This document shows, one piece after another, positions 1-64,000 of a stretch of DNA of 64,000 nucleotides (its first letter is position 1; each line of letters starts with the position of its first letter). The translations under genes were made by a program, and so were the position numbers. A model generated the notes under the pieces. It was not told the DNA's origin and did no database searches. It saw only the letters and a program-made list of their open reading frames with translations. The stretch is from Candidatus Nomurabacteria bacterium. Lineage in GTDB: Bacteria; Patescibacteriota; Minisyncoccia; Phycocordibacterales; UBA5272. Location of the stretch: positions 18,830 to 82,829 of the forward strand of contig JAQBRF010000004.1 in assembly GCA_028286645.1 (NCBI GenBank), read 5' to 3'.

Positions 1-132
1 AAGTTCTACTTCGTTAATTTGAAGGGCGATTTCTTTCTCACCGATTTTCCGTACTAAAAACTTCCCCAAAAGGCTTTTAGCCATTTCTTCGCCCGAATTT
101 AGGAAATACTTTTTTGTTAAAACTTTTCTCAT
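1..132 (-). CDS. DNA-3-methyladenine glycosylase (MPG/AAG family), N-terminal fragment; CDS continues past the window start
   Basis: Minus-strand ATG at 132..130. Translation is MRKVLTKKYFLNSGEEMAKSLLGKFLVRKIGEKEIALQINEVEL. The SLLGKxLVR...IvEvEaY pattern is typical of the MPG family N-terminus. Confidence 0.5.
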   Translation of the reverse strand, partial: MRKVLTKKYFLNSGEEMAKSLLGKFLVRKIGEKEIALQINEVEL

Positions 133-145
133 GATATTAGTATAT

Positions 146-176
146 AAAAAAGCGGCGCTTGGCGCCGCGGGGGTTG
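146..176 (-). terminator. Intrinsic terminator (GC hairpin GCGGCGC..GCGCCGC followed by a T-run on the minus strand)
   Basis: agcggcgcttggcgccgc palindrome; a T5 run follows on the minus strand. Confidence 0.4.
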
Positions 177-194
177 AATTTTACTGCAGGAGAC

Positions 195-518
195 CTATGC
201 AGTCTTCTGCAGCAGCTTTCCTTTTTTGATCGCAGGGAGGTACTTCTTTTCTGCGCCTAAAAGGATCAGGTAGCGCCTCTCGCTCATTAAACCTTTTTTA
301 AGTAGAGCGGGATATCGTACCTCTTCATGGCAGACTGGAAGTTGAGCAAGCGTTTCCTTGTCAGGCTGACCATGGTTTATGCACCTTTTGCAGGTACCAG
401 AAAAAGGACAAGTGTTTCCGTTTGACATCATTACGAACCCTTGCTGTTGCACTGTTGATCTAATTGGGTTCTGCCCACATATCCGCCTTCTCAGACGGAC
501 ATCGCTCATGTTTCTCAT
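195..518 (-). CDS. Hypothetical Cys-containing small protein; doubtful ORF in a locally GC-rich stretch
   Basis: ORF track only. No SD, no recognisable domain, and local GC is higher than the flanks. Confidence 0.15.
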   Translation of the reverse strand: MRNMSDVRLRRRICGQNPIRSTVQQQGFVMMSNGNTCPFSGTCKRCINHGQPDKETLAQLPVCHEEVRYPALLKKGLMSERRYLILLGAEKKYLPAIKKGKLLQKTA

Positions 519-576
519 GATCTTGTGGATCTTGTTTCGCTTGGGCGATTCGACTGCGGCAGGGATTTACTATACA

Positions 577-1812
577 ATGTTTCTTATGAAGAAGCAAGAC
601 TGCCAGAAGCTAAAACTCCCCGAAAACCCCGGGGTATATTTTTTCCGCGACAAGGATAAAAATATACTTTATATAGGGAAAGCGACTTCGCTTAAGGACC
701 GAGTGGCGAGTTATTTTAACCCGGATTTAATGTCTAGGCGCGGACTCCGCATGGCGACGATGGTAACGATAGCGGATAATGTAACCTTCCAACAAACCGA
801 GAGTGTGCTTGAAGCATTGCTTCTCGAAAGTAAATTTATAAAAGAGCATCAGCCTCCATATAACGCCAAAGAAAAAGATGACAAGAGCTTTCCTTGTGTA
901 GTAATTACTAAAGAAGAATTCCCTAGAGTTTTAGTTATGAGGATACGAGATTATGAAAAGAAATTTGAAAAAAAGGGGATCCTTACAGTCTACGGACCGT
1001 TTCCTTCAATGTCCCAGCTTAAAGATGCAATGAAAATAATCCGGCGGCTTTTCCCGTATCACGATAGGTGTGATGCCTGCGAGGATAAAAAAGAATGCAA
1101 GCCATGCTTTAACGCACAAATCGGCTTGTGCCCCGGAGTTTGTATAGGTGCGATTTCGAAAGTTGAATATAAAGGACATATTGATAATATAAGAAGGCTT
1201 TTCGAAGGAAAAAGGACAGAAATAAAAAGAGAGCTTGAAAAAGATATGAGCAAATATGCCAAGGAACATGAATTTGAAAAAGCCGCAAAAGTAAGAAATA
1301 CGTTATATGCCTTAGATCATATAAGAGACACAAGCTTAATTAAAGAAGAAGATGTGCTGTCCTTTAAAGATCAAAGCTTTAGAATCGAAGCTTATGACGT
1401 AGCGCATATTTCTGGGAGCCATCGCGTGGGGACAATGGTGGTGATGGAAGGAAAGGAGAAAGCAAAGGACCAATACAGGAGGTTTAAACTTGAAGAAAAA
1501 GTAAATGATGATTATGAGGGCCTCCGACAAATATTGCTCCGAAGATTTAACCATAAAGAATGGAGATACCCGGATTTGATCGTTATCGACGGGGGAGTGG
1601 GACACAAACAAACCGCAGATAAGGTTTTAGCGCACCTTAACCTTCATATTCCAACGGTTTCGGTGGTAAAAGATGATCGGCACAAGCCAAAGGACATATT
1701 GGGAGATAAAGTACATGTGGATAACCATAAAAAGGAAATACTTTTAGCAAACTCCGAAGCCCATAGATTTTCAATCGGATATCATAGAACCTTAAGAAAT
1801 AGGCTAATTTAA
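577..1812 (+). CDS. uvrC: Excinuclease ABC subunit C homolog (UvrC-like). Has GIY-YIG, UVR and RNase H-like endonuclease domains but lacks the C-terminal (HhH)2 domain
   Basis: GIY-YIG motif PGVYFFRDKDKNILYIGKATSLKDRVASYF. Cys cluster CEDKKECKPCF. UVR-like helix EIKRELEKDMSKYAKEHEFEKAAKVRNTLYAL. C-terminal half is typical of the UvrC endonuclease domain. Start chosen at the internal Met at 577 because ORF codons 379-576 look non-coding. Confidence 0.6.
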   Translation: MFLMKKQDCQKLKLPENPGVYFFRDKDKNILYIGKATSLKDRVASYFNPDLMSRRGLRMATMVTIADNVTFQQTESVLEALLLESKFIKEHQPPYNAKEKDDKSFPCVVITKEEFPRVLVMRIRDYEKKFEKKGILTVYGPFPSMSQLKDAMKIIRRLFPYHDRCDACEDKKECKPCFNAQIGLCPGVCIGAISKVEYKGHIDNIRRLFEGKRTEIKRELEKDMSKYAKEHEFEKAAKVRNTLYALDHIRDTSLIKEEDVLSFKDQSFRIEAYDVAHISGSHRVGTMVVMEGKEKAKDQYRRFKLEEKVNDDYEGLRQILLRRFNHKEWRYPDLIVIDGGVGHKQTADKVLAHLNLHIPTVSVVKDDRHKPKDILGDKVHVDNHKKEILLANSEAHRFSIGYHRTLRNRLI

Positions 1813-1942
1813 TTTTAGGGAATGCCCTGTGTCAATAGTTGCTCTTGACACCACCTTTTAAGACAAAAAAAGTGGCTTTTATACTTAAAAAGGTACAATC
1901 AATCTATAAGAGATTTATCAGCAAATAACGTAATCAATATCA

Positions 1943-4939
1943 TTGGAGTGTATGGCTATTTTACAAAATATCAAAAAAAGAAACGGGGAGTTTGTTCCAT
2001 TTGAACCAGATAAGATTGAAAAGGCTATAAAAAAAGCTTTTATTGCTGTAACTAAGGAAGATAAGGCGGCTGTTGCGAAACATATCACAGAGCTTGTAAC
2101 AAAAGAGCTTGAACTTGAAGCGATCACGCGGGATGGCTATATTCCGACTGTGGAACATACACAAGATATTATAGAACGCCATATCATGAGCGCTGGGTTC
2201 TTCGAAGTTGCGAAACGTTATATTATTTACAGATTTGAGCATACTAAGATGCGAGAGGAAAAGAAGCAGGAAATCTTGGAAAAGGTAGAAGAGGGTGGGA
2301 TTTTCATCACCAAGAGAAATGGATTTAAGGAAAGATTTGATATTGAAAAAGTCCGTCGCACTGTTCTTTATTCTGTTTACGGATACGAAAAAGAGATAAA
2401 TGTAGATCAGATACTTAATCAGATTAAGCTTGAAGTTTTCGAAGGAATGACCACGAAAGACATCACGAAAGCGCTGGTCATGACTGTGAGATCGACTATT
2501 GAGCAGGATCCGGCATATTCATACCTGGCATCTCGTTTAATGCTTAAGCAGATAAATGAAGATTTGATCGAAGGAAAAATTGATTATTCAAAAATGGATG
2601 ATCTATATAGACAAGCGTTCATTAATGGAATAAATAAAGGAGTAGACAGAGGAATCCTTGATGAAAGAATGAAGAATTTCGATCTTGAGAGATTGTCCCA
2701 GGCAATTATCAGATCCCGAGATGACTTATTTATGTACTTAGGAACTCAAACTCTTTATGAGAGGTATTTAGTTCGTGACCAAGAAGGAAATGGAAATATA
2801 ATTGAGCACATTCAAGGATTCTGGATGAGAACAGCGATGGGCGTAGCTCTTGCAGAAAAGGAACTAGAAAGAACATCCCGCGCCATCGAATTTTATGAAG
2901 TAATGTCTACACTTCGCTTCGTTCCATCTTCTCCTACTCTTTTCCATGCGGGAACTAAACATCCCCAGCTATCAAGCTGCTACTTAAATGTGGTAGAGGA
3001 TTCTCTGGAACATATCTTTAAAGTTTATGGAGATAATGCTCAGCTATCTAAGTTTGCAGGAGGAATCGGATCTGCGTGGACTAAGGTGCGGGCTTCCGGT
3101 GCTCTTGTTAAGAAAACCGGAATGAAATCAAACGGAGTCGTGCCATTTTTGAAAATCGCAAATGACGTAACTGTAGCTATCAACCGCTCAGGCCGCCGAC
3201 GCGGAGCCACCTGCGTGTATTTGGAAAACTGGCATTATGATATCGATGAGTTTTTGGAACTGCGAAAGAATACTGGCGACGAAAGAAGAAGAACTCATGA
3301 TATGAATACCGCTCTTTGGATTTCTGATGTATTTATGAAAAGAGTTCAAGATGACGGAGAGTGGACACTTTTATCGCCTGACGAATGTCCAGAGCTTACA
3401 GAAACTTTCGGATCTACATTTGAGGCTCACTACACGAGATACGAAAGAATGTGTGACGAGGGAGGCATAAGATTATTTAGGAAAATGAAGGCAAGAGATC
3501 TTTGGAGAAAGATGGTGACAATGCTTTATGAAACAGGGCACCCATGGATTACATTTAAGGATACTTCAAACATCCGTTCTCCTCAGGACCATGCGGGCAT
3601 CATCCATAACTCAAACCTTTGTACGGAAATTACTCTAAATAACAGCGAAACAGAAACAGCGGTATGTAACCTAGGCTCCGTTAACTATCAAAGGATGATA
3701 AACAATGGAAAGTTCGATGTAGATCTTGTAGCAACTACAGTGCGAACAGGAATGAGAATGCTCGATAATGTTATCGATGTAAACTTTTATCCCACTGTTG
3801 AAACTTCAAACTCAAACTTTAAGCATCGACCAGTAGGTCTCGGAATAATGGGTTTCCACGACGCTCTTTATATGCTTGATATAAATTTCGAATCAGATGA
3901 CGCAGTAAAGTTCGCTGATGAATCAATGGAGCTCATCTCATATCATGCGATTCTTTCTTCATCATTGCTTGCTCGAGAACGCGGCGCTTATGCATCATTT
4001 AAGGGAAGTAAGTGGGATCGAGGAATCTTTCCGGTAGATACTTTGGCACTTGTGGAACAAAACAGAGGAACTACCATTAACACTACGAAGACTTGCAAGC
4101 TTGATTGGACTCCAGTGCGCGATGCTGTTAAAGAATACGGAATGAGAAATTCAAACACCATGGCAATGGCACCGACTGCCACGATCTCAAATATTTCTGG
4201 ATGCATTCCATGTATTGAGCCGATTTATAAAAACATTTATGTTAAGTCAAACATGAATGGAGAATTTATCATCATAAACCCATACTTGGTAAATGATTTG
4301 AAAGCGCTTGGCCTATGGGACTTTGAAATGATCGGCATGCTTAAATATCATGATGGATCGGTTCAAGAAGTGTCATCTGTCCCAGATAACCTGAAAGCAA
4401 AGTATAAAGATGTGTTTCAGATTGATCCGCTCATGATGATTAAAATCGCAGCACACCGCGGCAAGTGGGTAGATATGTCACAGTCATTAAATATTTACTT
4501 TGCTGGTTCTTCCGGAAAGGAACTTGCATCCATCTACGAATATGCATGGAACATGGGACTTAAGACTACTTATTATCTGCGCTCCCTCGGCGCTTCTCAG
4601 GTAGAAAAGAGTACTGTAAACGCTGCAGAATTCGGAGCCACACATAAAAGAGGCGGGTCTCTTCCCGGAGCCACCCCAACAGTTTCTTCAGAATCAGTTC
4701 CAAGCATGGTTGTAAACTCAGTCCCTGCTCCTGTAATGAGCGCGGCTGTAACTCCGTCACAAGTTACGGAAGTCACGAAAGTTGCAGTTTCCACCCCACA
4801 AGTCGCCCCTCCTGTAATGTCTTCGGTAATGTCATCAATGCAAGTCGGGGAAAGAGTTTCAGTTTCGGTTGCAAAGCCCGGAGCAGTTACATACAATATA
4901 ACTAAGGTACCGGACGCTCATTGCGACGGCTGCGAATAA
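1943..4939 (+). CDS. nrdA: Ribonucleotide reductase class I large subunit with N-terminal ATP-cone and an unusually long Ser/Val/Pro-rich C-terminal tail ending in CDGCE
   Basis: ATP-cone at ILQNIKKRNGEFVPFEPDKIEKAI. Active-site region NLCTEI. C-terminal YYL motif. The nrdB gene is adjacent. Confidence 0.85.
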   Translation: MECMAILQNIKKRNGEFVPFEPDKIEKAIKKAFIAVTKEDKAAVAKHITELVTKELELEAITRDGYIPTVEHTQDIIERHIMSAGFFEVAKRYIIYRFEHTKMREEKKQEILEKVEEGGIFITKRNGFKERFDIEKVRRTVLYSVYGYEKEINVDQILNQIKLEVFEGMTTKDITKALVMTVRSTIEQDPAYSYLASRLMLKQINEDLIEGKIDYSKMDDLYRQAFINGINKGVDRGILDERMKNFDLERLSQAIIRSRDDLFMYLGTQTLYERYLVRDQEGNGNIIEHIQGFWMRTAMGVALAEKELERTSRAIEFYEVMSTLRFVPSSPTLFHAGTKHPQLSSCYLNVVEDSLEHIFKVYGDNAQLSKFAGGIGSAWTKVRASGALVKKTGMKSNGVVPFLKIANDVTVAINRSGRRRGATCVYLENWHYDIDEFLELRKNTGDERRRTHDMNTALWISDVFMKRVQDDGEWTLLSPDECPELTETFGSTFEAHYTRYERMCDEGGIRLFRKMKARDLWRKMVTMLYETGHPWITFKDTSNIRSPQDHAGIIHNSNLCTEITLNNSETETAVCNLGSVNYQRMINNGKFDVDLVATTVRTGMRMLDNVIDVNFYPTVETSNSNFKHRPVGLGIMGFHDALYMLDINFESDDAVKFADESMELISYHAILSSSLLARERGAYASFKGSKWDRGIFPVDTLALVEQNRGTTINTTKTCKLDWTPVRDAVKEYGMRNSNTMAMAPTATISNISGCIPCIEPIYKNIYVKSNMNGEFIIINPYLVNDLKALGLWDFEMIGMLKYHDGSVQEVSSVPDNLKAKYKDVFQIDPLMMIKIAAHRGKWVDMSQSLNIYFAGSSGKELASIYEYAWNMGLKTTYYLRSLGASQVEKSTVNAAEFGATHKRGGSLPGATPTVSSESVPSMVVNSVPAPVMSAAVTPSQVTEVTKVAVSTPQVAPPVMSSVMSSMQVGERVSVSVAKPGAVTYNITKVPDAHCDGCE

Positions 4940-5048
4940 ATAGATAACAGATAGCAGTCGGCGGATAGCAGATAGATTTAAAAATCTGGAATCTGTATTC
5001 TGACATCTGTAATCAAATCTTATAACCATTAACTAATTTACCAACCAT

Positions 5049-6128
5049 ATGCCTCCACAATCCACAACACCCACTCCAAATACTTCGGCTACTCCGGTAA
5101 TTAACCGCGGGGCTAAGCGAGTAGATATAAATGAGCGCAAAATCATAAACGGCGGAGATGCTGATGTGATTCAGCTTTGGCCTATAAAGCACAAATTCGC
5201 ATGGGATGCGTATAATGTGGGAAATTCCAATCACTGGCTTCCTACAGAAATCAGCATGCAGCTAGACATCGAGCAATGGAAGTCCCAGACTCTTCTTACA
5301 GATGATGAGCGCCATGCTTTGCGAATGGTTTTAGGATTCTTTACTACCGCGGACTCAATAGCTGCGAATAATCTTGTTCTTGCATTCTATAAACACATCA
5401 CTTCTCCGGAAGCGCGCATGTATCTTCTTCGACAAGCTTACGAAGAAGCGATTCATACGCAAGCATATCAATACATCGTAGAATCTCTTGGACTTGATGG
5501 AACAGAAATCTTCAATATGTATCGCGAGGTTGATGCGATTTATAACAAAGAAGAATTTATTCTTTCCTTCAATCAAGGGATATTTAAAGACGACTTTAAA
5601 ACAGGGACATTTGAAAACGATCAGAAGTTCTTAGAAAACATGTGCGTGTTCTCGCTCATTCTTGAAGGCATATTCTTCTATTCATCTTTTGCTGTTATGT
5701 TTGGTTTCCAAAGACAAGGCAAGTTAACGGGTTCAGCTGAACAGATTCAGTACATCATGAGAGATGAAAGCCAGCATATGAACTTCGGAATTGATATGAT
5801 CAACACCATAAAGCAGGAGCAGCCAGAACTCTGGACCCCGCAGTTCGTAGAAAGAATAAAGGCACTAGTACGAAAAGCTGTAGAGCTCGAATACAAATAC
5901 GCCTGGGAAGTTTTCCCTACAGGAATATTTGGATTAAATGCTGAGGGATTCAAACAGTATATTGAATACATTGCTGATAGGCGATTAGGCCGCGTAGGAA
6001 TCGATCCACTATACAATGTATCAAATCCATTCCCATGGATGAGTGAAGCGGTGGATTTGAACAAGGAGAAGAATTTTTTTGAGACGAGGGTTACCGAATA
6101 TAAAACAGGTGGCACCTTGGATTGGTAA
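5049..6128 (+). CDS. nrdB: Ribonucleotide reductase class I small subunit (ferritin-like, di-iron)
   Basis: Motifs EEAIHTQAY, ILEGIFFYSSFA and RDESQHMNFG. Confidence 0.85.
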   Translation: MPPQSTTPTPNTSATPVINRGAKRVDINERKIINGGDADVIQLWPIKHKFAWDAYNVGNSNHWLPTEISMQLDIEQWKSQTLLTDDERHALRMVLGFFTTADSIAANNLVLAFYKHITSPEARMYLLRQAYEEAIHTQAYQYIVESLGLDGTEIFNMYREVDAIYNKEEFILSFNQGIFKDDFKTGTFENDQKFLENMCVFSLILEGIFFYSSFAVMFGFQRQGKLTGSAEQIQYIMRDESQHMNFGIDMINTIKQEQPELWTPQFVERIKALVRKAVELEYKYAWEVFPTGIFGLNAEGFKQYIEYIADRRLGRVGIDPLYNVSNPFPWMSEAVDLNKEKNFFETRVTEYKTGGTLDW

Positions 6129-6260
6129 TCTAATTACAAATATTATGACGCACTACTTTGTCGCCGATAAATTTTCCTCGGTCATCGTATTCCCTATACG
6201 TTTCTCTCGGAAAATTCCTCGTCTTCGCGTATTTCATTCAAAATATTTGAATTAGAAATT

Positions 6261-6941
6261 ATGATTAATTACACTAAAAGCTCTGATATTCATCCCTGCA
6301 TCCTTAATAAGGAAGATTTACAAGATTTAGTTGATTTAGTAATAAAAGATACTCCTAATTATGATAGTAGGGGATTATACATTCGCGGATCTTTTGGAGA
6401 AGTAGATATACATGAAAATAATCTTACGGATTTTTTACAACATAAAAATTTGCCAAAAACTCTAGATAATTTAACCATAAGTTACTCTTCTTATTTAAAG
6501 GACGCTGATCACAGAATAAGAATTGCTTTCTATAAATCATATATCATTCTAGATGTGTCTGGTTCCTCGGAGAGTTTTGTAAAAGGGAAATATAACCAAA
6601 TAAAGGATTTTCTAAAATCGAAAAGACCGTTTTTATGGTTTTTAAAATCGAAAATTGTTTATGGTTTACGAGGTGTACTCTTTGCGGTTGCCGGAACGGT
6701 TTATATGTACCTTATGATTAAATGGGTTAAATATGGCGTGAATCCTAATCTATTTGTTTCTTTAGGTGTAGTCATTTTATTGATAATAGATTATTTTATC
6801 TCGAGAATTGAATTTACTAGAATAAATATAAGCCCTCAAGAAAGTTTCTTAAATAAGCATGAAAGTTTCTTTAAGTATCTTGGGGTGGTAGCTGCTATCT
6901 TTACGATGATTGGTGTAATTTATCAAATTTTTCATTTGTAA
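6261..6941 (+). CDS. Hypothetical membrane protein
   Basis: Hydrophobic C-terminal segments. No known motif. Confidence 0.35.
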   Translation: MINYTKSSDIHPCILNKEDLQDLVDLVIKDTPNYDSRGLYIRGSFGEVDIHENNLTDFLQHKNLPKTLDNLTISYSSYLKDADHRIRIAFYKSYIILDVSGSSESFVKGKYNQIKDFLKSKRPFLWFLKSKIVYGLRGVLFAVAGTVYMYLMIKWVKYGVNPNLFVSLGVVILLIIDYFISRIEFTRINISPQESFLNKHESFFKYLGVVAAIFTMIGVIYQIFHL

Positions 6942-7786
6942 TATTTCTTCCCCACATAAAAATTCTTTTCGAGGAGGGTCGAGAGTTTTTTAGCTTTTGA
7001 TTTGTTTCTATTTATGATAAATCTAATTTTTGATGGAGACGAAACTATGGATTCAAGCTCTTTAATGTTTTCATTTGTAATAACTTTATTTTCTTTATAA
7101 AACTTTTCTATTTTATTAGTTATATCTTTATCATAACGGGCTTCGATAATATAATCACCAATTATATTTAATACAATACCTAAATTATTTGGTCTGTTTT
7201 CAAATAGGGGAGAATCCCTCATATAGTACTGAGACATATTTCCATCAAATTCTTTTGTAATCGCTCTATCAAGCGGAGTTTTATTCCCCGTAGTAAATAA
7301 ATATTTAATTTCTCGAGAATTCATATAGTCGCGTAGCGATAATTCTTCTTTCTTTCTTGCGATCATAAACCAGTTATGGGATGCATACGCATACCACCTA
7401 TCTATATTTGGTAAGGCGTCAAATAATACATAAAGCACATGGTTCCAGAAAGCATCCACCAAAATAGGATTTTTAAATTCATATGTAATCTTATCTCCAT
7501 CTCCCATTTGTAGAAAATGTCCATCCCCGCTTGGTGTTCTATATGCATGCTCAGCAAGGAGGGCAAACTTTTGAATATCTTGTAACCACGATTGATTTAA
7601 CACTGCTTCCTTTTTTGATACCAAAACTATCTGCTGATTTTTTAAAGTGCGAAGGGCTTTATATATTCCTTGGGAGGTTACATTTTTATTATCAAAATAC
7701 TTCAAAATATCCGCCGTCTTCTTTGGCCCGGTCTTTAAAAGTTCTACTATTTTTTCAGCAATTCCTGGGGTAGGAAAATGAGTCAT
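6932..7786 (-). CDS. Hypothetical protein with N-terminal winged-HTH-like region. Its C-terminal 20 aa are encoded by the R1 dispersed repeat
   Basis: ORF is preceded by a perfect TTGACA-18-TATAAT promoter (7818-7847, minus). The C-terminal KSKAKKLSTLLEKNFYV is the repeat translation. Confidence 0.45.
   Translation of the reverse strand: MTHFPTPGIAEKIVELLKTGPKKTADILKYFDNKNVTSQGIYKALRTLKNQQIVLVSKKEAVLNQSWLQDIQKFALLAEHAYRTPSGDGHFLQMGDGDKITYEFKNPILVDAFWNHVLYVLFDALPNIDRWYAYASHNWFMIARKKEELSLRDYMNSREIKYLFTTGNKTPLDRAITKEFDGNMSQYYMRDSPLFENRPNNLGIVLNIIGDYIIEARYDKDITNKIEKFYKENKVITNENIKELESIVSSPSKIRFIINRNKSKAKKLSTLLEKNFYVGKKYYK
6953..7004 (+). repeat. R1 dispersed repeat copy 1 (CACATAAAAAtTCTTTTCGAGGAGGGTcGAGAGtTTTTTAGCTTTtGATTT)
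   Basis: Four copies, 80-90% identical, at 6953, 10026, 10604 and 11517. Confidence 0.6.
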
Positions 7787-7817
7787 AAAACAAACTATTA
7801 GTTTAATTTGTTCTTAT

Positions 7818-7847
7818 ATTATACATAATAATTGCCATGTTTGTCAA
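7818..7847 (-). promoter_or_regulatory. sigma70 promoter TTGACA-N18-TATAAT for the 6932..7786 gene
   Basis: Minus-strand read: TTGACAaacatggcaattattatgTATAAT. Confidence 0.55.
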
Positions 7848-7868
7848 GTCTAATAGAATTGCGGGCAC

Positions 7869-9248
7869 ATGAATGAATTAATAAAACGACCTGTAGATCA
7901 AGGAATCTTGCCTCGCATATTAGGGAGGTTTGACCTAGTTACAATATATTTTACTCTTATATTCGGTTCTTATGGAGCCGCTCAATTAGCGGGAAAAGGG
8001 TGGGCAGGGATTTCCATGCTTTTACTCGCAGTTGTGACATTTCTCATTCCCTGCGCACTAGCTTCATATGAGCTTGGGACATTGTTCCCGGGAGAAGGAG
8101 GGATTTATATGTGGGCAAAAAAAACCCTTGGAATAAAGCACGGATTTATCGCAGGATGGTTATCGTGGGTCCCAGTTTTCTTACTTCTGCCTTTAATTTC
8201 TACGACAATAGTTGCCCATATTCAATTTATCTTTTCTATAAAGTTTCCTCTGTGGTATCAAGTAATACTCCAAGTGGCTGTGATATGGATTATATATTTA
8301 ATCTCAATTAAGAAATTAAAGTTTTCACAGGGATATGTAAGAATTCTCTCAATTGTTGCATTTGCTACTGCAGGGATTGCATATGGTGTAGCTATGATTA
8401 AAGGCCACTCTGTAAATCCTATAAATAGAGAAATATTTTCACTCGATTTAAATAAATATGGGACCCTTTATTCTGCTGCCATTTTATGGCTGCTTGGCGT
8501 AGAAGTTCCATATAACATGGGAGACGAATTCAGTGAACATAAAAAAACTGCAGGATCTATGATTTTGTGGGGGTCACTTGCACTAGTTATTGCATATATA
8601 TTTGGGATTATCGGAGTACTTTATACAACTTCGCTTGATCAGGTAAACCCGACTATTGGTATCGCTCAGGGAGTCGCAAATGTCTATCCAATACTTGGAA
8701 TTGTTGTAGCTTTTTTAATTTGTCTCGCAGTTTCTTCGCAGGGAGTTGCATATATGAATGCTTATTCTCGGCTTTTATTTGTATCAGGCTTAGAAAAATG
8801 TTTACCAGAATCGTATGGGAATATAAGTAAAAATAAAATTCCGACAAAAGCAATGCTTGTACAGGTAATAGGCGCAACTATTGTATTAATTATATTTTCC
8901 ACACAAGCGAACTTAGTGATTGCATTTAATCTTTATCTCGCAGCGCTTGTTGCTGTTTGGTGTGCATCATTATTCTATATTTATATTGGAGTGGTACTTG
9001 CCAGAAGGAACTTAAAGCATGAATATGAAGAAAGGGGAGAAAATATATGGAAGCTTCCATTTGGAAAGATTGGGTTATGGTTTACAGCAATATGGGGATT
9101 TTTCTTTAATATGGTCGCGATTTATTATGTATTTGCAAACCCCTGGGTTGATGGAATAAGTAAAAGTTCGTGGATGTTGTGGCTATCCATCATATCTTTC
9201 GTAGTGGTTGCTTCTGGAACAGTTGTATTTAAATTAAATAGAAAATAA
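7869..9248 (+). CDS. APC-superfamily amino acid permease (12 TM)
   Basis: Hydropathy profile and N-terminal pattern ...GSYGAAQLAGKGWAGISMLLLAVVTFLIPCALASYELGTLFPGEGGIY. Confidence 0.5.
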   Translation: MNELIKRPVDQGILPRILGRFDLVTIYFTLIFGSYGAAQLAGKGWAGISMLLLAVVTFLIPCALASYELGTLFPGEGGIYMWAKKTLGIKHGFIAGWLSWVPVFLLLPLISTTIVAHIQFIFSIKFPLWYQVILQVAVIWIIYLISIKKLKFSQGYVRILSIVAFATAGIAYGVAMIKGHSVNPINREIFSLDLNKYGTLYSAAILWLLGVEVPYNMGDEFSEHKKTAGSMILWGSLALVIAYIFGIIGVLYTTSLDQVNPTIGIAQGVANVYPILGIVVAFLICLAVSSQGVAYMNAYSRLLFVSGLEKCLPESYGNISKNKIPTKAMLVQVIGATIVLIIFSTQANLVIAFNLYLAALVAVWCASLFYIYIGVVLARRNLKHEYEERGENIWKLPFGKIGLWFTAIWGFFFNMVAIYYVFANPWVDGISKSSWMLWLSIISFVVVASGTVVFKLNRK

Positions 9249-9255
9249 AAAAACC

Positions 9256-9285
9256 GGGCAAGATCCGAAGATCTCGCCCGTCCTG
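9256..9285 (-). terminator. Strong intrinsic terminator (CGGGCgAGATC-ttcg-GATCTtGCCCG + T7 on the minus strand). It abuts the stop of the convergent plus-strand permease gene
   Basis: Seen in sequence. Confidence 0.6.
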
Positions 9286-9365
9286 CTTGTTGCTTATTAT
9301 AGCACATTTTCAGGGTTTTGTGCCGTTGCTCGACCGGCTGACAGCCGAAACTCGTCAAGCAATGT
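9256..9365 (-). ncRNA. Candidate small RNA (~110 nt) delimited by a TTGACA-16-TATACT promoter (9372-9399, minus) and the terminator at 9256-9285
   Basis: Promoter and terminator bracket a region with no ORF. Identity unknown. Confidence 0.3.
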
Positions 9366-9424
9366 ATATCCAGTATAGCAAATCCACAGGATTTGTCAAG
9401 TCCTATAAAAAATCTTTATTTTAA

Positions 9425-9439
9425 TGGGTTTGATATACT
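9425..9439 (+). promoter_or_regulatory. Extended -10 promoter (TGaTATACT) for the HAD-like gene, inside a conserved ~80-bp element shared with 11741-11815
   Basis: tttGATATACT lies 26 nt upstream of ATG 9472. Confidence 0.4.
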
Positions 9440-9471
9440 TCCTTTATGAAATATAATCAGTCTTGTTTCTA

Positions 9472-10014
9472 ATGAAAAAAGCGTATAAAAAGATAATATT
9501 TTTTGATGGAGATGGAACGATTTGGTACCCAAAGAAAACAAAGCGCACCGTAGAGCCACACTTAATATATAAAGATGTGTCTATAAGAGATAATAACCAC
9601 CATCTGCACTTAATGCTCACTCCGAAAGTCATAGAAACTCTTCAAGAATTAAAAAGACGCGGAGTTCTGATTGTTTTAGTTTCTACGTATCCACATCAAA
9701 AGAAAGAGGCAGATTTAATTTTAAATAAGAAGGTAAAGCATTTTAACTTAGAGAAAGTTTTCGATGGTATATATACAGCAAGAGACTATCAAGAGGGGAA
9801 GGGTGAAATAATAATGAATGTCTTAAAGAAATATAAACTGCCTAAAGCAAGAGCTGTTATATTAGGAGATAGTTACAGAAGAGACTATTTATCTGCGAAA
9901 CGAATAGGTGTGGACGCTTACTTAATCGAGACTATATATATGAAAGGAAGGCCAAGGGCAAACAATGAAAAATATATTATAAAAGAAGTAGAGGATTTAC
10001 TCAATATAATTTAG
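9472..10014 (+). CDS. HAD-superfamily phosphatase-like protein
   Basis: DxDGT motif (IIFFDGDGTIW) and a later GDS..D motif. Confidence 0.5.
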   Translation: MKKAYKKIIFFDGDGTIWYPKKTKRTVEPHLIYKDVSIRDNNHHLHLMLTPKVIETLQELKRRGVLIVLVSTYPHQKKEADLILNKKVKHFNLEKVFDGIYTARDYQEGKGEIIMNVLKKYKLPKARAVILGDSYRRDYLSAKRIGVDAYLIETIYMKGRPRANNEKYIIKEVEDLLNII

Positions 10015-10025
10015 ACCCACTTCCT

Positions 10026-10070
10026 CACATAAAAATTCTTTCGAGGAGAGAGGAGGTTTTTTAATTTTGG
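10026..10070 (+). repeat. R1 repeat copy 2 (more diverged)
   Basis: Seen in sequence. Confidence 0.5.
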
Positions 10071-10162
10071 AAAATATTATAAAACAATTTTCTTGACTTT
10101 TGTTTTAAATATGGTTGAATTATGGAAAGCTTCACTTGTTCAATCTTTTAGAGAGGTCCTGT

Positions 10163-10543
10163 ATGCTCAGCTTAATCAATACGTTTGTCTGGTACGGGCT
10201 CTGCCTATTTCTGGTGGGACTGATCTCTTACACGATCCTGGGCAGGGAGTGGAAAGAAGGAACTTCCGACTGGTCTACTTACGCCTGCCTCATCCCAAGC
10301 TGTGTGGCGCTGGTTGCGTTTATTGTTACCCCGTTTTTCATAGAGATAGGGGTGACACGCTGGCCGGAGTTTGACACGGCAGATGTTCGTCATTTGGCGC
10401 TGTTCTGGTGCACAAATGAACTACCACCCGAGCAGCTCATCTTCGCGTTGGGTGTCATTGGAATGGCCGTAGCGGTGGGAGTGATCTTTACCGCTACCAT
10501 CGCCCGGATTGGCTCCCTCCGATCGAGAGAATGCGGCGACTAG
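10163..10543 (+). CDS. Hypothetical small membrane protein, high-GC cassette
   Basis: SD AGAGAGG 6 nt before the ATG. 3-4 TM. GC about 55-60%. Terminator at 10572-10608. Confidence 0.45.
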   Translation: MLSLINTFVWYGLCLFLVGLISYTILGREWKEGTSDWSTYACLIPSCVALVAFIVTPFFIEIGVTRWPEFDTADVRHLALFWCTNELPPEQLIFALGVIGMAVAVGVIFTATIARIGSLRSRECGD

Positions 10544-10571
10544 GTCGATCAGTGGGTAAGAAAGATCAGGA

Positions 10572-10608
10572 CAGGGCCTGCGACAGAGATGTCGCGGGCC
10601 TATTTTTT
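10572..10608 (+). terminator. Intrinsic terminator (GGGCCTGCGAC..GTCGCGGGCC + T6)
   Basis: Seen in sequence. Confidence 0.5.
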
Positions 10609-10658
10609 ACATAAAAACTCTTTTCGATGAGAGTGGAGAATTTTTTAGCTTTGGATTT
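10604..10658 (+). repeat. R1 repeat copy 3
   Basis: Seen in sequence. Confidence 0.6.
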
Positions 10659-10662
10659 ATAT

Positions 10663-10880
10663 AAAAAAGAAATAGGGACGCGATCTTCCGATCGCGCCCC
10701 ATGGGGGTTTAGTGGTTCTATGCGATAACCCCCTTTATCGGTCCTCAGACACACGTCTGCATCTGCCGTAATGGTCAGTCTCCGTAGACCGTCCGTTCCT
10801 GTCCTAAATTACGGTTAAGGAATTATAGTGAGAATGAGATTTTCGGCCTATATTGCACCGAGACGGAACTCATCCCCAAA
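10663..10880 (-). ncRNA. Candidate small RNA (~210 nt): promoter TTGACA-17-TAATAT (10887-10915, minus) to terminator hairpin 10675-10700 + T-run
   Basis: Only tiny ORFs inside. Promoter and terminator as stated. Confidence 0.25.
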
Positions 10881-10941
10881 GAACAGCTGCATATTTATAT
10901 TAACTCCGGCGGTGGGATTTGTCAATAGGTGCGTATTTTAG

Positions 10942-10970
10942 TAAAAAAAAGACGGCTCGGGTGAGCCGCC
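10942..10970 (-). terminator. Intrinsic terminator for the 11023..11442 gene (8-bp stem + T8)
   Basis: Minus-strand read: GGCGGCTCacccGAGCCGTCtttttttt. Confidence 0.5.
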
Positions 10971-11022
10971 TGGGAAGGGGGAGAAGGGAGAGGGGATTGG
11001 GGAACTAGGGATGTTGGACGAG

Positions 11023-11442
11023 TTACACCCAGAAGTATTTCATCGCGTTAAGCTCGGCGTGGATTTCGCCAGCGTACTTGCAGGCAAGGTCGATGAAATC
11101 TTCGTCGTTCGGAGCGAGGGCGAGCATCTGAGGAAGACCGCATTGGAAAAATGCGACGAGCGCCTCCAATCGGGATCGACGAGCATTGCGCTCACTCTCT
11201 TTTTCCAGATCTTCATCGACGTCCTTGGTCACCTCATCGATGTATTTCTCGTAGGCACTGGCGGCGACCACGAACTCCAGATTCATCTCTGTGCCGAATT
11301 TCATCGCGATGTAAGCGGCTTCCGCGGGAGCCAGGAAGTTGACGAACTGATTCCCGAATTCTTCTCTGAATGCCCTCGCCATCCTTTTCAGCTCTTCTTC
11401 GTTGCGAGGTGCGCCTTTCTCTTCGTATGCTTGGTTAACCAT
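11023..11442 (-). CDS. Hypothetical acidic protein, high-GC cassette
   Basis: SD AAGGAGA before the ATG, a terminator downstream, and GC-rich sequence. Confidence 0.45.
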   Translation of the reverse strand: MVNQAYEEKGAPRNEEELKRMARAFREEFGNQFVNFLAPAEAAYIAMKFGTEMNLEFVVAASAYEKYIDEVTKDVDEDLEKESERNARRSRLEALVAFFQCGLPQMLALAPNDEDFIDLACKYAGEIHAELNAMKYFWV

Positions 11443-11516
11443 ACTCTTCTCCTTGAGGGTTGTGCAATCATTAAAACACTACAATTCTTTTGTGAAAAAG
11501 TCAATCTTCTAACTTA

Positions 11517-11573
11517 TTCACATAAAAACTCTTTTCGAGGAGGGTGGAGAGCTTTTTAGCTTTGGATTTTGGA
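11517..11573 (+). repeat. R1 repeat copy 4
   Basis: Seen in sequence. Confidence 0.6.
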
Positions 11574-11739
11574 AAATAAAAAGGGCGGGACCACTTGGGA
11601 TCCCGCCCGCTTTGCTACGTTCTCTGCGTGAGGTTCGCAGTCATTCGTAAAATGGGTTTAGTTTCACCTGGGGGCCTCAAGCTTTCCCAGTAGATGGCCT
11701 CAAGAGCGGCGGATGTTTCACCCGTCATTGCCCAGCCAT
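11572..11739 (-). ncRNA. Candidate small RNA (~170 nt): promoter TTGACA-16-TATACT (11746-11773, minus) to terminator GGGCGGGA..TCCCGCCC + T-run (11571-11609)
   Basis: No ORF inside. The promoter spacer carries a CATATGCT/AGCATATG palindrome. Confidence 0.3.
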
Positions 11740-11818
11740 ATGCTCAGTATAGCATATGTAAGGAGTTTGTCAAGTAGTACAAAACCTTTATTTTAAAGGG
11801 TTTTGATATACTGCAAAT

Positions 11819-12076
11819 ATGGGAAACTTATACGAAAATGGGAAGGTAAAAATAAATGCACAATCACTCGTTCTAATCATCCAGGCAGTTGACAGCGAAA
11901 TTCAGAGATTGAAGCGCACGCCGACTGACGAAATGGTGCTCGAGGATTATCAATTTTTAGAAGATTATATTAATGTAGCGGAAGAACTAGAAGAGATCTA
12001 TAAAGAAGCACAAAAGGAAGTAATGAATCTTCCTGTTTACGATAGGCTCGTAGATAAAAAACCAAAGAGTGCATAA
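11819..12076 (+). CDS. Hypothetical small acidic protein. Likely leaderless mRNA, since the extended -10 TGATATACT ends 6 nt before the ATG
   Basis: AT-rich gene with the TGaTATACT element at 11804-11812. Confidence 0.4.
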   Translation: MGNLYENGKVKINAQSLVLIIQAVDSEIQRLKRTPTDEMVLEDYQFLEDYINVAEELEEIYKEAQKEVMNLPVYDRLVDKKPKSA

Positions 12077-12466
12077 ATAGCTTTTCACAATGAAATTGGT
12101 ACTTATACTTAAGATATAATTATAAATATATGGAAAATACACAAAGGGGAAATTTTGGTCCAGGAGGACGAGGTGAAGATAAATATAGATTTCCGCCAGA
12201 AGTAAACGAGGGTGGCTTACAAAAACCAGCCATTGATATAGGCGAGGAATTTAGTCATTTAAACGGCATTGTTCCTTAAGGGTTTACGGGAAATAATACG
12301 GAAACAGAGGAAGATCCAGTATCTTCTGATGTGGCATATATTGAAGGACCAGACGAATATAGGAAGAGAGGATCAATGTAATTGACTTCACCCGTTTAAA
12401 CTGGCAGAGTGAAGTGGAATAACCAGAAATAAATATCTGGTTCAATAACATTGCGAGGATAAAGAC

Positions 12467-12874
12467 ATGGAAGCGGGAATTTTTGCAATTATTTCGTTGT
12501 TTACGCTCTTCCGTTTCGGAAGGACGTTAGGGCGAATATATGTCGGGGCGGAGGATTGGCTGGGTGTTCTCACGTGGATTTTCGGAACAGCCTCCTTCGT
12601 GCTTTCAACTCAAAGTCTGATAGTTGTGATATGGGAGCTCCTAGGCAGCTTTTCACCTTTCTACATCGGTGATAAAGGCCTGTTGTACTGCCTTTCTTGG
12701 GGATGGATGGCTCCGTGGAAAGGGCTGGACATTTTCGTGGCCCAGAGTATTATCCTGGGTGCATTAACTATCTCTTGCACGATGCTTTTGGGGGCTATCT
12801 CGTATTACGCTGTACGGGGACTGCCAGTGCGTGAGCCTTTTGTTTCCAAAGATTCCAATTTCGTTGTACGTTGA
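12467..12874 (+). CDS. Hypothetical membrane protein, high-GC cassette
   Basis: SD GAGGA before the ATG. About 4 TM. Confidence 0.4.
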   Translation: MEAGIFAIISLFTLFRFGRTLGRIYVGAEDWLGVLTWIFGTASFVLSTQSLIVVIWELLGSFSPFYIGDKGLLYCLSWGWMAPWKGLDIFVAQSIILGALTISCTMLLGAISYYAVRGLPVREPFVSKDSNFVVR

Positions 12875-13000
12875 TCCGCGGCGCGCAAGCGTTGCGGTTT
12901 TATTATTGATTTGACTTAATTAGATATAGCTGGCAGAGTATGATTGAGCCACTGGCTTTGATTAGCCGGTATTTATGAATCACTTACAGGAGGAAGTTTC

Positions 13001-13396
13001 ATGGATGAGTATGGATGGTTGTGGGGTCTTTCGTTTATGGGCAATTTCTTCATCCTTATCGTGGTTGCGAGAGCGGTATGGGTGAAATCGCAGAAAAGGA
13101 TTGATGTTGGCATAGCCTTTGCCATCGCATCAATTATCGCTTTTGCGGGGATTACGTACTGCGCGGCCTACGTGCTTTTCTGGGCCGGCTACGCACTTAT
13201 GCCGCACGACATCACCAAGGAGATGCTCGAGGCGGTGGCAAATTTCCAGTTCTCGCATCTGACTGGTCGTGACCTTACGATATCGATCGCGCTCGGATTG
13301 ATCGCCCTAGGGATCAGCTTGGCGATCGTGATCTCGGTCATAAGGGGGGCCATAAAACAGCCGTCGAGAATCGGCAAACCAATCAGGGTCACATAG
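13001..13396 (+). CDS. Hypothetical membrane protein, high-GC cassette
   Basis: SD AGGAGGA before the ATG. About 4 TM. Terminator CCGCGGCGAACAAGCCGCGG + T at 13405-13440. Confidence 0.45.
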   Translation: MDEYGWLWGLSFMGNFFILIVVARAVWVKSQKRIDVGIAFAIASIIAFAGITYCAAYVLFWAGYALMPHDITKEMLEAVANFQFSHLTGRDLTISIALGLIALGISLAIVISVIRGAIKQPSRIGKPIRVT

Positions 13397-13623
13397 GTGT
13401 GACGAGGGCCGCGGCGAACAAGCCGCGGATTTTTTATATAAAACAAGCACCGCCCACAATAGACGGCACTTTCGGTTCTTTCATAATTAGTTTACCATTA
13501 ACTTCTTCTTTAATTTGATCGTGTGGATAGATTTTCCCTTATCCTTTGACTCGAAAAATCAGGAGGAGTACGCTTATAAATGAGCAGCACAAACATGTTC
13601 TAGCACTCGGAGGAGTGAGCAAT

Positions 13624-13923
13624 ATGGGAAAGTCGGATAAAACGGCCCTGGCAACAGGTTTGCAGTTTCTCAGCAATGTGAGGGTCATCAACAGGAACTT
13701 CGTAGGTGATCCGCCAAGCCTTCAGCCTGGGAAACCTGGGATTGAATTTTTCCTTGAATTTCTCGCAGCGCGGAAGGTCACCTTCGAAATGTGCGAGATC
13801 ATCCCGGGGAACGGAGGCAGAGAAATCACCATCCGCGCTACGGGCTGCCCGGAGGCGCTCGAGCTCCTGGGTGAAAGCGGCGAAGGACGCCGTCATGATT
13901 GGGCTTTTCGAGTCACGCATTGA
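13624..13923 (+). CDS. Hypothetical protein, high-GC cassette (start moved to the internal Met that carries a GGAGGAG SD)
   Basis: GGAGGAGtgagcaatATG. A strong bidirectional terminator lies at 14003-14047. The overlapping minus-strand ORF 13600..13998 is the alternative. Confidence 0.3.
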   Translation: MGKSDKTALATGLQFLSNVRVINRNFVGDPPSLQPGKPGIEFFLEFLAARKVTFEMCEIIPGNGGREITIRATGCPEALELLGESGEGRRHDWAFRVTH

Positions 13924-14070
13924 GTTCGAAAGCCCGGACAGAAGCTGATATGGCCAGGTCTCTGCAAGCGAAAGCTGCAGAGACCTTTTATTTGACATAA
14001 GAAAAACAAGAGCGTAAATTAAAATAGTACGCTCTTGTTTTTCCTAGAGCCCTAACTCAAGGAGGATATT

Positions 14071-14319
14071 TTGCCTGAAAGCACCTTACCGAAAGTTCCG
14101 AGAAGTGCGCCTGAACATCCCGATGACGTCGAGGTCTCACACGAAGGGGAGTGGATCGCCCTGTTATTTCATCCGAAAATGATTCTTGAGCCGACAAGCT
14201 ACACATTCGAGGTGGACTCATCCTCTAAGCTGCAAGTTTTCGTCGGCGGATGGCTGGTCGTTGAGTTCGAAAGCCGGGAATGGGTAGTATTTCGTACGTC
14301 CAAGCAGGCTGCCGCGTAA
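14071..14319 (+). CDS. Hypothetical protein, high-GC cassette (TTG start after AAGGAGG)
   Basis: SD and spacing. Terminator at 14337-14367. Confidence 0.35.
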   Translation: MPESTLPKVPRSAPEHPDDVEVSHEGEWIALLFHPKMILEPTSYTFEVDSSSKLQVFVGGWLVVEFESREWVVFRTSKQAAA

Positions 14320-14435
14320 TAAGCGGAACTTGTACTCCGTGGCTCCGCAAGGAGCCACGGTTTTTCTTTGACCTAGAAGTTGCTTTGTAGTACAGTTATA
14401 AAGATTTATTGTTCAACTAACCAGAGGAAACTCAA

Positions 14436-14747
14436 GTGGACGACGACATGATGGACCGTTTCGGAATTGTGGACAAGGGAGGTTGGTCAGATGGAGAGGG
14501 GTGCCTGTCAAACCGGGATCCTGAGGCTCATCAATTGATCGAAGTCGGTCAGTGCAGGTTTGAAAAACTGGTCGATAACGTTCCTAAAGAGGAGTGGATA
14601 GCCCTCGATGCTTTCATCCACGAGTGCGGATTCCCGCTTGCGTCGACCAAGGTTCTGATAACCCCTGCTGACCTGAAGGGGCGACTCTATATACGATGCG
14701 GAGAGAAACAGATTTGTCTCATAACAGGCAAATGGCGGTATGCGTAA
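14436..14747 (+). CDS. Hypothetical protein, high-GC cassette
   Basis: Terminator CTGGGAGC..GCTCCCAG + T8 at 14756-14790. Confidence 0.35.
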   Translation: MDDDMMDRFGIVDKGGWSDGEGCLSNRDPEAHQLIEVGQCRFEKLVDNVPKEEWIALDAFIHECGFPLASTKVLITPADLKGRLYIRCGEKQICLITGKWRYA

Positions 14748-14865
14748 TACCACACTGGGAGCAAGGAAAGCTCCCAGGTTTTTTATTTTTATATTGACTG
14801 GACATATTTAAGGCGCTAAAGTTATAAAGATTGGTCTTTTTGCAATGAACCTTTGTGGAGGATTT

Positions 14866-15420
14866 ATGACGAAACCAATTCTTACGATTGTCCCGCAGCT
14901 CGAAGTAAGAAGGGGTGGAGGAGAACCTCCTCCGCTCCTTGATAAACAGCTTCGGGTGGATGAGACTCCGCCAGCGGCGGCTGATCAAGCCGAGGCAGAG
15001 CCTGATTTCCAAGGAAAGGCAACATCAAGCCCTGACGACGTCCAATCCTTGGGCGATGTTTCAGAGGCCAGTGATGCAGAATCGGCTCAGGTTTCTCCCG
15101 GCGAATTGTGGCGAAAAGATCGCGAGGAAGCATGGAGACTTTACCAGGAAAGTAAAGCGCGCATCAGCCTATCGGATCCGATAAAGTCAGGGATTCCAGC
15201 GGAGTCGGTGATCATTTATTGGACTGACTCGGAGCCGCGGACAAAAATGACCGGCGAAGATGTGATCAATGAAAGTCTCGAGCGCGTAGAAGGAGATCGG
15301 TTCGTAGAGATCAGCACTACAGGAGAATCGAAAAAAGGTGTATGCTTCATTTTCACCTATTCTCACCGGTTCCCGTTTTTCAGGTTTTTCGCACCTGAGG
15401 TCTGCGAAATAAAAAAATAA
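14866..15420 (+). CDS. Hypothetical acidic low-complexity protein, high-GC cassette
   Basis: GGAGGAtttATG. Terminator CCGCGGCTGGAGGGCCGCGG + T-run at 15431-15462. Confidence 0.4.
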   Translation: MTKPILTIVPQLEVRRGGGEPPPLLDKQLRVDETPPAAADQAEAEPDFQGKATSSPDDVQSLGDVSEASDAESAQVSPGELWRKDREEAWRLYQESKARISLSDPIKSGIPAESVIIYWTDSEPRTKMTGEDVINESLERVEGDRFVEISTTGESKKGVCFIFTYSHRFPFFRFFAPEVCEIKK

Positions 15421-15554
15421 GACAGAAATTCCGCGGCTGGAGGGCCGCGGTTTTATTTTTTCACATATCCTTTTTTGAATGTTGATGGTTATAGTATATT
15501 AATTAAGTACTGTTCTGTTTTTTCTTAACCGTTTCATTTTTAATAGAAGAGAAA

Positions 15555-15740
15555 ATGTCGGCAATAAAGAGACCTAAGTCCCCAGTTTTTCCTGAGGGAG
15601 ACGTGCTTCATATCGACGGACGGCTCCTCCAAACGCATAATGGACACAAAGCTACGCCTCCCCCAAAAGGAGGGGATGATTTTCCTGCTGTGCGAGTTTC
15701 TCCAAGCGGTCAAAGTGTCTACCGTTTCCGCCCGAAATGA
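15555..15740 (+). CDS. Hypothetical small protein, high-GC cassette
   Basis: Followed by the terminator GTGCGCAGCGCC-tac-GGCGCTGCGCAC + T7 at 15751-15786. Confidence 0.3.
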   Translation: MSAIKRPKSPVFPEGDVLHIDGRLLQTHNGHKATPPPKGGDDFPAVRVSPSGQSVYRFRPK

Positions 15741-15822
15741 AAGAGGCCAAGTGCGCAGCGCCTACGGCGCTGCGCACTTTTTTTAACTCGCCCTTAAATA
15801 CTCATTTGATATACTAACAACT

Positions 15823-16767
15823 ATGATTCATGTCTCAAATAGTCTTCCAGATATTGCGGTTCTTCGCGGAGGCAATGTTAATTTTAAGAAATCATTAGCA
15901 GAAGGGGGAGAAGTTCTACAATCGCTTATAAAAATCGGATATAACCCAATTGATGTATTAATTGATGAAGAAGGAAACTGGACAGCAAGCGGGATGCCAA
16001 CAGATGCTCACACAATTTTTACTCGTTCTCATACAGTAGTAGACACGACTAGAATGAAAAAAGAAAAGTATCAAGAACTTGCTAAAAATATGGGCATATC
16101 GCTTATATTCTCTCATGATGACGATATGACTATTGATAGAGAGGGGATGTATAGGATCTTAAGGCAGAAAGGATTTAAAGTTCCAGAAACAATTGTGGTG
16201 CGCTCATCTTTTCCGATAAAGCCGGAAATATTTCGGAAGATCTGGTCGACTTATCATACTCCTTTAATGGTGCGTCCTTTAGAATCGCATACTGGAGAAC
16301 CATCCAAGATCGTAAAACTATTTCAAGACTTAGAAAAGACAGTGAGAGATTATCATGAAAAGGGAATTGATGTACACGTGCTCACATACAAGAAGTCTCC
16401 CACTACTTCCATCGCCCTTATTCCAAACTTTCGGGGAGAAAAGATTTACACGCCTGTATGGGTGGAAACATTTGGAAGCTATGATGCTCCGCCAAATGAA
16501 AATTCTCCAATGCGCGCTCATATGCAAGCACCAGACTTTAGAAAGAAACAGGTGTGGGATTTTGCCACAAATGTTTATCAAGAACTTGGACTTAATGTTC
16601 CTGTTTGTATTGATATGGTGCCATATAAGGAAGGATATATAGTGGTAAATATAGACACTCATCCATCGCTACGTAACAATGGCAGATTTATGCAATCTCT
16701 TTTAACTACAGGAGTAGATGCTGGTCAATATATTCATTCGAGAGTGAAAGAGGAGTATGGGATATGA
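15823..16767 (+). CDS. D-alanine--D-alanine ligase-like ATP-grasp protein
   Basis: N-terminal IAVLRGG...SL.SG..V..SL...GY..IDVLIDEEGNW resembles Ddl. Length 314 aa. Terminator at 16810-16855. Confidence 0.4.
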   Translation: MIHVSNSLPDIAVLRGGNVNFKKSLAEGGEVLQSLIKIGYNPIDVLIDEEGNWTASGMPTDAHTIFTRSHTVVDTTRMKKEKYQELAKNMGISLIFSHDDDMTIDREGMYRILRQKGFKVPETIVVRSSFPIKPEIFRKIWSTYHTPLMVRPLESHTGEPSKIVKLFQDLEKTVRDYHEKGIDVHVLTYKKSPTTSIALIPNFRGEKIYTPVWVETFGSYDAPPNENSPMRAHMQAPDFRKKQVWDFATNVYQELGLNVPVCIDMVPYKEGYIVVNIDTHPSLRNNGRFMQSLLTTGVDAGQYIHSRVKEEYGI

Positions 16768-17130
16768 TAGATAAAAAGTAAGCTATTTTATTTGTGAGGA
16801 AAAAGAAAAGAACGCCCCTCTGGTAAGTATGGCGTTCTTCTCTTTTTGTTTCCCCTCCGCATTTCTGCTTCAGGAAGACGTCTTTGTTTGATGCGTTGGC
16901 GGTTGCTTCTTTACAGCTTCCGTTTTTGTTAGCATTACATATTGCTATGCATTGCTTCCAGTTGTTTTGAAGCCGCATCATGCTTTTTTATCGGCATTAT
17001 ACACTTCAAGAATTATCTTAAATTCTATCTATGAGTACTAAAAGCTGATAATTGAAACAACTGTCTGAGAAGTAGTGTAGCAATACTGCGTGATATACTC
17101 AAGTATATAAAAGAAAGTTATTCACACATT

Positions 17131-17526
17131 ATGTCATTCATCGGAAATATTCAAACATTGGTATACAGAAATGATAACTTCAGAGAAGTGGTTTTTACAG
17201 GTGAGAAATCTCAGCTTGTGGTTATGTCTATTCCACCGGGAACGGAGGTGGGGGAAGAAGTCCACGAACATGTGGAACAGACTCTTTATATTATAAGCGG
17301 ATTATGCCAGGCAGTTTTGGATGACAGAGTAACCGAAGTTAGCGGAGGAGATGTAATTGTGGTAACTCCCGGGACTAAACATAATTTTATAAATAACGGA
17401 ACAGAGACAGTTAAAATAATCAGCACCTACGCACCGCCGAATCACATAGACCATCGAGTGCATGTAACAATAGATGATGCAAAAGCTGATATTGAGGACG
17501 AAGACTTTGGAGACAGAGTGCAATAG
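17131..17526 (+). CDS. Cupin-domain protein
   Basis: Cupin-2 type motifs (G.E..EH.HV.EQTLYIISG and VVTPGTKHNFIN). Confidence 0.5.
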   Translation: MSFIGNIQTLVYRNDNFREVVFTGEKSQLVVMSIPPGTEVGEEVHEHVEQTLYIISGLCQAVLDDRVTEVSGGDVIVVTPGTKHNFINNGTETVKIISTYAPPNHIDHRVHVTIDDAKADIEDEDFGDRVQ

Positions 17527-17547
17527 TATCTGTCTAATATATTGTTA

Positions 17548-18246
17548 TTAATTTTTATCTTCAATTCCTAACTCAAGCAAAAGAGAGGAGATTTGTTTTG
17601 GAGATAAATAATGTATCGCCCCCGCTTTTAATCCATGACTTACAAATGATAGAATCCGAGTTCGCTTAAGAGATAGAATAGTAAGATTAAGCGCATTTAG
17701 CATTCGTCTGATTTCGTGCTTCTTACCTTCTGTTAACACAATTCGTAAAGATCTATTTTCACCGTACATTGTAACTGATTTAACTGGAGCATACGTTGCT
17801 TCACGGGTCCTGATGCCTTTCTTTAAAAGAGTGATTACTCGTGGCGTCATTTTTTCCCTCACTACCACCTCGTATTCTTTTTCTCTCCCATGCTTTGGAT
17901 TAAGTAGCGCATCCACGACTCTAAAATCATTTGTATATAATAAAAGGCCTTCGCTTTCCTTGTCTAATCGTCCGATGGGTTCGCATCCGGAAAGTTCATT
18001 TAGCCTGCCAGTTACTTCTCCTCGCTTCTTATAATAAAGCGCATAAATCAAATCTTTAGATGGATTGTCTATTTTTATAATATCTCCTGTTGCCACTTTG
18101 CTTCCCAGAGTTGCTGCCTTTCCATGGATAGTAATAAATTTATTTTTTATATATTCGTCAATTTCTCGTCGTGAGCCCACTCCTTGATCGCGGAGGTAGA
18201 TATTTATCCTTATAGGCGTTTTAGCATTAACCGTGATGATTTTCAT
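17548..18246 (-). CDS. rRNA pseudouridine synthase, RsuA/RluB family with an S4 domain
   Basis: GRLDKESEGLLLYTNDF catalytic motif and an N-terminal S4-like region. Confidence 0.7.
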   Translation of the reverse strand: MKIITVNAKTPIRINIYLRDQGVGSRREIDEYIKNKFITIHGKAATLGSKVATGDIIKIDNPSKDLIYALYYKKRGEVTGRLNELSGCEPIGRLDKESEGLLLYTNDFRVVDALLNPKHGREKEYEVVVREKMTPRVITLLKKGIRTREATYAPVKSVTMYGENRSLRIVLTEGKKHEIRRMLNALNLTILSLKRTRILSFVSHGLKAGAIHYLSPKQISSLLLELGIEDKN

Positions 18247-18351
18247 TGTTTTATGATTGTAGCATATTTGCTCATTCAGTTGTCATATCTGTGTCATATC
18301 TGGCTTATGACCATTTATATGCATAAAGTGAATGCAGTTAAGTGAAGGAGC

Positions 18352-19521
18352 TTATCTCGTATCTTTAATCGGAAGTACATAGGAAATCCCCCACAAGATG
18401 ACTCCTCCTAATACCAGGAACATCAATTGAGGTCTATCTATTAAAAATGGAGAAATTAAAATTCCAACGGCACCTATAAATATAGTCGCAAATATTCCGG
18501 CATTATTAAATAAGGCATTAAGAGAAGAATCAGTGGACTTTATCTTTTTAAAAAAATATGTGTAAGCCATAGTCTCTACTAAGGCTGCTCCTATTCTTGA
18601 AACTACTAGTATTCCGATCCACACCCTTGGATCATTGCTGGTTATTATTACACACATAAATGCGGTTATAGCCAAGATACAAAGCCCAGTAATCATTATT
18701 TCTTTTTCGCCATATTTAGTATCAGCCAGAACTCCCACTTCATACGGAAGGAGAACAAGCGGGACGAGAGCTAAAGGCAAGATGAAACTAAGGTATGTAG
18801 TAAGCGGAATTCCTAAAGTAACCAAATAAATAGGGGAGTAAATAATCATTACCGCATAAAAAGACTGTACGATAAACATCGCAATTAAGGCGCCTTTTAG
18901 ATTAGTGTTTCTGGAGACTTGCCTAATAGCCCAAAATAAATCAACTGAATGATAAGCGGGCTCTTTAATGTGGCTTAGGTATTTATGTAGGAAATATAAA
19001 AATGGAATTAATGTAAGACTTGTTACGATATACAGAATTTCAAATGATCCTATTTTAAGAAGTGCTCCTCCGATAACGGGTGAAACCAATATCCCCATAT
19101 TTAATATAACTAAAAATAGTCCGCGAATGCTGCCGGTTTCCGCGTGGTGGCTAAAGCTTTCAACAAAAATATTCAAACATACATAAAGAAGAGATTGAAG
19201 TAGAAAATGCACAACAAAGAAAATGCCGATGAAGATGGCGCTGTTAGTCGTGGCCATGGCCAACATCGCAAGCATCTCTAAGATAACTAGTCCGAAAGTA
19301 AATGTGTATGTATGGAAGCGCTTAATATATTTAGAAAAGTAGATCGCCGCTATTAAAGCGACAATGCTTGCCAGCATGTATAACCCATTTACCCATGAAG
19401 AAGCAAAAAACTGATGAAGATATGTTGAAGTGGCATAAAGCGGAATTCCATAATGAAGCGCATAAAGAATCGTCAGCATGTAAGTGACGATAAGGAGTTT
19501 ATTGCGAACTATTGCGTGCAT
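18352..19521 (-). CDS. MFS-type transporter (about 12 TM)
   Basis: Hydropathy only. Confidence 0.45.
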   Translation of the reverse strand: MHAIVRNKLLIVTYMLTILYALHYGIPLYATSTYLHQFFASSWVNGLYMLASIVALIAAIYFSKYIKRFHTYTFTFGLVILEMLAMLAMATTNSAIFIGIFFVVHFLLQSLLYVCLNIFVESFSHHAETGSIRGLFLVILNMGILVSPVIGGALLKIGSFEILYIVTSLTLIPFLYFLHKYLSHIKEPAYHSVDLFWAIRQVSRNTNLKGALIAMFIVQSFYAVMIIYSPIYLVTLGIPLTTYLSFILPLALVPLVLLPYEVGVLADTKYGEKEIMITGLCILAITAFMCVIITSNDPRVWIGILVVSRIGAALVETMAYTYFFKKIKSTDSSLNALFNNAGIFATIFIGAVGILISPFLIDRPQLMFLVLGGVILWGISYVLPIKDTR

Positions 19522-19615
19522 AGGAACAGTTTACAGTTTCCAGTGATCAGTTTCCAGGGAAAAAGAAAACCCGCCTCACGACGAGTAATCTTTTATTACT
19601 CGCCGCCGGGCGGGG

Positions 19616-19888
19616 CTATCTGCAGGAAGGGGCATCTTGTTCCTGGAGGTAGTATTTGTACAGAGGGGATCGCCGATCGCCGACGTAATACTCTTGCACT
19701 TGATATGTTTCTGCAGCTTCACCTTTTCGCATGGGGCGGGTCACCGCCGTCAGCCCGTTGTTGCCCCTCAGCGATGCGGATACCACCTTCTGGCATGCCT
19801 CGATCTTGTACGGTTCGGGTCGCGGTTGTGCGGAAACGTCCGCGCCAAAACCCAAGGAAAGAAGCAATGCCACCGTATAGACTTTCAT
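19616..19888 (-). CDS. Small secreted protein (signal peptide), high-GC
   Basis: SD AAGGAGG before the ATG. Signal peptide MKVYTVALLLSLGFGADVSA. Driven by the palindromic consensus promoter at 19945-19980. Confidence 0.5.
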   Translation of the reverse strand: MKVYTVALLLSLGFGADVSAQPRPEPYKIEACQKVVSASLRGNNGLTAVTRPMRKGEAAETYQVQEYYVGDRRSPLYKYYLQEQDAPSCR

Positions 19889-19944
19889 AGGACCTCCTTA
19901 AAATTGTGCGGTTGTCTCCTCCTCAAATAAGGAGAAGAAATACA

Positions 19945-19980
19945 AATGCCAGTATATCATATATACCAGCATTTGTCAAT
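19945..19980 (-). promoter_or_regulatory. sigma70 consensus promoter TTGACA-17-TATACT with an inverted-repeat spacer (copy a of the promoter cassette)
   Basis: Minus-strand read: TTGACAaatgctggtatatatgaTATACT. Confidence 0.55.
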
Positions 19981-20106
19981 AAGGCCGATTCAAAAAAGCT
20001 TACTTAGATAAGTTTTTTTGTTTTACAATCTTTTACACGCCACACGCCACACGCCACATCTACACACTAATAATTACTGATCTCTTCGCGGTGATTATGG
20101 GTAAGA

Positions 20107-20904
20107 CTAATATATAAAATCTTTTATCCATTCTTTTATTTCCTCAACGGTAAATTTCTTTTCTCTATCATTTGTTTTTACTATGTATGTCTTATCCCAT
20201 TTGATGTTGGCGAGCTCTCCTTTGTAGTTTTCAATATCTACGTAACTTTCTCCTTCTACTCCATTAAGCGTTTCAATGGCATGCATGAGGCTGGGGACAG
20301 AACTGATTCCCCTGTCTTTCTTTTTTTCTTTAATAATTTCATCAGTAAGCGGTCCTCTTGGTTTCTTTTCAAAAGGTTTAAATGTAAAGCCTTGAGTCTT
20401 TATATTTGTATATGAAATTCTTATAAGTGGATTGGGCTCTCTTTTAAGATCTGATGGATGCAGAGCTTTAGTATAAAGGTACATCATTTCTTTGGCAGTT
20501 TCTTTACCAGAAAATTCACACTTATATGCTGGGAAAATCTTTCTGGTAATAAGAGATAGCTCTGGATCTTCGACTTTATATGTTTGGCTGATATCGGAAG
20601 AAACAGCAACTAATGTATCAAAGGCATATCCTTTTGATTTGAACCCAGAAATAACGACGTAGTCCTTAAGGCTTGCGATTTCTTCTTCGTGATTAAGTGC
20701 AAAGAGCAGACAGTCGCGCACCAGATTTTCATCAAAAAAATCGCGCGCAGATATCTGAAAGACAAAGCCGCCTTTGCTTAAAGCATCAGCCTTAAAAAGC
20801 TTGCTTGAAGGTTTGTAATAGAAAGCATTAGGCACATCCTTAAACGCCTCTATGTCTGCATTCGGATAAAGCGACGTAAGTTTGCTTTTTAAATTTATGC
20901 TCAT
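20107..20904 (-). CDS. Hypothetical protein, likely co-transcribed with RNase J
   Basis: A 3-nt gap separates it from the upstream rnj stop. No recognisable motif. Confidence 0.4.
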   Translation of the reverse strand: MSINLKSKLTSLYPNADIEAFKDVPNAFYYKPSSKLFKADALSKGGFVFQISARDFFDENLVRDCLLFALNHEEEIASLKDYVVISGFKSKGYAFDTLVAVSSDISQTYKVEDPELSLITRKIFPAYKCEFSGKETAKEMMYLYTKALHPSDLKREPNPLIRISYTNIKTQGFTFKPFEKKPRGPLTDEIIKEKKKDRGISSVPSLMHAIETLNGVEGESYVDIENYKGELANIKWDKTYIVKTNDREKKFTVEEIKEWIKDFIY

Positions 20905-20907
20905 ATT

Positions 20908-22800
20908 TTATACCGATATTATTACCGGAATGATTACCGGCCTCTTCGCAGTCTTCTGGAGCAAGAACTTGGTAGTTGCTTCTGCAACGTCCTGCTTCAT
21001 GTCGTCTAAGTTCATGAACCCACCGCGAGCAAGCGCGTCTTCTATTACTTTCTTCGTAAGAAGGCGTGTTTGATAAAGAAGATCTTGTGATTCTTTCAGA
21101 TATACGAATCCACGAGATATAAGATCAGGGGACTTCTTCAAGGTGTGGGTATGGCTGTCGATCACGCCGATTACGACGAACATGCCGTCTTCTGCGAGTG
21201 TTTGACGATCGCGCATCACGACATCCTGGATCTTTCCAACAGAAGTTCCGTCCACCACGATCATTTCTCCGGGAGCTTTTTCCTTCATGGAGTGAATTGA
21301 AGTTCCTTCATTTCTGATTTCAATAATCATTCCATTATCTGGAATAACGATATTTTCTTCCGGCATACCAAGCTTTCTTTCTAGATCAGCATGCACTCGA
21401 AGCATGTAATGATATCCGTGTACAGGAATGAAGAACTTAGGATGGATCTTTCTGTGGATCCATAGAAGCTCATCGGCATTGGCATGTCCAGATGAATGGA
21501 CGTCTGATGTTTTGTAATGAATCAAGTGTGCTCCTTGGCGAGAAAGTTTATCTTTCAAGTTTTGCACAGCTCTTTCATTTCCGGGAACAATGGATGATGA
21601 CATCAAAATAGTATCGCGCGGAGTAAGACGAATGAATTTATGGGTTTTATTTGCTATTCTTCCTAAAGCCGCAAATTCTTCTCCTTGTGCTCCAGTTGCC
21701 AATATAACTATTTTATTTTCTGGGTATCTTCCCATTTCATCTAAAGTAATTAATGTTTCAGGCTTGATGGTAAGCATGTTGGCAAGTTTGGTCACTTCGA
21801 TATTTGTCTTCATGCTTCGTCCTTCTACTACCACTTTCTTTCCATGGCGTTCAGCTGTTTGTAGCATGTATATCATTCGTTCTACCTGGCTTGCGAAAGT
21901 ACTCACTATTAATCTACCTGGCGTATCTTTAATAACATTGTCGATGTTTTTGAATACAACTCTGTCAGAAATAGAAAATCCAGGGTTCTCACAGTTGGTC
22001 GAGTCTGTCATCAATAATAGAGTCTTTCTATCCTCAAATATCTTATATCTTTCTTTTTCCTCTGGTGTCGGATCTCCATCATCATGATCTAATCGAAGAT
22101 CTCCTGTGTGAACAATGTCTCCATAAGGAGTTTCTACGATGATGCCCATTGAGTCGGGGATAGCGTGAGACACTCCGAAGAATCTAACTTTTAAATCTCC
22201 AAATGTAACGGTATCTCCTTTCTCAACTACATTAATAGTAATCGGGGGAAGATGGGGAAATTCCTCCTGTCTCTTCTTTATCATTAAAGAGGTATACAAG
22301 CGGGAATAAATTTGCGGATTACCAATGCGTGGCAAAAGATAAGGAATAGCTCCAATGTGATCCAAGTGTCCATGAGTAACAACCACACCTTTAATTTTGT
22401 GCTTATGCTCTTCTAAGTATTTAGTGTTTGGCAGAATGAAATCAATTCCAGGAGTGTGAGACTCCGTAAATTGAACTCCGCAGTCTATGATGACAATAGA
22501 ATCTTTGTATTCAACAAGACTCATGTTTCGTCCCACCTCTTCTACACCTCCTAAATGAATTATGCGGATATCTCCATCTTGTAGTGGGGGAATATGATCT
22601 GTTTCTCTTTTGGTTGATACGGTTGTATCAAACTTAGGGCCTACCATTGATCGAGGAGGCCTGTTATTTCGACGAGGTCCCATTCTAGGTCTTTCGGGCG
22701 CGCGCCTATAAGGAGACGCGCTTGGCGAACTAGGAGAGCTGGTGGGTATTTCTACCACTTCGCTTTCATTTGTATTGTTTGTGTTATTTGTTGTGTCCAT
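20908..22800 (-). CDS. rnj: Ribonuclease J (metallo-beta-lactamase/beta-CASP) with a ~70-aa low-complexity N-terminal extension
   Basis: VVTHGHLDHIGAIPYL (HxHxDH) and beta-CASP motifs. Confidence 0.8.
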   Translation of the reverse strand: MDTTNNTNNTNESEVVEIPTSSPSSPSASPYRRAPERPRMGPRRNNRPPRSMVGPKFDTTVSTKRETDHIPPLQDGDIRIIHLGGVEEVGRNMSLVEYKDSIVIIDCGVQFTESHTPGIDFILPNTKYLEEHKHKIKGVVVTHGHLDHIGAIPYLLPRIGNPQIYSRLYTSLMIKKRQEEFPHLPPITINVVEKGDTVTFGDLKVRFFGVSHAIPDSMGIIVETPYGDIVHTGDLRLDHDDGDPTPEEKERYKIFEDRKTLLLMTDSTNCENPGFSISDRVVFKNIDNVIKDTPGRLIVSTFASQVERMIYMLQTAERHGKKVVVEGRSMKTNIEVTKLANMLTIKPETLITLDEMGRYPENKIVILATGAQGEEFAALGRIANKTHKFIRLTPRDTILMSSSIVPGNERAVQNLKDKLSRQGAHLIHYKTSDVHSSGHANADELLWIHRKIHPKFFIPVHGYHYMLRVHADLERKLGMPEENIVIPDNGMIIEIRNEGTSIHSMKEKAPGEMIVVDGTSVGKIQDVVMRDRQTLAEDGMFVVIGVIDSHTHTLKKSPDLISRGFVYLKESQDLLYQTRLLTKKVIEDALARGGFMNLDDMKQDVAEATTKFLLQKTAKRPVIIPVIISV

Positions 22801-22831
22801 AATTTTTTAATTAATTTTTAATATTGAAATT

Positions 22832-24550
22832 TTAGTGAATAATATTTTCGATCTTTTCTATTACATCTTTATAATATGTTTTGGGCCATATGCGATCCGT
22901 ATACTTATACCAGCTTTCTGCTAAAAGGAATCGGGCAGAAGAATCTAAACTGTATATTGGGATCTGGCCTCGTATATTGTCATTAGTTATATAAGTAAGT
23001 GAGGGGGCGAATAAGAAGATGCCTGGAACTTCTTCCGCGAACTCTTTTTTTATTTCTTCGTAAGCGATTTGTCTAGCAGATGCGTCATCGCTTGATCTTA
23101 CTATTTCTAAGTTTGCATCTAGATTCTTGCTTACATAATTAGAAATATTCAATCCAGGATAATTTCTTTGAGACGAATGCCAAAATGCATATAAATCTCC
23201 CGGGTCTTCTGTAATGAATCCAAAGAGTAGCACCTCAAAGTTTCTCTCTTTTATAATAGACTGATTCAAGTCTGCCACTTCGTATACTTGTATATTCGTA
23301 TCTACTCCGATTTTTGCCCAGTCAGCTTTTATCATTTCGGCTACACTTTTCATCTCATCGGTGTTCGCGGTCGTAAGAGTTATAGAAAGGGTAGTAGAGC
23401 CATTAGAGGACGGAGCACTCTTTTCCAAAAGACTTTTTGCTTGTTCTACATCATACACTGATTCTATCTGATTGTCATCAAATGGGAACGGACCGTTAAT
23501 TACCTTTCCGTATTTGTGAAGCACTTTATCAACCAGGGCTTGTTTATCTATTGCCATTTGCAAAGCGGCGCGCACATTTTTATCTGAAAGAATCGTAGTC
23601 TTATTCGGATTAAAAAATACTGAGAAAGTTCGTGGAAGCAAAGATGTGTGGATGTTTGAAGGGTTTATATTTAAGCTATCAATCTTATCAACTGCAATGT
23701 TATGTATGCGATCTATTTTTCTGTTTTGGAAAGCCTGAAGAAGATACTTTTCACTTTGGAAAGTTGCTATTGTTATGGTGTCTATATATGGACGTCCTAA
23801 AGTATAACCTTCGTGAGCAATAAGAGTAAACGTATCAGGAATGCCTGATATAGATGTAACACTTTTTATTTTATATGGGCCTGACCCTATGGCGTGAATG
23901 TTGTAATCGCTTAGGCTTATTTGTTCATCTGTTAAATTTTTCCAAATATGCTTAGGTAGTATTCCCACACTAAGCACATCCATAAATAATGGGTACGGCT
24001 TTTTTAAATTAAAGACCACTTCCTTATCTCCCTTTTTTTCTATAGTTATTCCTTCCCACTTTATGCTAAGAGGACTTTTTAATGCAGGATTTTGAATGAG
24101 GCCGACAGTATAAATAATGTCATCAGCCGTAACTGCAACACCATCATGGAACGTGGCTTTATCTTTTATTAACACATCGTAGCTTAATCCATCGTCACTC
24201 TTATTAATAGACTGTGCCATATCAAGAATGATATTTCCCGCCGCATCCTTTTTAGTAAGCCCTGCAAACACAAGAGATGTTAAATCCTTATCTTGATCGG
24301 TCGTCGAAAATATCGGATTAATAAATCTTGGGGTGCCTATTATGCCTTCTCGTACTTCTCCGCCATAACCTGGCTTTGAAATAAGGAATCTATTATTCAC
24401 CACAACCAGAGCGGAAAATAATAAGATTAAAGACAAACTAAGCAAGCCCCAAAACATCAAAACCCTCTCAGGAGACAAAGAAGAATACAAAGCTTTTATA
24501 TGAGCTCTCCATTTATAATGTGCTCTAGAATTGTTATGTGTGTTGTCCAT
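22832..24550 (-). CDS. Extracellular solute-binding protein, family 5 (peptide/nickel type), N-terminal membrane anchor
   Basis: SBP_bac_5-like pattern and length. No permease or ATPase partner in the window. Confidence 0.55.
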   Translation of the reverse strand: MDNTHNNSRAHYKWRAHIKALYSSLSPERVLMFWGLLSLSLILLFSALVVVNNRFLISKPGYGGEVREGIIGTPRFINPIFSTTDQDKDLTSLVFAGLTKKDAAGNIILDMAQSINKSDDGLSYDVLIKDKATFHDGVAVTADDIIYTVGLIQNPALKSPLSIKWEGITIEKKGDKEVVFNLKKPYPLFMDVLSVGILPKHIWKNLTDEQISLSDYNIHAIGSGPYKIKSVTSISGIPDTFTLIAHEGYTLGRPYIDTITIATFQSEKYLLQAFQNRKIDRIHNIAVDKIDSLNINPSNIHTSLLPRTFSVFFNPNKTTILSDKNVRAALQMAIDKQALVDKVLHKYGKVINGPFPFDDNQIESVYDVEQAKSLLEKSAPSSNGSTTLSITLTTANTDEMKSVAEMIKADWAKIGVDTNIQVYEVADLNQSIIKERNFEVLLFGFITEDPGDLYAFWHSSQRNYPGLNISNYVSKNLDANLEIVRSSDDASARQIAYEEIKKEFAEEVPGIFLFAPSLTYITNDNIRGQIPIYSLDSSARFLLAESWYKYTDRIWPKTYYKDVIEKIENIIH

Positions 24551-24573
24551 ACTATAGGACTACCTATCGGTGT

Positions 24574-24798
24574 TTAATGTGAAAGAAGAGGATATGCAAG
24601 CAATAGTACAAATACCACCGCCACTATAATAGTAAAGCGATGTATTGACCTTTCGGCTCCGCGTTTTTCAAATGTCGCCCCGCTCCCTCCATCAGCTCCT
24701 AAGGCACCCGAAGCGTCCGTGTTAGCACGCTGTACCAATATAAGGATTATTAGGAGGATAGCTAGAGCTAATTGCACAATAGATAGCATTGAAACCAT
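24574..24798 (-). CDS. secG: Preprotein translocase subunit SecG-like
   Basis: Two TM segments flanking a Gly-rich loop (GALGADGGSGATFEKRGAE), about 74 aa. Confidence 0.45.
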   Translation of the reverse strand: MVSMLSIVQLALAILLIILILVQRANTDASGALGADGGSGATFEKRGAERSIHRFTIIVAVVFVLLLAYPLLSH

Positions 24799-24880
24799 GG
24801 GTATATAGTATCAAAAAGGGGTTAAAAAGTAAATATGAGAGGAAATGTACGTCCAAGATTTACTTAGAGTCCTTACAGGA

Positions 24881-25508
24881 CTAGCTAATATTAAGCTTCT
24901 TAAGAGCTTGAAAGAATCCTTCATTGCTTTTAAACAAAACGGCTTTCATTCCGAGCTTCTCTGCAGCATAGATGTTTTCCAGTTTGTCATCTACAAATAA
25001 TGATTCTTGGTTTCACGTTAAGGAGGCCAAGTATTAAGGTGTATGATTTTGCATCAGGCTTTTTTAGATGATCGTCACATGAAATTTCTAAAGCATTGAA
25101 ATTATCATAATACTTCTTGGGCACAAGAACATCTTTAGACAAATGAAATTGAGTAGATAAGATTCCAATTTTATATCTACGCTTCTTTAATTCTAAAACT
25201 TTTTCGTATAAAGCTATGTTTTCAATTATATTTTCAGAATAAACTCTGTGGAACATTTGCTCTAACTCTTTTGGTTTAATATTTAAAATATCTGACATCT
25301 CTTTTAATGTTTCTTTTTTAGTGACGGCACCTATCGTTGACTCCTTATAAATATTTATTAGTTGTTCTTTTGTTTCTGGACTGGTTTTAAGAAAACTGTC
25401 AAGTAAGATCAATGCTTCTTTAAATGAATCTAAAAGATGCCTCTCTTTTCTGTTGTCTTTTGGTAAAAGCAAAACTCCGCCGATATCAAGGATGATTGCT
25501 TTTATCAT
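24881..25508 (-). pseudogene. HAD-family hydrolase with a +1 frameshift near 24994-25003. The C-terminal motif LFVDDKLENIYAAEKLGM continues in another frame
   Basis: N-terminus IILDIGGVLL (DxG motif) and KPDAKSY..LNVKP in frame A. The conserved FVDD...AA..GM is in the frame shifted at atcattAtttgtagatgac. Confidence 0.5.
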
Positions 25509-25542
25509 AATATGTAAAGTATACCAAGTTTTAATTTATTCC

Positions 25543-28500
25543 TTACTTCAACTCTTTTATCTCATCTATTACAATTGTCTTCTCGCCATTTCTTGTTGAA
25601 ACTTTTCCGCGCACAACAAGGGGGCAATCCATAATTATTTTTTTCTTAAAGTTTTTATAAGTTTCTGGAAATACTGCTACTTCAATGCATCCGGAGTAGT
25701 CGCGTAATTTGAGCAAAGCCATCTGATCTCCCTTTTTAGTATTCGTTGTTTTTATATTTTCTATAATCACTGCGATTGAAACTTCTTTTCGATCAGGAAT
25801 AGAATGATGTATTTTATCAATGTCTATTCCGCGAGCTATAATTTTTTCTTTCCATGGATCTAGTGGGAAGCCCGAAACGAAAAGTCCTAATAAATCTTTT
25901 TCCCATTTTAATTTCTGCTCATTACTTACCGGAGGGGCAGGCTTCATGTTAAAAGAAGAAGCTCCGTCAAATGCAAATAAGCTGTCCTGCATAATATTAT
26001 CTTTCACTACATGCTTATGGAATTCCAAGATGCTTTCCATGTTGGCAAGTATCTGTCCGCGTTCTGCGAATTCATCTAATGCTCCGCACATAGTGAGAGC
26101 TTCTAATGATTTTTTATTTAAATTCTTATGGGTGACTCGGCGTATAAAGTCTTCGAATGATTTGTATGGGCCGCTTTTTACTCTTTCTTCCATTATAGCG
26201 TCTCCAATATCTACTCCTAAGTTTTTAATAGTGTGAAGTCCAAATCTTATTTCTTCCGTACCTTCATCATTTTTAACAATGCTAAATCCACCCTCGCTTT
26301 TATTTATATTCGGTGGAAGAACTGTAATATTCATTCTTTTACATTCAGAAACAATTTCGGCGATCTTTTCTGTGTCTCCGCTTTCGTTACTCATGATAGA
26401 AGTCATGTAGGCAACAGGGAAGTTTGCTTTCATATATGCCGTTTGATACGCTACTCGTCCATAACTTGCAGCATGGGCTTTGTTAAATCCGTAAGCAGCA
26501 AAAGGCTCGATCAGCCTCCAGAGTTCCTGGGCCTTTTTAGTCGAAAGTCCGTGCTCGACGAATCCTGCCAAAAGCTTTTCTTTCTGATCTTGCATTTCTG
26601 CAGGGATTTTCTTTCCCATGGCTTTTCTTAGCTTATCTGCTTCAAGCCACGAATATCCTGCCAAGTGAATGGCGATAAGCATCACGTCATCTTGGTACAC
26701 GATTACTCCGAAAGATTGATCAAGGATTGGTTCAAGTCTTGGATCAACGAAACTTATTAACTTAGGATCATGTTTTCTTGCGATGTATTCCGGAATCATT
26801 TCAAGAGGTCCGGGACGATAAAGTGCGACCATGGCATTAATATCAAAAATTGTAGTTGGCTTTAATTCCTTTAAAAACTTTGTCATGCCAGAACCATTTA
26901 ATTGGAATAACCCCATCGTTTCTCCTCGCGAAAGCATTTCAAAAGTTTTTTTATCATCAAGCGGAATTTCTTCGATATCAATATCTATATTGTATTTATC
27001 TTTTGCTATTTTAATCGCGTCTCCTAAAATTGTAAGATTTCTAATTCCGAGGAAGTCAAATTTAAGAAGCCCCGCATCTTCAATGTTATACATATCATAC
27101 TGTGTGATAATTTTTCCTCCTTTGGGATCTTTTTGAATCGGAGTCCATTCCCAAAGTGCAGCAGGGGAGATAACAGTGCCGGCTGCGTGTACAGAAATAT
27201 GCCTGGCACATCCTTCCACCTTTTGTGCCATGTCTAATATTATCTGAGCCTCTCGATCGTTGTCGTACATTTCTTTAAGTTCGGGAACTTCATTTAATGC
27301 TCCGGCAATTGTTACAGGGAAGCCTTGCTTCGGCATAGGTATGAGCTTACTTATCCGGTCTCCCACCATGTATGGGAATTTCATCGCGCGTGCAACGTCG
27401 CGAACCGCACCGCGCGCCATCATAGTACCGAATGTTCCTATTTGGGCCACATTATCCATTCCGTATTTGCTTCTTACATAATCAATAACCTCGTCTCGCC
27501 TAGTATCTGAAAAGTCCATGTCTATGTCTGGTGCCGATGGGCGTTCTGGATTTAAGAATCTTTCAAACGGGAGTTTATAAGCTAGCGGGTCGCATTTGGT
27601 AATACGAAGAAGATAAGTTGTAAGAGACCCTGCAACAGACCCTCGAATATTTGTAAGAATACCATGATCTCGGGCGTATCTAAGCAGATCATATACTACT
27701 AAAAAGTATGGCGAATATCCTTTATCGGCGATGACTTTTAATTCATAGTCGAGTCTGGTTTTTACTTCATCTGTTAATTCCATGCAGCGAACTTCCAAGC
27801 CGCCATATGCAAGAGCACGCACGTCTTCGTTATATGTTTTCTTTGTGGTGATGTTTGGAAATACCCACGAACCAAGCGGGATTTCCAAATTAACCATTTC
27901 TGCAATTTTATTAGTATTTTCTATGGCTTCAGGAATATCAGAAAATTGTTTACTTGCAGCATCATGGCTTATAAATGCATAAGATTCTTTGTTAAACATA
28001 TGTGCATACTCTTCTTCCGAAGTGGAAGTTCCTTGGATTAAGAAAAGTGTTTTATGCGCACTTATATCCTGATCACTTAAATAATGTGTATTCCATGTAG
28101 CGACAAGGGGAGTGCCGGTGGCGTGCGCGAGTTCGATTGTTTTCCTCCTCATATTGTCCGCATGCTCCATATTTCTTTGAGGATTCAGTTCAAGGTAAAA
28201 GTCATTACCAAAATTTTTCTTATAAAAATCTAATCTATCCTCAGCCTCCTTTGTGTTCTTTATAAGAACATTACTGATGTCTCCCCACATGCCGCCGGAT
28301 AAAACAATGAGGCCTTCCTTATGTGCTAATAGGACCTCATCTTTTAAAATTGGATGAAGAGGGTTGTCTATGTTTACTAATGATGTAATTCTCATTAAGT
28401 TTTTGTAACCCATCATATCTTTTGCTATAAGTACGATTTGGAATGTTCTTTCTTTGTATAAGATAGAAAACTCTACCCCTATAATCGGCTTTATGTTTTT

Positions 28501-28665
28501 CTTTTTACAAGCCTTAAAGAATTCAATGGTCCCATACATATTATTGTAGTCCGTAATAGCCAGAGAATTCATGTCCAAATCTTTTGCTTTTTGTACAAGG
28601 GCATCTATCTTCGGAAGTGATTTTAATAGGGAATAATGAGTATGGTTACGGAGGTGGGTTAACAT
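25543..28665 (-). CDS. dnaE: DNA polymerase III alpha subunit (PHP + polymerase core)
   Basis: PHP N-terminus HLRNHTHYSLL. DnaE core motifs. 1040 aa. Confidence 0.85.
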   Translation of the reverse strand: MLTHLRNHTHYSLLKSLPKIDALVQKAKDLDMNSLAITDYNNMYGTIEFFKACKKKNIKPIIGVEFSILYKERTFQIVLIAKDMMGYKNLMRITSLVNIDNPLHPILKDEVLLAHKEGLIVLSGGMWGDISNVLIKNTKEAEDRLDFYKKNFGNDFYLELNPQRNMEHADNMRRKTIELAHATGTPLVATWNTHYLSDQDISAHKTLFLIQGTSTSEEEYAHMFNKESYAFISHDAASKQFSDIPEAIENTNKIAEMVNLEIPLGSWVFPNITTKKTYNEDVRALAYGGLEVRCMELTDEVKTRLDYELKVIADKGYSPYFLVVYDLLRYARDHGILTNIRGSVAGSLTTYLLRITKCDPLAYKLPFERFLNPERPSAPDIDMDFSDTRRDEVIDYVRSKYGMDNVAQIGTFGTMMARGAVRDVARAMKFPYMVGDRISKLIPMPKQGFPVTIAGALNEVPELKEMYDNDREAQIILDMAQKVEGCARHISVHAAGTVISPAALWEWTPIQKDPKGGKIITQYDMYNIEDAGLLKFDFLGIRNLTILGDAIKIAKDKYNIDIDIEEIPLDDKKTFEMLSRGETMGLFQLNGSGMTKFLKELKPTTIFDINAMVALYRPGPLEMIPEYIARKHDPKLISFVDPRLEPILDQSFGVIVYQDDVMLIAIHLAGYSWLEADKLRKAMGKKIPAEMQDQKEKLLAGFVEHGLSTKKAQELWRLIEPFAAYGFNKAHAASYGRVAYQTAYMKANFPVAYMTSIMSNESGDTEKIAEIVSECKRMNITVLPPNINKSEGGFSIVKNDEGTEEIRFGLHTIKNLGVDIGDAIMEERVKSGPYKSFEDFIRRVTHKNLNKKSLEALTMCGALDEFAERGQILANMESILEFHKHVVKDNIMQDSLFAFDGASSFNMKPAPPVSNEQKLKWEKDLLGLFVSGFPLDPWKEKIIARGIDIDKIHHSIPDRKEVSIAVIIENIKTTNTKKGDQMALLKLRDYSGCIEVAVFPETYKNFKKKIIMDCPLVVRGKVSTRNGEKTIVIDEIKELK

Positions 28666-28765
28666 TGGTAAATTTTAACATATTAATCCCTATGTATTAT
28701 TAATCGTTAAAATAGAGGAATAGGTTGATTTCTATGATTGCCAACATTATTGTAAACTCTTAATA

Positions 28766-29404
28766 ATGAAAAAACTTGCCTTTAGTAGAGAGCTTAAAAA
28801 AATAGGAGTGATCGGAGTAGATGAAGTAGGAAGAGGGCCGCTTGCGGGACCTGTTACAGTATGCGCCACATATTTAATGGATCCATTATTAGTAAAAAAA
28901 GATCTTTTTCTTGATACCGTTAGAGATTCTAAAAAGATTAATAAAGCTTTACGCAATAGCATATATCAAACTATTAGAAATAAACGAACAAATATTTACC
29001 TAGTAAAATATGCTATAAAATCTAAAAGTGCTTCTTACATTGATACTCACGGAATTAGTAAAGCTATCCGGAATTGTGTCAAAGAGGTTATTTTAGATTT
29101 AAAGAAACAAGGAGTACCTGTATATAGCATTAAAGTTAACTTAGATGCGGGTTTAAAAGTGGCAATAGAAGGAGTAGTTGAAGAGAGCTATATAAAAGGT
29201 GATGAGAGGTATGTAGAGATAGCTCTTGCTTCTATAATTGCTAAGGAGTATAGAGATTCTTATATGAAAAGAATTGCTAAGGAGCATAGTAATTACTCTT
29301 GGGAAAGAAATGTAGGATATGGAACAAAAGAGCATAGAGAAGCGATTACAAAGTTTGGACCCTGCAAACATCATAGAAACAGTTTCCTAAAGGCATTTAA
29401 ATAG
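28766..29404 (+). CDS. rnhB: Ribonuclease HII
   Basis: GVDEVGRGPLAGPV motif. Confidence 0.8.
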   Translation: MKKLAFSRELKKIGVIGVDEVGRGPLAGPVTVCATYLMDPLLVKKDLFLDTVRDSKKINKALRNSIYQTIRNKRTNIYLVKYAIKSKSASYIDTHGISKAIRNCVKEVILDLKKQGVPVYSIKVNLDAGLKVAIEGVVEESYIKGDERYVEIALASIIAKEYRDSYMKRIAKEHSNYSWERNVGYGTKEHREAITKFGPCKHHRNSFLKAFK

Positions 29405-29639
29405 TTAGGTATTCCGGATAGTTAATAAATGTGACAGAAAAAAGGGCTTAAAAACAGATTATTAGCTCTTAGAATTAAATATTTAAAATAAAGGATGAAT
29501 TCAGCGGTTTTCTGCAATTTTTTAGCCATTGATTTAACTAAAAATCCTTTTTGCCATAAGGTTTTTTTAAGCGTCCTTTATCCCCAGTTTTTTCACATAT
29601 TGTGCACAGAATTTTATATACTTTGAATAAGTTAAATTC

Positions 29640-32600
29640 ATGAAAAAAGGTATTAAAAAATGTGGAGCAAAAGTTTGGGTTATTTTTTTTACATTTATTT
29701 TAATTTCATCTTTTTCTGCTAATAGCTCAGTTCATGCAGCCGAAAGCAAAATTCTCAATTTCCCGGTCTATCCATTACAAAGTGTAATAAGATTTATTTC
29801 ATTTAAAACATTTTCTTTGTATTCTGTTTCATCGCATGCATATGCCCTAGCTCATAACCTGCCACAATTTGCGCCAACGAAACTTTCAGCCATACCATCG
29901 ATTAAAACTGACGAGTTATCGCCTCTTTTAAATATAGGAAATAGTGCCAGCCAAAATACTGTCATATTATCAGATGCTGTCAATGAGCTTGGCTGCGAGT
30001 TAGTTAAATTTATTAGGATTAATTTATGCGCAGGTGAGAGTAACTTTGTGACGCCGAAATTAGCGATGAATAAAGTAGATAATAATGATTTAGTTATCGA
30101 TTCTGCTATTCCACGGCAAATTGCTATAGTAGGAGAAGAACTTCATTCGCCGCTTATTGAGTCAATAAAAAACTTTGCTTTAAATTTAAATACTGCAACT
30201 GTGCCAAAGCAGCAACCTTATGAAGAAATCCAAAATGATATTCCAGATCTCAAATTTAACTTTCCGCGCTTAGCAGAGTTTAGCCTTCTTCCTTTTAAGC
30301 AATATTCATCATTTGCAACAGGAGATAATAAAGCAAGCGCTCAAGGAATTTCGGTTCCAGTGAAGAAGAGTACACTGCCATTTTTAGACAGATTATCACT
30401 TTCTGTTTTCTGTAAAATAAAATCTTTATCAGGAGTCGTTGATGAAAACAGATGCAGTTATGATTCGCTTGCGGGAAACTTTTTAATAAACAATTTAGCA
30501 AATTTAAATGATGGCAATACTCAGCCATCAACACTAAATAGTAGTGGGGCCACTTCAACCTCAACAGGCTCCTCTAACACTCCTCAAGACACTTTTACAA
30601 ACTCTGGAAATATTTCAAAACCGGTTTATATAACTCAGTATCTCACTAAGTATATTACTCTTGCGGGTTCTCCGGGTCCTAAAGGTCCTTCTGGTGTAGA
30701 TGGAAAAGATGGCCTAGATGGAATGAGTGGTCAGAATGGAGCTAACTCACAAGGAGGATTCGGAGGATTTATTAATCCATCAAGTTCTTATGTTGCGCCG
30801 ACTCCGTATGTGGCGCAAAGCCTTGTGGGGATTTCTACTATTGGATATTTGCGTGATACTACGATTGAGTATGCGAAGTTTAATTATGGTACAGCTAATA
30901 ATCTAAGCCTGATAAGCCCTACTGTAGATAACGGCGTGTTTAACGGAACGAATATATTTAATGGAGGCGTACGATTTAATGATAATGTAGACATAAACAT
31001 CCTAACTGCCACCTCGAGTAATTTCCTAAATTCAAGCACGACAAATTCGTTTGCAAATAATTTTTCTGCAGTAAATTCTATACTTGGGGATGCAATCATA
31101 ACAAATGCGAATGTAACTAATTCGACTACGACAAATCAGTCTACAACTAATTTAAATCTTACAAACGGTACTACAAGTAATCAATTTATTAATAATCTTG
31201 CGGTAATTAATTCCACAACGACAAATGCGAGCACCACAAATAGCTACATAAGTAATTTATTAAATGATAATAGTACCACTACCAACTTGGTAGTTACAAA
31301 TGCAAGCACAACGAATGCGACTACTACGAATTCTTTTATTTCTAAATTATGGTCCACTCTTGCTAACATTACTGATCTAATAATTGGCAATGCCACAACA
31401 ACTAATCTATTTGCTGCGAATGCGACTTCCACCAACTTCTTTTCAACTCTTGCCCGCATCACGGGTCTCACAGTAGATAATTCAGTTACAACTAATGCAA
31501 CGACTACAAATGGCTACATATCTAATTTAACTAATGATAATGGAAATATCGGAAATCTTGTCGTAACTAATGCAAGCACAACTAATGGCACCACGACAAA
31601 TAGTTACATAGCAAATTTAGCAAATACAAACGCGGTGATTACCAATGCTACGACCACAAATTCTTTCATTGCACGATTGTGGTCCACTTTAGGCGATATA
31701 ACAGGATTAAATACAGTTAATTTGACCGCTACGAATGCTACTAGTACAAATTTCTTTTCAACCCTTGCCCGCATCACGGGTCTTACTGTCGATAATTCCG
31801 TTACGACTAATGCAACCACAACAAATAGTTTTATTGCAAATCTGACTGCAGATAATGCTGTAATTAACAATATCAATTTTGGCAGCGCTTCATCTACAAA
31901 CTCGACGTCGACAAATGGTTTTATTGCAAACCTAACGATGAATAACGGAACATCAACGAACTTCTTTACTCAAAACCTTTCCGTTGGAAATACAAATGTT
32001 AGCGGCAATCAAACAATTAATGGTACGTTCACTGTTTTAGGTACTACCACACTCGGAGCAGCAACGACAATTGTGGGGAATATACTCTTGGGGACAAGTA
32101 CCTCGAATTTTATAACAGTAAATGGCCTATTTAATTCTCATCTGGTTCCCGCGCAAAATATTACATACGATCTGGGTTCCCCATCATTTTATTATAGGAC
32201 TTTATATGTTGATACCATTACCGCAAATACCGTTTCTGCTGTTAGCTCTACGATCAATGGAACAACAAATAGTTCATTTTCAATAAACGCAGATAATGTT
32301 TCCGCAGACGCAGAAGATTCTACCCTTGTCTTTTTTAGAGGATTAGTTACTCCGAATGCAGTTATTAGGTGGAATTCCATTTCGAAGAGATTGGAGGCGA
32401 ATATGTCTATTAATGTTATGAATGAAACTCCTGTAACCGGTTCCACCACTTTTTCAGTACAGGGAGGGGCTGGTCAGGGAACAACACCGTTATTTAAGCT
32501 GCTAGATAATTCTGAGAACACTCTTTCATACTTTGACCAAAATGGCTCATTAGGAATTGGGACTAGTACGATCACCTCAGGGGCGAAGGTGGATGTATGG

Positions 32601-35600
32601 GGTAATTTAAATGTAGGAACTTCTTCAACCCCGACACTGTTTGCTAACACGGCCACAGGAAATGTGGGGATTGGGACTTCAACTCCTGGCTCTACTCTCA
32701 CAGTTGCGGGCACTGGGTTATTTACCAGCAACCTTTCAACTCTTGGCACTTTAGGGGTCAGCGGACAGACTACCTTAACAACAGCATCCTCAACTGCATT
32801 TACTGCCACGACTCTCTTTTCCACAACGGGGACTATTGCAAACTTAATAAATACTAATGCAACCTCATCTAATTTATTTGCAAGTCTTGGGACGCTGGGA
32901 GCCTTAACGGTAACTGGTCAAACTGTTTTATCTAACGCTTCTACCACCAACCTAACAGTCTCTGGAAACCTATACAGTACCAATCAAATTACCACTACAG
33001 AAACAGTAACTAACTCTTCCACTACCAACCAAACAACTTCTGGTAACACCTACTTCTCCGGATTAACCGCAGGTTCTATCCCATTTATTGGTGGAGGTGG
33101 CTTACTAAGCCAGAACAATGCAAATCTATTCTGGGACAATACGAATGCGAGGTTAGGGGTGGGGACGACGACGCCGGGAGCACTTCTAACCGTTTCTTCT
33201 TCTACCGCAACGGGAACTACTGGATTATTTAGCATAGCGACTTCATCAAATCCTCTGCTTAGTGTGCTGGCAAATGGAATTATTCAATTGAAAACTGGCA
33301 GGGTTAATAATGGAGTGCAATTTATAGGTGGAGTGGGAGGAAGTTTAGAATTTACTAACTCTGCAAGCGGCGTATTTTCTGCACAAGGTAATGGTCTAGG
33401 ACAAGTGACATGGAATGGAACAGAAGTAGATTTAGGAAATAACTTCGGCGTAGCGGGAAGATTCAATTGTGTGTCGGGAAGCTGCCGAACAAGCTTTAAC
33501 AGTACAAATTTTCCTGTAGCCACGGCGCAAAACTTTTTCAAGTCTAATGCAGATGGAAACATCGGAATGATCATTGCTCAGAATTCTGTATCACAAACAG
33601 GAGACTTATTTCAGTTAACAGATTCAGCCGGGACATCTGTACTCTCTACATTTTCAGCATCTGGCAGTTTAGGTATCGGTTCCACCACTCCCGGCTCCAA
33701 ACTGTCTATAACCGGAACAAGCGGAGCCACTACGCCGCTATTTACTGTCGCTTCCTCTACAAACTCTGTAATATTTAATGTGCTTGCTAATGGAAATGTA
33801 GGAATTGGTACTACAACACCAGATCAGAAACTTGTCGTTGAGGGGAATAACCCAGCAATTGCGATTAACAACACCGGATCTGGAAGTGGAAATTTCCCTA
33901 TATTTATATTAAGACATGCTGGCGCAGACAAATCATATTTATATTGGGACAATGCAAATAGTTTTACAAAATTTAGTTCTGCAGGAGCCTTGCGGTTTGA
34001 TACAAATGGCTTAGGAAATACAAATATGACTCTTCTTGCTAATGGCAACCTCGGCATCGGTACCACCACTCCCTCCACCAAACTCTCCGTTGCCGGCAAT
34101 GGCCTCTTCGACGGAGTTGTAACAGCATCTAACTTCGTAGCAACGTCGACCGCACCTTCCACATTTACTAATGCAACTATTACAAATGCTTCTACCACAA
34201 ATACTACCGGGACAGGACTTACATTTACTAATGGATTATTCTTAAATTCGCTTGCTTCTAACGGTACATTAAATATTACAGGTCAAACTGTCCTAGCTAA
34301 CGCTTCCACCACTAACCTCTCAATCTCAGGAAATCTTTATGCACCTAATTTTCTTGGAACAACAGGATCCTTTAGTACTTTAAGCGCAACGAATGCTTCT
34401 ACTACTAACTTTACTAATTCAAACAATTCATACTTCTCCGCCCTCACCGCAGGCTCCATCCCATTTATTGGTGGAGGTGGACTACTAAGCCAGAACAATG
34501 CAAACCTATTCTGGGACAATACGAATGCGAGGTTAGGGGTGGGGACTACGACACCCATAGCTAAGCTAAGCGTATCCGATGCAACTAATTATGGAAACGT
34601 AACTGCTGATCAAACAAAGTTCGGAAGCTATTATTTATATTCTCCCCAAGCTGTTATTACAGGAACTTCTACTGCTCCAGCAGGAACGTATATTGGAGTT
34701 AATAGCGATTTAAATGGAAGCAATATTTCACTAACCTCTTCTAGCAATTTCATAGGGACTAATTTAAGTTCTATTAAAGGGTCTGTGTCAGGCTCTCCCG
34801 TGGTTAATCTAAATCTTAATGCAAATACGGGACTGGGCTTTGTATCTACTGCTGCAATCGAAGGAAATGCAAATGTAACTCCCGTTTATATCAGCGGAGA
34901 TCAATTATTCTTTAATTCCTATGGAGGACAGTTTACAAACACTAGTGGAAATGGAGTATCTACGACTCCAACATCAAATATATATGGTATTAATGCATCA
35001 TCAAATAGTAATTTGGCGAGAGGATCTCATTATGGAGGTAATTTTATCGCTGCAGGAACAGCGTCAAGTAATTATGGGGTAAGAGTTGCAAGCGTATCCG
35101 GAGCTGGAAGTAATTATGGATTAATGATTGATACTGTGGCGGCATCTTCTACTAACTATGCGCTTTATTCAGGTGCATTAGCGCAAAGCTATTTTGCGGG
35201 CAACGTCGGAATTGGCACGCTGTCTCCTACGGGGAAGTTTTCGATTATCACTTCACCAAGCGGTATGATAGACGCTCCAGCGATGGATATACTATCGACT
35301 CATGCTATCGGTTCTGTTACGACCTCGGGGGTGCGTACGTTTACTATGGCAAGTTCGACATATAATCCTTCAGCCACTCTTAGTAATAGTAGCGTTTCAG
35401 GAACTAATGTAATTATTGCAAACGGAAACACTCAGAATATTAATTTAAACAACTTCACATTAAGTGACGTAACAGGAGTTGGAGCGAGAAACGCTCTAAC
35501 AGTAAATGGCTATACTGCAACTCTTACGGGTAGTCCAGTAATAAATGATACAAATCCTGATGGCCTAGGCCAAGTGATAACAGTTGCGGGTTTTAGTGGA

Positions 35601-38600
35601 AACGTTAGCGTAACTCCAGCTGTTACTAGTCTTGTAAATATTGGGAATTTCAATTCCATAGCAGGTGAGTTCAATAATACTAGTTCTGATGGCGGTTCTA
35701 ATTTATCTTCTCTTGCCTATGGCATCAAAGTATCTAACACGGCTACTCTTGCTACGGCTAACGCTAGTGATCTTTATGGCGGATTCTTTAATGTTTCTGG
35801 TACAGCCACTAATGCCTACGGCCTTAAGGTAAATGTAATCGGGTCTACAAATAATCATGGTATGCTCATAAGCTCAGTTTCAGGAGGAGCTAGCAATTAT
35901 GGTTTGCGTATCGACACCGTGGCCGCATCCTCTACTAACTATGCGCTTTATTCAGGTGCATTAGCGCAAAGCTATTTTTCAGGCAATCTTGGTATCGGTA
36001 CAACTTCTCCAACTGAAAAACTCTCCGTTGCCGGCAACGGCCTATTTGACGGAGTAGTAACAGCATCAAATTTCTTTGCGACTTCCACCACCCCATCAAC
36101 ATTTATAAATGCTTCCACTACTAACCTAACAGTCTCAGGAAACCTATATAGTACTAACCAAATTACAACCACAGAAACAGTAACTAATTCTTCCACTACC
36201 AACCAAACAACTTCTGGTAACTCCTACTTCTCTGCTTTAACTTCCGGCTCTATCCCATTCATTGGTGCAGGAGGATTACTATCCCAGAACAACTCTAATC
36301 TCTTCTGGGACAACACGAATGCGAGGTTAGGGGTGGGAACGAGTACGCCAGTTAACGCTTTAACTGTGGTGGGTAATGGATTATTAACAGGAAGCTTAAC
36401 AGTAGGGAACGGAAGTACTAATGCCATAGTAGATATTAATGGTCTTTCATCAAATAGTGCTTTGCTTAGATTCTTGCGAAGCGGTACGGAAGCAGGAAGA
36501 ATAACATTTGCGAATAGTGCAGATATGACTTTCCAACTTGGTTCTAGTCCAGCAGAAATGATGAGAATTACTTCTGCGGGTAACATTGGAATCGGTTCCA
36601 CCACTCCTGGATCAAAGCTTTCTGTTACTGGTGCTTCTGGCAGTATTGCACCATTATTTACAGTCGCCTCATCAACGAACTCTGTACTATTTAATGTATT
36701 AGCGAATGGAAATGTTGGGATAGGAACGACCACCCCCCTTGCTGCTCTCCATGTCACAACCCAAGTGGCCGATATTGCTTACTTTAATAGCTCCATAAGT
36801 CCGCTGGGAAGATTATTTATAGCAGCACGTGGCGGACCAAATGGAGAGATAGAAATAGGAAACCATGATGGAGCTTACAGATTGCTGGACGTTCAGGGTT
36901 CGATACTTACATTTGGTGTGAGTGGTACTGAAAAAATGAGGATTGACGCATCTGGTAATATTGGTATCGGATCGACAACTCCAACGGCGAAATTCACAGT
37001 GTCCGGAGATAATGGAGCCGTGTCATCAGACAGCTTGGTGGTTTTCGGAGATAATTTAAATTCTGTAACAGGAGCTACCACAGCGAAACTTACAATTGGT
37101 AATATAGACGGTAATAGTGAACTTTTGATTGGGCAAGACGGAACACATAACTTGGTAAATGCTTGGATATATAATGCGACAGCGGCTAGTGGTTACGGAC
37201 TTATCGCAGGATATGGCGGAAATAATAATATAGTTCTCCAAAGGGACGGAGGAAATGTTGGAATAGGAGCTACCACTACTCCATCTGCTCGTCTTTCTAT
37301 AAAAGGAATAGGCACTACTACTGGTATCAATTTTCAGACTACTAACTCAAGCAATGTTCCGTTGTTTAGTATTTTAGATAATGGAAACGTGGGGATTGGA
37401 ACTTCTAGTCCAATAGCAAATTTACAAATTGGAAACACTACATCAGCCTCAACCGCTTCCCCAGTCACTTTATCACTTGGAGGAACCTTCAGTTCTGTCG
37501 CTGGGGCTAACTTGAAATTAAAATTATTCGATAGCGGAGCAAACGTCTACGGTCTCGGAGTATCAGCGAATTCTCTCGATGTATCTTCAGCGGCGGCATT
37601 AAATTTTTATACAAACGCAAGTACCACTCCAAGCATGACAGTGGCTGCGACAGGAAATGTTGGAGTTGGAACAGGCGCTCCGGTTTCGACCTTAAACGTA
37701 AATCAGTTAGCTGGAACTACCAAAGGCATATCCATTACAGGAGATGAAACATTTGCATCAGGTAATGGGTCTATAACATCTGGAGTGAGAATTGCCCTTG
37801 GGGTATCAAGAGCTAATAATCGTCAATTATGGCTTGGAGATATTGCCGCTTATGGAAGCTCGACAGCGGGACTTTTTAGATATAACACAGGGCAAACAGG
37901 CTGGGGAGGATTTGATGTGGTGAGTGGCGATGGTTCTAGTAGATTTCTTACAGTTGCGGGTAGTGACACTTCTAATGTTGGAATAGGATACAACGGATCA
38001 CCTGTTGACCCGACTTTATACACAGGAAAGTTAAATGTATTTTCTTATAACGATTCAGCTGCTTCTACTACCTTAAACTTAAGACATTTCGGAACAGCAA
38101 GTGGAAATTATTTAGATATAAAAAATAGCGCTGGAACCTTGCTGGCGACATTTACAAATGCTGGAAATATGGGAATAGGTGTAACATCTCCGACCTCGCT
38201 TCTATCGATTGCGTCTACTACAGCAAGTGGAGCCACAGGATTATTCTCAGTAGCCAGCTCATCTTCTATTTTTAATATACTTGCTAATGGAAACGTAGGG
38301 ATAGGTACAACAACTTCGATTCAAAAACTTGATGTAAATAGTTCCACATTTTTAGCAAACTCCGTTAATGGAGCATACGTAACAAGTGATAGTGCAGTAA
38401 CTAACAGCGCATATCTGGCTTCCAATGCTTATTATAATGGATCTAGTTGGCAGAAACCTTTTGCTCTTAAATCGGCCATATTTGGTTCAGCTGGTTCAGG
38501 AGCGTCGAAGGGGTTTTATATATATGGATCTGAAAGCACAACAGCCGGCACAATCTCAGACTTTGAAGAAAGGTTTAAGGTCCTTACTACAGGAAATGTA

Positions 38601-41600
38601 ATTATGGGAGTGGGTGCTGGAGGAGGCAACGTCGGCGTCGGCACCACCACCCCCTCCACTAAACTCTCCGTTGCCGGCAATGGCCTATTTGACGGAGTGG
38701 TAACAGCATCAAACTTTGTTGCTACTTCAACTACTCCTTCTACATTTATAAATGCTTCTACTACTAACCATACAAACTCTGGTAACAATTACTTCTCTGC
38801 TTTAACTTCCGGCTCCATCCCATTTATTGGTGCAGGCGGCTTACTAAGCCAGAACAATGCTAATCTGTTTTGGGACAACACTAATGGGAGGTTAGGGGTG
38901 GGGACGACAACGCCAGGATCCCTCCTTACTGTCTCATCTTCCACAGCAACAGGGACTACTGACCTCTTCTCGGTTTCTACATCATCACCAATATTTAACA
39001 TACTTGCGAATGGCAACATCGGAATCGGGACAACAACCCCGACAGACAAACTTTTTGTTTCTGGTACGTTTTCAGCGGGAACAAGTACGCTAAATAACCT
39101 TATTGTTACAAATACTAGCACATCAACATTTGCTGGTGCGGTACAAATTACAAAATCTACAGTGGGACCTACTACCGTATTAACATTGAAAAATGGCCAA
39201 TTTAATGTAGGAGATACTTCAGATATACTTTTCTCTCACGGCAACTTGCAAGCTTTTTCAAAAATTAGCTCATCACTTCCCGGTAGTAATCAGACCCATC
39301 TAGCCTTCTACACTAGTTCAAATACAAACTCTTTAGTTGAAGCGATGAGGATTGATGGAAATGGAAAGGTGGGAATAGGAACATCAAGCCCAGCTAATTT
39401 ACTTCACATATCTGGAAATGGCGATAGTCGAGTGATGTCTGAAACAACAGGGGCAGATACTGTAGGCACTGCGGGTTTTGTTATGAAAGGAGGAGGAACA
39501 AACGCACAATGGCAAATATTTACTAACCGTTCAGATCTTGCCGGAGCTGCAGATAATTTTGCCATTCGTAAAAATGCCGGCACGACAGGAGTAAAGTTGG
39601 TCATTCAAGATAACGGAAATGTCGGTATTGGAACAACCACACCTATTTATTCCTTAGATGTAGTCGGTAATATTCGTACGGCTGGTGCTGCTTCTGGTTT
39701 CATTATGAATAACCGAGCGACAAATCAGACTTCAGCACAATGGTATAGTCCAACAGCTGGAGAAACAAGGCTCTTTGACCATGTTGCAGGATTGGATCGA
39801 TTTACTATAAATTCGTCCGGAAGCGTAGGTATTGGAACTACTACCCCTGGTAACACTTTAAGCGTTGAAGGTTCGGGTAACGTAGCTAGATTCGGCACAT
39901 CGGCAAATGCATTTTCATTCATTCAGGTAGATTCTAATAATGCAACAATTAAGAATGTATTCGGAACGGATATTAGCGGTACTCCCACAGGATTCTTAGG
40001 AACTCTTACCAATCATGATCTCATTCTTCGTACAAATAATACAGAAAAGGTACGTATAACAACTGGTGGAAATGTCGGTATTGGAGTAAGCCCCGCTCTC
40101 GCAAGACTACAAGTAAACGATGGTGGCGGTACTGCTGCGAGTGAAATTTTAAGTTTGCAAACAGGTTACGCAGCTAACAGCGCCCAAAAAGCCTTAACCT
40201 GGAGAGATGGGGTAAATATTACAGGCCAAATAGACACAAGATACGATGGCACATCAATCGATATGGTCTTTGGACATCTTTATAATTCTGGTTATAACAC
40301 AACGGATAGAATGGTGATTAAAGGTACAGGAAATGTGGGTATCGGAACGCTTGCGCCGTTTAGTAGACTACATGTAGCCCAAGATGTAACACAATATTCT
40401 ACATCGGGAACTTTTGCTCAATTGGAAGTTACGGGTGGAACAAATATTAACCAAAGACTGGCTATTGGATATAACACATCTACGAACGTCGGTTTTATTC
40501 AAGCTATAATAAATGGAGTTTCATTTCAGCCGCTTGCTCTCCAGCCGCTGGGTGGTAATGTCGGTATTGCGACATCAACCCCAGGACAAGCTCTTGCTGT
40601 AGTTGGTACCATCCAGCAATCTGCCGCAAAGAGCTGTGCTCTTTCATCGAATGCCTCAGGAGATATCATTTGTACGTCTGACGAGCGTTTGAAAGATATT
40701 GCTGGAATATATAATGGAGGCATCGGACAATTGCTTTCGATTAATCCAATCAGATTCAATTATAAAAATGAATCATACCAGCACGTTGGATTCTCTGCGC
40801 AAAATATCGCATCGGTTCTTCCAGAAGGTGCTCCAATCCAATCTAATGGATTCTATGGATTAGACTCAAATGCAGTACTTGCTCTTACACTTAATTCCGT
40901 GAAAGATATAGCTCATAGAATCGATTTCTCAAATGCTCCAAACTCTGCATCCCTTATTATAGATAACTTAGGAGGAATCATGGCTAAAAACTTTATGACT
41001 GACACCACTTCGTCAGTTGCAGAAAGGTTCCCAGCAGAAGAAGCGGTGGATGTAGGAACTGTAGTGGCATTTGGAGACTCATCATATTCATTTAATGACA
41101 TTCATGCATCATCTACTGACACATACAGCATGTCAGGTGTTAGAAAGGCTCGCACTCAAGGAGAAGCAATTGGTGTGGTCACATCAAATGCCGGACTTAT
41201 AACAGGAACATCAAGCAATGGCGGCGTACCGGTGGTATTTTCTGGACGCACTGTCGTTCAAGTTACGAATGAATATGGCCCAATTCAAAAAGGAGATTAT
41301 TTAACACTTTCTACTACTACTCCAGGAAAAGCTACGAAGATGTCAGGAGAAGGACAATCTCTCGGTGTAGCGGTATCCGCTGATAATGGTTCTGGCAGAA
41401 TCCTTGTAGTACTTAATACTGGATATCAAAAGGTTGATACTAACAGCCGGGCAATTTCTACAAGCGGAATGCTTACCACTGGAAACTTGGATCTTAATGC
41501 CAATGGCGTAGCGATTTTGAATATTAAATCTCTTGCGTCCGCAAACGGCACTTGGTCTATCAATGAAGATGGGCGTATCATCGCAAAGATTCTTTGTCTG

Positions 41601-41894
41601 GAAGATGTATGTATTGATAAAACACAGCTTACAAATCTTCTTAATAATTCTGGCCAAGGCGGAGCTCCTGCTTCTATTCAAAACTCTACTTCAACTCCAT
41701 CAGGGGATGTATATGCAAATGATGTAAATCAGGGAACTCTATATTCCTCATCCACTCCTTCAGGCACGCATAGCGGAATGGTAGCCGGCACTTCTACGGA
41801 GGCCATGCCAGCAATTGATACAGCCCCAATTGTAAGTGAACCGGCAAGCGGGGGTGTATCAGTTGCGCCCACAGATGGGGCAGTAACACCATAA
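29640..41894 (+). CDS. Giant secreted fibre-like surface protein (4084 aa). Signal peptide, collagen-like Gly-X-Y stretch, many N/T/S-rich repeats (GNVGIGTTTP-type), C-terminal intramolecular chaperone/peptidase S74-like domain
   Basis: A single uninterrupted ORF. Signal peptide MKKGIKKCGAKVWVIFFTFILISSFSANSSVHA. Collagen-like GSPGPKGPSGVDGKDGLDGMSGQNGANSQGG. Repeats LLSQNNANLFWDNTNARLGVGTTTP recur x4 or more. C-terminal SDERLKDI...NPIRFNYKNESYQHVGFSAQNIASVLPE matches the endosialidase/tail-fibre auto-chaperone. Confidence 0.85.
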   Translation: MKKGIKKCGAKVWVIFFTFILISSFSANSSVHAAESKILNFPVYPLQSVIRFISFKTFSLYSVSSHAYALAHNLPQFAPTKLSAIPSIKTDELSPLLNIGNSASQNTVILSDAVNELGCELVKFIRINLCAGESNFVTPKLAMNKVDNNDLVIDSAIPRQIAIVGEELHSPLIESIKNFALNLNTATVPKQQPYEEIQNDIPDLKFNFPRLAEFSLLPFKQYSSFATGDNKASAQGISVPVKKSTLPFLDRLSLSVFCKIKSLSGVVDENRCSYDSLAGNFLINNLANLNDGNTQPSTLNSSGATSTSTGSSNTPQDTFTNSGNISKPVYITQYLTKYITLAGSPGPKGPSGVDGKDGLDGMSGQNGANSQGGFGGFINPSSSYVAPTPYVAQSLVGISTIGYLRDTTIEYAKFNYGTANNLSLISPTVDNGVFNGTNIFNGGVRFNDNVDINILTATSSNFLNSSTTNSFANNFSAVNSILGDAIITNANVTNSTTTNQSTTNLNLTNGTTSNQFINNLAVINSTTTNASTTNSYISNLLNDNSTTTNLVVTNASTTNATTTNSFISKLWSTLANITDLIIGNATTTNLFAANATSTNFFSTLARITGLTVDNSVTTNATTTNGYISNLTNDNGNIGNLVVTNASTTNGTTTNSYIANLANTNAVITNATTTNSFIARLWSTLGDITGLNTVNLTATNATSTNFFSTLARITGLTVDNSVTTNATTTNSFIANLTADNAVINNINFGSASSTNSTSTNGFIANLTMNNGTSTNFFTQNLSVGNTNVSGNQTINGTFTVLGTTTLGAATTIVGNILLGTSTSNFITVNGLFNSHLVPAQNITYDLGSPSFYYRTLYVDTITANTVSAVSSTINGTTNSSFSINADNVSADAEDSTLVFFRGLVTPNAVIRWNSISKRLEANMSINVMNETPVTGSTTFSVQGGAGQGTTPLFKLLDNSENTLSYFDQNGSLGIGTSTITSGAKVDVWGNLNVGTSSTPTLFANTATGNVGIGTSTPGSTLTVAGTGLFTSNLSTLGTLGVSGQTTLTTASSTAFTATTLFSTTGTIANLINTNATSSNLFASLGTLGALTVTGQTVLSNASTTNLTVSGNLYSTNQITTTETVTNSSTTNQTTSGNTYFSGLTAGSIPFIGGGGLLSQNNANLFWDNTNARLGVGTTTPGALLTVSSSTATGTTGLFSIATSSNPLLSVLANGIIQLKTGRVNNGVQFIGGVGGSLEFTNSASGVFSAQGNGLGQVTWNGTEVDLGNNFGVAGRFNCVSGSCRTSFNSTNFPVATAQNFFKSNADGNIGMIIAQNSVSQTGDLFQLTDSAGTSVLSTFSASGSLGIGSTTPGSKLSITGTSGATTPLFTVASSTNSVIFNVLANGNVGIGTTTPDQKLVVEGNNPAIAINNTGSGSGNFPIFILRHAGADKSYLYWDNANSFTKFSSAGALRFDTNGLGNTNMTLLANGNLGIGTTTPSTKLSVAGNGLFDGVVTASNFVATSTAPSTFTNATITNASTTNTTGTGLTFTNGLFLNSLASNGTLNITGQTVLANASTTNLSISGNLYAPNFLGTTGSFSTLSATNASTTNFTNSNNSYFSALTAGSIPFIGGGGLLSQNNANLFWDNTNARLGVGTTTPIAKLSVSDATNYGNVTADQTKFGSYYLYSPQAVITGTSTAPAGTYIGVNSDLNGSNISLTSSSNFIGTNLSSIKGSVSGSPVVNLNLNANTGLGFVSTAAIEGNANVTPVYISGDQLFFNSYGGQFTNTSGNGVSTTPTSNIYGINASSNSNLARGSHYGGNFIAAGTASSNYGVRVASVSGAGSNYGLMIDTVAASSTNYALYSGALAQSYFAGNVGIGTLSPTGKFSIITSPSGMIDAPAMDILSTHAIGSVTTSGVRTFTMASSTYNPSATLSNSSVSGTNVIIANGNTQNINLNNFTLSDVTGVGARNALTVNGYTATLTGSPVINDTNPDGLGQVITVAGFSGNVSVTPAVTSLVNIGNFNSIAGEFNNTSSDGGSNLSSLAYGIKVSNTATLATANASDLYGGFFNVSGTATNAYGLKVNVIGSTNNHGMLISSVSGGASNYGLRIDTVAASSTNYALYSGALAQSYFSGNLGIGTTSPTEKLSVAGNGLFDGVVTASNFFATSTTPSTFINASTTNLTVSGNLYSTNQITTTETVTNSSTTNQTTSGNSYFSALTSGSIPFIGAGGLLSQNNSNLFWDNTNARLGVGTSTPVNALTVVGNGLLTGSLTVGNGSTNAIVDINGLSSNSALLRFLRSGTEAGRITFANSADMTFQLGSSPAEMMRITSAGNIGIGSTTPGSKLSVTGASGSIAPLFTVASSTNSVLFNVLANGNVGIGTTTPLAALHVTTQVADIAYFNSSISPLGRLFIAARGGPNGEIEIGNHDGAYRLLDVQGSILTFGVSGTEKMRIDASGNIGIGSTTPTAKFTVSGDNGAVSSDSLVVFGDNLNSVTGATTAKLTIGNIDGNSELLIGQDGTHNLVNAWIYNATAASGYGLIAGYGGNNNIVLQRDGGNVGIGATTTPSARLSIKGIGTTTGINFQTTNSSNVPLFSILDNGNVGIGTSSPIANLQIGNTTSASTASPVTLSLGGTFSSVAGANLKLKLFDSGANVYGLGVSANSLDVSSAAALNFYTNASTTPSMTVAATGNVGVGTGAPVSTLNVNQLAGTTKGISITGDETFASGNGSITSGVRIALGVSRANNRQLWLGDIAAYGSSTAGLFRYNTGQTGWGGFDVVSGDGSSRFLTVAGSDTSNVGIGYNGSPVDPTLYTGKLNVFSYNDSAASTTLNLRHFGTASGNYLDIKNSAGTLLATFTNAGNMGIGVTSPTSLLSIASTTASGATGLFSVASSSSIFNILANGNVGIGTTTSIQKLDVNSSTFLANSVNGAYVTSDSAVTNSAYLASNAYYNGSSWQKPFALKSAIFGSAGSGASKGFYIYGSESTTAGTISDFEERFKVLTTGNVIMGVGAGGGNVGVGTTTPSTKLSVAGNGLFDGVVTASNFVATSTTPSTFINASTTNHTNSGNNYFSALTSGSIPFIGAGGLLSQNNANLFWDNTNGRLGVGTTTPGSLLTVSSSTATGTTDLFSVSTSSPIFNILANGNIGIGTTTPTDKLFVSGTFSAGTSTLNNLIVTNTSTSTFAGAVQITKSTVGPTTVLTLKNGQFNVGDTSDILFSHGNLQAFSKISSSLPGSNQTHLAFYTSSNTNSLVEAMRIDGNGKVGIGTSSPANLLHISGNGDSRVMSETTGADTVGTAGFVMKGGGTNAQWQIFTNRSDLAGAADNFAIRKNAGTTGVKLVIQDNGNVGIGTTTPIYSLDVVGNIRTAGAASGFIMNNRATNQTSAQWYSPTAGETRLFDHVAGLDRFTINSSGSVGIGTTTPGNTLSVEGSGNVARFGTSANAFSFIQVDSNNATIKNVFGTDISGTPTGFLGTLTNHDLILRTNNTEKVRITTGGNVGIGVSPALARLQVNDGGGTAASEILSLQTGYAANSAQKALTWRDGVNITGQIDTRYDGTSIDMVFGHLYNSGYNTTDRMVIKGTGNVGIGTLAPFSRLHVAQDVTQYSTSGTFAQLEVTGGTNINQRLAIGYNTSTNVGFIQAIINGVSFQPLALQPLGGNVGIATSTPGQALAVVGTIQQSAAKSCALSSNASGDIICTSDERLKDIAGIYNGGIGQLLSINPIRFNYKNESYQHVGFSAQNIASVLPEGAPIQSNGFYGLDSNAVLALTLNSVKDIAHRIDFSNAPNSASLIIDNLGGIMAKNFMTDTTSSVAERFPAEEAVDVGTVVAFGDSSYSFNDIHASSTDTYSMSGVRKARTQGEAIGVVTSNAGLITGTSSNGGVPVVFSGRTVVQVTNEYGPIQKGDYLTLSTTTPGKATKMSGEGQSLGVAVSADNGSGRILVVLNTGYQKVDTNSRAISTSGMLTTGNLDLNANGVAILNIKSLASANGTWSINEDGRIIAKILCLEDVCIDKTQLTNLLNNSGQGGAPASIQNSTSTPSGDVYANDVNQGTLYSSSTPSGTHSGMVAGTSTEAMPAIDTAPIVSEPASGGVSVAPTDGAVTP

Positions 41895-41941
41895 AATATT
41901 AAATTGCCAAAATACTTTTTGTGGTGTAGAATGTAACAACT

Positions 41942-42139
41942 ATGGTAGTACGAATGAGACATACACGGGCGCATACCGCCAATCGCCGAAGTCATCACGC
42001 GCTTAAGGCTTCTAATTTAGTGACTTGCAAGAACTGTCAGGCTTTTAAGGCGCCGCATAAGGTGTGTGATGCTTGTGGATTTTATAAAGGTAAAAAAGCA
42101 GTGGCAGTTAAATCTAAAAAACAGGTAACAAAGGCATAA
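41942..42139 (+). CDS. rpmF: 50S ribosomal protein L32
   Basis: RRSHHALKA...CKNC...[13 protein letters not shown] pattern. Confidence 0.75.
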
Positions 42140-42227
42140 TCTATACTTATTTAAATGAATCCTGTTCCTTCTCAAACAAATAAATGATAACTAATGACTA
42201 ATAACCATTAACTTAATAACTATCTAC

Positions 42228-43124
42228 ATGAGTACTCGCCACATCGCTCGAACCCTTGCATTACAAACACTCTTCGAACTTGATATGAAAGGGGAATTAG
42301 GTATTTCGCCAAATGAAGTAGAAGGTATAATTGCAAGAAATAGGGATGAGGCTGGAGAAGCGGTTAAGGATCTTTCGTTTGCGAAAGAGGTAGTAACTAA
42401 CGCTCTTTCTAGACGAATTACAATTGATGACATTATTACTCGGGCTGCGCCGGATTGGCCTCTTGATAAAATAGGAATAGTAGACAGAAATATTTTAAGG
42501 CTGGGATTAACTGAACTCCTTTTTGGCGATCGTACTCAGGTGCCTCCTAAAGTGGCTATAGATGAAGCTATAGAGCTTGCGAAAGCATTTGGAGGAGAAA
42601 CTTCCGGCCGATTTGTTAATGGAGTATTAGGGGCAATTTACAAAGAAATGGGTGAGCCAGAAAAAGGACAAACTACGAAAAGCAAGAAAGAGTATTTTGA
42701 AAGCGGAAAAAGAGAATTACTCGCTGGTGCCGTAGTATGCGCTCATCATAATAATAAAGTTCAAGTTGCTCTCGTTCATGACGTATTTGGGTATTGGACT
42801 TTGCCTAAGGGTCATATCGGTCTTGAAGAAAAAGGCGAAGAGGGGGTGGTAAGAGAAATAAAAAAAGAAATTGGATTATATATTACAGTTCTCGAAAAGC
42901 TAGGAGAGAATCAGTACATTGCCAATAAGCCTGATCAAGGGAAAGTAGTTAAGCATGTAAATTATTACCTGGCTACATCAGACTATACCGATCTTCAATT
43001 AGAAAAAAAGGGCGGACTAGACGAAGCGAAATGGTTTAGTGAGATAGATGCTGTAAATTTACGGGTTTATGATGACATAAAACCTCTTATAAGGAATGCT
43101 ATTGATAAGGTAAAAAATGTGTAA
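42228..43124 (+). CDS. nusB: NusB-like N-terminal domain fused to a C-terminal NUDIX hydrolase domain
   Basis: NusB-like residues 1-150 (ARTLALQTLFELD ... RFVNGVLGAI). Nudix box GHIGLEEKGEEGVVREIKKEIGL at residues about 195-220. Confidence 0.6.
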   Translation: MSTRHIARTLALQTLFELDMKGELGISPNEVEGIIARNRDEAGEAVKDLSFAKEVVTNALSRRITIDDIITRAAPDWPLDKIGIVDRNILRLGLTELLFGDRTQVPPKVAIDEAIELAKAFGGETSGRFVNGVLGAIYKEMGEPEKGQTTKSKKEYFESGKRELLAGAVVCAHHNNKVQVALVHDVFGYWTLPKGHIGLEEKGEEGVVREIKKEIGLYITVLEKLGENQYIANKPDQGKVVKHVNYYLATSDYTDLQLEKKGGLDEAKWFSEIDAVNLRVYDDIKPLIRNAIDKVKNV

Positions 43125-43133
43125 GCTGAAAAT

Positions 43134-43823
43134 ATGACCATAGAAGAATTTAAGGAAAGAAATAAAATAAGTTTTAAAAATGACAAACTGCTGGAGCAGG
43201 CTTTTATTCATCGAAGCTATATTAATGAAAGCGGCAGAACAGGTCTTAATCATAATGAAAGACTGGAATTCTTGGGGGATGCTGTGCTTGAACTTATTGT
43301 TACGGAATATTTATATGAAACTTATCCTAATCAAAATGAAGGAGACTTGACTGCGTACAGGTCAGCGCTAGTGAATGCGGTAACGCTCGGGGAAGTGGCT
43401 TCTTATTTATCATTTAATGACATGATGAGGCTCTCAAAAGGGGAGGCGAAAGATGTAACAAGGGCGAGATCTTCTATTTTAGCTGATGCATATGAAGCAT
43501 TTATCGGAGCTCTTTATTTAGATCAGGGTTATGCAGCTTCAAAGGAATTTATAAAAAATACAATACTTATAAAAACAGAGGATATTATAAAAAATGGCCT
43601 TTATAAAGATGCTAAAAGTTTAGTTCAAGAGAGGGCGCAAGATATTTACAGTGTTACTCCATTTTATAAGCTGCTGGATGAAGAGGGGCCAGATCATGAT
43701 AAGAGGTTCACTGTCGGTATATTTTTTGGAGATGAAAAGGTAGCAGAAGGCGCCGGTAAAAGTAAGCAAGAAGCAGAAACTCTTGCAGCAAGAGAGGCAA
43801 TAAAAATTAAGAATTGGAAATAG
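43134..43823 (+). CDS. rnc: Ribonuclease III
   Basis: ERLEFLGDAVLEL signature and a C-terminal dsRBD. Confidence 0.85.
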   Translation: MTIEEFKERNKISFKNDKLLEQAFIHRSYINESGRTGLNHNERLEFLGDAVLELIVTEYLYETYPNQNEGDLTAYRSALVNAVTLGEVASYLSFNDMMRLSKGEAKDVTRARSSILADAYEAFIGALYLDQGYAASKEFIKNTILIKTEDIIKNGLYKDAKSLVQERAQDIYSVTPFYKLLDEEGPDHDKRFTVGIFFGDEKVAEGAGKSKQEAETLAAREAIKIKNWK

Positions 43824-43917
43824 CAGAGAATAATTTAAGGTTAATTTAAGGTAATAAAGAAAAATCCGCCTGTAAGGGCGGATTTTTCTTTATTACCTAG
43901 TCTCTTCTTCTACTTGA

Positions 43918-44232
43918 TTAGTATGCGCGACGTGGGCGATCTTCACGAGGAGCTAGTGGTCTTGCAATGTTAACTGTAAGACGACGTCCTTGGAAGTCCT
44001 GATCGTGAAACATCTGGATAGCCTTCATAGCTTCATCCTCAGATGACATTTCAACGAAGCCGAAGCCTTTTGAACGATTTGTCATCTTATCGATAATAAT
44101 TTGAGCGGAAACTACATTTCCAGCTGGTGCAAAGTGGTTCTTTAGATCATCATTTGTTGATGTATAAGGGATGCCACCTACGTATAGTTTTGCGTTTGAA
44201 TTTGCCGCAGAACTGTTATTTGTTGGATTCAT
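43918..44232 (-). CDS. RRM-type RNA-binding protein
   Basis: RNP-2 KLYVGGI and RNP-1 KGFGFVEM. A Gly/Arg tail. Confidence 0.7.
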   Translation of the reverse strand: MNPTNNSSAANSNAKLYVGGIPYTSTNDDLKNHFAPAGNVVSAQIIIDKMTNRSKGFGFVEMSSEDEAMKAIQMFHDQDFQGRRLTVNIARPLAPREDRPRRAY

Positions 44233-44463
44233 TTATTTTTAGAAACTAATTATTAACAATAAGCCCTGGCACACATTCATACAAGTAATCTTGATAGAAA
44301 CGTTACAGTTGCTTACTTTATGTCTATTCTACAACATTACCACTCTTTTGTCCATCAATTCCTATAAAAGGCTTGTTTATAAAGGGAACTTGACTTTTTA
44401 ACATAAAAGTAGCACAATATCTTACGAGCTTCGTAAACCTGTAGTACCTCTGGAGGAGGTCGC

Positions 44464-44625
44464 ATGTCGGCGAACATTTGCACCCAAGGCGAACACGAAA
44501 AGAAGGATGAGGTGGGGGGCAAGACCCCTTATCACTGTGAGGTCTCTGACCTCTATGCGCGGTATTTTTTGGCGGTATGTGCCGCCTGCCTCCTCGCGGA
44601 TCACCTTCTTCCGCATGTCGGTTGA
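44464..44625 (+). CDS. Putative small Cys/His-containing protein (53 aa) in an isolated high-GC patch. Not in the ORF track because it is under 60 aa
   Basis: Strong SD GGAGGAGGtcgcATG. Translation MSANICTQGEHEKKDEVGGKTPYHCEVSDLYARYFLAVCAACLLADHLLPHVG. Followed by the bidirectional terminator at 44650-44680. Confidence 0.3.
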   Translation: MSANICTQGEHEKKDEVGGKTPYHCEVSDLYARYFLAVCAACLLADHLLPHVG

Positions 44626-44649
44626 GCTACTCATCCGAGGTAGCCAAAA

Positions 44650-44680
44650 CAACAAGGTCCCGCTCTAGCGAAGCGGGCCT
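44650..44680 (-). terminator. Terminator of the ABC-F gene (GCCCGCT..AGCGGGaC + T-rich tail); bidirectional
   Basis: Seen in sequence. Confidence 0.5.
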
Positions 44681-46156
44681 TTATAATTTTCCTAAATCAA
44701 GCGTTTCGGTAACTCCTATATCTTTTACGAATTCATCCACGTGAGAAACTATAATCATGGGTCCCGCATAATTTTTTAAAGCTTCAGCTATCACCGGTAT
44801 ATGCCGGAAGTTAATGTGGTTAGTCGGTTCATCCAAAATCAATAGTCCAGGTTTTAGTAACCGTAAATATGCAAACATCAAAAGCCCTTTCTGTCCTTCA
44901 GATAATAATCCAATCTTTGCCTTTAATTGCTCGCTGCCCAGAAGCATGCTTGCGGCAGTCTTTCTAAGCAATTGATCATCCAGCTTCTTTAAAACTTTTG
45001 CAAGTTCCTCATAGGATGATTTATCGAAGTCGAGCGTAGAAAAGTCTTGCCGGTAATAACCTATATTGATACCATCCTGCACTTCAACGCCTTTTTCTTT
45101 TCTATTGGCTATCTTTTCAAGCAGAGTTGTTTTTCCGATTCCATTTGGTCCGATGATATGAAGCTTGTCGCCCTTTCTTAATTCGATAGACACATCTCTT
45201 TTTACTGGTTTGCCATTATGAAGCACTTCTACAGAATTAAATTTAACGATGACGCTGCCGATGTCTTCCTGAGTTTCTATGGCAAAGGGGCGAATAGTTC
45301 TGTCTTCTTTTCTTACATCAACTTTGTTTTCTTCCATTTCTTCGGCTTCCTCTTTTAATTTAGCTGCGAGTTTTCTCATCTTTCCTCCTTTATGAGCGAA
45401 GAAATTTACCTTATCTTTATTTTCCTGTATTTCTTTTTCTAATTGCGAGTTGGCTCTTTGTTCGCGCTCTACCTGTCTTTTTATATCTTCTACCACTTTA
45501 TAGTAATTCCCTATATATTGCTCAACTTTAAAGTTTTGAGTATTTATATATAAAACTCCATGAGTAAATGAGTTTAAGAAAGCTTCATCATGGGAAATAA
45601 CTATCACTGTTCCAGGATAGTTTTTCATAAAGTTCGTAAGCAGCTCCACGCCGGCTTTATCTAAATTGTTAGTGGGTTCATCAAGAAGCAGTATGTCTGG
45701 CTTTTGTATGAGGGCCTGGGCGATGAGCAATCTTCCTTTTTGTCCGCCAGAAAGCTTCCTAATAGGGGAATCAAGTTCTACATAAAGCTTAAGGGTTTCA
45801 AACATAAGTTTGGCGCGCTTGTCTATGTCGTAAATTTTTTCAGGAAATGGCTTTTCTAAAAACTCCCGCACCGTCATGCTCCATTCATCATGTGGAATAA
45901 ATTGCTTAGCTATAGCCACATTCAAACCTTGTCCTATTAGTATTCTTCCTTCCTCTGGCTTCCTTTCTTTTGTGATTAGAGAAAATAAAGTAGATTTCCC
46001 TGATCCATTTGGTCCCATTAAGGTAAGCTTGGTTCCTTTACGCACAACAAAGTTCGTCTCCTTGAGAATTGGTTTGTTTTCTCCAAAGTTAAAAGACAAA
46101 TCTTCAAATCGAAGAACTGCTTCACCTCCAGAAGGAATTTGCTTTTCTACTGCCAT
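44681..46156 (-). CDS. ABC-F family ATPase (two ABC domains, no TMD), putative translation/antibiotic-resistance factor
   Basis: Two Walker A motifs (GPNGSGKST and GPNGIGKTT) and two signatures (LSGGQKGRL and LSEGQKGLL). Confidence 0.8.
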   Translation of the reverse strand: MAVEKQIPSGGEAVLRFEDLSFNFGENKPILKETNFVVRKGTKLTLMGPNGSGKSTLFSLITKERKPEEGRILIGQGLNVAIAKQFIPHDEWSMTVREFLEKPFPEKIYDIDKRAKLMFETLKLYVELDSPIRKLSGGQKGRLLIAQALIQKPDILLLDEPTNNLDKAGVELLTNFMKNYPGTVIVISHDEAFLNSFTHGVLYINTQNFKVEQYIGNYYKVVEDIKRQVEREQRANSQLEKEIQENKDKVNFFAHKGGKMRKLAAKLKEEAEEMEENKVDVRKEDRTIRPFAIETQEDIGSVIVKFNSVEVLHNGKPVKRDVSIELRKGDKLHIIGPNGIGKTTLLEKIANRKEKGVEVQDGINIGYYRQDFSTLDFDKSSYEELAKVLKKLDDQLLRKTAASMLLGSEQLKAKIGLLSEGQKGLLMFAYLRLLKPGLLILDEPTNHINFRHIPVIAEALKNYAGPMIIVSHVDEFVKDIGVTETLDLGKL

Positions 46157-46246
46157 AAATTAAATAAAGGCCCTCATGGGCGTTTGTTGCCTAATTGTAC
46201 AATAATTTTACATTTTTGTCACATTCATTATAATGAATAGATCCCT

Positions 46247-47113
46247 ATGCAACCTCAAGAGCCTATTAAGGACATCGTGGTCATTTACCATGCGTACTGC
46301 ATTGATGGTTTCGGCGCGGCTTGGGCGGCCTGGAAAAGACTAGGCGACACTGCTACTTATATTCCCGCTCTCTACAGAGATGAATTCCCGGAAGGAATAG
46401 TAGAAAAAGAAGTATATATACTTGATTTCTGCTTTAAGGCAGATATCACCAAGGACCTAGCTCTTAAGAACAAAAAGTTAGTTTTAATAGATCACCACGT
46501 TAGTGAAAAAGATATTATAGAAAGTGTAGAGAATCATAAATTTGCGCTTGATAAGTCAGCGGCTAAATTGACATGGGAATATTTCCATCCCAATATTCCG
46601 GTTCCTGAGCTTATAGAATATATTTCAGATAGCGATATGACGGAACATACGCTCCCTAATTGGCGAGAAGTAGAGGAATATATTTACGCTCAAGACTATT
46701 CATTTGAAAGTTATGATGATGTATATTATGAGTTAGAAAAAAACAAAAAGGGGATTGTAAAAATTGGCACTGCCCTTGCTAAACAAATAGATAAGGTGGT
46801 AGACAGGCATATAGAAAAAGCAAGGTTAGTAAGCTTTGAAGGATATGAAGTATATGCCTGCAACGCCCCCACCATAATACTTGATAAATTAGGAGAGAAA
46901 TTAAATGAGAAAAAAGGCCCGTTTACTATTTTATATAGATTTGAAAGAGATAATTTAAGAGTATTATTTAGGGGAAATGGGACCGTGGATGTATCCAAGA
47001 TCGCCAAAAAGTACGGAGGAGGGGGACATCATGATTCTGCGGGCATTAGATTCAAAGATAAATTCCCATTATCATTTCTTCTCAGTGGAGAAAAAGATAG
47101 CGCCAATCTTTAA
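46247..47113 (+). CDS. DHH/DHHA1 phosphoesterase (NrnA-like nanoRNase / pAp phosphatase)
   Basis: DHH motif (LIDHHV) and GGGH motif (YGGGGHHDSAG). Confidence 0.65.
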   Translation: MQPQEPIKDIVVIYHAYCIDGFGAAWAAWKRLGDTATYIPALYRDEFPEGIVEKEVYILDFCFKADITKDLALKNKKLVLIDHHVSEKDIIESVENHKFALDKSAAKLTWEYFHPNIPVPELIEYISDSDMTEHTLPNWREVEEYIYAQDYSFESYDDVYYELEKNKKGIVKIGTALAKQIDKVVDRHIEKARLVSFEGYEVYACNAPTIILDKLGEKLNEKKGPFTILYRFERDNLRVLFRGNGTVDVSKIAKKYGGGGHHDSAGIRFKDKFPLSFLLSGEKDSANL

Positions 47114-47158
47114 AATAAGAAAATCTAAAGATAAAGTTTGTGCTAGAATATATTTATT

Positions 47159-47737
47159 ATGGTATCTATTGATTGTGAAATGACAGGGCTAAATCCTGAG
47201 CGATCAGCTATTGTTTCTATCGGCGCTATTGATCTACAGAAGCCTGAAAGAAGAATTTATATAGAAATGCAGCCATTTGAAGGGGCTGATATTAATGATG
47301 AGTCTATTGCCATCTGTGGTTATACACGAGAGGCCTTGGCAAATATAAAACTTAGTCAAAAGGAAGGGCTTACACTGCTGAAGCAGTTTTTAGATGAAAG
47401 TAACGAAAGAAATGTGGTTGGTCAAAATGTTACATTCGATGTGCTTTTTCTAAATTATTCATTCATGAGAGAAGGAGTGGATTGTAAAATTCCTTATCGA
47501 GTTTTAGATTTGCATAGCATGGTTTGTTCAAAGCTTATTTTATCTGGTAAGCAAGTTCCTATAGAAGATAGAAAATCTACATTAAATTTAGATGGCCTTT
47601 TAAATATGTCTGGTATTCCTGAGGAACCGAAACCGCACAATGCCTTAACTGGAGCCTTATCGGCGGCAGAAGTATATTTTAGATTAATCGAAGGCAGAGC
47701 CGTACTTCCAGAATTCAAAGAATATTCTATCCAATAA
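47159..47737 (+). CDS. DEDDh 3'-5' exonuclease (DnaQ/oligoribonuclease-like)
   Basis: Exo I VSIDCEMTGL. Exo III H...L.GALSAAEVYF. Confidence 0.6.
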   Translation: MVSIDCEMTGLNPERSAIVSIGAIDLQKPERRIYIEMQPFEGADINDESIAICGYTREALANIKLSQKEGLTLLKQFLDESNERNVVGQNVTFDVLFLNYSFMREGVDCKIPYRVLDLHSMVCSKLILSGKQVPIEDRKSTLNLDGLLNMSGIPEEPKPHNALTGALSAAEVYFRLIEGRAVLPEFKEYSIQ

Positions 47738-47849
47738 AGTGATAAGTATCTATTAATAAAAGAGTTTCGTTAGTAGGGTTGATCCATCCAAACTAAATAT
47801 CTGTGGACATAAAATAGGCAGAAAAACTCCTAAGCTATATACTGAAAAT

Positions 47850-48317
47850 ATGAATTCATATCAATTAGGGGTAGTGGCGCTTCTTGTTATTTTCGCAGGA
47901 AGTATTTTTTATTATATTAATGGCACAGATAGCGCTGGGGTGCTTCAAAGTGCAGTAGGAAAAGCTGAAGTTACCACTCAGCCGATAGCAATTGAGTCTG
48001 TTTACGGAAACTATGAATGCAATATTGACTCAGGATGTAAAAATCCATATACATTAAGTTTAATAGAAGATAATTCGGCTATTGTGACAACTTCATATAA
48101 TGACGGAGTAGAAGTCAGAAAGGAAAGCGGGTCGTGGAAGTTAGAAGATGACAATTCTATAACGATTCTTCTGAATGAATCAAATGCCGGTCCATATGAC
48201 ACTCCTCACATCATTACGACTAAACCCGCGGGAAAGAATCTGGTATCCCTTACATTGGCTGCGTATGATAGGAAGTTTTACGATGATATGATAAAGCCTT
48301 TGTTTATTAAAAGATAA
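47850..48317 (+). CDS. Hypothetical secreted/membrane-anchored protein
   Basis: N-terminal TM. No motif. Confidence 0.35.
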   Translation: MNSYQLGVVALLVIFAGSIFYYINGTDSAGVLQSAVGKAEVTTQPIAIESVYGNYECNIDSGCKNPYTLSLIEDNSAIVTTSYNDGVEVRKESGSWKLEDDNSITILLNESNAGPYDTPHIITTKPAGKNLVSLTLAAYDRKFYDDMIKPLFIKR

Positions 48318-48357
48318 ATTTCAGGGCAAAACGCCTGCCTTTTGTTATACTATATTT

Positions 48358-48681
48358 ATGAACTCACTCGATAAAGGTCCCCGCATGGATGACCCAGCTA
48401 CACAGGAAAATTTTAAAAAAAGAGATGGGATAGAAAAGTTATTGCGCGGTAAAATTAGTGAAATCTTTCCGGATGGTGCGAAAACTCCCTTAGATTTTGT
48501 AAGCGGGAGATTAACTAATTGCATGATTGATGCGGGTCTCGATCCCAATAATCAAAAAGATGTAATTTTTTTTAAAGGAGAAATAGAAAGAGCGTATAAT
48601 GATGTAGTCCCTGCGTATAGAGAAAATATAAGTTTAAAAAATAAATTATTTTTTTATATTCAAATAAACTGGACCCCGTAG
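48358..48681 (+). CDS. Hypothetical protein
   Basis: ORF plus the bidirectional terminator at 48665-48700. Confidence 0.3.
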   Translation: MNSLDKGPRMDDPATQENFKKRDGIEKLLRGKISEIFPDGAKTPLDFVSGRLTNCMIDAGLDPNNQKDVIFFKGEIERAYNDVVPAYRENISLKNKLFFYIQINWTP

Positions 48682-48700
48682 GGGCCCAGTTTATTTTCTC
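48665..48700. terminator. Bidirectional intrinsic terminator (AAACTGGaCCCC..GGGGcCCAGTTT) between convergent genes
   Basis: Seen in sequence. Confidence 0.5.
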
Positions 48701-48726
48701 TCAAACGAAAAAACTAAATTTACAAC

Positions 48727-48924
48727 CTACTGTGTTCCGCCAGCTGACCCACCTGTAGGAATGGTTGTATTTACATTAACTCCAGCGCTTCCTGCATTCT
48801 TACCGCGTAATGCTGGTAGTCCGAAGAATAGCGCCACAATTACTATGATTACTAATATAGCGATGATCCAACCAGTGCTACCGCTGTTATCTCCGTTCCC
48901 AGGGTTATTTATTACAGTTGTCAT
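48727..48924 (-). CDS. Small membrane protein
   Basis: Central TM helix. 65 aa. Confidence 0.3.
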   Translation of the reverse strand: MTTVINNPGNGDNSGSTGWIIAILVIIVIVALFFGLPALRGKNAGSAGVNVNTTIPTGGSAGGTQ

Positions 48925-49006
48925 ATTTTTTATTATTTAATGCTAACAACTGAACTTTACAATATTTAAGAAGAAATGCAAATGTATAACTACACAGATA
49001 AATTTA

Positions 49007-49603
49007 TTAGAATCTAACAGGTATTCTTAAAGAATCATCTCTGCTTGGGTCTCCGCTTGGGTTATCTTTATGAAGTATAAGAGTGCCGGTGGCAGTTGTA
49101 GGTTTAGAAAAGGTTAAAGTCACCGTAAATGGCACAAAGTCCGTAGTCATCCATTCACCCTGCGCTTGTGCTGGCTTCATGGTTATTTGCTTTCCATTTC
49201 CATCCATAAGTTCTACAGGAAATGATGCTTCAAAATACCAGGTTCCACGAGCCTGACCTTTTATCGTTAGGGGACTAGTTACTATTTGACTAACAGTAAT
49301 ATTATCAACTTTTATTAAATTACTTTTATCGGTTGAAGTACTAGTTGTGGGAGTACTACTCGTAGCGGTGGTTATAGCAGTTTCTATTGGAGTGCTAACT
49401 TGCTGATTTGGATTAGTGAAAATTCTGTTATCTGGAGTCTTACATGTTTGCGGGTAAGAATCTAAAATAGGATATCCGGCAGATATGCATTGCTCGTAGT
49501 TATTTACTGTTAAATACTTGTCCTGGTTATGTTTAAAATAAAAATAAACCCCAATAAGAATAATGATAATAGCTATGGCAGATAATATATTTTTTGAGTT
49601 CAT
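49007..49603 (-). CDS. Membrane-anchored protein with a Thr/Ser linker and a C-terminal Ig-like (Gmad2/GerMN-like) domain
   Basis: WYFEASFPVELMDGNGKQI...GEWMTTDFVPFTVTLTF...LILHKDNPSG pattern. Confidence 0.35.
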   Translation of the reverse strand: MNSKNILSAIAIIIILIGVYFYFKHNQDKYLTVNNYEQCISAGYPILDSYPQTCKTPDNRIFTNPNQQVSTPIETAITTATSSTPTTSTSTDKSNLIKVDNITVSQIVTSPLTIKGQARGTWYFEASFPVELMDGNGKQITMKPAQAQGEWMTTDFVPFTVTLTFSKPTTATGTLILHKDNPSGDPSRDDSLRIPVRF

Positions 49604-49769
49604 AAGTTTAAGTATACCAAATCAAGATGTATGGAACCTTCATGCTATTACACTAGTCTAAGCAAATTAAGGATGTTTGACCTTTATGTGCTTAGATGGT
49701 TAAATAAAAAAGGGGGGAATTACTGGCTCTGTTTATTAAAGTAAACAGAAATCCTAATTGAAATTAAAT

Positions 49770-50219
49770 ATGAATCCAATTGAAATAATTAAAGCTGATC
49801 ACAAAAAAGTTGAAAGTTTATTTAAGAAGTATGAAGAGCTGGGCGATAAGGCATTTAAGACAAAGAAAGACCTCGCTATGGAAATAATGAACGAACTTAG
49901 TCTGCATGCTGAAATGGAAGAAACAATTCTTTACCCAGTTCTTAAGGATAGATTTAATAAAGAGGGGGATAAGATGGTAGAAGAAGCATATGCTGAACAT
50001 GGGGTAGCAAAAGACTTAATTGCAGAACTTGAGTCACTTGATCCAGGAGATCCTCAATTTGATGCTAAGATTAAAGTTTTAAATGAAAATATAGATCATC
50101 ATGTTAAAGAAGAGGAGGAAGAGTTGCTTCCTAGAGCAGAGAAAGAATTGGCAAGAGAAGAGCTCGAAGATATAGGAAGAAAAATGAAGGAGTTTAAGGA
50201 TGAAGAAGCGAAAGAATAA
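49770..50219 (+). CDS. Hemerythrin-like (HHE cation-binding) domain protein
   Basis: IKADHKKVESLF...LHAEMEETILYPVL motif. Terminator at 50233-50272. Confidence 0.55.
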   Translation: MNPIEIIKADHKKVESLFKKYEELGDKAFKTKKDLAMEIMNELSLHAEMEETILYPVLKDRFNKEGDKMVEEAYAEHGVAKDLIAELESLDPGDPQFDAKIKVLNENIDHHVKEEEEELLPRAEKELAREELEDIGRKMKEFKDEEAKE

Positions 50220-50501
50220 TATGTATAAAATACTAAAACAGGCATAAATATTATGCCTGTTTTAGTATTGAGAAATTAAGACATGAACCTTTTTAATAGG
50301 TTTGTAATATATCTTATTTTGGTCCGTCTGGAAGAGTGTAAGGGGGAAATCTCCCAAACAAAACTGGACTTATAGGGAGATACTACAGGATCGATAAATG
50401 AAAGAATTAAGTCCAGCCTATGTGAAGAAACCATATCAGTCATATAGAATAAAAATTAGAAATAACTATTGAAAAATATTAAAAACTAATAATAAAAATA
50501 T

Positions 50502-51143
50502 ATGAAAACAACACTATTCAAAAAAACACTTATCGGTACAGGCTCAGTGGCTCTTGCGCTGGCTCTTGCGGGTAATGCAAGCGCTTTAAGTTTGGGAAGC
50601 CTAAATATCCTAGGCGAAGGTAACGGCACATATTCAGGCGCCTACTCACAAAGCGGTTCAGTAGACGCTAACTCATCTCTAAATGCCAATTCCAACACTT
50701 CCAACACTAATGCATCTGGAAATGCGAGTGCCCAGAGTTCTTCAAATGGAAATATTTCAAACGGCGAAACGTCTTCGTCCAATAGTAATCAAAGCGCTAA
50801 CGGATCTACAAGCGCAACGGCAAATTCTAATGCCAACACAAATGATAATACATCATTACGCGGATCACTAAACGCAATGCTGCATGGAAGGAGCAATGTT
50901 CAAACAAATTCACAGACAAATAGAAATGTTCAAAGTGGAATGAACTCAAGTTCCAATGGAAGTATTTCTGGAAGCGTAAATACTAACGCAAATGTGGACG
51001 GGTCTCTAAATTCATCTACAGATGCAAATTCAAATGGGGGTAATAGCGGATTCTTCGCTCATCTAAGCGCATGGTTTAACGCAATGCTACATGTATTTGC
51101 TTCTACAGATTCCAATATACAAGTTTCCGCTAATTCAAGATAA
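50502..51143 (+). CDS. Secreted Ser/Asn-rich low-complexity protein
   Basis: Signal peptide + SNxS repeats. Terminator at 51166-51190. Confidence 0.4.
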   Translation: MKTTLFKKTLIGTGSVALALALAGNASALSLGSLNILGEGNGTYSGAYSQSGSVDANSSLNANSNTSNTNASGNASAQSSSNGNISNGETSSSNSNQSANGSTSATANSNANTNDNTSLRGSLNAMLHGRSNVQTNSQTNRNVQSGMNSSSNGSISGSVNTNANVDGSLNSSTDANSNGGNSGFFAHLSAWFNAMLHVFASTDSNIQVSANSR

Positions 51144-51191
51144 AATCTAAATTAGTCGGAAATACAAAAAAGCCCGCGATGGGCTTTTTTG

Positions 51192-52226
51192 TTATGTGAA
51201 TAGCAAATCACTCTCTTTAAAAACAGCGATGCCATACTCCCAATTGTTTTCTGTGGCACTTTCTCTTTCTTTTGATCGGGCTTGGTAAAATAAATAAATT
51301 TTATCTTGCTCTATAATGAGCGCCGCGTGACCATTCTCGCCGGACTCCCAGCTTTCTAAATTTTCATTTAAGATTGGACCTAATGTTTGATATGGGCCTG
51401 TACACTTTTCTGAAATAGCAAAGAAGACTCTTTGCCTTGTTCCAAAGGATCCATACGGCAAAAAACATGTTGCATTAAGCAGGAATTTGCCATTATTAAG
51501 CTTGGCTATTTGAGGCCCTTCGATTCCCCATTCGTACATCGGATCGTCTTTACGGTTATGGTGAGAAGCAATTTCTTCATGATCTAAAATCTTCCCCAGG
51601 CTTTTCCATGGACCACTCCACCGATCGGATTCGCTTACTGCGAGATGTACATCTGGTTGTGGGCGGACTATTTCCCTTCCGGAAATAGTTGTAGATTTTA
51701 CAAGGTTACCACTATTATCTGTCGCAGAATAAACGATGTACTTTTTTTCATCTAAACAAAAGGGGTGGGGATCATATATCCCAAGAGCGTGTTCTGCCGA
51801 CGAAAGGACGCGATTTATTTTAGTAAAGATGCTTCCGTCTGGAGAGGTTAGATACTCTATGCCGCTATTAAGAACCGTAAAATCTGTTTGCAAAAACATA
51901 TGAAACAGTTTTGCTTCAGAATCATAAATTACTCCCGGCGCGCACACTCTCTTTCCTAATATGCTATTTTCATCCATTCCTATTAAAACTACGCTATCTT
52001 CTTCTGACCACGGACCTTCCAAATTTGGCGAAGTGGCGTGAAGGACTTCCCATTCTTCTGGGCGCACATCGCCTCCTGAGCCAAATATATGATATAACTT
52101 TCCGTCAAAAACTGGGCAGGGATCCTTCACATCTTTGTACTTTGAAGATTTAAACAAGGGGCCAAATTTATTAGTTGGATTTATTTTCTTATGCCGATGT
52201 TCCGTAAAAATTAAAGCCTCGTTCAT
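51192..52226 (-). CDS. Five-bladed beta-propeller glycosidase-like protein (GH43/GH130/DUF377 clan)
   Basis: DPCPVFDGKLYHIFGSG, DPHPFCLDEKKYIVYSA and further W/D-rich blades. Family-level call only. Confidence 0.35.
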   Translation of the reverse strand: MNEALIFTEHRHKKINPTNKFGPLFKSSKYKDVKDPCPVFDGKLYHIFGSGGDVRPEEWEVLHATSPNLEGPWSEEDSVVLIGMDENSILGKRVCAPGVIYDSEAKLFHMFLQTDFTVLNSGIEYLTSPDGSIFTKINRVLSSAEHALGIYDPHPFCLDEKKYIVYSATDNSGNLVKSTTISGREIVRPQPDVHLAVSESDRWSGPWKSLGKILDHEEIASHHNRKDDPMYEWGIEGPQIAKLNNGKFLLNATCFLPYGSFGTRQRVFFAISEKCTGPYQTLGPILNENLESWESGENGHAALIIEQDKIYLFYQARSKERESATENNWEYGIAVFKESDLLFT

Positions 52227-52269
52227 ATTGTTATATTAACATTTTAATATTTCTAGTATAATAGGCACC

Positions 52270-52506
52270 ATGAACCCCCAAGAAGAAATTGGTGAATTAA
52301 CTGATCAGATTGAGGAACTTAAGGAAGAAATAAAAGAATCAAATTCAGCCAAGAGGGTATTCTTAAGAGGTATTGTAATGGGGATTGGAACTTTTATCGG
52401 AGCCACCATTCTTGCTGCTATAATTATAGGAATTATATTAAAAGTTCTCGGCTGGGTTGGGATTCGAGAGGTGGTGTTAAATTTTATAAATTCTCTTAGT
52501 CAATAA
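52270..52506 (+). CDS. Small membrane protein
   Basis: Acidic N-terminus + TM. Confidence 0.3.
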   Translation: MNPQEEIGELTDQIEELKEEIKESNSAKRVFLRGIVMGIGTFIGATILAAIIIGIILKVLGWVGIREVVLNFINSLSQ

Positions 52507-52535
52507 TTTACCATTTTTAATGGGTGTAAATGAAG

Positions 52536-52898
52536 TTATGGGAGGGCTCTTATAGTGAATGAATTTATAGAAATTTTTCCATTGGTGCCTGTCTTATAAG
52601 TAAAATCAGCCATATAGTTATTGTGTCCATCTTCATAATATACGTTACCATACCCATCTTTGCTTGAAATATTAGTTACGTAATATCTGCCGCCTAATTG
52701 TTCCTTAACGGGAGATAGAGAAGAAATATTCGCTGTAACATACTCATTAATAGTTTGTTTCGAGGTTGTATCGCCAGAAGATGAGAGATACGTAGCATCT
52801 TCGTAACGGGCTACTGTTTTATTTACATAATAGGCACCTGCAATTAGGATTAATATTAACGCTAAAACAAGGCTTAGGATGGTTTTATTCGTTTTCAT
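52536..52898 (-). CDS. Small secreted/membrane-anchored protein
   Basis: N-terminal TM. Confidence 0.3.
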   Translation of the reverse strand: MKTNKTILSLVLALILILIAGAYYVNKTVARYEDATYLSSSGDTTSKQTINEYVTANISSLSPVKEQLGGRYYVTNISSKDGYGNVYYEDGHNNYMADFTYKTGTNGKISINSFTIRALP

Positions 52899-52985
52899 AA
52901 ATATTATGGTATCACATGAGCCACGCTGATAATTAGGCTGAGGATTATTATTTGTAATTTATTGGGTTACGTGTAAACTTTATAT

Positions 52986-54146
52986 ATGAAAAAAGATTAC
53001 TCTAAAAGTGCTATTGAATTACATAAGAAATACAAAGGAAAGCTAAGCACCGTCTCTCTTGCCAAGTTACAGAATAAAGACGATTTATCGGTTCTTTATA
53101 CTCCCGGAGTGGCAGCTGTATCGCTTGCTATCGCTAAAGATAAAAAGCTTGCTAGAGTTTTGACCATGAAAGGTAGAACAATTGCAGTGGTTACTGATGG
53201 GTCCGCAGTGCTCGGGCTTGGGAATATTGGACCGGAAGCGGCGCTTCCTGTAATGGAAGGGAAGTCAGTGCTGTTTAAGGAATTTGGAGGATTAGATTCT
53301 GTTCCTATAGTGCTAGGGACTCAAAATGTAGAAGAAATAATATCCATAGTAAAGGCGATCTCGCCAGGGTTCGCTGGTATAAACTTAGAAGACATATCGG
53401 CTCCGAGATGCTTTGAAATTGAAAGCCGATTAATAGAAGAGTTAGATATCCCGGTGATGCATGACGACCAGCATGGTACGGCAATTGTAGTATTGGCAGC
53501 ACTTATTAATTCTTTAAAGATTACAAAGAAAAAAGCAGAAGATGTAAAAGTTGTAATTTCAGGGGCCGGCGCTGCTTCTACAGCGACGCTTAAGCTTTTA
53601 CTAAAAGCAGGAGTTAAGCCAAAAAATGTTTTAATTCTTGATTCAAAAGGAATTATTCATATAAAAAGAGAGGATTTAAATAATGAAAAAATAAATTTGT
53701 GTAAACTTTCAAATGGAAAGCATGAAGGAGGGGACTTGGAAAAAGCCTTGATAGGAGCGGATGTATTTATCGGCATGTCTATGGGGAATATTTTAAAAAA
53801 AGAATGGGTAGAAACCATGAATGATAATCCGATAATTTTCGCTCTCGCTAACCCGGTTTCGGAAATATCATATGAAGATGCTTTAAAAACAAAAGCAAAA
53901 GTTATAGGAACTGGACGATCTGATCACCCTAATCAAATTAACAATGTCCTTGCTTTCCCCGGAGTATTCCGCGGAGCAATAGATAGCGGTGCGAAAAGAA
54001 TTACAGATAAAATGAAAATCGCGGCTGCGCACGCAATCGCCAGTTTAGTTTCTAAAGTAGAGCTTAGCAAAGGAATAATTATTCCTGATCCATTTAATAA
54101 AAAAGTGGCAAAATCAGTAGCGGCAGCTGTAGCTAAGGCGAAGTAA
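52986..54146 (+). CDS. NAD(P)-dependent malic enzyme (short form)
   Basis: LSVLYTPGVA, VVTDGSAVLGLGNIGP and the GAGAA Rossmann motif. Confidence 0.8.
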   Translation: MKKDYSKSAIELHKKYKGKLSTVSLAKLQNKDDLSVLYTPGVAAVSLAIAKDKKLARVLTMKGRTIAVVTDGSAVLGLGNIGPEAALPVMEGKSVLFKEFGGLDSVPIVLGTQNVEEIISIVKAISPGFAGINLEDISAPRCFEIESRLIEELDIPVMHDDQHGTAIVVLAALINSLKITKKKAEDVKVVISGAGAASTATLKLLLKAGVKPKNVLILDSKGIIHIKREDLNNEKINLCKLSNGKHEGGDLEKALIGADVFIGMSMGNILKKEWVETMNDNPIIFALANPVSEISYEDALKTKAKVIGTGRSDHPNQINNVLAFPGVFRGAIDSGAKRITDKMKIAAAHAIASLVSKVELSKGIIIPDPFNKKVAKSVAAAVAKAK

Positions 54147-54224
54147 TAAATATTCTTGAAATATTATGTGTATGTAGTTCGTCTCCTTATATATCGGGAC
54201 TTATAAGCTTATTGATGCATAATT

Positions 54225-55484
54225 ATGAAAACAACATGGGAAGAATACAGAAACATTGAAGAATTTCCATCTTTAACTAAATCTGCAAGTCCAGACGTAG
54301 TAATAGTGGGAGGCGGAATGGCAGGGCTTTTATCTGCATACTTAATATCAAAAGAAGGGAAAAAAGTAATTATTTTAGAAAAGGGGAGGATTGCTGCTGG
54401 AGTAACCATGTATACCACGGCATTTTTAACCCACTCTCTTGATACGGATTATACAGACTTAATAAAGATATATGGTAATAAGAATGCGAAAACTATTATA
54501 GATTCTCATAGAAAGGCGATTGATCTTATAGAGCAGATAGTGAGGGACGAAAGAATAGATTGCGACTTTACGAGATGTTCGAATTATATTTATGCAAATT
54601 CTAAAAAAGATACCAAAGGATTTGAAGATGAATTAAATGCTATAAAAGAGTTAGGAGGAAAGGGGAAGATTATTCAACAGGTAAACGACTTAGGATTTAA
54701 AAATGCAGGATATCTTGAAATACAAAATCAAGCGAAATTTAATCCTCTTAAATTCGTATCAGCCCTTTTAAAGACACTTAAGAAAATGGGGGTAAAGATC
54801 TATGAAAATACTGAGGTTGTAAAAGTTGGAAGTGATGGAGATACTGGGGAAGTAGAAACAAAAAGTAAAATCATACTTCTTCCTAAATGGGTAATAGTTG
54901 CAACTTATGAGCCCCTTGATCAGCCTTTAAGATTATTCTTTAAAAAGGGTCTTTATGTTTCCTATGTGCTTGAAGCAGAGCTTAAAAATATAAAGATTAA
55001 AGAAGGGACATATGAAGATACATATAATCCATATCACTATTTTAGGATTGACGAAGTTAATGGCACACAAAGGTTAATAGCAGGAGGAGAGGATCATCGC
55101 CAAGAAATAAAAATGGCAGAAAGCAAAAACTTTAATTCTCTTAAAGAATATTTAGATAAAACAATCGGGAAGGAAAACTATAAAGTTACAAAGAAATGGC
55201 GGGGGCCTATATTAGAGCCCGTAGACGGAATAGCACATATTGGCAGGCTTGATCCTGAGAATGTTCTGTATGCGATGTCTTTCTCGGGAAATGGTATGAC
55301 CTACTCCGGAATATCCGCTATTATTTTTTCAGATATTATTTCTGGAAGAAAGAGTAAATATGAGAGAATTTACTCCCCAAAAAGAATTCCAAACTTTCAG
55401 TCTTTGCTTACTAAAGGTAAGGACTATGGGGAGGAATTTGTTAAAGGTGCGCTTAAGAATATTGTTATACAAAGAAAGAGGTAG
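54225..55484 (+). CDS. FAD-dependent oxidoreductase (DAO family)
   Basis: DVVIVGGGMAGLLSAYLISKEGKKVIILEK dinucleotide-binding motif. Confidence 0.65.
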   Translation: MKTTWEEYRNIEEFPSLTKSASPDVVIVGGGMAGLLSAYLISKEGKKVIILEKGRIAAGVTMYTTAFLTHSLDTDYTDLIKIYGNKNAKTIIDSHRKAIDLIEQIVRDERIDCDFTRCSNYIYANSKKDTKGFEDELNAIKELGGKGKIIQQVNDLGFKNAGYLEIQNQAKFNPLKFVSALLKTLKKMGVKIYENTEVVKVGSDGDTGEVETKSKIILLPKWVIVATYEPLDQPLRLFFKKGLYVSYVLEAELKNIKIKEGTYEDTYNPYHYFRIDEVNGTQRLIAGGEDHRQEIKMAESKNFNSLKEYLDKTIGKENYKVTKKWRGPILEPVDGIAHIGRLDPENVLYAMSFSGNGMTYSGISAIIFSDIISGRKSKYERIYSPKRIPNFQSLLTKGKDYGEEFVKGALKNIVIQRKR

Positions 55485-55562
55485 AACTTCAGTCGAAAGT
55501 CTCCGAATAATCTTTAATGGAGTTATATGTAATTAAATAAGTAAATCCAGAACTCTTGGATT

Positions 55563-55904
55563 TTAGTGTATTGCTTTGTTTTTTACTTCAATAGTTTTCA
55601 TTTCTAGCTCCTTTAGAAATTGATATTTGTCCCATAGCGGGGTGTTTGGTATAAGCTTTTTTTCTGATTTTCTGAATTTTGGGTCATTCTCTTCCATAAC
55701 CCCAGCCTGCATGAGTATTACTTGTTTTTCATATTTGATCATCTCTAAGGCACGGTTCACCATTCCAGCATTTACAAACCTTAAGTTTTGATTAGAAAAT
55801 TCATTCTTGTATGCTTTTTCTTTTTCTGCTTCACTGGTTACGGGTTCTTGCGGTGATAATTCGGGGGATGCATTAAATGGATTAAACATATTTTGATTAA
55901 ACAT
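55563..55904 (-). CDS. Hypothetical protein
   Basis: ORF only. Confidence 0.3.
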   Translation of the reverse strand: MFNQNMFNPFNASPELSPQEPVTSEAEKEKAYKNEFSNQNLRFVNAGMVNRALEMIKYEKQVILMQAGVMEENDPKFRKSEKKLIPNTPLWDKYQFLKELEMKTIEVKNKAIH

Positions 55905-56058
55905 ATTAATAGTGTATCATTTTCAAATTAGAAGCAAAACAGTTGTTCACATATGGGAGTACTATGAAATAACCCCGTATTTCCTTGCTTTTTGTGTATA
56001 CGGTCCCATTTTAACCTCGCTGCAATGCTAAGGAAGTCAAGAAAAAGAAACCTTTGTT

Positions 56059-56541
56059 TTAGTTAGCGGCAGTGAGGAAGGAGTTTAGTTTGCCTAGTTG
56101 CTGTGTGAAACCAGCCTCCATTCCTTGCACCGCCATCTGAGCCTCTGGACCAGTTTTGTAAATAACGGCTTTAATGCTGACTTTAGTTTTGCCATCCTCT
56201 TCAGAAAAGGTGATTTCTGTCATTTGGTCAATCATAGTTTCTTCCTTTTTCCCCTCAGTCCAAGCGTTAGCGTTATAAGAAAGCCTAGAGTTTGGAACTA
56301 CCTCTGTAAATTCTGCAAGCATCGGCCACTTTAAGCCCTTATAAGGCCCCATGCCAACTCCTGCTTCCATAACTATATAAAATTTACCTCCCCTTCGTAG
56401 ATCGACTTCGCATAGAGGTATCGTTACATTATTCGGACCCCACCACTTTTTTAGCATTTCTGGATCAGTCCAAGCTTTCCATACTGATTCTAAGGAAGCG
56501 TCGTAAATTCTTTCTATTGATAATTCTTTTATATTTTCCAT
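56059..56541 (-). CDS. SRPBCC / Aha1-domain protein
   Basis: ERIYDASLESVWKAWTDPEMLKKWW pattern. Confidence 0.55.
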   Translation of the reverse strand: MENIKELSIERIYDASLESVWKAWTDPEMLKKWWGPNNVTIPLCEVDLRRGGKFYIVMEAGVGMGPYKGLKWPMLAEFTEVVPNSRLSYNANAWTEGKKEETMIDQMTEITFSEEDGKTKVSIKAVIYKTGPEAQMAVQGMEAGFTQQLGKLNSFLTAAN

Positions 56542-56602
56542 ATATTTATTTATTATTTTTGTTTATCTTTCAAACTTAGTAATCATTAAACTTGTTTAAA
56601 GT

Positions 56603-57313
56603 TTAATGTGCAACCGTTTCGGCATCGCCGGATTCTATCGCATCTTTGATCCGTTCTGCTATATATTCAGGAGAGTCTGCCTGAGGCAAGTTTCCGCGAT
56701 TCCTTGATGCCATGCCGACGGCCACCTCATCGCTTTTGATAGCATTTTTCCCAAAGTCCGTATCAGTTAATCCTGGAAGCATAATCCCTACGATAATATT
56801 ATCTTTTGCAAGTTCTGCTCGTGCGGTAAGCGATATAGCATTTAATGCATACTTGGTAGATGCATATGCTCCAAGATAGGGGATATAAGCGCGCGTTACG
56901 AGTGAGCTTATGTTTAAAATCATACCGCCACCTTGTTCCCGCATATGAGGAATTACCTTTTGCATGGCGATGAGAACACCGACTACATTTAATTCAATTA
57001 CTTTTTTGTATTCGAGAGCGTTAACTTTTTCTATAGCTCCATATATTCCTTGTCCGGCATTATTTATAAGGATGTCGATGCGACCGAATTGTTTAATGGT
57101 TGTGTTTATTAAATTATTTATATCATCTTCGCTAGTCATGTCGGCCATTATTGGGAATGAGTTCGGGATTTCCTTAGAAATTTCTTCGAGTTTATCTTTT
57201 GACCGTGCTGATAGTACGACAGTTGCGCCTTCGCTTGCCAAGAGTCTCGCAGTTGCTAAACCAATGCCATAGGATGCTCCTGTTATAATGATGACCTTAT
57301 TTTTTATTTCCAT
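56603..57313 (-). CDS. Short-chain dehydrogenase/reductase (SDR)
   Basis: TGASYGIG Rossmann motif, NNAG, and YxxxK (YASTK). Confidence 0.75.
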   Translation of the reverse strand: MEIKNKVIIITGASYGIGLATARLLASEGATVVLSARSKDKLEEISKEIPNSFPIMADMTSEDDINNLINTTIKQFGRIDILINNAGQGIYGAIEKVNALEYKKVIELNVVGVLIAMQKVIPHMREQGGGMILNISSLVTRAYIPYLGAYASTKYALNAISLTARAELAKDNIIVGIMLPGLTDTDFGKNAIKSDEVAVGMASRNRGNLPQADSPEYIAERIKDAIESGDAETVAH

Positions 57314-57467
57314 ACTTTTATCTTACAACAAATTGAATGAAAAAGAAAAATCCAATTAACCAAGTACTATAATTCCTAGCTATTTTTACTATTTTGCTTC
57401 GCATCTTAATAAATCTGTAAACTTACTTGGATTGCATATAAATAAAAACACCCTCGAAAATCGAGGG

Positions 57468-57731
57468 TCATTCTACAAGCTCTACACTGACGAATTCGTA
57501 CTTGTCCGTTGCGTTACGAGCCAGCTGTTCCACCTCAGTTGGTGTTAGCTGTTCGTCTACATCCGCCGTGCAAGTTATCACGTGCGGTCTTTCCGCGAAA
57601 GGACTTTCCTTCGGATCGTGGTAAGTCGCTATCCACCTTCTTTTCCCTTCCGGCGGATTATTCGGAAGGGATTGGTCCTGTGAAAAGGTTTTCATACTTG
57701 TCTCCGTTACTGTACTCCTTAAAACTAGCAA
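57468..57731 (-). CDS. Hypothetical protein, high-GC
   Basis: Terminator CCCTCGAaaatCGAGGG + T-run directly downstream at 57442-57468. Confidence 0.35.
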   Translation of the reverse strand: MLVLRSTVTETSMKTFSQDQSLPNNPPEGKRRWIATYHDPKESPFAERPHVITCTADVDEQLTPTEVEQLARNATDKYEFVSVELVE

Positions 57732-57812
57732 TTGCAGAAGCGGGAGTCAAGGAAATAAAAAGCCGCCCCTCGTCCGAAGAAAAGGTTTGGCTTTTCTCAG
57801 AACGAAGAGCGG

Positions 57813-58157
57813 TTACCAACTGTAATGGGAAGGGTCGTTGCTCACCGGAATTTCGTGCGCAGGATCGAAACCCCACTTCCTTACTTCGTAATCCCGGAGG
57901 AGAACGAAGTACTTGAGTGAAGGTTTCCCGTCCGGCTCGCAGTGCGCCGGCGATGAGCAGATGATGGTCGAAGGTATAAAACCTGCTTTCCGCCAGATCG
58001 GATCGTATGCCTTCGGCATGAGGTATAGTGGTTCATTGCGATGAACCCACCATTCCACCATGTCTTTTCCGACGCTGTAAGTGCAGCCGCCGATCATGGC
58101 AAGCAGGAAAGCACCCGCTGCCCAACCTTTCAAGTTATCAATCATTTCGCGATTCAC
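57813..58157 (-). CDS. Hypothetical membrane-anchored protein, high-GC, GTG start after GAAGGAGG
   Basis: Driven by promoter cassette copy b (58192-58228). Confidence 0.45.
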   Translation of the reverse strand: MNREMIDNLKGWAAGAFLLAMIGGCTYSVGKDMVEWWVHRNEPLYLMPKAYDPIWRKAGFIPSTIICSSPAHCEPDGKPSLKYFVLLRDYEVRKWGFDPAHEIPVSNDPSHYSW

Positions 58158-58191
58158 TCGGCGCCTCCTTCATTGTAAGCAGAGAAATGTT

Positions 58192-58228
58192 CAATTACTA
58201 ATATATCATATATACTGGTAATTGTCAA
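58192..58228 (-). promoter_or_regulatory. sigma70 promoter TTGACA-17-TATATT with a palindromic spacer (promoter cassette copy b)
   Basis: Minus-strand read: TTGACAattaccagtatatatgaTATATT. Confidence 0.5.
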
Positions 58229-58232
58229 TATC

Positions 58233-58253
58233 TTGCTCCGCGGTAGGGGTATC
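58233..58253 (-). repeat. tRNA 3'-end-like fragment (TTGCTCCGCGGTAGGGGTATC), att-like remnant
   Basis: Similar to the tRNA-Asn 3' end TTGCTCCGTGGGTAGGGATCG. Confidence 0.4.
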
Positions 58254-58479
58254 TTCCACTAGTAAATTTTTGTCGTCACAAAAAATTTCTCGCGGACCGC
58301 TCCTCGCCATTTTTACTGCTGTAAAAATACTACTGCGGACTTTCGATCCCTACACGCATGTGAAGCAGTTCACGTGCTCCACGTAGCTCAAAAAATCAAA
58401 GGCCGCCATTTCTGGCGACCTAAGATTTTACTAGCTCCAAGGGTTGATCACTAGGAGAATTTTTTTTGGAAAAAGAAAA

Positions 58480-58716
58480 CTATGCTATTAACCGGGGGTT
58501 AGGGGGATTAGAATTAGCTAGTTTTTCAAAATCTTCATTACTCATTCCTACATTTTTAGCTAAAGTTTCTGCATACTCAAACCAATCTTTTTGTAAATAA
58601 TTCTTAATGCCTCTGATGGTTTCTTCTCTATAGATCTCATCTTTTAGAAATCGTTCTGGATCACCCTTTACGTCTATTGTCGGTTCCCTATTTTCTTGAT
58701 TTTGATTGAATTGCAT
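58480..58716 (-). CDS. Hypothetical small protein
   Basis: ORF + downstream terminator at 58392-58420. Confidence 0.3.
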   Translation of the reverse strand: MQFNQNQENREPTIDVKGDPERFLKDEIYREETIRGIKNYLQKDWFEYAETLAKNVGMSNEDFEKLANSNPPNPRLIA

Positions 58717-58776
58717 ATATATTGTTTAGTATATATTTAGTGTGGCAAAGTATATAAAGACTTACTACAAGCTTGT

Positions 58777-58798
58777 TTTGCTCCGCACCTGGGACGAT
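58777..58798 (-). repeat. tRNA 3'-end-like fragment (TTGCTCCGCACCTGGGACGATC), direct repeat of 60028-60048
   Basis: 21/22 identical to the copy at 60028. Confidence 0.45.
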
Positions 58799-59209
58799 CT
58801 TTGAACTTACTTGTGGAAAAGACAGGGAATAATCAACTTAGTTTATTAGAAAAAGCAATGTTAGAATATATCTAAAGGAGGGTGGCCCATGAACACCATG
58901 CGGAGTTTGCTTGGCATGATTTGTACTGAAGCATCTGAAGGGATAGGAAAAGGATCTCCGGAAGGAGTTCCTCCGGAAGTCCGGACTAAGTCCACTCTTC
59001 CCCCGATGAAATTCGATTCCGAGCTTTTCTGTAATCCCGACGGAACACCAGACTCAGAAGAGTAATCTCCTGCATCTGTTCTCACGAGAGTGACGAGCAG
59101 GTGCAGGATTTTTATTTTGTGCGGTATGGTGATCAGATGTGTATTTTGAAGATATATAAAAAGAAACCGCCCGAACAGACGCGGTGTCTTTTCGAGCGGT
59201 GGGGCACTT

Positions 59210-59848
59210 TCAGTCGAGTTGCCAGCCTTCGGCGATCATTTCCTTACGGATTTGATCGACGAACTTGGGGCAGAGAAGCGGAATCATGAGCGCCCAGAGT
59301 TCCTTCGCGTGAGCGAGCACCGTAGGGTGCTGGAACATCGCATGGTAGCAATCGAAGTCCTTCTGTTCCCAGTCGCCGTTGTGGTCGATGGTCGAGCAGA
59401 CGAGCGTGTTCGCCGCCGCATCCCATCGATGAGTCTCGATCCGCATGAGGAGATCTTCTCTCCACTGCGGCCAGCCTTCAATGCGACGCTTGATGACGAC
59501 GCGTGCCCCCATCTGAACTGCATATGCGGTGAAGCGCAAGCCCTTCGAGTTAAGGGCTCGGGAAAGAAATTTCGCATTCCTGCCGATAGCGAGAATGCGC
59601 CCGCGCTTGGTACGTTCCTCGGTACTTCCGCGCTTGGTATCGCGAAAGTATAACCACTCGCCGACACGCTGCCCATTGCCACCGATCTCCACCATTTCCA
59701 TCTCGCTCGGATCGAACGGACAGCCGATGATGGGGTCGGTGCTAAATATAGCGACGCCGAGTTGCCGAGCACGAGGGGTGAAATCCACCCCACCCTTGTT
59801 CGCCCACGTTTTCCAATTCCCAGGATTACGGACTTTGCTGATATTCAT
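59210..59848 (-). CDS. Hypothetical protein, high-GC, inside the module bounded by the 58777/60028 direct repeats
   Basis: ORF. No motif recognised. The opposite-strand ORF 59219..59653 is the alternative. Confidence 0.35.
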   Translation of the reverse strand: MNISKVRNPGNWKTWANKGGVDFTPRARQLGVAIFSTDPIIGCPFDPSEMEMVEIGGNGQRVGEWLYFRDTKRGSTEERTKRGRILAIGRNAKFLSRALNSKGLRFTAYAVQMGARVVIKRRIEGWPQWREDLLMRIETHRWDAAANTLVCSTIDHNGDWEQKDFDCYHAMFQHPTVLAHAKELWALMIPLLCPKFVDQIRKEMIAEGWQLD

Positions 59849-60027
59849 GGCAATCCTTCCATTGTTAGGGATTCAAAAGGCATAAATATGCCCAAACCAT
59901 ATTCAAATGACAGTATACCATAAATATGTTAGATGTCAATAGAATGATTATTATGTAGGGATCGCGTCTCGCTTTGCTCGACATCCTACATTTTTATAAT
60001 CACTTCGTTCATTAAAAATGTGGACCT

Positions 60028-60048
60028 TTGCTCCGCACCTGGGACGAT
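60028..60048 (-). repeat. tRNA 3'-end-like fragment, direct repeat of 58777-58798
   Basis: Seen in sequence. Confidence 0.45.
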
Positions 60049-60135
60049 ATCCGATCTGTTTGTTAGAGGAGAAGTAAAAAAGCCCACGAGAAGCGGTTGG
60101 GCTAATCGTGGGCTAGGCTTTCTAGGTAACTTCCG

Positions 60136-60519
60136 TTACCAGCGGCTGGCGCATCGAAAATAACTTTCATAGTACATCTCTTCTTTAACTGTCCGTCCAC
60201 AGAATGAACAGACGGCGCCTGTTTTAAGTGGTTCGTGGTCGACATGCACAAACCTATAGGCATAACGATACATTGCCTCTATCGCTTCCTGGCGTTCTTT
60301 AAAGCTGGGGTGCTCTTTTCCGTCTAGTTGATAATGGGCAACCCACTGCTCATCAACTAGTTCAATGTCACCCATTGGACGTTCACCCCACGGGGTAGCC
60401 TCCCAAAGATTGTAGCGCTGGTTGTGCCCATCTACGTGAACGAGCTCAACTACCCGTGCCACATCCGCCCTCCAAATGTCTTTAAGGCGGAGTGAGACTT
60501 TTTCGGATTCTTTGCTCAC
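60136..60519 (-). CDS. Hypothetical protein, high-GC (GTG start after AAGGAG)
   Basis: SD AAGGAGtggaacGTG. The upstream part of the track ORF is AT-rich and probably not coding. Confidence 0.35.
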   Translation of the reverse strand: MSKESEKVSLRLKDIWRADVARVVELVHVDGHNQRYNLWEATPWGERPMGDIELVDEQWVAHYQLDGKEHPSFKERQEAIEAMYRYAYRFVHVDHEPLKTGAVCSFCGRTVKEEMYYESYFRCASRW

Positions 60520-60583
60520 GTTCCACTCCTTGTGTACAAGATTTAACAAGACTATACAATATAAAAATACTTCTGTCAAAGAT

Positions 60584-60605
60584 GAGCTCCGTGGGTAGGA
60601 CTCCC
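60584..60605 (-). repeat. Degenerate tRNA-Asn 3'-end fragment (GAGCTCCGTGGGTAGGACTCCC)
   Basis: Seen in sequence. Confidence 0.35.
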
Positions 60606-60756
60606 TTTTCCCTTTGGTCGAAACTCACTATTTTTATTGTCATTCCATTTCTTAAAAATAGGAGCCTTTGGTTCGATCCCAAACTCATAAAGCTAGAAAT
60701 AACAAAAGCCCGACATGAAGTCGGGCTTTTGTTATTTTGCTCCCAATGCTGTCCAA

Positions 60757-60822
60757 GTTCAGAACCCTGAATTGGAGAAGTATAGATATTGAAATGAAAC
60801 AATTTAGTTTTGTATAAAAAAA
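60757..60822 (-). repeat. R2 repeat copy A (~65 bp) immediately after a terminator
   Basis: About 85% identical to 61349-61414. Confidence 0.5.
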
Positions 60823-60858
60823 ACCCACTCGCCGAAGCGAGGGGCTGAAGCGAGTGTT

Positions 60859-61254
60859 TCAGCACTCGATGCTCATATCTTGTACTACCAAAAGTTCGAA
60901 TGGGTCCAGCTCATAAGCTACCATGCTGTAACCCTCTTCGTGACTGTTTTTCTTCGAAACAGTCCACTTGAGAATCGCAACTCCCATGTAAGGATGCTGT
61001 GAAAGCGGAGGAGTGCGGAGACTTTGTATGTCGAGCGTGAGAACGCCCATCGCGATCTGATCGGGATAAACCTGCTTGAGCTCTTCGAGGATCTGCTTTC
61101 GTCCGTAGAGTATGCCGTCTCTGCTAGCATACACGGCATCAGGAGCGTACCCATTACAGAATCCTTCTAAGTCTCCAGCATTCCAGAGTCTAATGGCTCT
61201 GTGATTGAATTCAGTTACTTTTTGAGCAAAAGCAATGTCATAAGGTCCGCTCAT
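60859..61254 (-). CDS. NTF2-like / SnoaL-like (DUF4440-type) protein
   Basis: Fold-typical length and pattern. Terminator at 60817-60844. Confidence 0.4.
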   Translation of the reverse strand: MSGPYDIAFAQKVTEFNHRAIRLWNAGDLEGFCNGYAPDAVYASRDGILYGRKQILEELKQVYPDQIAMGVLTLDIQSLRTPPLSQHPYMGVAILKWTVSKKNSHEEGYSMVAYELDPFELLVVQDMSIEC

Positions 61255-61348
61255 TTATTTCTCCCAGAACATATGCGTAAAAACGCGATAAGCACACACT
61301 ACAATATTAAAATAATAACGTCAACCTCTGGCTCCCTCTACTAAACAA

Positions 61349-61414
61349 ATTCAGAACTCTGAATTGGAGGAATATAAAAATTGAAATGAAACAATTGAGT
61401 TTTGTATAAAAAAG
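61349..61414 (-). repeat. R2 repeat copy B
   Basis: Seen in sequence. Confidence 0.5.
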
Positions 61415-61628
61415 AAAACCCGCTGGCTAGGCGGGGTGGAGATAGGCGCGAAGCCTTCTCACGCGGGGACGTATTCCATTTTGGAGCGCCCCGTGTAGTA
61501 CTGCGTGTTATTTCTGTGGTCGTTGCAGACCTCGTAGAGCGCGATGTGACACGGTAGCCACCCTGAACAATGCTTGTGCTCATTTTTTGCCACCAGTAAC
61601 TTTGCATAGTTAGCTCCTCAGAATATGA
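61408..61628 (-). ncRNA. Short high-GC transcript unit: palindromic consensus promoter (61626-61665) to terminator CCCGCctagccaGCGGG + T-run. Either an sRNA or a small Cys protein
   Basis: SD GAGGAG + ATG at 61607, but the ATG frame is R/S/T-rich and runs through the terminator. An alternative frame gives HKHCSGWLPCHIALYEVCNDH. Confidence 0.3.
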
Positions 61629-61665
61629 CAAATACCAGTATATCATATATACTGGTATTTGTCAA
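61626..61665 (-). promoter_or_regulatory. Perfect 39-bp palindrome containing TTGACA-17-TATACT on the minus strand and aTGACA-17-TATACT on the plus strand (promoter cassette copy c)
   Basis: TGACAAATACCAGTATAT-cat-ATATACTGGTATTTGTCA. Confidence 0.55.
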
Positions 61666-61801
61666 TATGTGGCTCCCTATAGTAAGTAAGTTCAGAACTT
61701 TAAATTGGGTACAAGTTGAGAAAGAGCTGAGGTGCTTGAGCCTAGTAGAAACCATCTTCTCCATTGTATAAAAACAGGAAGTGGCCAATAAATAAAGAAA
61801 T

Positions 61802-61993
61802 TTAACGTTTGAATGCAAAAGACATCAATATGATGATTAAGGCATTAAGAACCACCAACACTAAGACTGTCTGCCATTTTGCTGTAAGTGGATTATTTAT
61901 AATATAAACCGTATAGATTATTGCAACAATCGCAGCACCGAGAAAATTTCCTTTTATCATATTTTTATATTTATTTATTAAATTTATAAACAA
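61802..61993 (-). CDS. Small membrane protein
   Basis: ORF with TM segment. Low support. Confidence 0.25.
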   Translation of the reverse strand: MFINLINKYKNMIKGNFLGAAIVAIIYTVYIINNPLTAKWQTVLVLVVLNALIIILMSFAFKR

Positions 61994-61994
61994 C

Positions 61995-62240
61995 CTATCT
62001 TCTAAACAACTCTGAAAACTTTAACTTGAGAATTCCCAACAAATAAATAATTTCAAGAACACCTAAAGTGTGCACAAAGATAAATAAAATAAACCACAAA
62101 AGTTGGCCTCGTTTTGCTGAATGCCACAACCCAAGTCCTGCCCAAAAAAGACTCCACAGAATAACTAGAAAAAACGTTAGTTGATGTGTGTGTATCCAGA
62201 TGGATAATCCTACTCCTGATGAATTGTTCATATCTTTCAT
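61995..62240 (-). CDS. Small membrane protein
   Basis: ORF, 2-3 TM. Low support. Confidence 0.25.
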   Translation of the reverse strand: MKDMNNSSGVGLSIWIHTHQLTFFLVILWSLFWAGLGLWHSAKRGQLLWFILFIFVHTLGVLEIIYLLGILKLKFSELFRR

Positions 62241-62307
62241 TATACATCTTATTGTTAAAATAGTTCTTAAACCTATTTGGGTGTCATAATAAGCCTTGAT
62301 AAATAAG

Positions 62308-62329
62308 GCTCAAAAAAGTGCTCCGTGGG
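62308..62329 (-). repeat. Duplicate of the tRNA-Asn 3' end (GTGCTCCGTGGGTAGGGATCGG), about 150 bp from the intact gene
   Basis: 20/21 identical to 62474-62494. Confidence 0.55.
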
Positions 62330-62424
62330 TAGGGATCGGTCACAAAACTACTCGCTTTGCTCGAGAAAGTTTCGCGACCCCGTATTCGATCCCTAACGCA
62401 AGCAAAGCAGTTTGCTTGCTCCTT

Positions 62425-62466
62425 TAGAAACGAATTGAAAATACCAGAGAAAGAATCTCTGGTATT
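62425..62466. terminator. Palindromic terminator (ACCAGAGAaagaATCTCTGGT + U-rich) just 3' of the tRNA
   Basis: Seen in sequence. Confidence 0.45.
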
Positions 62467-62475
62467 TTCAATTTG

Positions 62476-62821
62476 CTCCGTGGGTAGGGATCGAACCTAC
62501 GACCAATTCCTTACATTTATCCTAAAGTTTCCTAAAGGGATGGACTATATCATCACCCGTATTTTTACAAATCGAGGGTGCAAGGCGCTTCGGACCAGTT
62601 TTATCTGGCACTACTCCTTTCGGATAGTCTCTACACCTTCCCCCCACTAATTTTGTTTTAAATATTTAAAACAAAATTAGTGGGGGGCTTGGCTCGGTAT
62701 TACCCTCCATCGGTTAGATGGGGAGGGCTTCACCGAATTCACCTTGTTTTTCAATTCACCTTACGATGAAAAGCTGCGTTTATTGCCACAGGGAACTGCT
62801 CTACCGCTGAGCTACCACGGA
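62476..62821 (-). tRNA. tRNA-Asn (anticodon GUU) interrupted in the anticodon loop by a group I intron. Exons 62821..62788 and 62513..62476
   Basis: 5' exon UCCGUGGUAGCUCAGCGGUAGAGCAGUUCCCUGU. 3' exon UAAGGAAUUGGUCGUAGGUUCGAUCCCUACCCACGGAG. Spliced loop is CU-GUU-AA. Acceptor 7/7, D, anticodon (G.U) and T stems all pair. Discriminator is G. Confidence 0.7.
62514..62787 (-). ncRNA. Group I self-splicing intron (274 nt) within tRNA-Asn
   Basis: It follows a U and ends in G. IGS GCAG pairs with exon CUGU including a terminal G.U. P7-forming R element GAGACUA and S element GAUAUAGUC are present. Confidence 0.6.
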
Positions 62822-62894
62822 ATATATAAACCTATTTGATTATAGCAATTTATGTGATTATGGCAACCTTAACACCAGATGTTATACTTAATTT

Positions 62895-63239
62895 ATGTTA
62901 AAGAGATGCAGTAAGCATGGTGAGACGAAACATTTCAAAAGATTAGATGCAACTTTTCGTTGTGGTAAATGTGCTTCTTTGTGGGTAATAAATAACAGAC
63001 GAAATAAAAAGCAGAAACTAATTAAATTATTTGGAGGAAAATGTATTGTTTGTGGATATGATAAATATGCAGGGGCTTTGGATTTTCATCATACGGATCC
63101 AAAAAATAAATCTTTCGCCTTAAGTGTTAAAGGGCTGTCTTATTCTTGGGAAAGCATTTTAGTTGAAGCGAAGAAATGTATTCTGGTATGCAAAAACTGT
63201 CATGCCGAAATTGAAGCCGACATTAATAAAGTAATTTGA
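62895..63239 (+). CDS. HNH endonuclease (free-standing)
   Basis: CxxC...HH...N...CxxCH pattern: CIVCGY...DFHHTDPKNK...LVCKNCHAEIE. Confidence 0.65.
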   Translation: MLKRCSKHGETKHFKRLDATFRCGKCASLWVINNRRNKKQKLIKLFGGKCIVCGYDKYAGALDFHHTDPKNKSFALSVKGLSYSWESILVEAKKCILVCKNCHAEIEADINKVI

Positions 63240-63258
63240 TATAAAATCTAAAAATACT

Positions 63259-63975
63259 CTATGAAAGCTCGGTCTGGGTGTGATATGTATGATGAAGCTT
63301 TCTATAAAGATAAGTCATGGCCAGAAGACTAACGGGCACTGTAATTAATAGCCCAATTCCAAGTGCGATAATACCCACTATATTAAATAAAACAATGAGT
63401 ATTAGAAACCCAAAGATTTTCCAGAATCTACCTCTTGTAATTTCCATGCTTTTTTTGATTGCATCAATGGGCCCGATATCCTTTATATCAATTACAATGA
63501 ATTTATAAAATTGCAGACGAACTATCACATAAACGCCGAATAATGCAAGTAGAATAAAAACACTTCCAAGCCCGATAGTTAGATCAGTTACTGCGTGAGG
63601 AATAAAGGTTTCACCCCGCAAACTTGAAAGAAAATAAAGCACTAAAAGTACAGCGATAGGAGCCCACAATACCACCATTATTAATCCGACAAGAATGGAA
63701 GCCAAAATATAATTAAGAGTGATCTTATAATCTTTGAAGTTCTTTACTAAGTCGCCATATGTCGGAGTTTGGTTATTTGTAATAACTAAAGCCACTGTAG
63801 TAAGAGCAATGCTTACAATTATTCCAACGATTGCCCCAAGGAGGGGTACACGGTTACAAATCATGGTCACAACGCCTGCTAAAATTAATACGATTATTAA
63901 GTACCAGGCATTTTCTTTATATTTTGCCCATGAGTCAGTAAAGATATCTTTAATGGAAATGTGTTGTGTTGTCAT
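63259..63975 (-). CDS. Hypothetical integral membrane protein (5-6 TM)
   Basis: Hydropathy. Confidence 0.4.
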   Translation of the reverse strand: MTTQHISIKDIFTDSWAKYKENAWYLIIVLILAGVVTMICNRVPLLGAIVGIIVSIALTTVALVITNNQTPTYGDLVKNFKDYKITLNYILASILVGLIMVVLWAPIAVLLVLYFLSSLRGETFIPHAVTDLTIGLGSVFILLALFGVYVIVRLQFYKFIVIDIKDIGPIDAIKKSMEITRGRFWKIFGFLILIVLFNIVGIIALGIGLLITVPVSLLAMTYLYRKLHHTYHTQTELS

Positions 63976-64000
63976 GAAAATAGTATACAGTCTCCAGTTT

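Follow-up and report, generated by a model that had tools for sequence, protein, structure and literature searches.

Candidate junction cassettes: three ORF-less promoter-to-terminator units at a hyperplastic island of a Candidatus Nomurabacteria chromosome

What purpose is served by a strong promoter that is followed, at short range, by a strong terminator with no gene between them? Almost nothing is known of non-coding transcription, or of how flexible islands are built, in the uncultured, tiny-genome CPR/Patescibacteria. We analysed a 64-kb stretch of a Candidatus Nomurabacteria (CPR) chromosome (hereafter, the window), in which three minus-strand promoter-to-terminator units had been proposed to encode novel small RNAs (sRNAs) or divergent housekeeping RNAs. 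We found all three units at the predicted places to within about 10 nt: unit A runs from 9399 to 9250, unit B from 10925 to 10663 and unit C from 11773 to 11572. Each consists of a near-consensus sigma-70 promoter, a body of 83-188 nt that lacks an ORF led by a Shine-Dalgarno (SD) sequence, and a one-directional terminator.

The promoters of units A (9372-9399, minus strand) and C (11746-11773, minus) both read TTGACA-16-TATACT, with 11/12 matches and a TG-extended -10, and that of unit B (10897-10925, minus) reads TTGACA-17-TAATAT, with 10/12 matches. The predicted minus-strand transcripts are ~116 nt for A (9250-9365; a body of 83 nt with a GC content of 48%, then hairpin and T-tract), ~228 nt for B (10663-10890; 188 nt, GC 49%, then terminator and T-tract) and ~168 nt for C (11572-11739; 129 nt, GC 53%, then terminator and T-tract, TTTTTATTTTCC). 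The terminators are predicted for the minus strand only and form 11 pairs in A (9280 to 9255) and B (10700 to 10675) and 10 pairs in C (11608 to 11583), in each case followed by a T-tract. All three of these window terminators (3/3) open with GGGCGNGATC, which has 4 matches in 64 kb against 0.24 expected. The terminator of unit A lies 7 nt beyond the stop of the convergent permease gene, and its T-tract is on the minus strand only.

Such units are rare. Only 11 promoters in the 64 kb reach 11/12 matches, those of A and C among them. A promoter with at least 10/12 matches and a strong same-strand terminator within 450 nt occur together six times in the window; three of these pairs are A, B and C, and ORFs explain the rest. 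No other ORF-less pairs of this type occur in the 64 kb; the three units overlap no neighbouring gene, and neighbouring protein genes do not account for their promoters and terminators.

In agreement with the original prediction, none of the units contains a credible ORF. The longest complete ORF in any of them, 37 aa in unit C (ATG, 11728 to 11615), has no SD and encodes a peptide with zero Pfam matches, and a GGAG/GAGG-type ribosome-binding site is absent from every ORF in A, B and C. On these grounds we rejected small-protein genes in the units. The reported lack of RNase P, tmRNA, SRP and 6S signatures also held: the units were unmatched in Rfam at gathering scores, the region 9000-12100 gave nothing credible at E<=10, ARAGORN detected no tmRNA, and a search of a relative, L006, likewise gave nothing. 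Nor did any Rfam match identify the units as fragments of known elements. Across the window, the sole match to Rfam 15 at gathering scores is a group I intron at 62521-62804.

The units are located at or inside a 5.7-kb island (island 1, 10081-15800), in which about ten small, GC-rich ORFan cassettes stand between native HAD and ATP-grasp genes; the chromosomal context includes the housekeeping genes for RNR, UvrC, DnaE, RNase J, NusB and RNase III. The cassettes have a GC content of 48-54%, with the exception of ORF85 (37%). Each has its own terminator and most have a recognisable promoter; when the sequence was read by eye, a GGAG/GAGG-type ribosome-binding site was evident 5' of most island genes, and only a weak one 5' of ORF61. 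The unit bodies (48-53%) resemble the island ORFs (mostly 48-54%) in GC content, compared with 35% for background intergenic DNA. The island 1 ORFs had no Pfam or PHROG match above threshold; ORF85 had a sub-threshold, Tsi2-like match in these searches, and ORF139 has a single distant homologue. A blastn search of 9200-15800 against plasmids and phages gave zero matches, and neither a recombinase domain nor an integron integrase was found among those window ORFs that were scanned with Pfam. A second island (island 2, 57.3-62.3 kb), which adjoins a tRNA gene, has the same cassette architecture with different junction repeats, and neither it nor the rest of the window contains an ORF-less unit. 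Positions 6080-14062 of the window recur with 100% identity in a Logan assembly made independently (L001); therefore, the units are not an assembly artefact or chimera.

Two further elements recur with the units. The first is a divergent promoter block, common to units A and C and to unit U1 of L006. At unit A (9366-9448) it comprises a near-palindrome, AAACCCWTTAAAATAAAGRTTT, and a plus-strand TG-extended -10 (repeat family D18); the block that serves unit C and ORF85 (11740-11821) is identical to L006 at 61/74 positions. The ATG of ORF85 is 6 nt past its -10, and therefore its mRNA looks leaderless from the sequence. The second element, D9, is a copy of the last ~50 nt of ORF284 and is present at three island junctions. 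Its resident source is the last ~23 codons of ORF284 (6948-7016, within 6932-7786, minus strand). D9c (11514-11582, minus), which decodes KSKAKKLSTLLEKSFYVNK, is 92% identical over 51 nt and lies directly past the T-tract of unit C; D9b (10603-10671, minus) is 88% identical over 50 nt and lies directly past that of unit B; and D9a (10022-10080, minus), by the stop of the HAD gene, is degenerate (93% over 30 nt). The orthologue of D9a in L006 is the terminal D9 there, with 21/21 positions identical.

The C-terminus of ORF284 is conserved across 14 homologues, which are at most 64% identical, and the permease/ORF284 pair is conserved as well; at two loci with ORF284 homologues (L002 and L004), the units, the D9 copies and the island are all absent. 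A scan of genome contigs for ORF284 found nothing, and exact and degenerate pattern scans for D9 found none in viral, metagenome or genome contigs. The structure model of ORF284 resembles a TrmB-like regulator with a winged helix and a PLD-like domain, on which ground we rejected a role for it as a recombinase. The palindrome AAACCCTTTAAAATAAAGGTTT and D9 are candidate binding targets of the TrmB-like ORF284 protein. We also rejected D9 as an integron attC site: it is homologous to a coding 3' end and has no hairpin fold, its copies as single-stranded DNA reaching -3.6 to -5.1 kcal/mol (z -0.1 to -0.5).

L006 is the single syntenic relative found. At the site of unit C, alignment with L006 scored far above shuffled sequences for the promoter block (z 12.6), for the T-tract with D9 (13.4) and for the region upstream of ORF139 (7.8). 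By blastn, the flanks of unit C are 70-76% identical, the divergent promoter block 76.5% over 98 nt and the ATP-grasp gene 69%. In contrast, the body of unit C has no similarity to that of the orthologous U1 (z -0.8), a non-conservation seen in this one comparison, between genomes whose coding DNA is ~69% identical, a divergence at which no sequence free of constraint would still align. Four units from the two genomes (A and C, and U1 and U2 of L006) share invariant -35 and -10 hexamers. Body length spans 12 nt in U3 of L006, which is almost nothing beyond promoter and terminator, to 188 nt in unit B. In addition, L006 has no counterpart of ~10081-10945, a difference of ~0.87 kb comprising unit B, D9b and the ORF142 cassette, and in this one comparison D9 copies and T-tracts lie at its edges. 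Two more distant ORF85 homologues (L008 and L009) have no unit 5' of the gene.

With the flanks conserved and the body unalignable in L006, selection appears to keep the start and the stop of each unit, that is, the promoter, some terminator hairpin, the T-tract and the adjacent D9, and not the sequence of the RNA. We therefore read the units, with moderate confidence, as regulatory or junction cassettes that lack an ORF and belong to a hyperplastic island. RNA polymerase would initiate at the near-consensus sigma-70 promoter of each unit, read ~85-190 nt of GC-rich, island-like, untranslated DNA, and be released at the dedicated minus-strand intrinsic terminator, yielding the RNAs of ~116 (A), ~228 (B) and ~168 nt (C). 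At the borders of the cassettes, the units would provide a strong outward or divergent promoter together with an insulating terminator, and their conserved ends, with D9, probably act as homology for the gain, loss and swapping of cassettes. The RNAs made would most likely be specific to the strain and not conserved, either as by-products or as cargo. Transcription, termination, the insulating and recombinational roles and the absence of a sequence-specific RNA function are all points that we infer.

It is also possible, if rather unlikely, that the units encode strain-specific, trans- or cis-acting sRNAs, their bodies being functional island cargo that is swapped between strains; such RNAs could be immunity or antisense determinants against a mobile element, or regulators of distant genomic targets. 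The strong, conserved promoters, the dedicated terminators and the lack of coding potential are consistent with this, as are bodies that differ from native intergenic DNA in being GC-rich, units whose ends are conserved and whose middle is variable, and a stable 5' hairpin in unit A. The upkeep of invariant, strong promoter hexamers merely for junk RNA would be unusual, and therefore suggests that the RNA, or the act of transcription, may matter. Likewise, selection for stable RNA could account for bodies that are GC-rich while the genome is AT-rich, a further point against junction cassettes. However, the body is unconserved at the orthologous site, and U3 of L006 is nearly bodiless. With the terminators left out, the bodies fold with z scores of -1.0 to -2.0 against shuffles; the lowest is that of unit A (-2.0), and the bodies of B (-1.0) and C fold no better than shuffles.

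Duplex energies of the units with 16 local translation-initiation regions and with neighbouring mRNAs, in both genomes, were no better than those of shuffled controls, on which basis we rejected antisense control of the neighbours, and no long complementary match to the units exists anywhere in the window. A paralogous origin of the three bodies was also rejected, Smith-Waterman scores being not significant against shuffles and likeness being confined to terminators and promoters. No related sequence was detected in the viral, metagenome, genome, plasmid and phage collections searched; in exact and degenerate pattern scans, pieces of unit B were absent from viral and metagenome contigs, and pieces of A and C from viral contigs, the collection scanned for them. 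Of the original proposal of novel sRNAs, what stands is that the units are self-contained, probably transcribed and non-coding; if they do encode sRNAs, these would be accessory RNAs of the strain and not conserved riboregulators.

We consider it unlikely that the units are scars of promoter-SD-ORF-terminator mini-genes that decayed when internal deletions removed the ORF. Their architecture and composition are those of the neighbouring cassettes, and in L006, U1 retains AGGAGG and a 15-codon GTG ORF and U3 consists of promoter and terminator only; moreover, in unit C, 7 nt separate the end of the 37-aa ORF from the terminator, and the frame of this ORF is open back to the transcription start. 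Against decay, the region's best promoters and terminators belong to the units, which is not what one would expect if genes were decaying, and three cases fall within 2.5 kb with none in island 2 or elsewhere in the window. Nor do the bodies resemble ORFs in the window, in L006 or in L008: six-frame tblastx against these sequences stayed at chance level, and tblastn for remnants of ORF284 paralogues returned D9 fragments only (residues 262-280). We thus rejected remnants of other island genes and of ORF284 paralogues.

Doubtful, too, is a CPR cassette system in which a conserved, very strong promoter on one side, and on the other a conserved T-tract with an att-like junction, itself copied from the 3' end of a regulator gene, frame an exchangeable, GC-rich, non-coding insert and express interchangeable RNAs. 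If this were true, the units could be an RNA-based determinant of immunity or competition, swapped between strains alongside hypervariable ORFan mini-genes.

We judge it very unlikely that the units are 5' leaders or attenuators, whose terminator would be read through conditionally into the next minus-strand gene, as from unit C into ORF139. Downstream of unit C, D9c and ORF139 come in turn on the minus strand, an order retained in L006 (U1, D9, ORF139 homologue) and paralleled there by U2, D9 and a 121-aa gene, and the short SD-led ORF of U1 is a possible leader peptide. For units A and B, however, no gene lies downstream on their strand, and they run into genes that converge on them, those of the permease and ORF142; a conserved region of its own lies upstream of ORF139; and we found neither a riboswitch or leader family match in Rfam nor, on reading the sequence by eye, an antiterminator alternative. 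Finally, it is highly improbable that the units are divergent SRP, 6S, RNase P or tmRNA genes of a reduced genome, or small-protein genes, for which lengths within the range of 4.5S and 6S RNA and the 37-aa ORF of unit C might be cited, since Rfam was empty even at E<=10, structure is weak (z -1.0 to -2.0), the site is a variable ORFan island, the bodies are unconserved in L006 and unit B is missing there, and the 37-aa ORF has neither an SD nor a Pfam match; the housekeeping-RNA reading is effectively refuted.

Expression of the units would place them among the first concrete sRNA candidates in the CPR/Patescibacteria. The architecture is the more robust result: two islands in 64 kb are composed of self-contained, GC-rich ORFan mini-genes and repeated junction modules, which include copies of gene 3' ends. 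To judge from the alignment with the one syntenic relative, island 1 appears to keep its junction modules while its content turns over. For genome scans, the units are a caution that a perfect promoter and terminator without an ORF do not by themselves indicate a conserved RNA gene.

We compared junction cassettes of this kind with known systems. The units are not type I toxin-antitoxin loci, as they overlap no neighbouring gene and complementarity is not above chance. They share with the orphan sRNA genes of islands and prophages their own promoter and a Rho-independent terminator, predicted here around a short region without a translated ORF, a length of 100-230 nt, and a location in horizontally acquired, strain-variable DNA. 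They differ from these genes in lacking a conserved seed or structure and, within the window and the neighbouring mRNAs of L006, any target, and in a body that is unconserved at the orthologous site.

Integrons and CALINs, the latter being arrays without an integrase, for which an integrase nearby is not required, likewise contain an array of small, mostly ORFan cassettes, with a strong promoter at its head and a junction element that recurs in a single orientation, at which, as proposed here too, cassettes are gained and lost. Here, in contrast, D9 derives from the 3' end of a protein-coding gene and has no attC-like hairpin, each orientation is represented among the cassettes, which bring promoters and terminators of their own, and no integrase was found among the ORFs scanned in 64 kb. 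Phage morons are autonomous promoter-gene-terminator insertions of atypical GC content, reportedly described by Juhala et al. in 2000 and by Hendrix et al. The units resemble them as autonomous sets of sigma-70 promoter and intrinsic terminator, in a composition unlike the surrounding genome and, for unit B, in presence or absence between relatives. Units A, B and C differ in having no ORF and no phage genes nearby (no PHROG matches); the neighbouring island cassettes, unlike A, B and C, do fit the promoter-gene-terminator description.

A further comparison is with PeSL (promoter-early stem-loop) cassettes, which mediate modular shuffling in the ORFan-rich hyperplastic regions of T4-type phages and whose stem-loops insulate neighbouring genes (Arbiol et al. 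2010, PMC2839356). The present host is a CPR bacterial chromosome and not a phage; promoter and terminator, which overlap in PeSL, are 12-190 nt apart here, around a variable transcribed body; at several junctions there is, in addition, a piece of the 3' end of a chromosomal gene (D9); and mini-circles belong to the PeSL system, whereas recombination at the units is only proposed. In both systems, short repeated modules that pair a strong sigma-70-like promoter with a terminator stem-loop lie amid small ORFans. In PeSL, the modules bound insertions, deletions and replacements between related genomes; here, the ~0.87-kb difference from L006, in one comparison, is flanked by D9 copies and T-tracts, and we found such a repeated module of strong sigma-70 promoter and terminator stem-loop in an ORFan-rich hyperplastic region. 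The likeness of the island to the hyperplastic regions of T4-type phages offers a model, open to test, of the way in which reduced genomes gain novel genes and shuffle them.

The three minus-strand promoter-to-terminator units of the original prediction are all present as described. The promoters of unit A (9399 to 9250) and unit C (11773 to 11572), at 9399 to 9372 and 11773 to 11746, both read TTGACA-16-TATACT, score 11/12 and are TG-extended; that of unit B (10925 to 10663), at 10925 to 10897, reads TTGACA-17-TAATAT and scores 10/12. Each unit ends in a minus-strand terminator with a G+C-rich stem of 10-11 bp and a T-tract (9280 to 9255 in A, 10700 to 10675 in B, 11608 to 11583 in C). The scan called these terminators on the minus strand only, and reading of the sequence confirmed that the T-tracts lie solely on that side. 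Promoters scoring 11/12 number only 11 in the 64 kb, and two of these belong to units A and C. Requiring a promoter of at least 10/12 and a strong same-strand terminator no more than 450 nt downstream yielded six pairs in the window; besides the three units, they are the gene ORF82 and two sites inside ORFs, one in ORF135 and one in a 75-aa ORF led by a Shine-Dalgarno (SD) sequence. The lack of a credible ORF was likewise borne out. GGAG/GAGG, which by sequence reading precedes most genes of island 1 (a cassette array of ORFan mini-genes; its ORF61 has a weak site only), precedes no ORF in units A, B or C, and the longest complete ORF across them, 37 aa in unit C, has neither an SD nor a Pfam match.

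The ends of the units are partly shared. Units A and C have in common a divergent promoter block of ~82 nt, which includes a near-palindrome, and the T-tract TTTTTATTTTC. All three terminators start with GGGCGNGATC, a pattern picked post hoc that has four matches in 64 kb against 0.24 expected, three of them these; functional convergence is a possible cause. The bodies (predicted transcribed parts minus terminators; 83, 188 and 129 nt in A, B and C) have no homology to one another, and no long match to any unit occurs in the rest of the window. The original prediction had recognised no known RNA signature by eye, and a search with Rfam 15 agrees: nothing credible was found in 9000-12100 even at E<=10, and the sole match in the whole window is a group I intron.

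Units B and C lie inside island 1 and unit A just outside it. The island (~10.08-15.8 kb) holds ~10 small ORFs between native HAD-hydrolase and native ATP-grasp genes. Its ORFs are nearly all 48-54% GC (the exception is ORF85, 37%), the native neighbours 32-39% and background intergenic DNA 35%; at 48-53%, the unit bodies are island-like. Every island ORF comes with a strong terminator of its own, and most with a recognisable promoter and SD; none matches Pfam or PHROG above threshold. ORF139 (JWN37_407) found no relatives in an index of 5.8 billion proteins and, when HMMER was run exhaustively, a single distant homologue. ORF85 (JWN37_408) has a weak, sub-threshold Pfam match to a T6SS immunity protein Tsi2-like family (E 3e-4). 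Its ATG lies 6 nt beyond a TG-extended -10 (TGATATACTgcaaatATG; 11806-11821), suggesting a leaderless mRNA; an equally spaced ATG occurs in a homologous block adjoining unit A (9434-9448), with only an 8-codon ORF after it. The region belongs to a chromosome-sized 514 kb contig of a Candidatus Nomurabacteria MAG (Patescibacteria/CPR) and is surrounded by housekeeping genes (RNR, UvrC, DnaE, RNase J, RNase HII, NusB and RNase III). An independent Logan assembly (L001, from SRR13312974) is 100% identical over 6080-14062, which excludes an assembly chimera.

Directly past the T-tracts of units B and C stands a repeat of 50-69 nt, D9, which occurs four times in the window in a single orientation, all on the minus strand: as the last ~23 codons of ORF284 (6948-7016), after unit C (11514-11582), after unit B (10603-10671), and as a degenerate copy adjoining the HAD stop codon (10022-10080). 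ORF284 (6932-7786, minus), whose 284-aa protein is 100% identical to NCBI JWN37_404, is the source of D9, because the encoded C-terminus, KAxKLSxxFEKxFYF, is kept in 14 ORF284 homologues. The copies share 88-93% identity with the end of the resident ORF284 and still encode its C-terminal peptide. Two more distant relatives (L002, L004) keep ORF284 paired with a permease gene and have no extra D9 copies, and neither unit nor D9 sequences matched anything in the sequence collections scanned. Single-stranded D9 DNA does not fold, and D9 is thus not attC-like. The AlphaFold model of ORF284 (pLDDT 86), a winged helix plus a PLD-like domain, resembles TrmB-type regulators and not a recombinase. The family lacks a Pfam domain, and in the PDB the model is closest to TrmB and NucT/Nuc. 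In all relatives inspected it is divergently paired with the amino-acid permease (7869-9248 in the window), in what looks like a conserved regulator-transporter pair of CPR bacteria. Fragments of the ORF284 3' end form junction repeats in the ORFan islands of two related genomes; all lie upstream of intact ORF284 on its own strand, which is not the layout that simple integration into the ORF284 3' end would give.

The one homologue of ORF139, P0049 (43% identity), sits on a 6.6-kb JGI contig, L006, to which Logan contig L007 is identical across 3817 nt. L006 carries a syntenic island that is bordered at one end by the ATP-grasp gene (69% nucleotide identity) and holds the ORF139 homologue, an array of small cassettes, an ORF85 homologue (70% amino-acid identity) and three D9 copies (6107-6159, 5507-5558 and 4402-4455). 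It also has three units of the same design. U1 (promoter 5352-5380, TTGACA-17-TATACT, then body, T-tract and D9) stands precisely where unit C does in the window; the terminator of U2 (promoter 4286-4314) is similar to unit A's, and D9 comes next; and in U3 only 12 nt separate a TG-extended -10 from the terminator, leaving essentially no body. The only 11/12 promoters in L006 are those of U1 and U2, and A, C, U1 and U2 have identical -35 and -10 hexamers. We found that unit C and U1 agree in the promoter block (61/74 aligned positions identical, z 12.6), in the T-tract plus D9 (55/66, z 13.4) and from D9 to the ORF139 start (51/60, z 7.8), with flanks at 70-76% identity by blastn; in the transcribed body, hairpin included, similarity is absent (z -0.8). 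Unit B, its D9 copy (D9b) and the ORF142 cassette (~10081-10945) have no counterpart in L006, where the T-tract and the terminal D9 come straight after the terminator of the ORF139 homologue. No unit stands upstream of the more distant ORF85 homologue in L008. ORF139 itself (window 11023-11442, L006 5637-6050) combines its low protein identity with ~85% identity in aligned columns upstream (blastn ~74%) and 76% over its last 117 nt, a pattern of conserved ends and fast-evolving centre such as immunity-type or diversifying loci show.

Since the two genomes are far apart (coding DNA ~69% identical), non-coding stretches that still align are constrained, and those that do not are unconstrained or replaced. 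Thus the promoter for initiation, some hairpin plus the T-tract for termination, D9 and the next promoter appear to be maintained; the RNA sequence between promoter and terminator, 12-188 nt long, appears not to be, as judged against the single relative L006. In composition the bodies are GC-rich like the island, which speaks for acquired cargo or remnants rather than old neutral spacer. We give about an even chance to the proposal that the units are regulatory or junction cassettes, devoid of ORFs, in a hyperplastic island, with predicted short transcripts that are not sequence-constrained. In each unit the promoter would start, and the terminator hairpin and T-tract would end, a short transcript free of sequence constraint.

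The strongest alternative, that the units are strain-specific functional sRNAs, is unlikely. With terminators removed, the units fold little better than shuffles (z -2.0, -1.0 and -1.15 for A, B and C), and pairing with local translation-initiation regions or neighbouring mRNAs does not rise above shuffled controls. That the units are decayed mini-genes is improbable. An attenuator leader could apply to unit C only and is very improbable. The divergent housekeeping RNAs suggested originally, together with conserved riboregulators, are ruled out by an RNA sequence that is not maintained in the one relative compared and by its 12-188 nt range, and Rfam offered no credible match; housekeeping RNAs or peptides are the least probable reading of all.

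Elsewhere in the window, a second island (57300-62350, minus) matches island 1 in architecture, with small GC-rich ORFs bearing strong TTGACAAAT...TGATATACTGG promoters, SD sequences and terminators, and repeats of families D11-D14 at the junctions between ORFs. It lies directly downstream of a tRNA gene (62472-62866, minus; promoter TTGCCA-16-TATAAT, 62866 to 62839) whose anticodon loop is split by the group I intron (62804 to 62521, Rfam). The 5' exon spans ~62821 to 62787 and the 3' exon ends at ~62472; ARAGORN missed the gene as is and recognised a tRNA after in silico intron removal, and the anticodon hinges on the exact splice site. Further copies or fragments of tRNA 3' ends recur in this island (for example GATCCCTACCCACGGAGCA at ~62341 to 62322, and degenerate copies near 60600 and 59965). 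A strong minus-strand promoter at 19942-19979 is perfectly palindromic (TTGACAAATGCTGGTATATATGATATACTGGCATTTGT) and has family members at 58228 and 61665; the palindrome also scores as a 16-bp hairpin. A 4084-aa ORF (29640-41894), presumably a giant surface protein, consists of numerous repeat units from families D1-D8 and D10, in which GNVGIGTTTP-like motifs recur.

Among described systems, the three units come closest to the PeSL cassettes of T4-type phages, in which strong sigma-70 promoters and terminator stem-loops, concentrated in ORFan-rich hyperplastic regions, keep genes insulated and bring about the recombinational shuffling of modules (PMC2839356).

Follow-up and report, generated by a model that had tools for sequence, protein, structure and literature searches.

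How did a run of small GC-rich genes come to lie among the housekeeping genes of a Candidatus Nomurabacteria (CPR/Patescibacteria) chromosome? We analysed a 64,000-nt stretch of a metagenome-assembled genome (MAG), hereafter the window, in which the slot between nrdB and a ddl-like gene holds a 5.7-kb island of nine GC-rich ORFs, two low-GC ORFs (P3 and P4) and two sRNA-like units (Table 1). The neighbours are housekeeping genes: nrdAB, the ddl-like gene, an rluA-like gene and RNase J. The NCBI record places P2 and P10 on a 514-kb contig of a Candidatus Nomurabacteria MAG and lists both as hypothetical proteins; P8 is absent from its called genes.

GC content averages 47.2% in the island and 38.9% in the remainder of the window. 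Measured in 200-nt windows, GC rises from 0.325 to 0.45–0.53 at 10100–10300 and drops from 0.535 to 0.37 at 15700–15900, which bears out the transitions that a preliminary description had placed at about 10100 and 15790. The 55–60% GC given there was too high: the GC-rich ORFs lie at 0.48–0.56, and values of 0.55–0.585 are confined to the richest 200-nt windows. A low-GC interruption is present as described, but it covers ~11700–12450 and includes two ORFs, P3 and P4, rather than P3 alone. The suspicion of a chimeric assembly is refuted. Logan contigs (SRR13312974) match the window exactly over 6080–14062 and 14274–26625, so each GC boundary (~10.1 and ~15.8 kb) lies inside a separately assembled contig, and L003, a contig of separate metagenomic origin, has homologues of P2, P3 and P6 beside the same ddl-like gene. 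This accessory-gene cluster is genuine and its assembly correct.

Table 1. Features of the island and its left flank (positions in the window).
Feature	Position	Strand	Description
sRNA-like unit, outside island	9250-9372	-	promoter TTGACA-16-TATACT with TG 9399-9372; terminator 9280-9255
Repeated intergenic module, copy A	10019-10090	+	directly after HAD gene stop codon; direct-repeat families D2, D3
P1	10115-10543	+	142 aa, three hydrophobic segments; GC 0.517, GC3 0.63; alternative ATG at 10163 with GAGG upstream and TTGAC 70 nt upstream of that ATG; terminator 10574-10601, 12-bp stem
Repeated intergenic module, copy B	10601-10671	+	repeat scan and alignment
sRNA-like unit, ~225 nt	10668-10892	-	promoter TTGACA-17-TAATAT 10925-10897; terminator 10700-10675
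P2	11023-11442	-	139 aa, acidic; AAGGAG SD; terminator 10971-10950; GC 0.526
Repeated intergenic module, copy C	11512-11582	+	repeat scan and alignment
sRNA-like unit, ~165 nt	11576-11746	-	promoter TTGACA-16-TATACT with TG 11773-11746; terminator 11608-11583
Divergent promoter block	11745-11821		duplicate of 9371-9448; repeat families D4, D5, 71-75% identity
P3	11819-12076	+	85 aa, GC 0.372, native leaderless style; TATACT ends 6 nt before ATG; Tsi2 family
P4	12130-12279	+	49 aa, low GC, without SD; gene call in Logan contig; candidate gene
P5	12467-12874	+	135 aa, hydrophobic membrane protein; GAGGA SD; upstream block 12382-12410 common to P6 (repeat family D9); terminator 12876-12897
P6	13001-13396	+	131 aa, three hydrophobic segments; AGGAGG SD; terminator 13409-13428
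P7	13624-13923	+	99 aa; GGAGGAG SD; terminator 13957-13985
P8	14071-14319	+	82 aa; TTG start; AAGGAGGA SD; terminator 14337-14360
P9	14436-14747	+	99-103 aa, acidic; GAGGA SD; terminator 14755-14777
P10	14845-15420	+	184-191 aa, acidic, N-terminal half low-complexity; GGAGGA SD before ATG 14866; terminator 15431-15450; MDB5260183.1
P11	15555-15740	+	61 aa, basic (pI 10.3); terminator 15749-15779, 14-bp stem

Are the ORFs genes? The nine GC-rich ORFs (61–191 aa) agree with the earlier count of nine between 60 and 190 aa. The three membrane proteins named there are recovered as P1 and P6, with three hydrophobic segments each, and P5, with at least two; the remainder had been called acidic or low-complexity, and P2, P8, P9 and P10 have pI values of 4.6–4.9. 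Stop codons are few in GC-rich DNA, and the ORFs could be spurious or stand over non-coding RNAs. Long antisense ORFs do overlap P2 and P7 (13600–13998 for P7, for which the Logan gene call is on the + strand), eight ORFs lack a homologue, the lengths of P7 and P11 are marginal against shuffles (P=0.08 and P=0.06), and AlphaFold2 modelling gave low confidence (pLDDT 50 for P2, modelled as all-helical, and 40 for P10). However, SD motifs precede the starts at the correct spacing and at a frequency at least 10-fold above background, and the ORFs span promoter to terminator and are each longer than in dinucleotide shuffles (P from <0.0005, as for P10, to 0.08 per unit). GC1 exceeds GC2 while GC3 is high, and P2, P6 and a similar unit, o212, are conserved as proteins. 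P2 and P6 are under purifying selection, with pN/pS of 0.45 and 0.59 (0.42 for o212). That the ORFs are not genes, or the island a chimera, is therefore barely plausible. Support as a gene is weak for P4, P7 and P11, and P7 is the least certain among the larger ORFs.

Two expression styles coexist in the window, which is a new point: a leaderless type without SD, and a type with a TTGAC −35 element, an SD leader and a strong terminator. In six of the nine GC-rich island ORFs, the first start codon follows an SD core of 5 nt or more (background 4.7% of 17-nt windows, P ~4e-5), and P7 and P10 carry one before a nearby in-frame ATG, consistent with the strong SD ascribed earlier to nearly every gene. 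Native low-GC ORFs have none (0/40); a −10 box lies 4–11 nt before the start in 21 of these 40 (background 7.8%, P=2e-13). This extended −10 box in about half of the native genes suggests leaderless mRNAs, the distinction between leaderless and leadered transcription being read from sequence only. No GC-rich ORF is of the leaderless type (0/15); SD motifs occur at the first start in 6/15 and at a plausible start in 9/15, and TTGAC is found 62–91 nt upstream in 12/16.

Terminators set the island apart as well. A GC-rich hairpin and T-run follow all nine GC-rich ORFs, and the 9–17 kb region has 22 terminator-like sites against 7.4 expected, while counts elsewhere are near chance (17 vs 14, and 11 vs 7). 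Strong terminators are rare in native genes, and their enrichment is confined to the island. For this genome, a separate terminator behind each gene is indeed out of the ordinary. Similar GC-rich units occur in the window at 19.4, 44.4 and 57–61 kb and on three other metagenomic or MAG contigs (L003, L005 and L010), where GC-rich composition again goes with SD motifs.

The intergenic regions hold further elements. Of three sRNA units described as embedded among the genes, two lie inside the island (the putative ~225-nt unit, fold z-score −3.05, and the ~165-nt unit, −2.34) and the third, at −4.89, lies outside. No Rfam match was found for any of them (E<=1 for the ~225-nt unit). In L003, a promoter-to-terminator unit of different sequence takes the place of the ~165-nt unit. 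The divergent promoter block, which would drive the ~165-nt sRNA-like unit leftwards and the leaderless P3 rightwards, is conserved in L003. The AT-rich modules had been taken for promoters, but by the consensus scan they are not; they are a conserved 60–70-nt element, also present outside the island at 6944, and copy A can be aligned with three other copies in the window and three in L003.

What do the genes encode? Among 1.84 billion cluster representatives, P1, P5, P6, P7, P9, P10 and P11 matched only themselves and P8 matched nothing at all; P2 alone among the GC-rich island ORFs had a homologue, and only one. The P2 homologue P0010 is 42% identical (HMMER; 45% in a MAFFT alignment), with the C-terminus and stop conserved. 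Earlier, no homology had been recognised, which holds for the GC-rich ORFs but not for P3. A profile built from 24 homologues matches the Tsi2 chains 4c18, 5ako, 3rq9 and 3stq at E ~1e-13, and 20 of the 24 members of the set match PF21643; by profile similarity, P3 is a member of the Tsi2 immunity-protein family. P4 has no family match.

The Tsi2 assignment raises the possibility that the island is an AID-type array in which orphan genes for immunity or defence are kept as constitutive single-gene units, whose membrane proteins would act against pore-forming toxins and whose soluble products would neutralise delivered toxins. The co-orientation of eight of the nine GC-rich genes, the skewed GC and the repeated intergenic element recall rAID-1, the recombinase-associated acquired interbacterial defence clusters of Bacteroidales (bioRxiv 10.1101/471110), and a variable slot and fast evolution would fit. 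Yet only one of the 11 ORFs is immunity-like, and P3 is the low-GC, native-style one; its Tsi2-like homologues elsewhere are solitary among housekeeping genes. We found no PADLOC match, XerD-like recombinase or toxin gene, and GC is skewed upward here, whereas low GC defines rAID-1. We consider this reading unlikely.

Textbook morons combine a promoter-gene-terminator layout with deviant GC, and the occurrence of this layout here could mean that the island is what remains of a mobile element, such as a prophage, of which only the accessory genes (morons) survive. Against such a remnant, the best PHROG match was no better than E=0.019, tblastn gave no match in 50,697 phage records, IMG/VR held no relatives of P2 or o212, and structural, replication and integrase genes were not found near the island. 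The same cassettes were sought in phage, plasmid and viral collections, as had been proposed, and no homologue of the island genes was found; nor was a phage, plasmid, integron or defence signature. A mobile-element remnant is thus very unlikely.

Comparison with relatives revealed how the slot varies. The nrdB–ddl distance is 1.6–2.6 kb, with unrelated genes, in four relatives (L006–L009) and 9.7 kb in the window; thus, the slot is variable. Island genes are absent from these relatives, which have the same flanking genes. L003 shares more: identities are 42% for P2, 70% for P3, 29% for P6 (over 113 aa, E 2.5e-11 in a small search) and 67.5% for ddl, and P8/P9 and P11 have weak counterparts in corresponding positions. 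A WIAL...SGEW-type motif is common to P8, P9 and a 156-aa L003 protein (E 0.008, small search), P9 being probably paralogous to P8, and the C-terminus of P11 is weakly similar to a 75-aa gene of L003 that likewise lies directly upstream of ddl (E 0.012). Part of the island is older than the split from the L003 lineage.

Codon usage also separates the island from its host. GC3 of its ORFs is 0.40–0.67 (at least 0.47 in eight of nine) against 0.28–0.41 in host genes, and the RSCU correlation between island and host genes is −0.12, compared with 0.92 when the host set is split and its halves are set against each other. The island ORFs use their codons almost evenly, and their Trp (2.4%) and Cys (1.9%) contents exceed the host values of 0.9% and 0.7%, as could likewise be expected of young or de novo genes. 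The cassettes might then be native, vertically inherited and lineage-specific, some perhaps de novo, forming a fast-evolving, leadered and SD-dependent class whose GC rose, for example, through GC-biased gene conversion at a recombination hotspot. This would accommodate the partial synteny with L003, the failure to find a donor among 15 billion proteins, the P8/P9 tandem paralogy and the upstream block common to P5 and P6. Moreover, P2 and P6 have GC3 of 0.64–0.67 in the window against ~0.51 in L003, yet the window genome is more AT-rich, a pattern not expected from simple import and later amelioration. However, a native origin must contend with (i) the lack of the genes in four relatives with the same flanks; (ii) a signal set that differs from that of native genes in its entirety, beyond the coding part; (iii) the GC-rich, SD-led ORFs that adjoin rve transposase genes in L005; and (iv) the only homologue of o212, which lies on a contig of 53% GC throughout. 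On balance, we regard it as doubtful.

Because the cassettes bring their own SD-bearing signals into a genome of AT-rich genes without SD, they were most likely imported. The RSCU value, the signals, the absence from four relatives and the 53% GC contig lend indirect support to the horizontal origin from a GC-richer donor first suggested by composition. One recent block from one donor was rejected: part of the island predates the split from L003, units of the same kind recur at three further sites in the window, and no donor, phage or plasmid matched. We thus favour, with a probability of about 0.6, a set of imported, fast-evolving, moron-like accessory cassettes in a variable nrdB–ddl slot. 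Each has a TTGAC-type −35/−10 promoter, an inferred SD leader of ~25–55 nt, a small GC-rich ORF and, at its end, a strong intrinsic terminator, and would have come as a self-contained expression unit from a GC-richer, SD-using source. After import, the cassettes have probably been retained and duplicated (P8/P9; the P5/P6 upstream block) and have rapidly diverged. They would produce three small multi-pass membrane proteins and six small soluble proteins, for which a role at the envelope, in cell-cell interaction or in immunity is our guess.

How do these imported cassettes compare with known systems? Like integron cassette arrays, the island is a variable array of small, mostly orphan, co-oriented ORFs, but it lacks IntI and attC and has its own promoters and short GC hairpins with T-runs. 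It shares with rAID-1 (bioRxiv 10.1101/471110) the co-oriented small-gene arrays, skewed GC, repeated intergenic sequence and a member (P3) of a T6SS immunity family; it differs in the direction of the skew, the missing XerD-like recombinase, a terminator per gene and 10 of 11 ORFs unlike immunity proteins. Genomic islands and islets of orphan genes offer another parallel, with deviant GC and codon usage, genes that only some relatives have at a fixed slot between conserved genes, and fast-evolving orphans. Whereas orphan genes tend to be richer in AT than the genome that carries them, the GC of this island is above that of its host. Its translation-initiation signals differ in kind, and an integrase, a transposase, a tRNA target and flanking repeats were all missing at the island. 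Phage morons, reportedly described by Hendrix and colleagues as autonomous promoter-gene-terminator units of deviant composition between conserved genes, share with the island units a sigma-70-type promoter and an intrinsic terminator for each gene, a composition unlike that of the neighbours, small proteins and a position between genes that lie next to each other in relatives. Unlike morons, the island lies in a cellular chromosome among housekeeping genes, free of phage genes and phage homologues, with nine units in a row and further units elsewhere in the window.

The main new finding is that the native genes of the window and its GC-rich ORFs carry two different sets of expression signals. 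Before the first start codon, an SD core of 5 nt or more was found in none of the 40 low-GC ORFs, and a −10-like hexamer ended 4–11 nt upstream of the start in 21 of them, vs 7.8% of all ATG triplets (P=2e-13); by eye, the native extended −10 box usually reads TGnTAtAcT. Hexamers so placed are the predicted signature of leaderless mRNAs. Throughout the window, and also in L003 (a contig from another metagenome carrying part of the island), L005 (a further contig with similar units) and the island-less relatives L007 and L008, native genes of the clade appear from these signals to be largely leaderless and SD-less, their extended −10 box ending 5–9 nt ahead of the ATG, with ddl itself of the leaderless type in L003, L007 and L008. 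In contrast, the leaderless signature occurs in 0/15 GC-rich ORFs of the window, in which an SD precedes the first start in six cases and a plausible start in nine. A TTGAC box lies 62–91 nt upstream of 12 of 16 GC-rich ORFs; thus, leaders would be ~25–55 nt long. The literature searched gave no relevant paper on leaderless translation in CPR bacteria, on islands of Nomurabacteria or on the run accession.

Within the island, an SD core of this length and of normal spacing precedes the first start of P2, P5, P6, P8 and P9 and a nearby ATG of P7 and P10 (background frequency, 4.7% of 17-nt island windows). The predicted TTGAC −35 box stands 62–91 nt upstream of every GC-rich island ORF except P11 (8/9). 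A GC hairpin with a T-run had been described after nearly every gene, and we found one after all nine GC-rich ORFs; terminator-like sites number 22 at 9–17 kb, where 7.4 are expected, and are near chance in 1–9 kb and 37–56 kb. Several island ORFs of L003 have an SD (clearly two) and most end in strong terminators. On L005, the ORFs with SD sites are the GC-rich ones, whose GC reaches 0.59 and GC3 0.77, and two of which flank an rve-family transposase gene.

The GC steps lie where the preliminary description had placed them (200-nt windows), but the jump to roughly 55–60% that it reported was overstated: the island averages 0.472 vs 0.389 in the rest of the window. Its count of nine small GC-rich ORFs stands (P1, P2 on the minus strand, and P5–P11), with GC of 0.48–0.56 vs 0.32–0.39 in flanking genes and GC3 of 0.47–0.67 in eight of them (P11, 0.40) vs 0.28–0.41. 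The low-GC interruption is likewise real and holds two ORFs, P3 and P4, not one. Codon usage in the island is nearly flat and unrelated to that of the host (r=−0.12, vs 0.92 between host halves), and Trp and Cys are high. Such features would also fit young native genes, and a native, fast-evolving gene class is an unlikely alternative to import.

We give little credence to non-coding DNA, a chimera or prophage remnants as the source of the island. All nine GC-rich ORFs exceed the length seen when the respective unit is shuffled with dinucleotides preserved (P<0.0005 to 0.08), which upholds their reading as coding, and GC1 exceeds GC2 in 9/9 (P7 in its true frame from 13624, re-derived by hand). 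A chimeric assembly, raised at first as an explanation of the GC shift, is contradicted on two sides: (i) two Logan contigs of run SRR13312974 match the window exactly over 6080–14062 and 14274–26625, so that each of the two GC transitions, left and right, falls within a contig that was assembled on its own; and (ii) L003, a JGI metagenome contig identical to L004 (a Logan contig of another run), has P2, P3 and P6 homologues adjoining the same ddl-like gene, so that in an unrelated sample, too, island genes are tied to a core gene of CPR bacteria. As for phage, the best PHROG match had an E-value of 0.019 with none significant, and phage records gave no match. The proposed look for the same cassettes in phage or plasmid databases gave no match in phage tblastn, plasmid blastn or IMG/VR scans (P2, the orphan o212 of a second cluster and the module pattern). 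The window is bacterial chromosome, encoding UvrC, NrdA/NrdB, an amino-acid permease, a HAD hydrolase, a ddl-like ATP-grasp protein, a cupin, a pseudouridine synthase, an MFS transporter, RNase J, DnaE, RNase HII and a NusB-NUDIX fusion, and nrdAB and the permease, HAD, ddl-like, cupin and pseudouridine synthase genes flank the island.

What do the island genes encode? By exact look-up, two of the proteins are on the NCBI record (MDB5260176.1 and MDB5260183.1; locus tags JWN37_407 and JWN37_414), both annotated "hypothetical protein" in a 'Candidatus Nomurabacteria bacterium' MAG, where their contig is 514,133 bp long. When the concatenated island proteins were searched with HMMER against 1.84 billion cluster representatives, P1, P5, P6, P7, P9, P10 and P11 hit only themselves, P8 had zero matches, P2 had a single homologue and the low-GC P3 had about 25. 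The early statement that no homology to known families was recognisable holds for the GC-rich ORFs only, for which Pfam, PHROGs, PADLOC, NCBIfam and PDB sequences gave no significant match; it fails for P3. AlphaFold2 models of P2 (pLDDT 50, 2-sequence alignment) and P10 (pLDDT 40, single sequence) were of too low confidence to be used in fold searches. Three of the proteins had been described as 3–4-TM membrane proteins; three hydrophobic segments are present in P1 and P6, and P5 has at least two. Four of the others are acidic (P2, P8, P9 and P10) and one is basic (P11). The presence of three small multi-pass membrane proteins and several small acidic ones suggests, we infer, envelope or interaction roles. 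P5 and P6 have a common upstream block, and BLAST found no significant paralogy among P1, P5 and P6. P8 and P9, which share a motif, look like tandem paralogues by sequence. P8 is absent from the record as a called gene, and the break between the two Logan contigs inside it could reflect strain variation or low coverage.

P3 is, by its family profile, a member of the Tsi2-like immunity protein family (PF21643). The profile matches solved Tsi2 chains with E-values of 9e-14 to 3e-13 over positions 1–72 of 74, and 20 of 24 family members match PF21643, although P3 on its own scores 21.3 bits, under the cut-off of 27. A cognate Tse2-type toxin was not found next to P3, whose neighbours P2 and P4 match no toxin family. 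Tsi2-like homologues elsewhere are solitary among housekeeping genes; thus, P3 alone says little about the island. We rate an immunity-type array as improbable, somewhat below a native class.

The island occupies a variable slot between nrdB and the ddl-like gene. An alignment-based GTDB scan with the ddl-like gene recovered relatives that are Paceibacterota MAGs. In four of them (L006–L009; ddl 56–67% and NrdB about 85% identical to the window), nrdB and ddl are 1.6–2.6 kb apart vs 9.7 kb in the window, and the gap holds unrelated genes, which from the look of the sequence we take to include FKBP, GNAT and NYN-like proteins. All relatives keep nrdAB as the conserved left anchor of the slot. 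The layout of L003 is recognisably that of the island, with a P2 homologue on the minus strand, followed by P3 and a series of small genes on the plus strand that reaches ddl. Its only clear homologues are those of P2 (42%), P3 (70%) and P6 (29%), with weak positional matches for P8/P9 and P11. Because pN is below pS, P2 and P6 are real, fast-evolving proteins, with dN of 0.44–0.82 vs 0.24 for ddl.

A 60–70-nt intergenic element with consensus TTCCTCACATAAAAATTCTTTTCGAGGAGGGnGGAGAnTTTTTTAGnTTTTGATTTTGGAAAATAAAAA recurs in the slot. Described earlier as AT-rich promoter modules, its copies do not match the promoter consensus and are better viewed as a conserved element: they are more conserved than neighbouring coding sequence, are confined to the variable region in both the window and L003, and in several cases lie directly downstream of a minus-strand terminator. 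The module pattern had no match in IMG/VR. Neither of two candidate explanations fitted: as an RNA structure, single-fold z-scores were near 0 and RNAalifold gave 6 weak pairs, none of them backed by a compensatory change; as a coding remnant, the L003 copies do not preserve the peptide motif SKAKKLSTLLEK of the reverse strand. Two of the three sRNA units said to be embedded in the island are indeed there, and the third lies outside it. Neither these units nor the module had an Rfam match, whether gathering thresholds or E<=1 were applied. Each copy of a duplicated divergent promoter block would serve a leaderless gene (HAD or P3) to its right and an sRNA-like unit, unrelated between the copies, to its left, and the block is kept upstream of the P3 homologue in L003.

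Features of the window and of L003, with positions in the window unless stated
Feature	Position	Strand	Remarks
NrdA	1943-4939		Two N-terminal ATP-cone matches
Module, four window copies	6944-7010; 10019-10090; 10601-10671; 11512-11582	Same strand	
Module, three L003 copies	~472-545; 1072-1145; 2187-2262 (L003)	Reverse	Matching places
sRNA-like unit, outside island	9250-9372		
sRNA-like unit, in island	10668-10892	Minus	Promoter to terminator, no credible ORF
sRNA-like unit, in island	11576-11746	Minus	Promoter to terminator, no credible ORF
Divergent promoter block, two copies	9371-9448; 11745-11821		71-75% identity
Low-GC interruption	~11.7-12.45 kb		P3, P4
Piece inside P8, 211 nt	14063-14273		Same-run Logan contigs end on either side
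GC-rich unit	19453-19890		
o145 and o265	19453-20904		o145 GC 0.516; between MFS gene and RNase J
ORF of 4084 aa	29640-41894		Only Pfam match Peptidase_S74 (endosialidase chaperone) domain, near C-terminus
GC-rich unit	~44.46-44.63 kb (whole unit ~44390-44680)	Plus	Single, small; GGAGGAGG SD; terminator 44659-44677
Second GC-rich orphan cluster	57468-61254 (57.5-61.3 kb)	Minus	TTGACA-17-TATACT promoters; o87, o114, o212, o147, o131 (weakly SnoaL-like)
tRNA gene, seemingly split by group I intron	62480-62825	Minus	Intron by Rfam, 62521-62804; acceptor halves TCCGTGG / CCACGGA; T-arm GTAGGTTCGATCCCTAC
HNH endonuclease-like (by eye)	62895-63239	Plus	Cys/His pattern; adjoins split tRNA

GC-rich units of the same kind occur at three other places in the window. 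The unit near 19.4 kb is missing from L007 and L008, in which the mfs–rnj gap is only ~130–150 nt; o145 and o265 thus form another lineage-specific insertion. The sole homologue of o212 (60% identity) is on a 2.9-kb contig of 53% GC with four such units in a row. Separately, the 4084-aa ORF probably encodes a giant surface protein, and ARAGORN reported no tRNA anywhere in the window.

We favour, at a probability of roughly 60%, the reading of the island as imported, moron-like accessory cassettes. These would have arrived as whole units, expression signals included, from SD-using sources of higher GC and then lodged in variable slots between conserved genes; some would predate the separation from the L003 lineage and have been kept, and rapid divergence and duplication would have followed. 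Caution on import is called for in that no donor was found, and because P2 and P6 are more GC-rich in the window than in L003 despite the more AT-rich genome of the window. A bolder form of the import reading, which we regard as doubtful, is that Paceibacteria hold a circulating pool of self-contained cassettes that gather at fixed hotspots without a recognisable recombinase. Each cassette would comprise a −35/−10 promoter, a leader with an SD, a GC-rich ORF and its terminator, in a style foreign to the leaderless, SD-less genes of the cell, and the module, with four copies in the window and three in L003, could be an insertion or regulatory site. If true, cassettes would be captured by a system that lacks a known integrase, and the cell would have two separately controllable modes of translation initiation.

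Unexplained small orphan genes are abundant in CPR bacteria. Here, orphans can be separated from native genes by composition and by the whole signal set, SD-led and terminator-bounded vs leaderless and SD-less. This contrast offers an easy rule, based on sequence alone, by which accessory and native genes of such genomes can be distinguished, and its immediate value is descriptive. It would also suggest that an episymbiont lineage has received genes from SD-using sources, and raises the question of whether two initiation modes allow separate regulation of the accessory set.

How does the island compare with known systems? Type I toxin-antitoxin loci pair a hydrophobic toxin of under ~60 aa with an sRNA that overlaps it or is antisense to it, whereas the membrane proteins of the island have 131–142 aa and its sRNA-like units do not overlap them. 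An integron array has the tyrosine recombinase IntI and an adjoining attI, with an attC palindrome at cassette 3′ ends; no ORF neighbouring the island has a recombinase domain, and the 3′ ends are 20–31-nt GC hairpins with T-runs. rAID-1 loci begin with a XerD-like recombinase gene at the 5′ end and are defined by downstream genes with a GC of 41% or lower (10.1101/471110). No XerD-like recombinase was found at the island. Where rAID-1 requires at least two small same-direction genes of skewed GC, 8/9 genes here run in one direction and their GC is skewed, but upwards; of the toxin-immunity gene homologues that mark rAID-1 loci, the island has P3 (Tsi2 family), and the other ORFs gave no Pfam, PADLOC or PDB match. 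Membership in the integron and rAID-1 classes thus fails, since the recombinase and attC or its equivalent are missing. The island resembles a classical genomic island in its deviant GC and codon usage and in its varying presence at a conserved site (9.7 kb vs 1.6–2.6 kb in L006–L009, and partly in L003). It differs in that we found no integrase or transposase domain at 6.2–17.5 kb, no tRNA target and no repeats flanking the whole island. Phage morons sit in a phage or prophage, in contrast to the housekeeping flanks of the island, around which nothing is phage-like. The layout of the units is nevertheless that of morons: single ORFs with their own promoter and factor-independent terminator, both as predicted here, and a base composition that deviates from that of the flanks.

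What the first reader, a model, noticed from the sequence alone, without database searches (positions are those of the whole stretch)
19945..19980. Near-identical palindromic consensus promoter cassette (TTGACA-17-TATACT) reused in front of unrelated high-GC small genes
Three loci (19945-19980, 58192-58228, 61626-61665) share a ~35-bp element. On the minus strand it reads TTGACA-aat(a/g)c(c/t)(a/g)gtatatatga-TATACT, a textbook sigma70 promoter. Its spacer contains CCAGTATAT-N3-ATATACTGG inverted repeats, an ideal dimeric-repressor operator. Copy c is a perfect 39-bp palindrome and so also presents aTGACA-17-TATACT on the plus strand, which could make it bidirectional. Each copy sits in front of a high-GC gene or transcript (19616-19888, 57813-58157, 61408-61628). 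It therefore behaves like a portable promoter/operator module associated with acquired cassettes.
Basis: seen in the sequence. Interest (0 to 1): 0.6.

Follow-up and report, generated by a model that had tools for sequence, protein, structure and literature searches.

The report
Palindromic promoter heading acquired mini-genes
Three nearly identical strong-promoter sequences, each folded into a palindrome, sit in front of three small, foreign-looking genes in an uncultivated "Candidatus Nomurabacteria" genome; the palindrome looks less like a repressor site than like a relative of the terminator hairpin behind a neighbouring tRNA gene, so this is an interesting but modest variant of known self-contained "add-on" gene cassettes.

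Summary
There are exactly three copies (19942-19979, 58192-58228, 61626-61665), all on the minus strand. Each reads TTGACA-17-TGnTATA(C/T)T inside a 33-39 bp hairpin-capable palindrome. Each is followed by a Shine-Dalgarno (SD) site, a GC-rich small ORF and an intrinsic terminator.

The genome is a Candidatus Nomurabacteria MAG (Candidate Phyla Radiation, CPR). Near-consensus promoters are not general here: 9 of 11 lie in 16 kb of apparently lineage-specific DNA.

Cassette a, with a 265-aa gene, is absent from the conserved rnj-MFS junction of about 30 relatives. ORF b belongs to a small family that travels with its terminator into different contexts.

Copies b and c sit in an island beside an intron-containing tRNA-Asn. 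They lie directly after tRNA-3'-end-like repeats, where the real tRNA carries its terminator hairpin. They share that hairpin's outer arms (TTGA(C)AAATACCAG...CTGGTATTT(G)TCAA).

Differences between copies preserve the symmetry. No regulator lies nearby, and the element is absent from relatives. I therefore favour a hairpin-derived promoter/insulator module on moron-like cassettes over a repressor operator. Nothing is shown by transcript data. I rate it a new variant of a known kind, of moderate interest.

The parts
19942..19979 (-). Copy a. -35 TTGACA at 19979-19974, 17-bp spacer, TGA-TATACT with -10 at 19956-19951. Hairpin arms span 19942-19976 (16 pairs, including 2 G.T on the minus strand).
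19616..19899 (-). SD AAGGAGG (19899-19893) and ORF a. The ORF is 90 aa with an N-terminal signal-peptide-like segment (MKVYTVALLLSLGFGADVSA/Q). GC is 0.55 and GC1/2/3 is 0.60/0.44/0.60.
   Evidence: No homologue in the word-indexed search. No Pfam, PHROG or NCBIfam hit at a credible level. The NCBI record instead annotates the opposite strand.
19560..19615 (-). Intrinsic terminator of cassette a: CCCCGCC...GCGGGTTTTCTTTTT with a nested hairpin. Its ends match the terminator of cassette c.
20107..20904 (-). 265-aa ORF of unknown function, translationally coupled to rnjA. Together with cassette a it fills the rnj-MFS gap and has no counterpart in relatives.
58192..58228 (-). Copy b. -35 at 58228-58223, -10 TATATT at 58205-58200, TG present. 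It is the weakest palindrome (15 positions, 1 mismatch plus 1 G.T).
58233..58250 (-). Degenerate copy of the tRNA 3' end (CCCCTACCGCGGAGCAA), five bases upstream of copy b's -35.
57813..58157 (-). ORF b, 114 aa, GTG start after GGAGG. It has an N-terminal membrane helix or lipobox-like IGGC and belongs to a small conserved family of about 110 aa.
57757..57816 (-). Long intrinsic terminator of cassette b, homologous to the terminators behind ORF b relatives in L207, L208, L210, L211 and L212.
61626..61665 (-). Copy c. -35 at 61665-61660, -10 TATACT at 61642-61637, TG present. It is an 18+3+18 palindrome (61626-61664). The plus strand reads ATGACA-17-TATACT (61625-61653).
61459..61619 (-). SD GAGGAG (61619-61614), an ATG at 61607 and the GC3-supported 44-aa frame (61593-61459). 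The two frames meet at an A6 run (61583-61588). The product would be about 50 aa and Cys/His-rich.
61408..61435 (-). Intrinsic terminator of cassette c (CCCGCCTAGCCAGCGGG plus a T run).
61666..61708 (-). Repeat ending in GGGAGCCA directly upstream of copy c. Other copies lie at 61325-61367 and 60733-60775, so cassette c and the next cassette are bracketed by direct repeats.
   Evidence: (D12, D13)
62476..62821 (-). tRNA-Asn(GUU) interrupted by a group I intron (about 62514-62787) at anticodon position 35/36. This is the anchor of the island.
   Evidence: described class in PMC13011429
62433..62473 (-). Terminator hairpin of the tRNA: AATTGAAAATACCAGAGA-ttctt-TCTCTGGTATTTTCAATT, RNA -30.7 kcal/mol. 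Its outer arms are shared with copies c and b, and it occupies the same position after GGAGC.
62319..62338 (-). Exact 20-nt duplicate of the tRNA 3' end, an att-like scar. A further degenerate copy lies at 60585-60604.
   Evidence: (D14)

Best explanation
The three elements are paralogous copies of one strong housekeeping-sigma (sigma-70-type, extended -10) promoter. Each heads a self-contained, horizontally acquired mini-gene cassette: promoter, short leader with an SD site, GC-rich small ORF and intrinsic terminator. These cassettes resemble phage morons but sit in a Candidatus Nomurabacteria (CPR) chromosome.

The palindrome around the promoter is most likely a nucleic-acid hairpin rather than a protein operator. 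It is related to the terminator hairpin that follows the neighbouring tRNA-Asn gene. In copies b and c it sits immediately after tRNA-3'-end-like (att-like) repeats. I infer that cassettes accreted at the tRNA 3' end carry a junction module of tRNA 3' end plus hairpin. The hairpin would stop or insulate transcription arriving from upstream (the reconstituted tRNA or the previous cassette). Its AT-rich interior has become a consensus promoter that drives the cargo. Copy a is the same module moved to a second insertion site.

Shown by sequence: the repeat, the promoter match, SD/ORF/terminator anatomy, insertion of cassette a, mobility of ORF b plus its terminator, and the shared arms and register with the tRNA hairpin.

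Inferred: promoter activity, hairpin function and the integration mechanism.

Rough sub-confidences: promoter 0.8; acquired cassettes 0.8; common ancestry with the tRNA hairpin 0.6; dual terminator/insulator role 0.3.
For: Promoter:
- The -35 matches 6 of 6, the spacer is 17 bp, TGn is present and the -10 matches 5 of 6 in all three copies, always on the gene strand.
- SD plus start codon lie 20-56 nt downstream, and GC3 periodicity supports the minus-strand ORFs.
- The same 20-nt core recurs in 97 independent metagenomic promoters.

Not a genome-wide consensus:
- 9 of 11 sites matching at least 11 of 12 positions lie in 16.2 kb of lineage-specific DNA, against 2 in 47.8 kb. Fisher p=1.4e-4.
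- Strict TTGACA-16..18-TATA[ACT]T sites number 26 in 1.41 Mb of window, its own Logan contigs and relatives together; the window contributes 7 by my count. Only a, b and c are sequence-specific palindromes; two further hits in relatives are low-complexity AT runs.

Acquired cassettes:
- About 30 relatives have SBP-rnj-MFS-rlu with a gap of 100-250 bp between rnj and MFS. The window has 1.39 kb there, holding p265 and cassette a.
- The ORF b family has 13 representatives, the best at 61% identity. It occurs in five other contexts with a homologous terminator.
- The cargo GC3 is 0.60-0.71, against 0.32-0.37 for native genes.

Hairpin relationship:
- After GGAGC the real tRNA has AAA-TTGAAAATACCAGAGA..TCTCTGGTATTTTCAA. 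Copies c and b have CACATA/AAGATA-TTGACAA(A/T)TACCAG..CTGGTA(T/A)TTG.
- GGAGC-N3-8-TTGA[AC]A occurs 4 times, all on the minus strand inside the island and nowhere else in the window.
- CTGGTATTT occurs almost only in these two hairpins.

Symmetry-preserving variation:
- A C:G pair is inserted relative to the tRNA hairpin.
- There is a G:C swap in copy a and a T:A swap in copy b.
- Folds are far better than shuffles for a and c, with z of -4.8 to -7.0.

Integration hot spot:
- There is an exact 20-nt duplicate of the tRNA 3' end, plus degenerate copies.
- A relative (L167) has a large serine recombinase next to the orthologous tRNA.
Against: - There are no transcript data, so promoter activity and start sites are predictions.
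- Hairpins b and c lack a U tract. Hairpin b is weak (-10 kcal/mol, z=-2.4). Only copy a was flagged as terminator-like.
- Copy a has no tRNA-like sequence upstream.
- Copy c is preceded by a different repeat that ends in GGAGCCA, not by a clear tRNA-Asn 3' end.
- Similarity to the tRNA hairpin covers only the outer 13-14 nt of each arm.
- No recombinase is present in the window.
- The lineage-specific status of 57.3-62.5 kb is inferred from repeats and composition, not from an empty site in a relative.
- With three copies, symmetric changes could also come from template-switch correction of palindromes, without any selected function.
- The strand asymmetry of G.T pairs is not consistent: copy a favours the minus strand and copy b the plus strand.
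Confidence: 0.5

Rival explanations
1. Promoter plus operator. The inverted repeat CCAGTATAT-N3-ATATACTGG, or the longer ACAAATACCAG arms, is bound by a dimeric repressor. That repressor would co-regulate the three cassettes as a small regulon.
For: The repeat overlaps the spacer, the -10 and the start site, which is the classic place for a repressor. Every copy keeps at least one perfect CCAGTATAT half-site. Other cassette promoters in the window carry their own different short inverted repeats: p9399 has CAAATCC/GGATTTG and p11773 has CATATGCT/AGCATATG.
Against: - No HTH or other DNA-binding domain was found in any ORF scanned across the window.
- The element is absent from 185,579 species genomes (exact pattern), from 1.3 Mb of close relatives and from IMG/VR apart from one unrelated hairpin.
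- The symmetric region is 33-39 bp, long for one dimer.
- Differences between copies are mirrored on both arms, which is not what half-sites for one protein predict.
- The arms are shared with a tRNA terminator hairpin that has no promoter.
Confidence: 0.2
2. Recombination or transposition site. The palindrome would be the binding site of a site-specific recombinase (an att-type site of a serine or tyrosine integrase), or the inverted ends of a tiny MITE-like element that carries an outward promoter. The promoter match would be secondary.
For: - Copies b and c abut att-like repeats at a fixed 6-nt distance (GGAGC-N6-TTGAC).
- The length of about 39 bp, the inverted symmetry and the asymmetric centre resemble serine-integrase att sites (my own knowledge, not tested).
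- A large serine recombinase sits beside the orthologous tRNA in L167.
- Cassette c is bracketed by 43-nt direct repeats.
Against: - No recombinase or transposase is present in the window.
- No target-site duplication is visible around the palindromes.
- Crossover at a central dinucleotide would give hybrid arms. It would not give conserved outer arms with a replaced interior.
- The interior is exactly what a promoter needs, in the right orientation and at the right distance from SD and start codon in all three copies.
- No integron attC signatures (R''/R') are present.
Confidence: 0.12
3. Nothing special. Three independent strong promoters resemble each other because all approach the same consensus in an AT-rich genome, and the palindromy is a by-product of alternating TA sequence.
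For: - The 20-nt core TTGACA-N7-GTATATATGATATA occurs in more than 120 metagenomic stretches from unrelated organisms.
- TATATA-type sequence is self-complementary.
- Other cassettes in the window have similar TTGACAA-16/17-TGnTATACT promoters.
Against: - The non-consensus flanks (AAT[A/G]C[C/T][A/G]G and their mirror) are shared and symmetric in a, b and c (5-7 of 7). In 97 control promoters with the same core they usually match 1-3 of 7.
- Homology continues into the leader up to the SD site in a and c, and into GGAGCMA upstream in b and c.
- nhmmer E-values for the three copies are 5e-12 to 7e-10, with nothing else significant.
Confidence: 0.05
4. A symmetric bidirectional promoter. The palindrome would exist to fire transcription in both directions.
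For: Copy c offers ATGACA-17-TATACT on the plus strand. Pseudo-symmetric bidirectional promoters are common in bacteria (PMC10268837, PMC12825309).
Against: - Only copy c has a -35-like hexamer on the plus strand, and the plus-strand -10 has no TG.
- The two predicted start sites are about 30 bp apart. The usual arrangement is 18 bp with shared -7/-11 positions.
- Nothing coding follows on the plus strand at any copy.
Confidence: 0.08

Closest known systems
Phage 'morons': independent transcription units inserted between conserved genes (PMC3594210, seen)
   Same: Each cassette has its own promoter, a single small ORF, its own factor-independent terminator and a base composition unlike its neighbours. 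Cassette a is inserted between genes that are adjacent in relatives. ORF b plus its terminator is found in several unrelated contexts.
   Different: The cassettes are not in a prophage. No phage genes occur nearby, no PHROG hit reaches a credible level, and no match was found in INPHARED or IMG/VR. Three unrelated cargos share one promoter module. The host is a CPR bacterium.
Extended -10 sigma-70/sigma-A promoters
   Same: TTGACA, a 17-bp spacer and TGnTATA(C/T)T. The core is identical to many metagenomic promoters.
   Different: The promoter is embedded in a long symmetric palindrome whose arms include the -35 hexamer and its mirror image downstream of the start site.
tRNA-targeted genomic islands with duplication of the tRNA 3' end (att repeats), in tandem arrays
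   Same: There is an exact 20-nt duplicate of the tRNA-Asn 3' end plus several degenerate copies downstream of the gene. The DNA between them is foreign in composition. A relative has a recombinase at the same tRNA.
   Different: The units are tiny (0.13-2.3 kb), mostly single promoter-gene-terminator cassettes. No integrase is present. Part of the tRNA's terminator hairpin is repeated as well and carries a promoter.
Integron gene cassettes and attC arrays
   Same: Arrays of single-gene units separated by repeats that can form hairpins.
   Different: These cassettes carry their own promoters and terminators. The repeats lack the R''/R' attC signature. No IntI integrase is present. Integration appears tied to a tRNA 3' end.
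Pseudo-symmetric bidirectional promoters (Warman et al. 2021 as cited in PMC10268837)
   Same: Sequence symmetry around the -10 region, with a possible second orientation at copy c.
   Different: The symmetry extends over 39 bp and includes the -35. The predicted start sites are about 30 bp apart, not 18 bp. Two of the three copies have no plus-strand -35.
Small palindromic repeats that create promoters, such as Neisseria Correia elements (from memory, not tested)
   Same: A short inverted-repeat element reused at several loci that supplies promoter hexamers.
   Different: There are only three copies, no target duplication and no known transposase. The element is fused to a leader and an SD site.

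Membership tests
sigma-70-type extended -10 promoter | -35 hexamer close to TTGACA, with a 16-18 bp spacer | tested here: met
   TTGACA with a 17-bp spacer in all three copies.
sigma-70-type extended -10 promoter | -10 hexamer close to TATAAT, preceded by TGn | tested here: met
   TGATATACT in a and c; TGATATATT in b.
sigma-70-type extended -10 promoter | Transcription starts 6-9 nt downstream of the -10 | not testable with these tools
   No transcript data are available. An SD site and start codon lie 20-56 nt downstream, which is consistent.
Operator of a dimeric repressor | Inverted repeat overlapping the core promoter | tested here: met
   The arms span the spacer, the -10 and the start site.
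Operator of a dimeric repressor | Cognate DNA-binding regulator encoded nearby or co-occurring | tested here: not met
   No HTH or other regulator domain was found in the ORFs of the window that were scanned.
Operator of a dimeric repressor | Site conserved in front of orthologous or regulon genes in related genomes | tested here: not met
   0 hits in genome contigs. 0 hits in 1.3 Mb of relatives.
Operator of a dimeric repressor | Half-sites converge on one consensus, so variation is not mirrored between arms | tested here: inconclusive
   Two of five variable pairs change on both arms in a complementary way. This argues against the model, but there are only three copies.
Moron-like autonomous cassette | Own promoter and own intrinsic terminator around one ORF | tested here: met
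   Predicted by sequence for a, b and c.
Moron-like autonomous cassette | Base composition differs from the flanking genes | tested here: met
   GC 0.52-0.55 and GC3 0.60-0.71, against GC 0.36-0.41 and GC3 0.32-0.37 in flanking genes.
Moron-like autonomous cassette | Inserted between genes that are adjacent in relatives | tested here: met
   Met for cassette a: rnj and MFS are adjacent in about 30 relatives. Not testable for b and c, because no syntenic relatives could be fetched.
Moron-like autonomous cassette | Located in a phage or prophage genome | tested here: not met
   No phage genes are nearby. PHROGs gave one weak, sub-threshold hit (ORF a, E=0.0025), and INPHARED and IMG/VR gave nothing.
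Integron cassette / attC | attC with an R''(RYYYAAC)...R'(GTTRRRY) imperfect palindrome, promoterless cassettes and IntI nearby | tested here: not met
   The palindrome ends are TTGACAA/TTGTCAA. The cassettes have promoters. No integrase is in the window (sequence reading; Pfam).
Intrinsic terminator | Stable stem-loop followed by a U tract | tested here: inconclusive
   The tRNA hairpin folds at -30.7 kcal/mol and is followed by CGUUUCU. Copy a was flagged by the scan. Copies b and c have no U tract, and b is weak.
tRNA-3'-end integration island | Direct repeats of the tRNA 3' end bracketing foreign DNA | tested here: met
   An exact 20-nt repeat at 62319-62338, plus degenerate copies at 60585 and 58233.
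tRNA-3'-end integration island | Integrase or recombinase gene at one end | tested here: not met
   None in the window. One is present at the orthologous tRNA in relative L167.
Bidirectional (pseudo-symmetric) promoter | Divergent start sites, usually 18 bp apart, sharing -7/-11 positions | tested here: not met
   The predicted starts are about 30 bp apart. Only copy c has a plus-strand -35.

The most novel reading that the evidence does not exclude
CPR bacteria of this lineage may possess an integrase-in-trans gene-capture platform at the 3' end of tRNA-Asn. Small GC-rich ORF-plus-terminator cassettes would be inserted one after another. Each would bring, or be joined to, a dual-purpose palindrome that terminates the reconstituted tRNA or the preceding unit and also carries a consensus promoter for the cargo. 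That would be a promoter-equipped, tRNA-anchored analogue of an integron array, whose junction module can also seed insertions elsewhere (copy a).
Probability: 0.12. Interest if true: 0.7.

Novelty: new variant of a known kind. Interest (0 to 1): 0.4.

Why it matters
CPR/Patescibacteria have tiny genomes and almost no studied gene regulation. If the reading is right, it gives three things:
- A concrete, testable strong promoter for this group.
- A case where lineage-specific small secreted or membrane proteins, likely surface or host-interaction factors, arrive as insulated plug-in units with a shared expression module.
- A case where a terminator hairpin and a promoter are the same piece of DNA next to a tRNA integration hot spot.

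It also flags that current annotation misses or mis-strands these mini-genes. The limits are clear: there are three copies in one metagenome-assembled genome, and no expression data.

Tried and rejected
- **Metagenome scan too loose.** The scan with TTGACA-N7-GTATATATGATATA returned only generic promoters without the symmetric flanks.
- **Exact degenerate motif in 185,579 species genomes:** 0 hits.
- **Palindrome in IMG/VR:** one unrelated AT-rich terminator hairpin.
- **INPHARED by DNA and protein, IMG/VR by protein, for ORF a, ORF b and the 212-aa ORF:** nothing.
- **Word-indexed homology search for ORF a and ORF b:** nothing. The exhaustive search then found a family for ORF b.
- **ORF b fold:** a confident model but no structural match. 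afdb50 was unavailable.
- **SDR-gene relatives, fetched to find an empty site for the b/c island:** not syntenic.
- **Closer relative L213:** a different variable region and no element.
- **Extending beyond the window:** only about 6.8 kb of ordinary genes on the right side. The left side failed.
- **G.T wobble strand asymmetry as evidence for an RNA hairpin:** not consistent between copies.
- **Structured ncRNA instead of genes:** rejected because of the SD sites, the GC3 periodicity and the ORF b family.
- **ARAGORN's His(GUG) call for the tRNA:** rejected in favour of Asn(GUU), after comparison with an intron-less orthologue.
Full report
**1. The observation**

The three loci are real. The inverted-repeat motif CCAGTATATNNNATATACTGG, with up to 3 mismatches, occurs three times against 0.02 expected. 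The promoter-wide pattern occurs three times against 0.00 expected. All three copies lie on the minus strand:

| Copy | Promoter reading | -35 coordinates |
|---|---|---|
| a | TTGACA-17-TGA-TATACT | 19979-19974 |
| b | TTGACA-17-TGA-TATATT | 58228-58223 |
| c | TTGACA-17-TGA-TATACT | 61665-61660 |

Copy c is an 18+3+18 palindrome (61626-61664). It also offers ATGACA-17-TATACT on the plus strand, without TG. A profile of the three copies finds nothing else significant in the window or in about 1.4 Mb of related genomes.

**2. Context**

The window is part of a 514-kb contig of a Candidatus Nomurabacteria MAG in the Candidate Phyla Radiation. It carries ordinary core genes: UvrC, ribonucleotide reductase, DnaE and RNase J.

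Each element is followed by an SD site and a start codon 20-56 nt downstream of the -10 box. A GC-rich ORF and an intrinsic terminator come next.

| Cassette | ORF | GC1/GC2/GC3 |
|---|---|---|
| a | 90 aa, signal-peptide-like N terminus | 0.60/0.44/0.60 |
| b | 114 aa, N-terminal membrane helix | 0.53/0.43/0.61 |
| c | 44-aa frame | 0.49/0.40/0.71 |

This codon-position GC pattern supports coding on the minus strand. Native genes have GC3 of 0.32-0.37. For c, the 101-aa ORF is not the coding frame. An SD-preceded ATG at 61607 joins the 44-aa frame only through an A6 run.

The public annotation misses these ORFs, and at cassette a it calls the opposite strand. No Pfam or NCBIfam family matches any of the three, and PHROGs gave only one weak, sub-threshold hit for ORF a.

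ORF a has no detectable homologue. ORF b was missed by the word-indexed search but has a small family in the exhaustive search: 13 representatives, up to 61% identity, all about 110 aa. Its model is confident (pLDDT 87.5) and has no known fold.

**3. Is it just the organism's promoter consensus?**

Partly. Other cassette promoters in the window read TTGACAA-16/17-TGnTATACT. The central 20 specified bases recur in at least 97 distinct metagenomic promoters, and 71 of those have T at the last -10 position.

Two results show the family is more than consensus:

- The control promoters lack the symmetric flanks. They usually match 1-3 of 7 positions, against 5, 6 and 7 of 7 for a, b and c.
- Near-consensus promoters are not general in this genome. 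Of 11 sites matching at least 11 of 12 positions, 9 lie in 16.2 kb of apparently lineage-specific DNA. Two lie in the other 47.8 kb, and one of those is the tRNA promoter. Fisher p=1.4e-4.

Strict-consensus sites are rare overall: 26 in 1.41 Mb of window, its own Logan contigs and relatives together, of which the window contributes 7 by my count.

**4. Acquired cassettes**

In about 30 related genomes the order SBP-rnj-MFS-rlu-(cupin)-Ddl-like is conserved, with only 100-250 bp between rnj and MFS. In the window that gap is 1.39 kb and holds a 265-aa ORF plus cassette a.

The 6.1-15.8 kb stretch between RNR-beta and the Ddl-like gene is likewise expanded. It is filled with GC-rich ORFan mini-genes that relatives lack.

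Relatives of ORF b occur in five other contexts: next to prs, Mur ligase/TP_methylase, an exonuclease and others. Each time the long terminator is homologous, so ORF plus terminator moves as a unit. Those copies have strong TTGACA-17-TGn promoters but not this palindrome. One of them (L210) has a TTGACAAAC/GTTTTGTCA inverted repeat.

Anatomically these units match the definition of phage morons (PMC3594210). No phage link was found.

**5. The tRNA connection**

Copies b and c lie in a 5-kb island downstream of a tRNA on the minus strand (62476-62821).

Default ARAGORN misses this tRNA, because it carries a group I intron. With introns allowed, ARAGORN calls it His. An intron-less orthologue in relative L167 shows the anticodon loop CTGTTAA, which is Asn(GUU). 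The intron sits at position 35/36, with U before the 5' splice site and G as the last intron base. This is exactly the class recently described in Patescibacteria (PMC13011429).

The last 20 nt of the tRNA are repeated exactly at 62319-62338. Degenerate copies lie at 60585-60604 and 58233-58250, with variants at 60028 and 58778. These are the usual scars of integration at a tRNA 3' end. In L167 a large serine recombinase sits next to the orthologous tRNA. No recombinase is present in the window.

When the sequences are put in register at GGAGC, the end of the tRNA, the relationship appears:

| Sequence | After GGAGC |
|---|---|
| Genuine tRNA | AAA-TTGAAAATACCAGAGA-ttctt-TCTCTGGTATTTTCAA (terminator hairpin, -30.7 kcal/mol) |
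| Copy c | CACATA-TTGACAAATACCAG-TATATATGATATA-CTGGTATTTGTCA |
| Copy b | AAGATA-TTGACAATTACCAG... |

The palindromic promoter therefore occupies the position of the tRNA's terminator hairpin and shares its outer arms. The interior is replaced by the AT-rich stretch that supplies the TGn and the -10.

GGAGC-N3-8-TTGA[AC]A occurs four times in the window. All four are on the minus strand inside the island. The fourth is the promoter of the 60136-60579 cassette. Cassette c and its neighbour are also bracketed by 43-83 nt direct repeats ending in GGGAGCCA.

**6. Hairpin or operator?**

Differences among the paralogues keep the symmetry:

- A C:G pair is inserted relative to the tRNA hairpin.
- Copy a has AAATGC/GCATTT where copy c has AAATAC/GTATTT.
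- Copy b has AATTAC/GTAATT.
- The remaining one-sided changes are mostly G.T.

Mirrored changes are expected for a base-paired structure, or for template-switch correction of a palindrome. They are not expected for two half-sites that must fit one protein.

No regulator domain was found in any scanned ORF of the window. The element is absent from relatives and from 185,579 species genomes.

Against a simple terminator role, b and c lack a U tract and b folds weakly. Copy a is not next to any tRNA-like sequence. G.T strand asymmetry does not settle which strand would fold.

**7. Conclusion**

The most likely account is a reused expression and junction module: hairpin-derived palindrome, consensus extended -10 promoter, short leader and SD site. 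It heads moron-like, horizontally acquired mini-gene cassettes. Two of them were accreted at a tRNA-Asn integration hot spot and one sits at a second site.

| Claim | Status | Rough confidence |
|---|---|---|
| Promoter function | Predicted from sequence | 0.8 |
| Acquisition of the cassettes | Shown for a, strongly suggested for b | 0.8 |
| Relationship to the tRNA terminator hairpin | Shown at sequence level over 13-14 nt arms | 0.6 |
| Insulating or terminating role | Inference | 0.3 |

The repressor-operator reading remains possible (about 0.2). A recombination-site reading is less likely (about 0.12).

This is a new variant of known things (morons, tRNA islands, extended -10 promoters) in a poorly studied phylum. 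Interest is moderate.

Noticed in passing
window 62476-62821 (-), intron about 62514-62787: tRNA-Asn(GUU) split by a group I intron at anticodon position 35/36. Default ARAGORN misses it, and with introns allowed it is miscalled His(GUG). It matches the class recently reported for Patescibacteria (PMC13011429). An HNH-type ORF (62895-63239, +) lies next to it.
   Followed up: yes
window 62640-62687: A perfect 48-bp palindrome (CCCCCCACTAATTTTGTTTTAAATATTTAAAACAAAATTAGTGGGGGG) inside the group I intron. An independent Logan assembly of the same sample breaks exactly here.
   Followed up: partly
window 62319-62338, 60585-60604, 58233-58250, 60028-60047, 58778-58797: An exact 20-nt duplicate and several degenerate copies of the tRNA 3' end downstream of the gene, suggesting repeated integration. 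Relative L167 (2468-4270) has a large serine recombinase beside the orthologous tRNA.
   Followed up: partly
window 62339-62422 and 58253-58380 (also about 59945-59985): A repeated unit that starts with GGAGCA, then a 9-bp hairpin with loop CTGC. The two copies differ by compensatory changes (GCAAGCAAA/TTTGCTTGC against GCACGTGAA/TTCACATGC). GTTAGGGATCGAA follows, and the unit ends in a tRNA-3'-end-like sequence. Its function is unknown.
   Followed up: partly
window 60739-60821, 61331-61413, 61666-61708: An ~85-nt repeat placed right after cassette terminators. It contains the small hairpin TTCAGA(A/G)(C/T)TCTGAA and ends in GGGAGCCA, so it brackets single cassettes much as a spacer or attachment repeat would.
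   Followed up: partly
window 6129-15822: A 9.7-kb block between RNR-beta and the Ddl-like gene, where relatives have 0.7-4 kb. It is filled with GC-rich ORFan mini-genes that have very strong terminators (up to 14-bp GC stems). None has a counterpart in 80 related loci.
   Followed up: partly
window 9255-9399 (-) and 11583-11773 (-): Two consensus extended -10 promoters (TTGACA-16-TGCTATACT) with similar upstream sequence. Each drives a GC-rich transcript of about 120 or 170 nt that ends in a strong terminator and has no SD site or ORF. These are candidate small RNAs with no Rfam match.
   Followed up: no
window 19453-19890 (+) against 19616-19888 (-): The public annotation (JWN37_420) calls a 145-aa ORF on the plus strand. 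The SD site, the signal peptide and codon-position GC favour the 90-aa minus-strand ORF. ORFs b and c are not annotated at all.
   Followed up: yes
window 61583-61607: In ORF c, the SD-preceded ATG (61607) is out of frame with the GC3-supported frame. An A6 run (61583-61588) would join them by a -1 shift. The cause could be slippage, an assembly error or a GTG start at 61593.
   Followed up: partly
window 20037-20062: A short tandem repeat (CACACGC-like, cacgccacacgccacacgccaca) between the 265-aa ORF and promoter a.
   Followed up: no
window 29640-41894 (+): A 4084-aa ORF with many GNVGIGTTTP-type and TN(A/S)TTTN repeats, probably a giant surface protein.
   Followed up: no
window 6947-7016, 10020-10041, 10603-10671, 11513-11582: Another intergenic repeat family (CACATAAAAAYTCTTTTCGAGGAGGGTGGAGAG...TTTTTAGCTTTGGATTT), lying just downstream of terminators in the variable block.
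   Followed up: no
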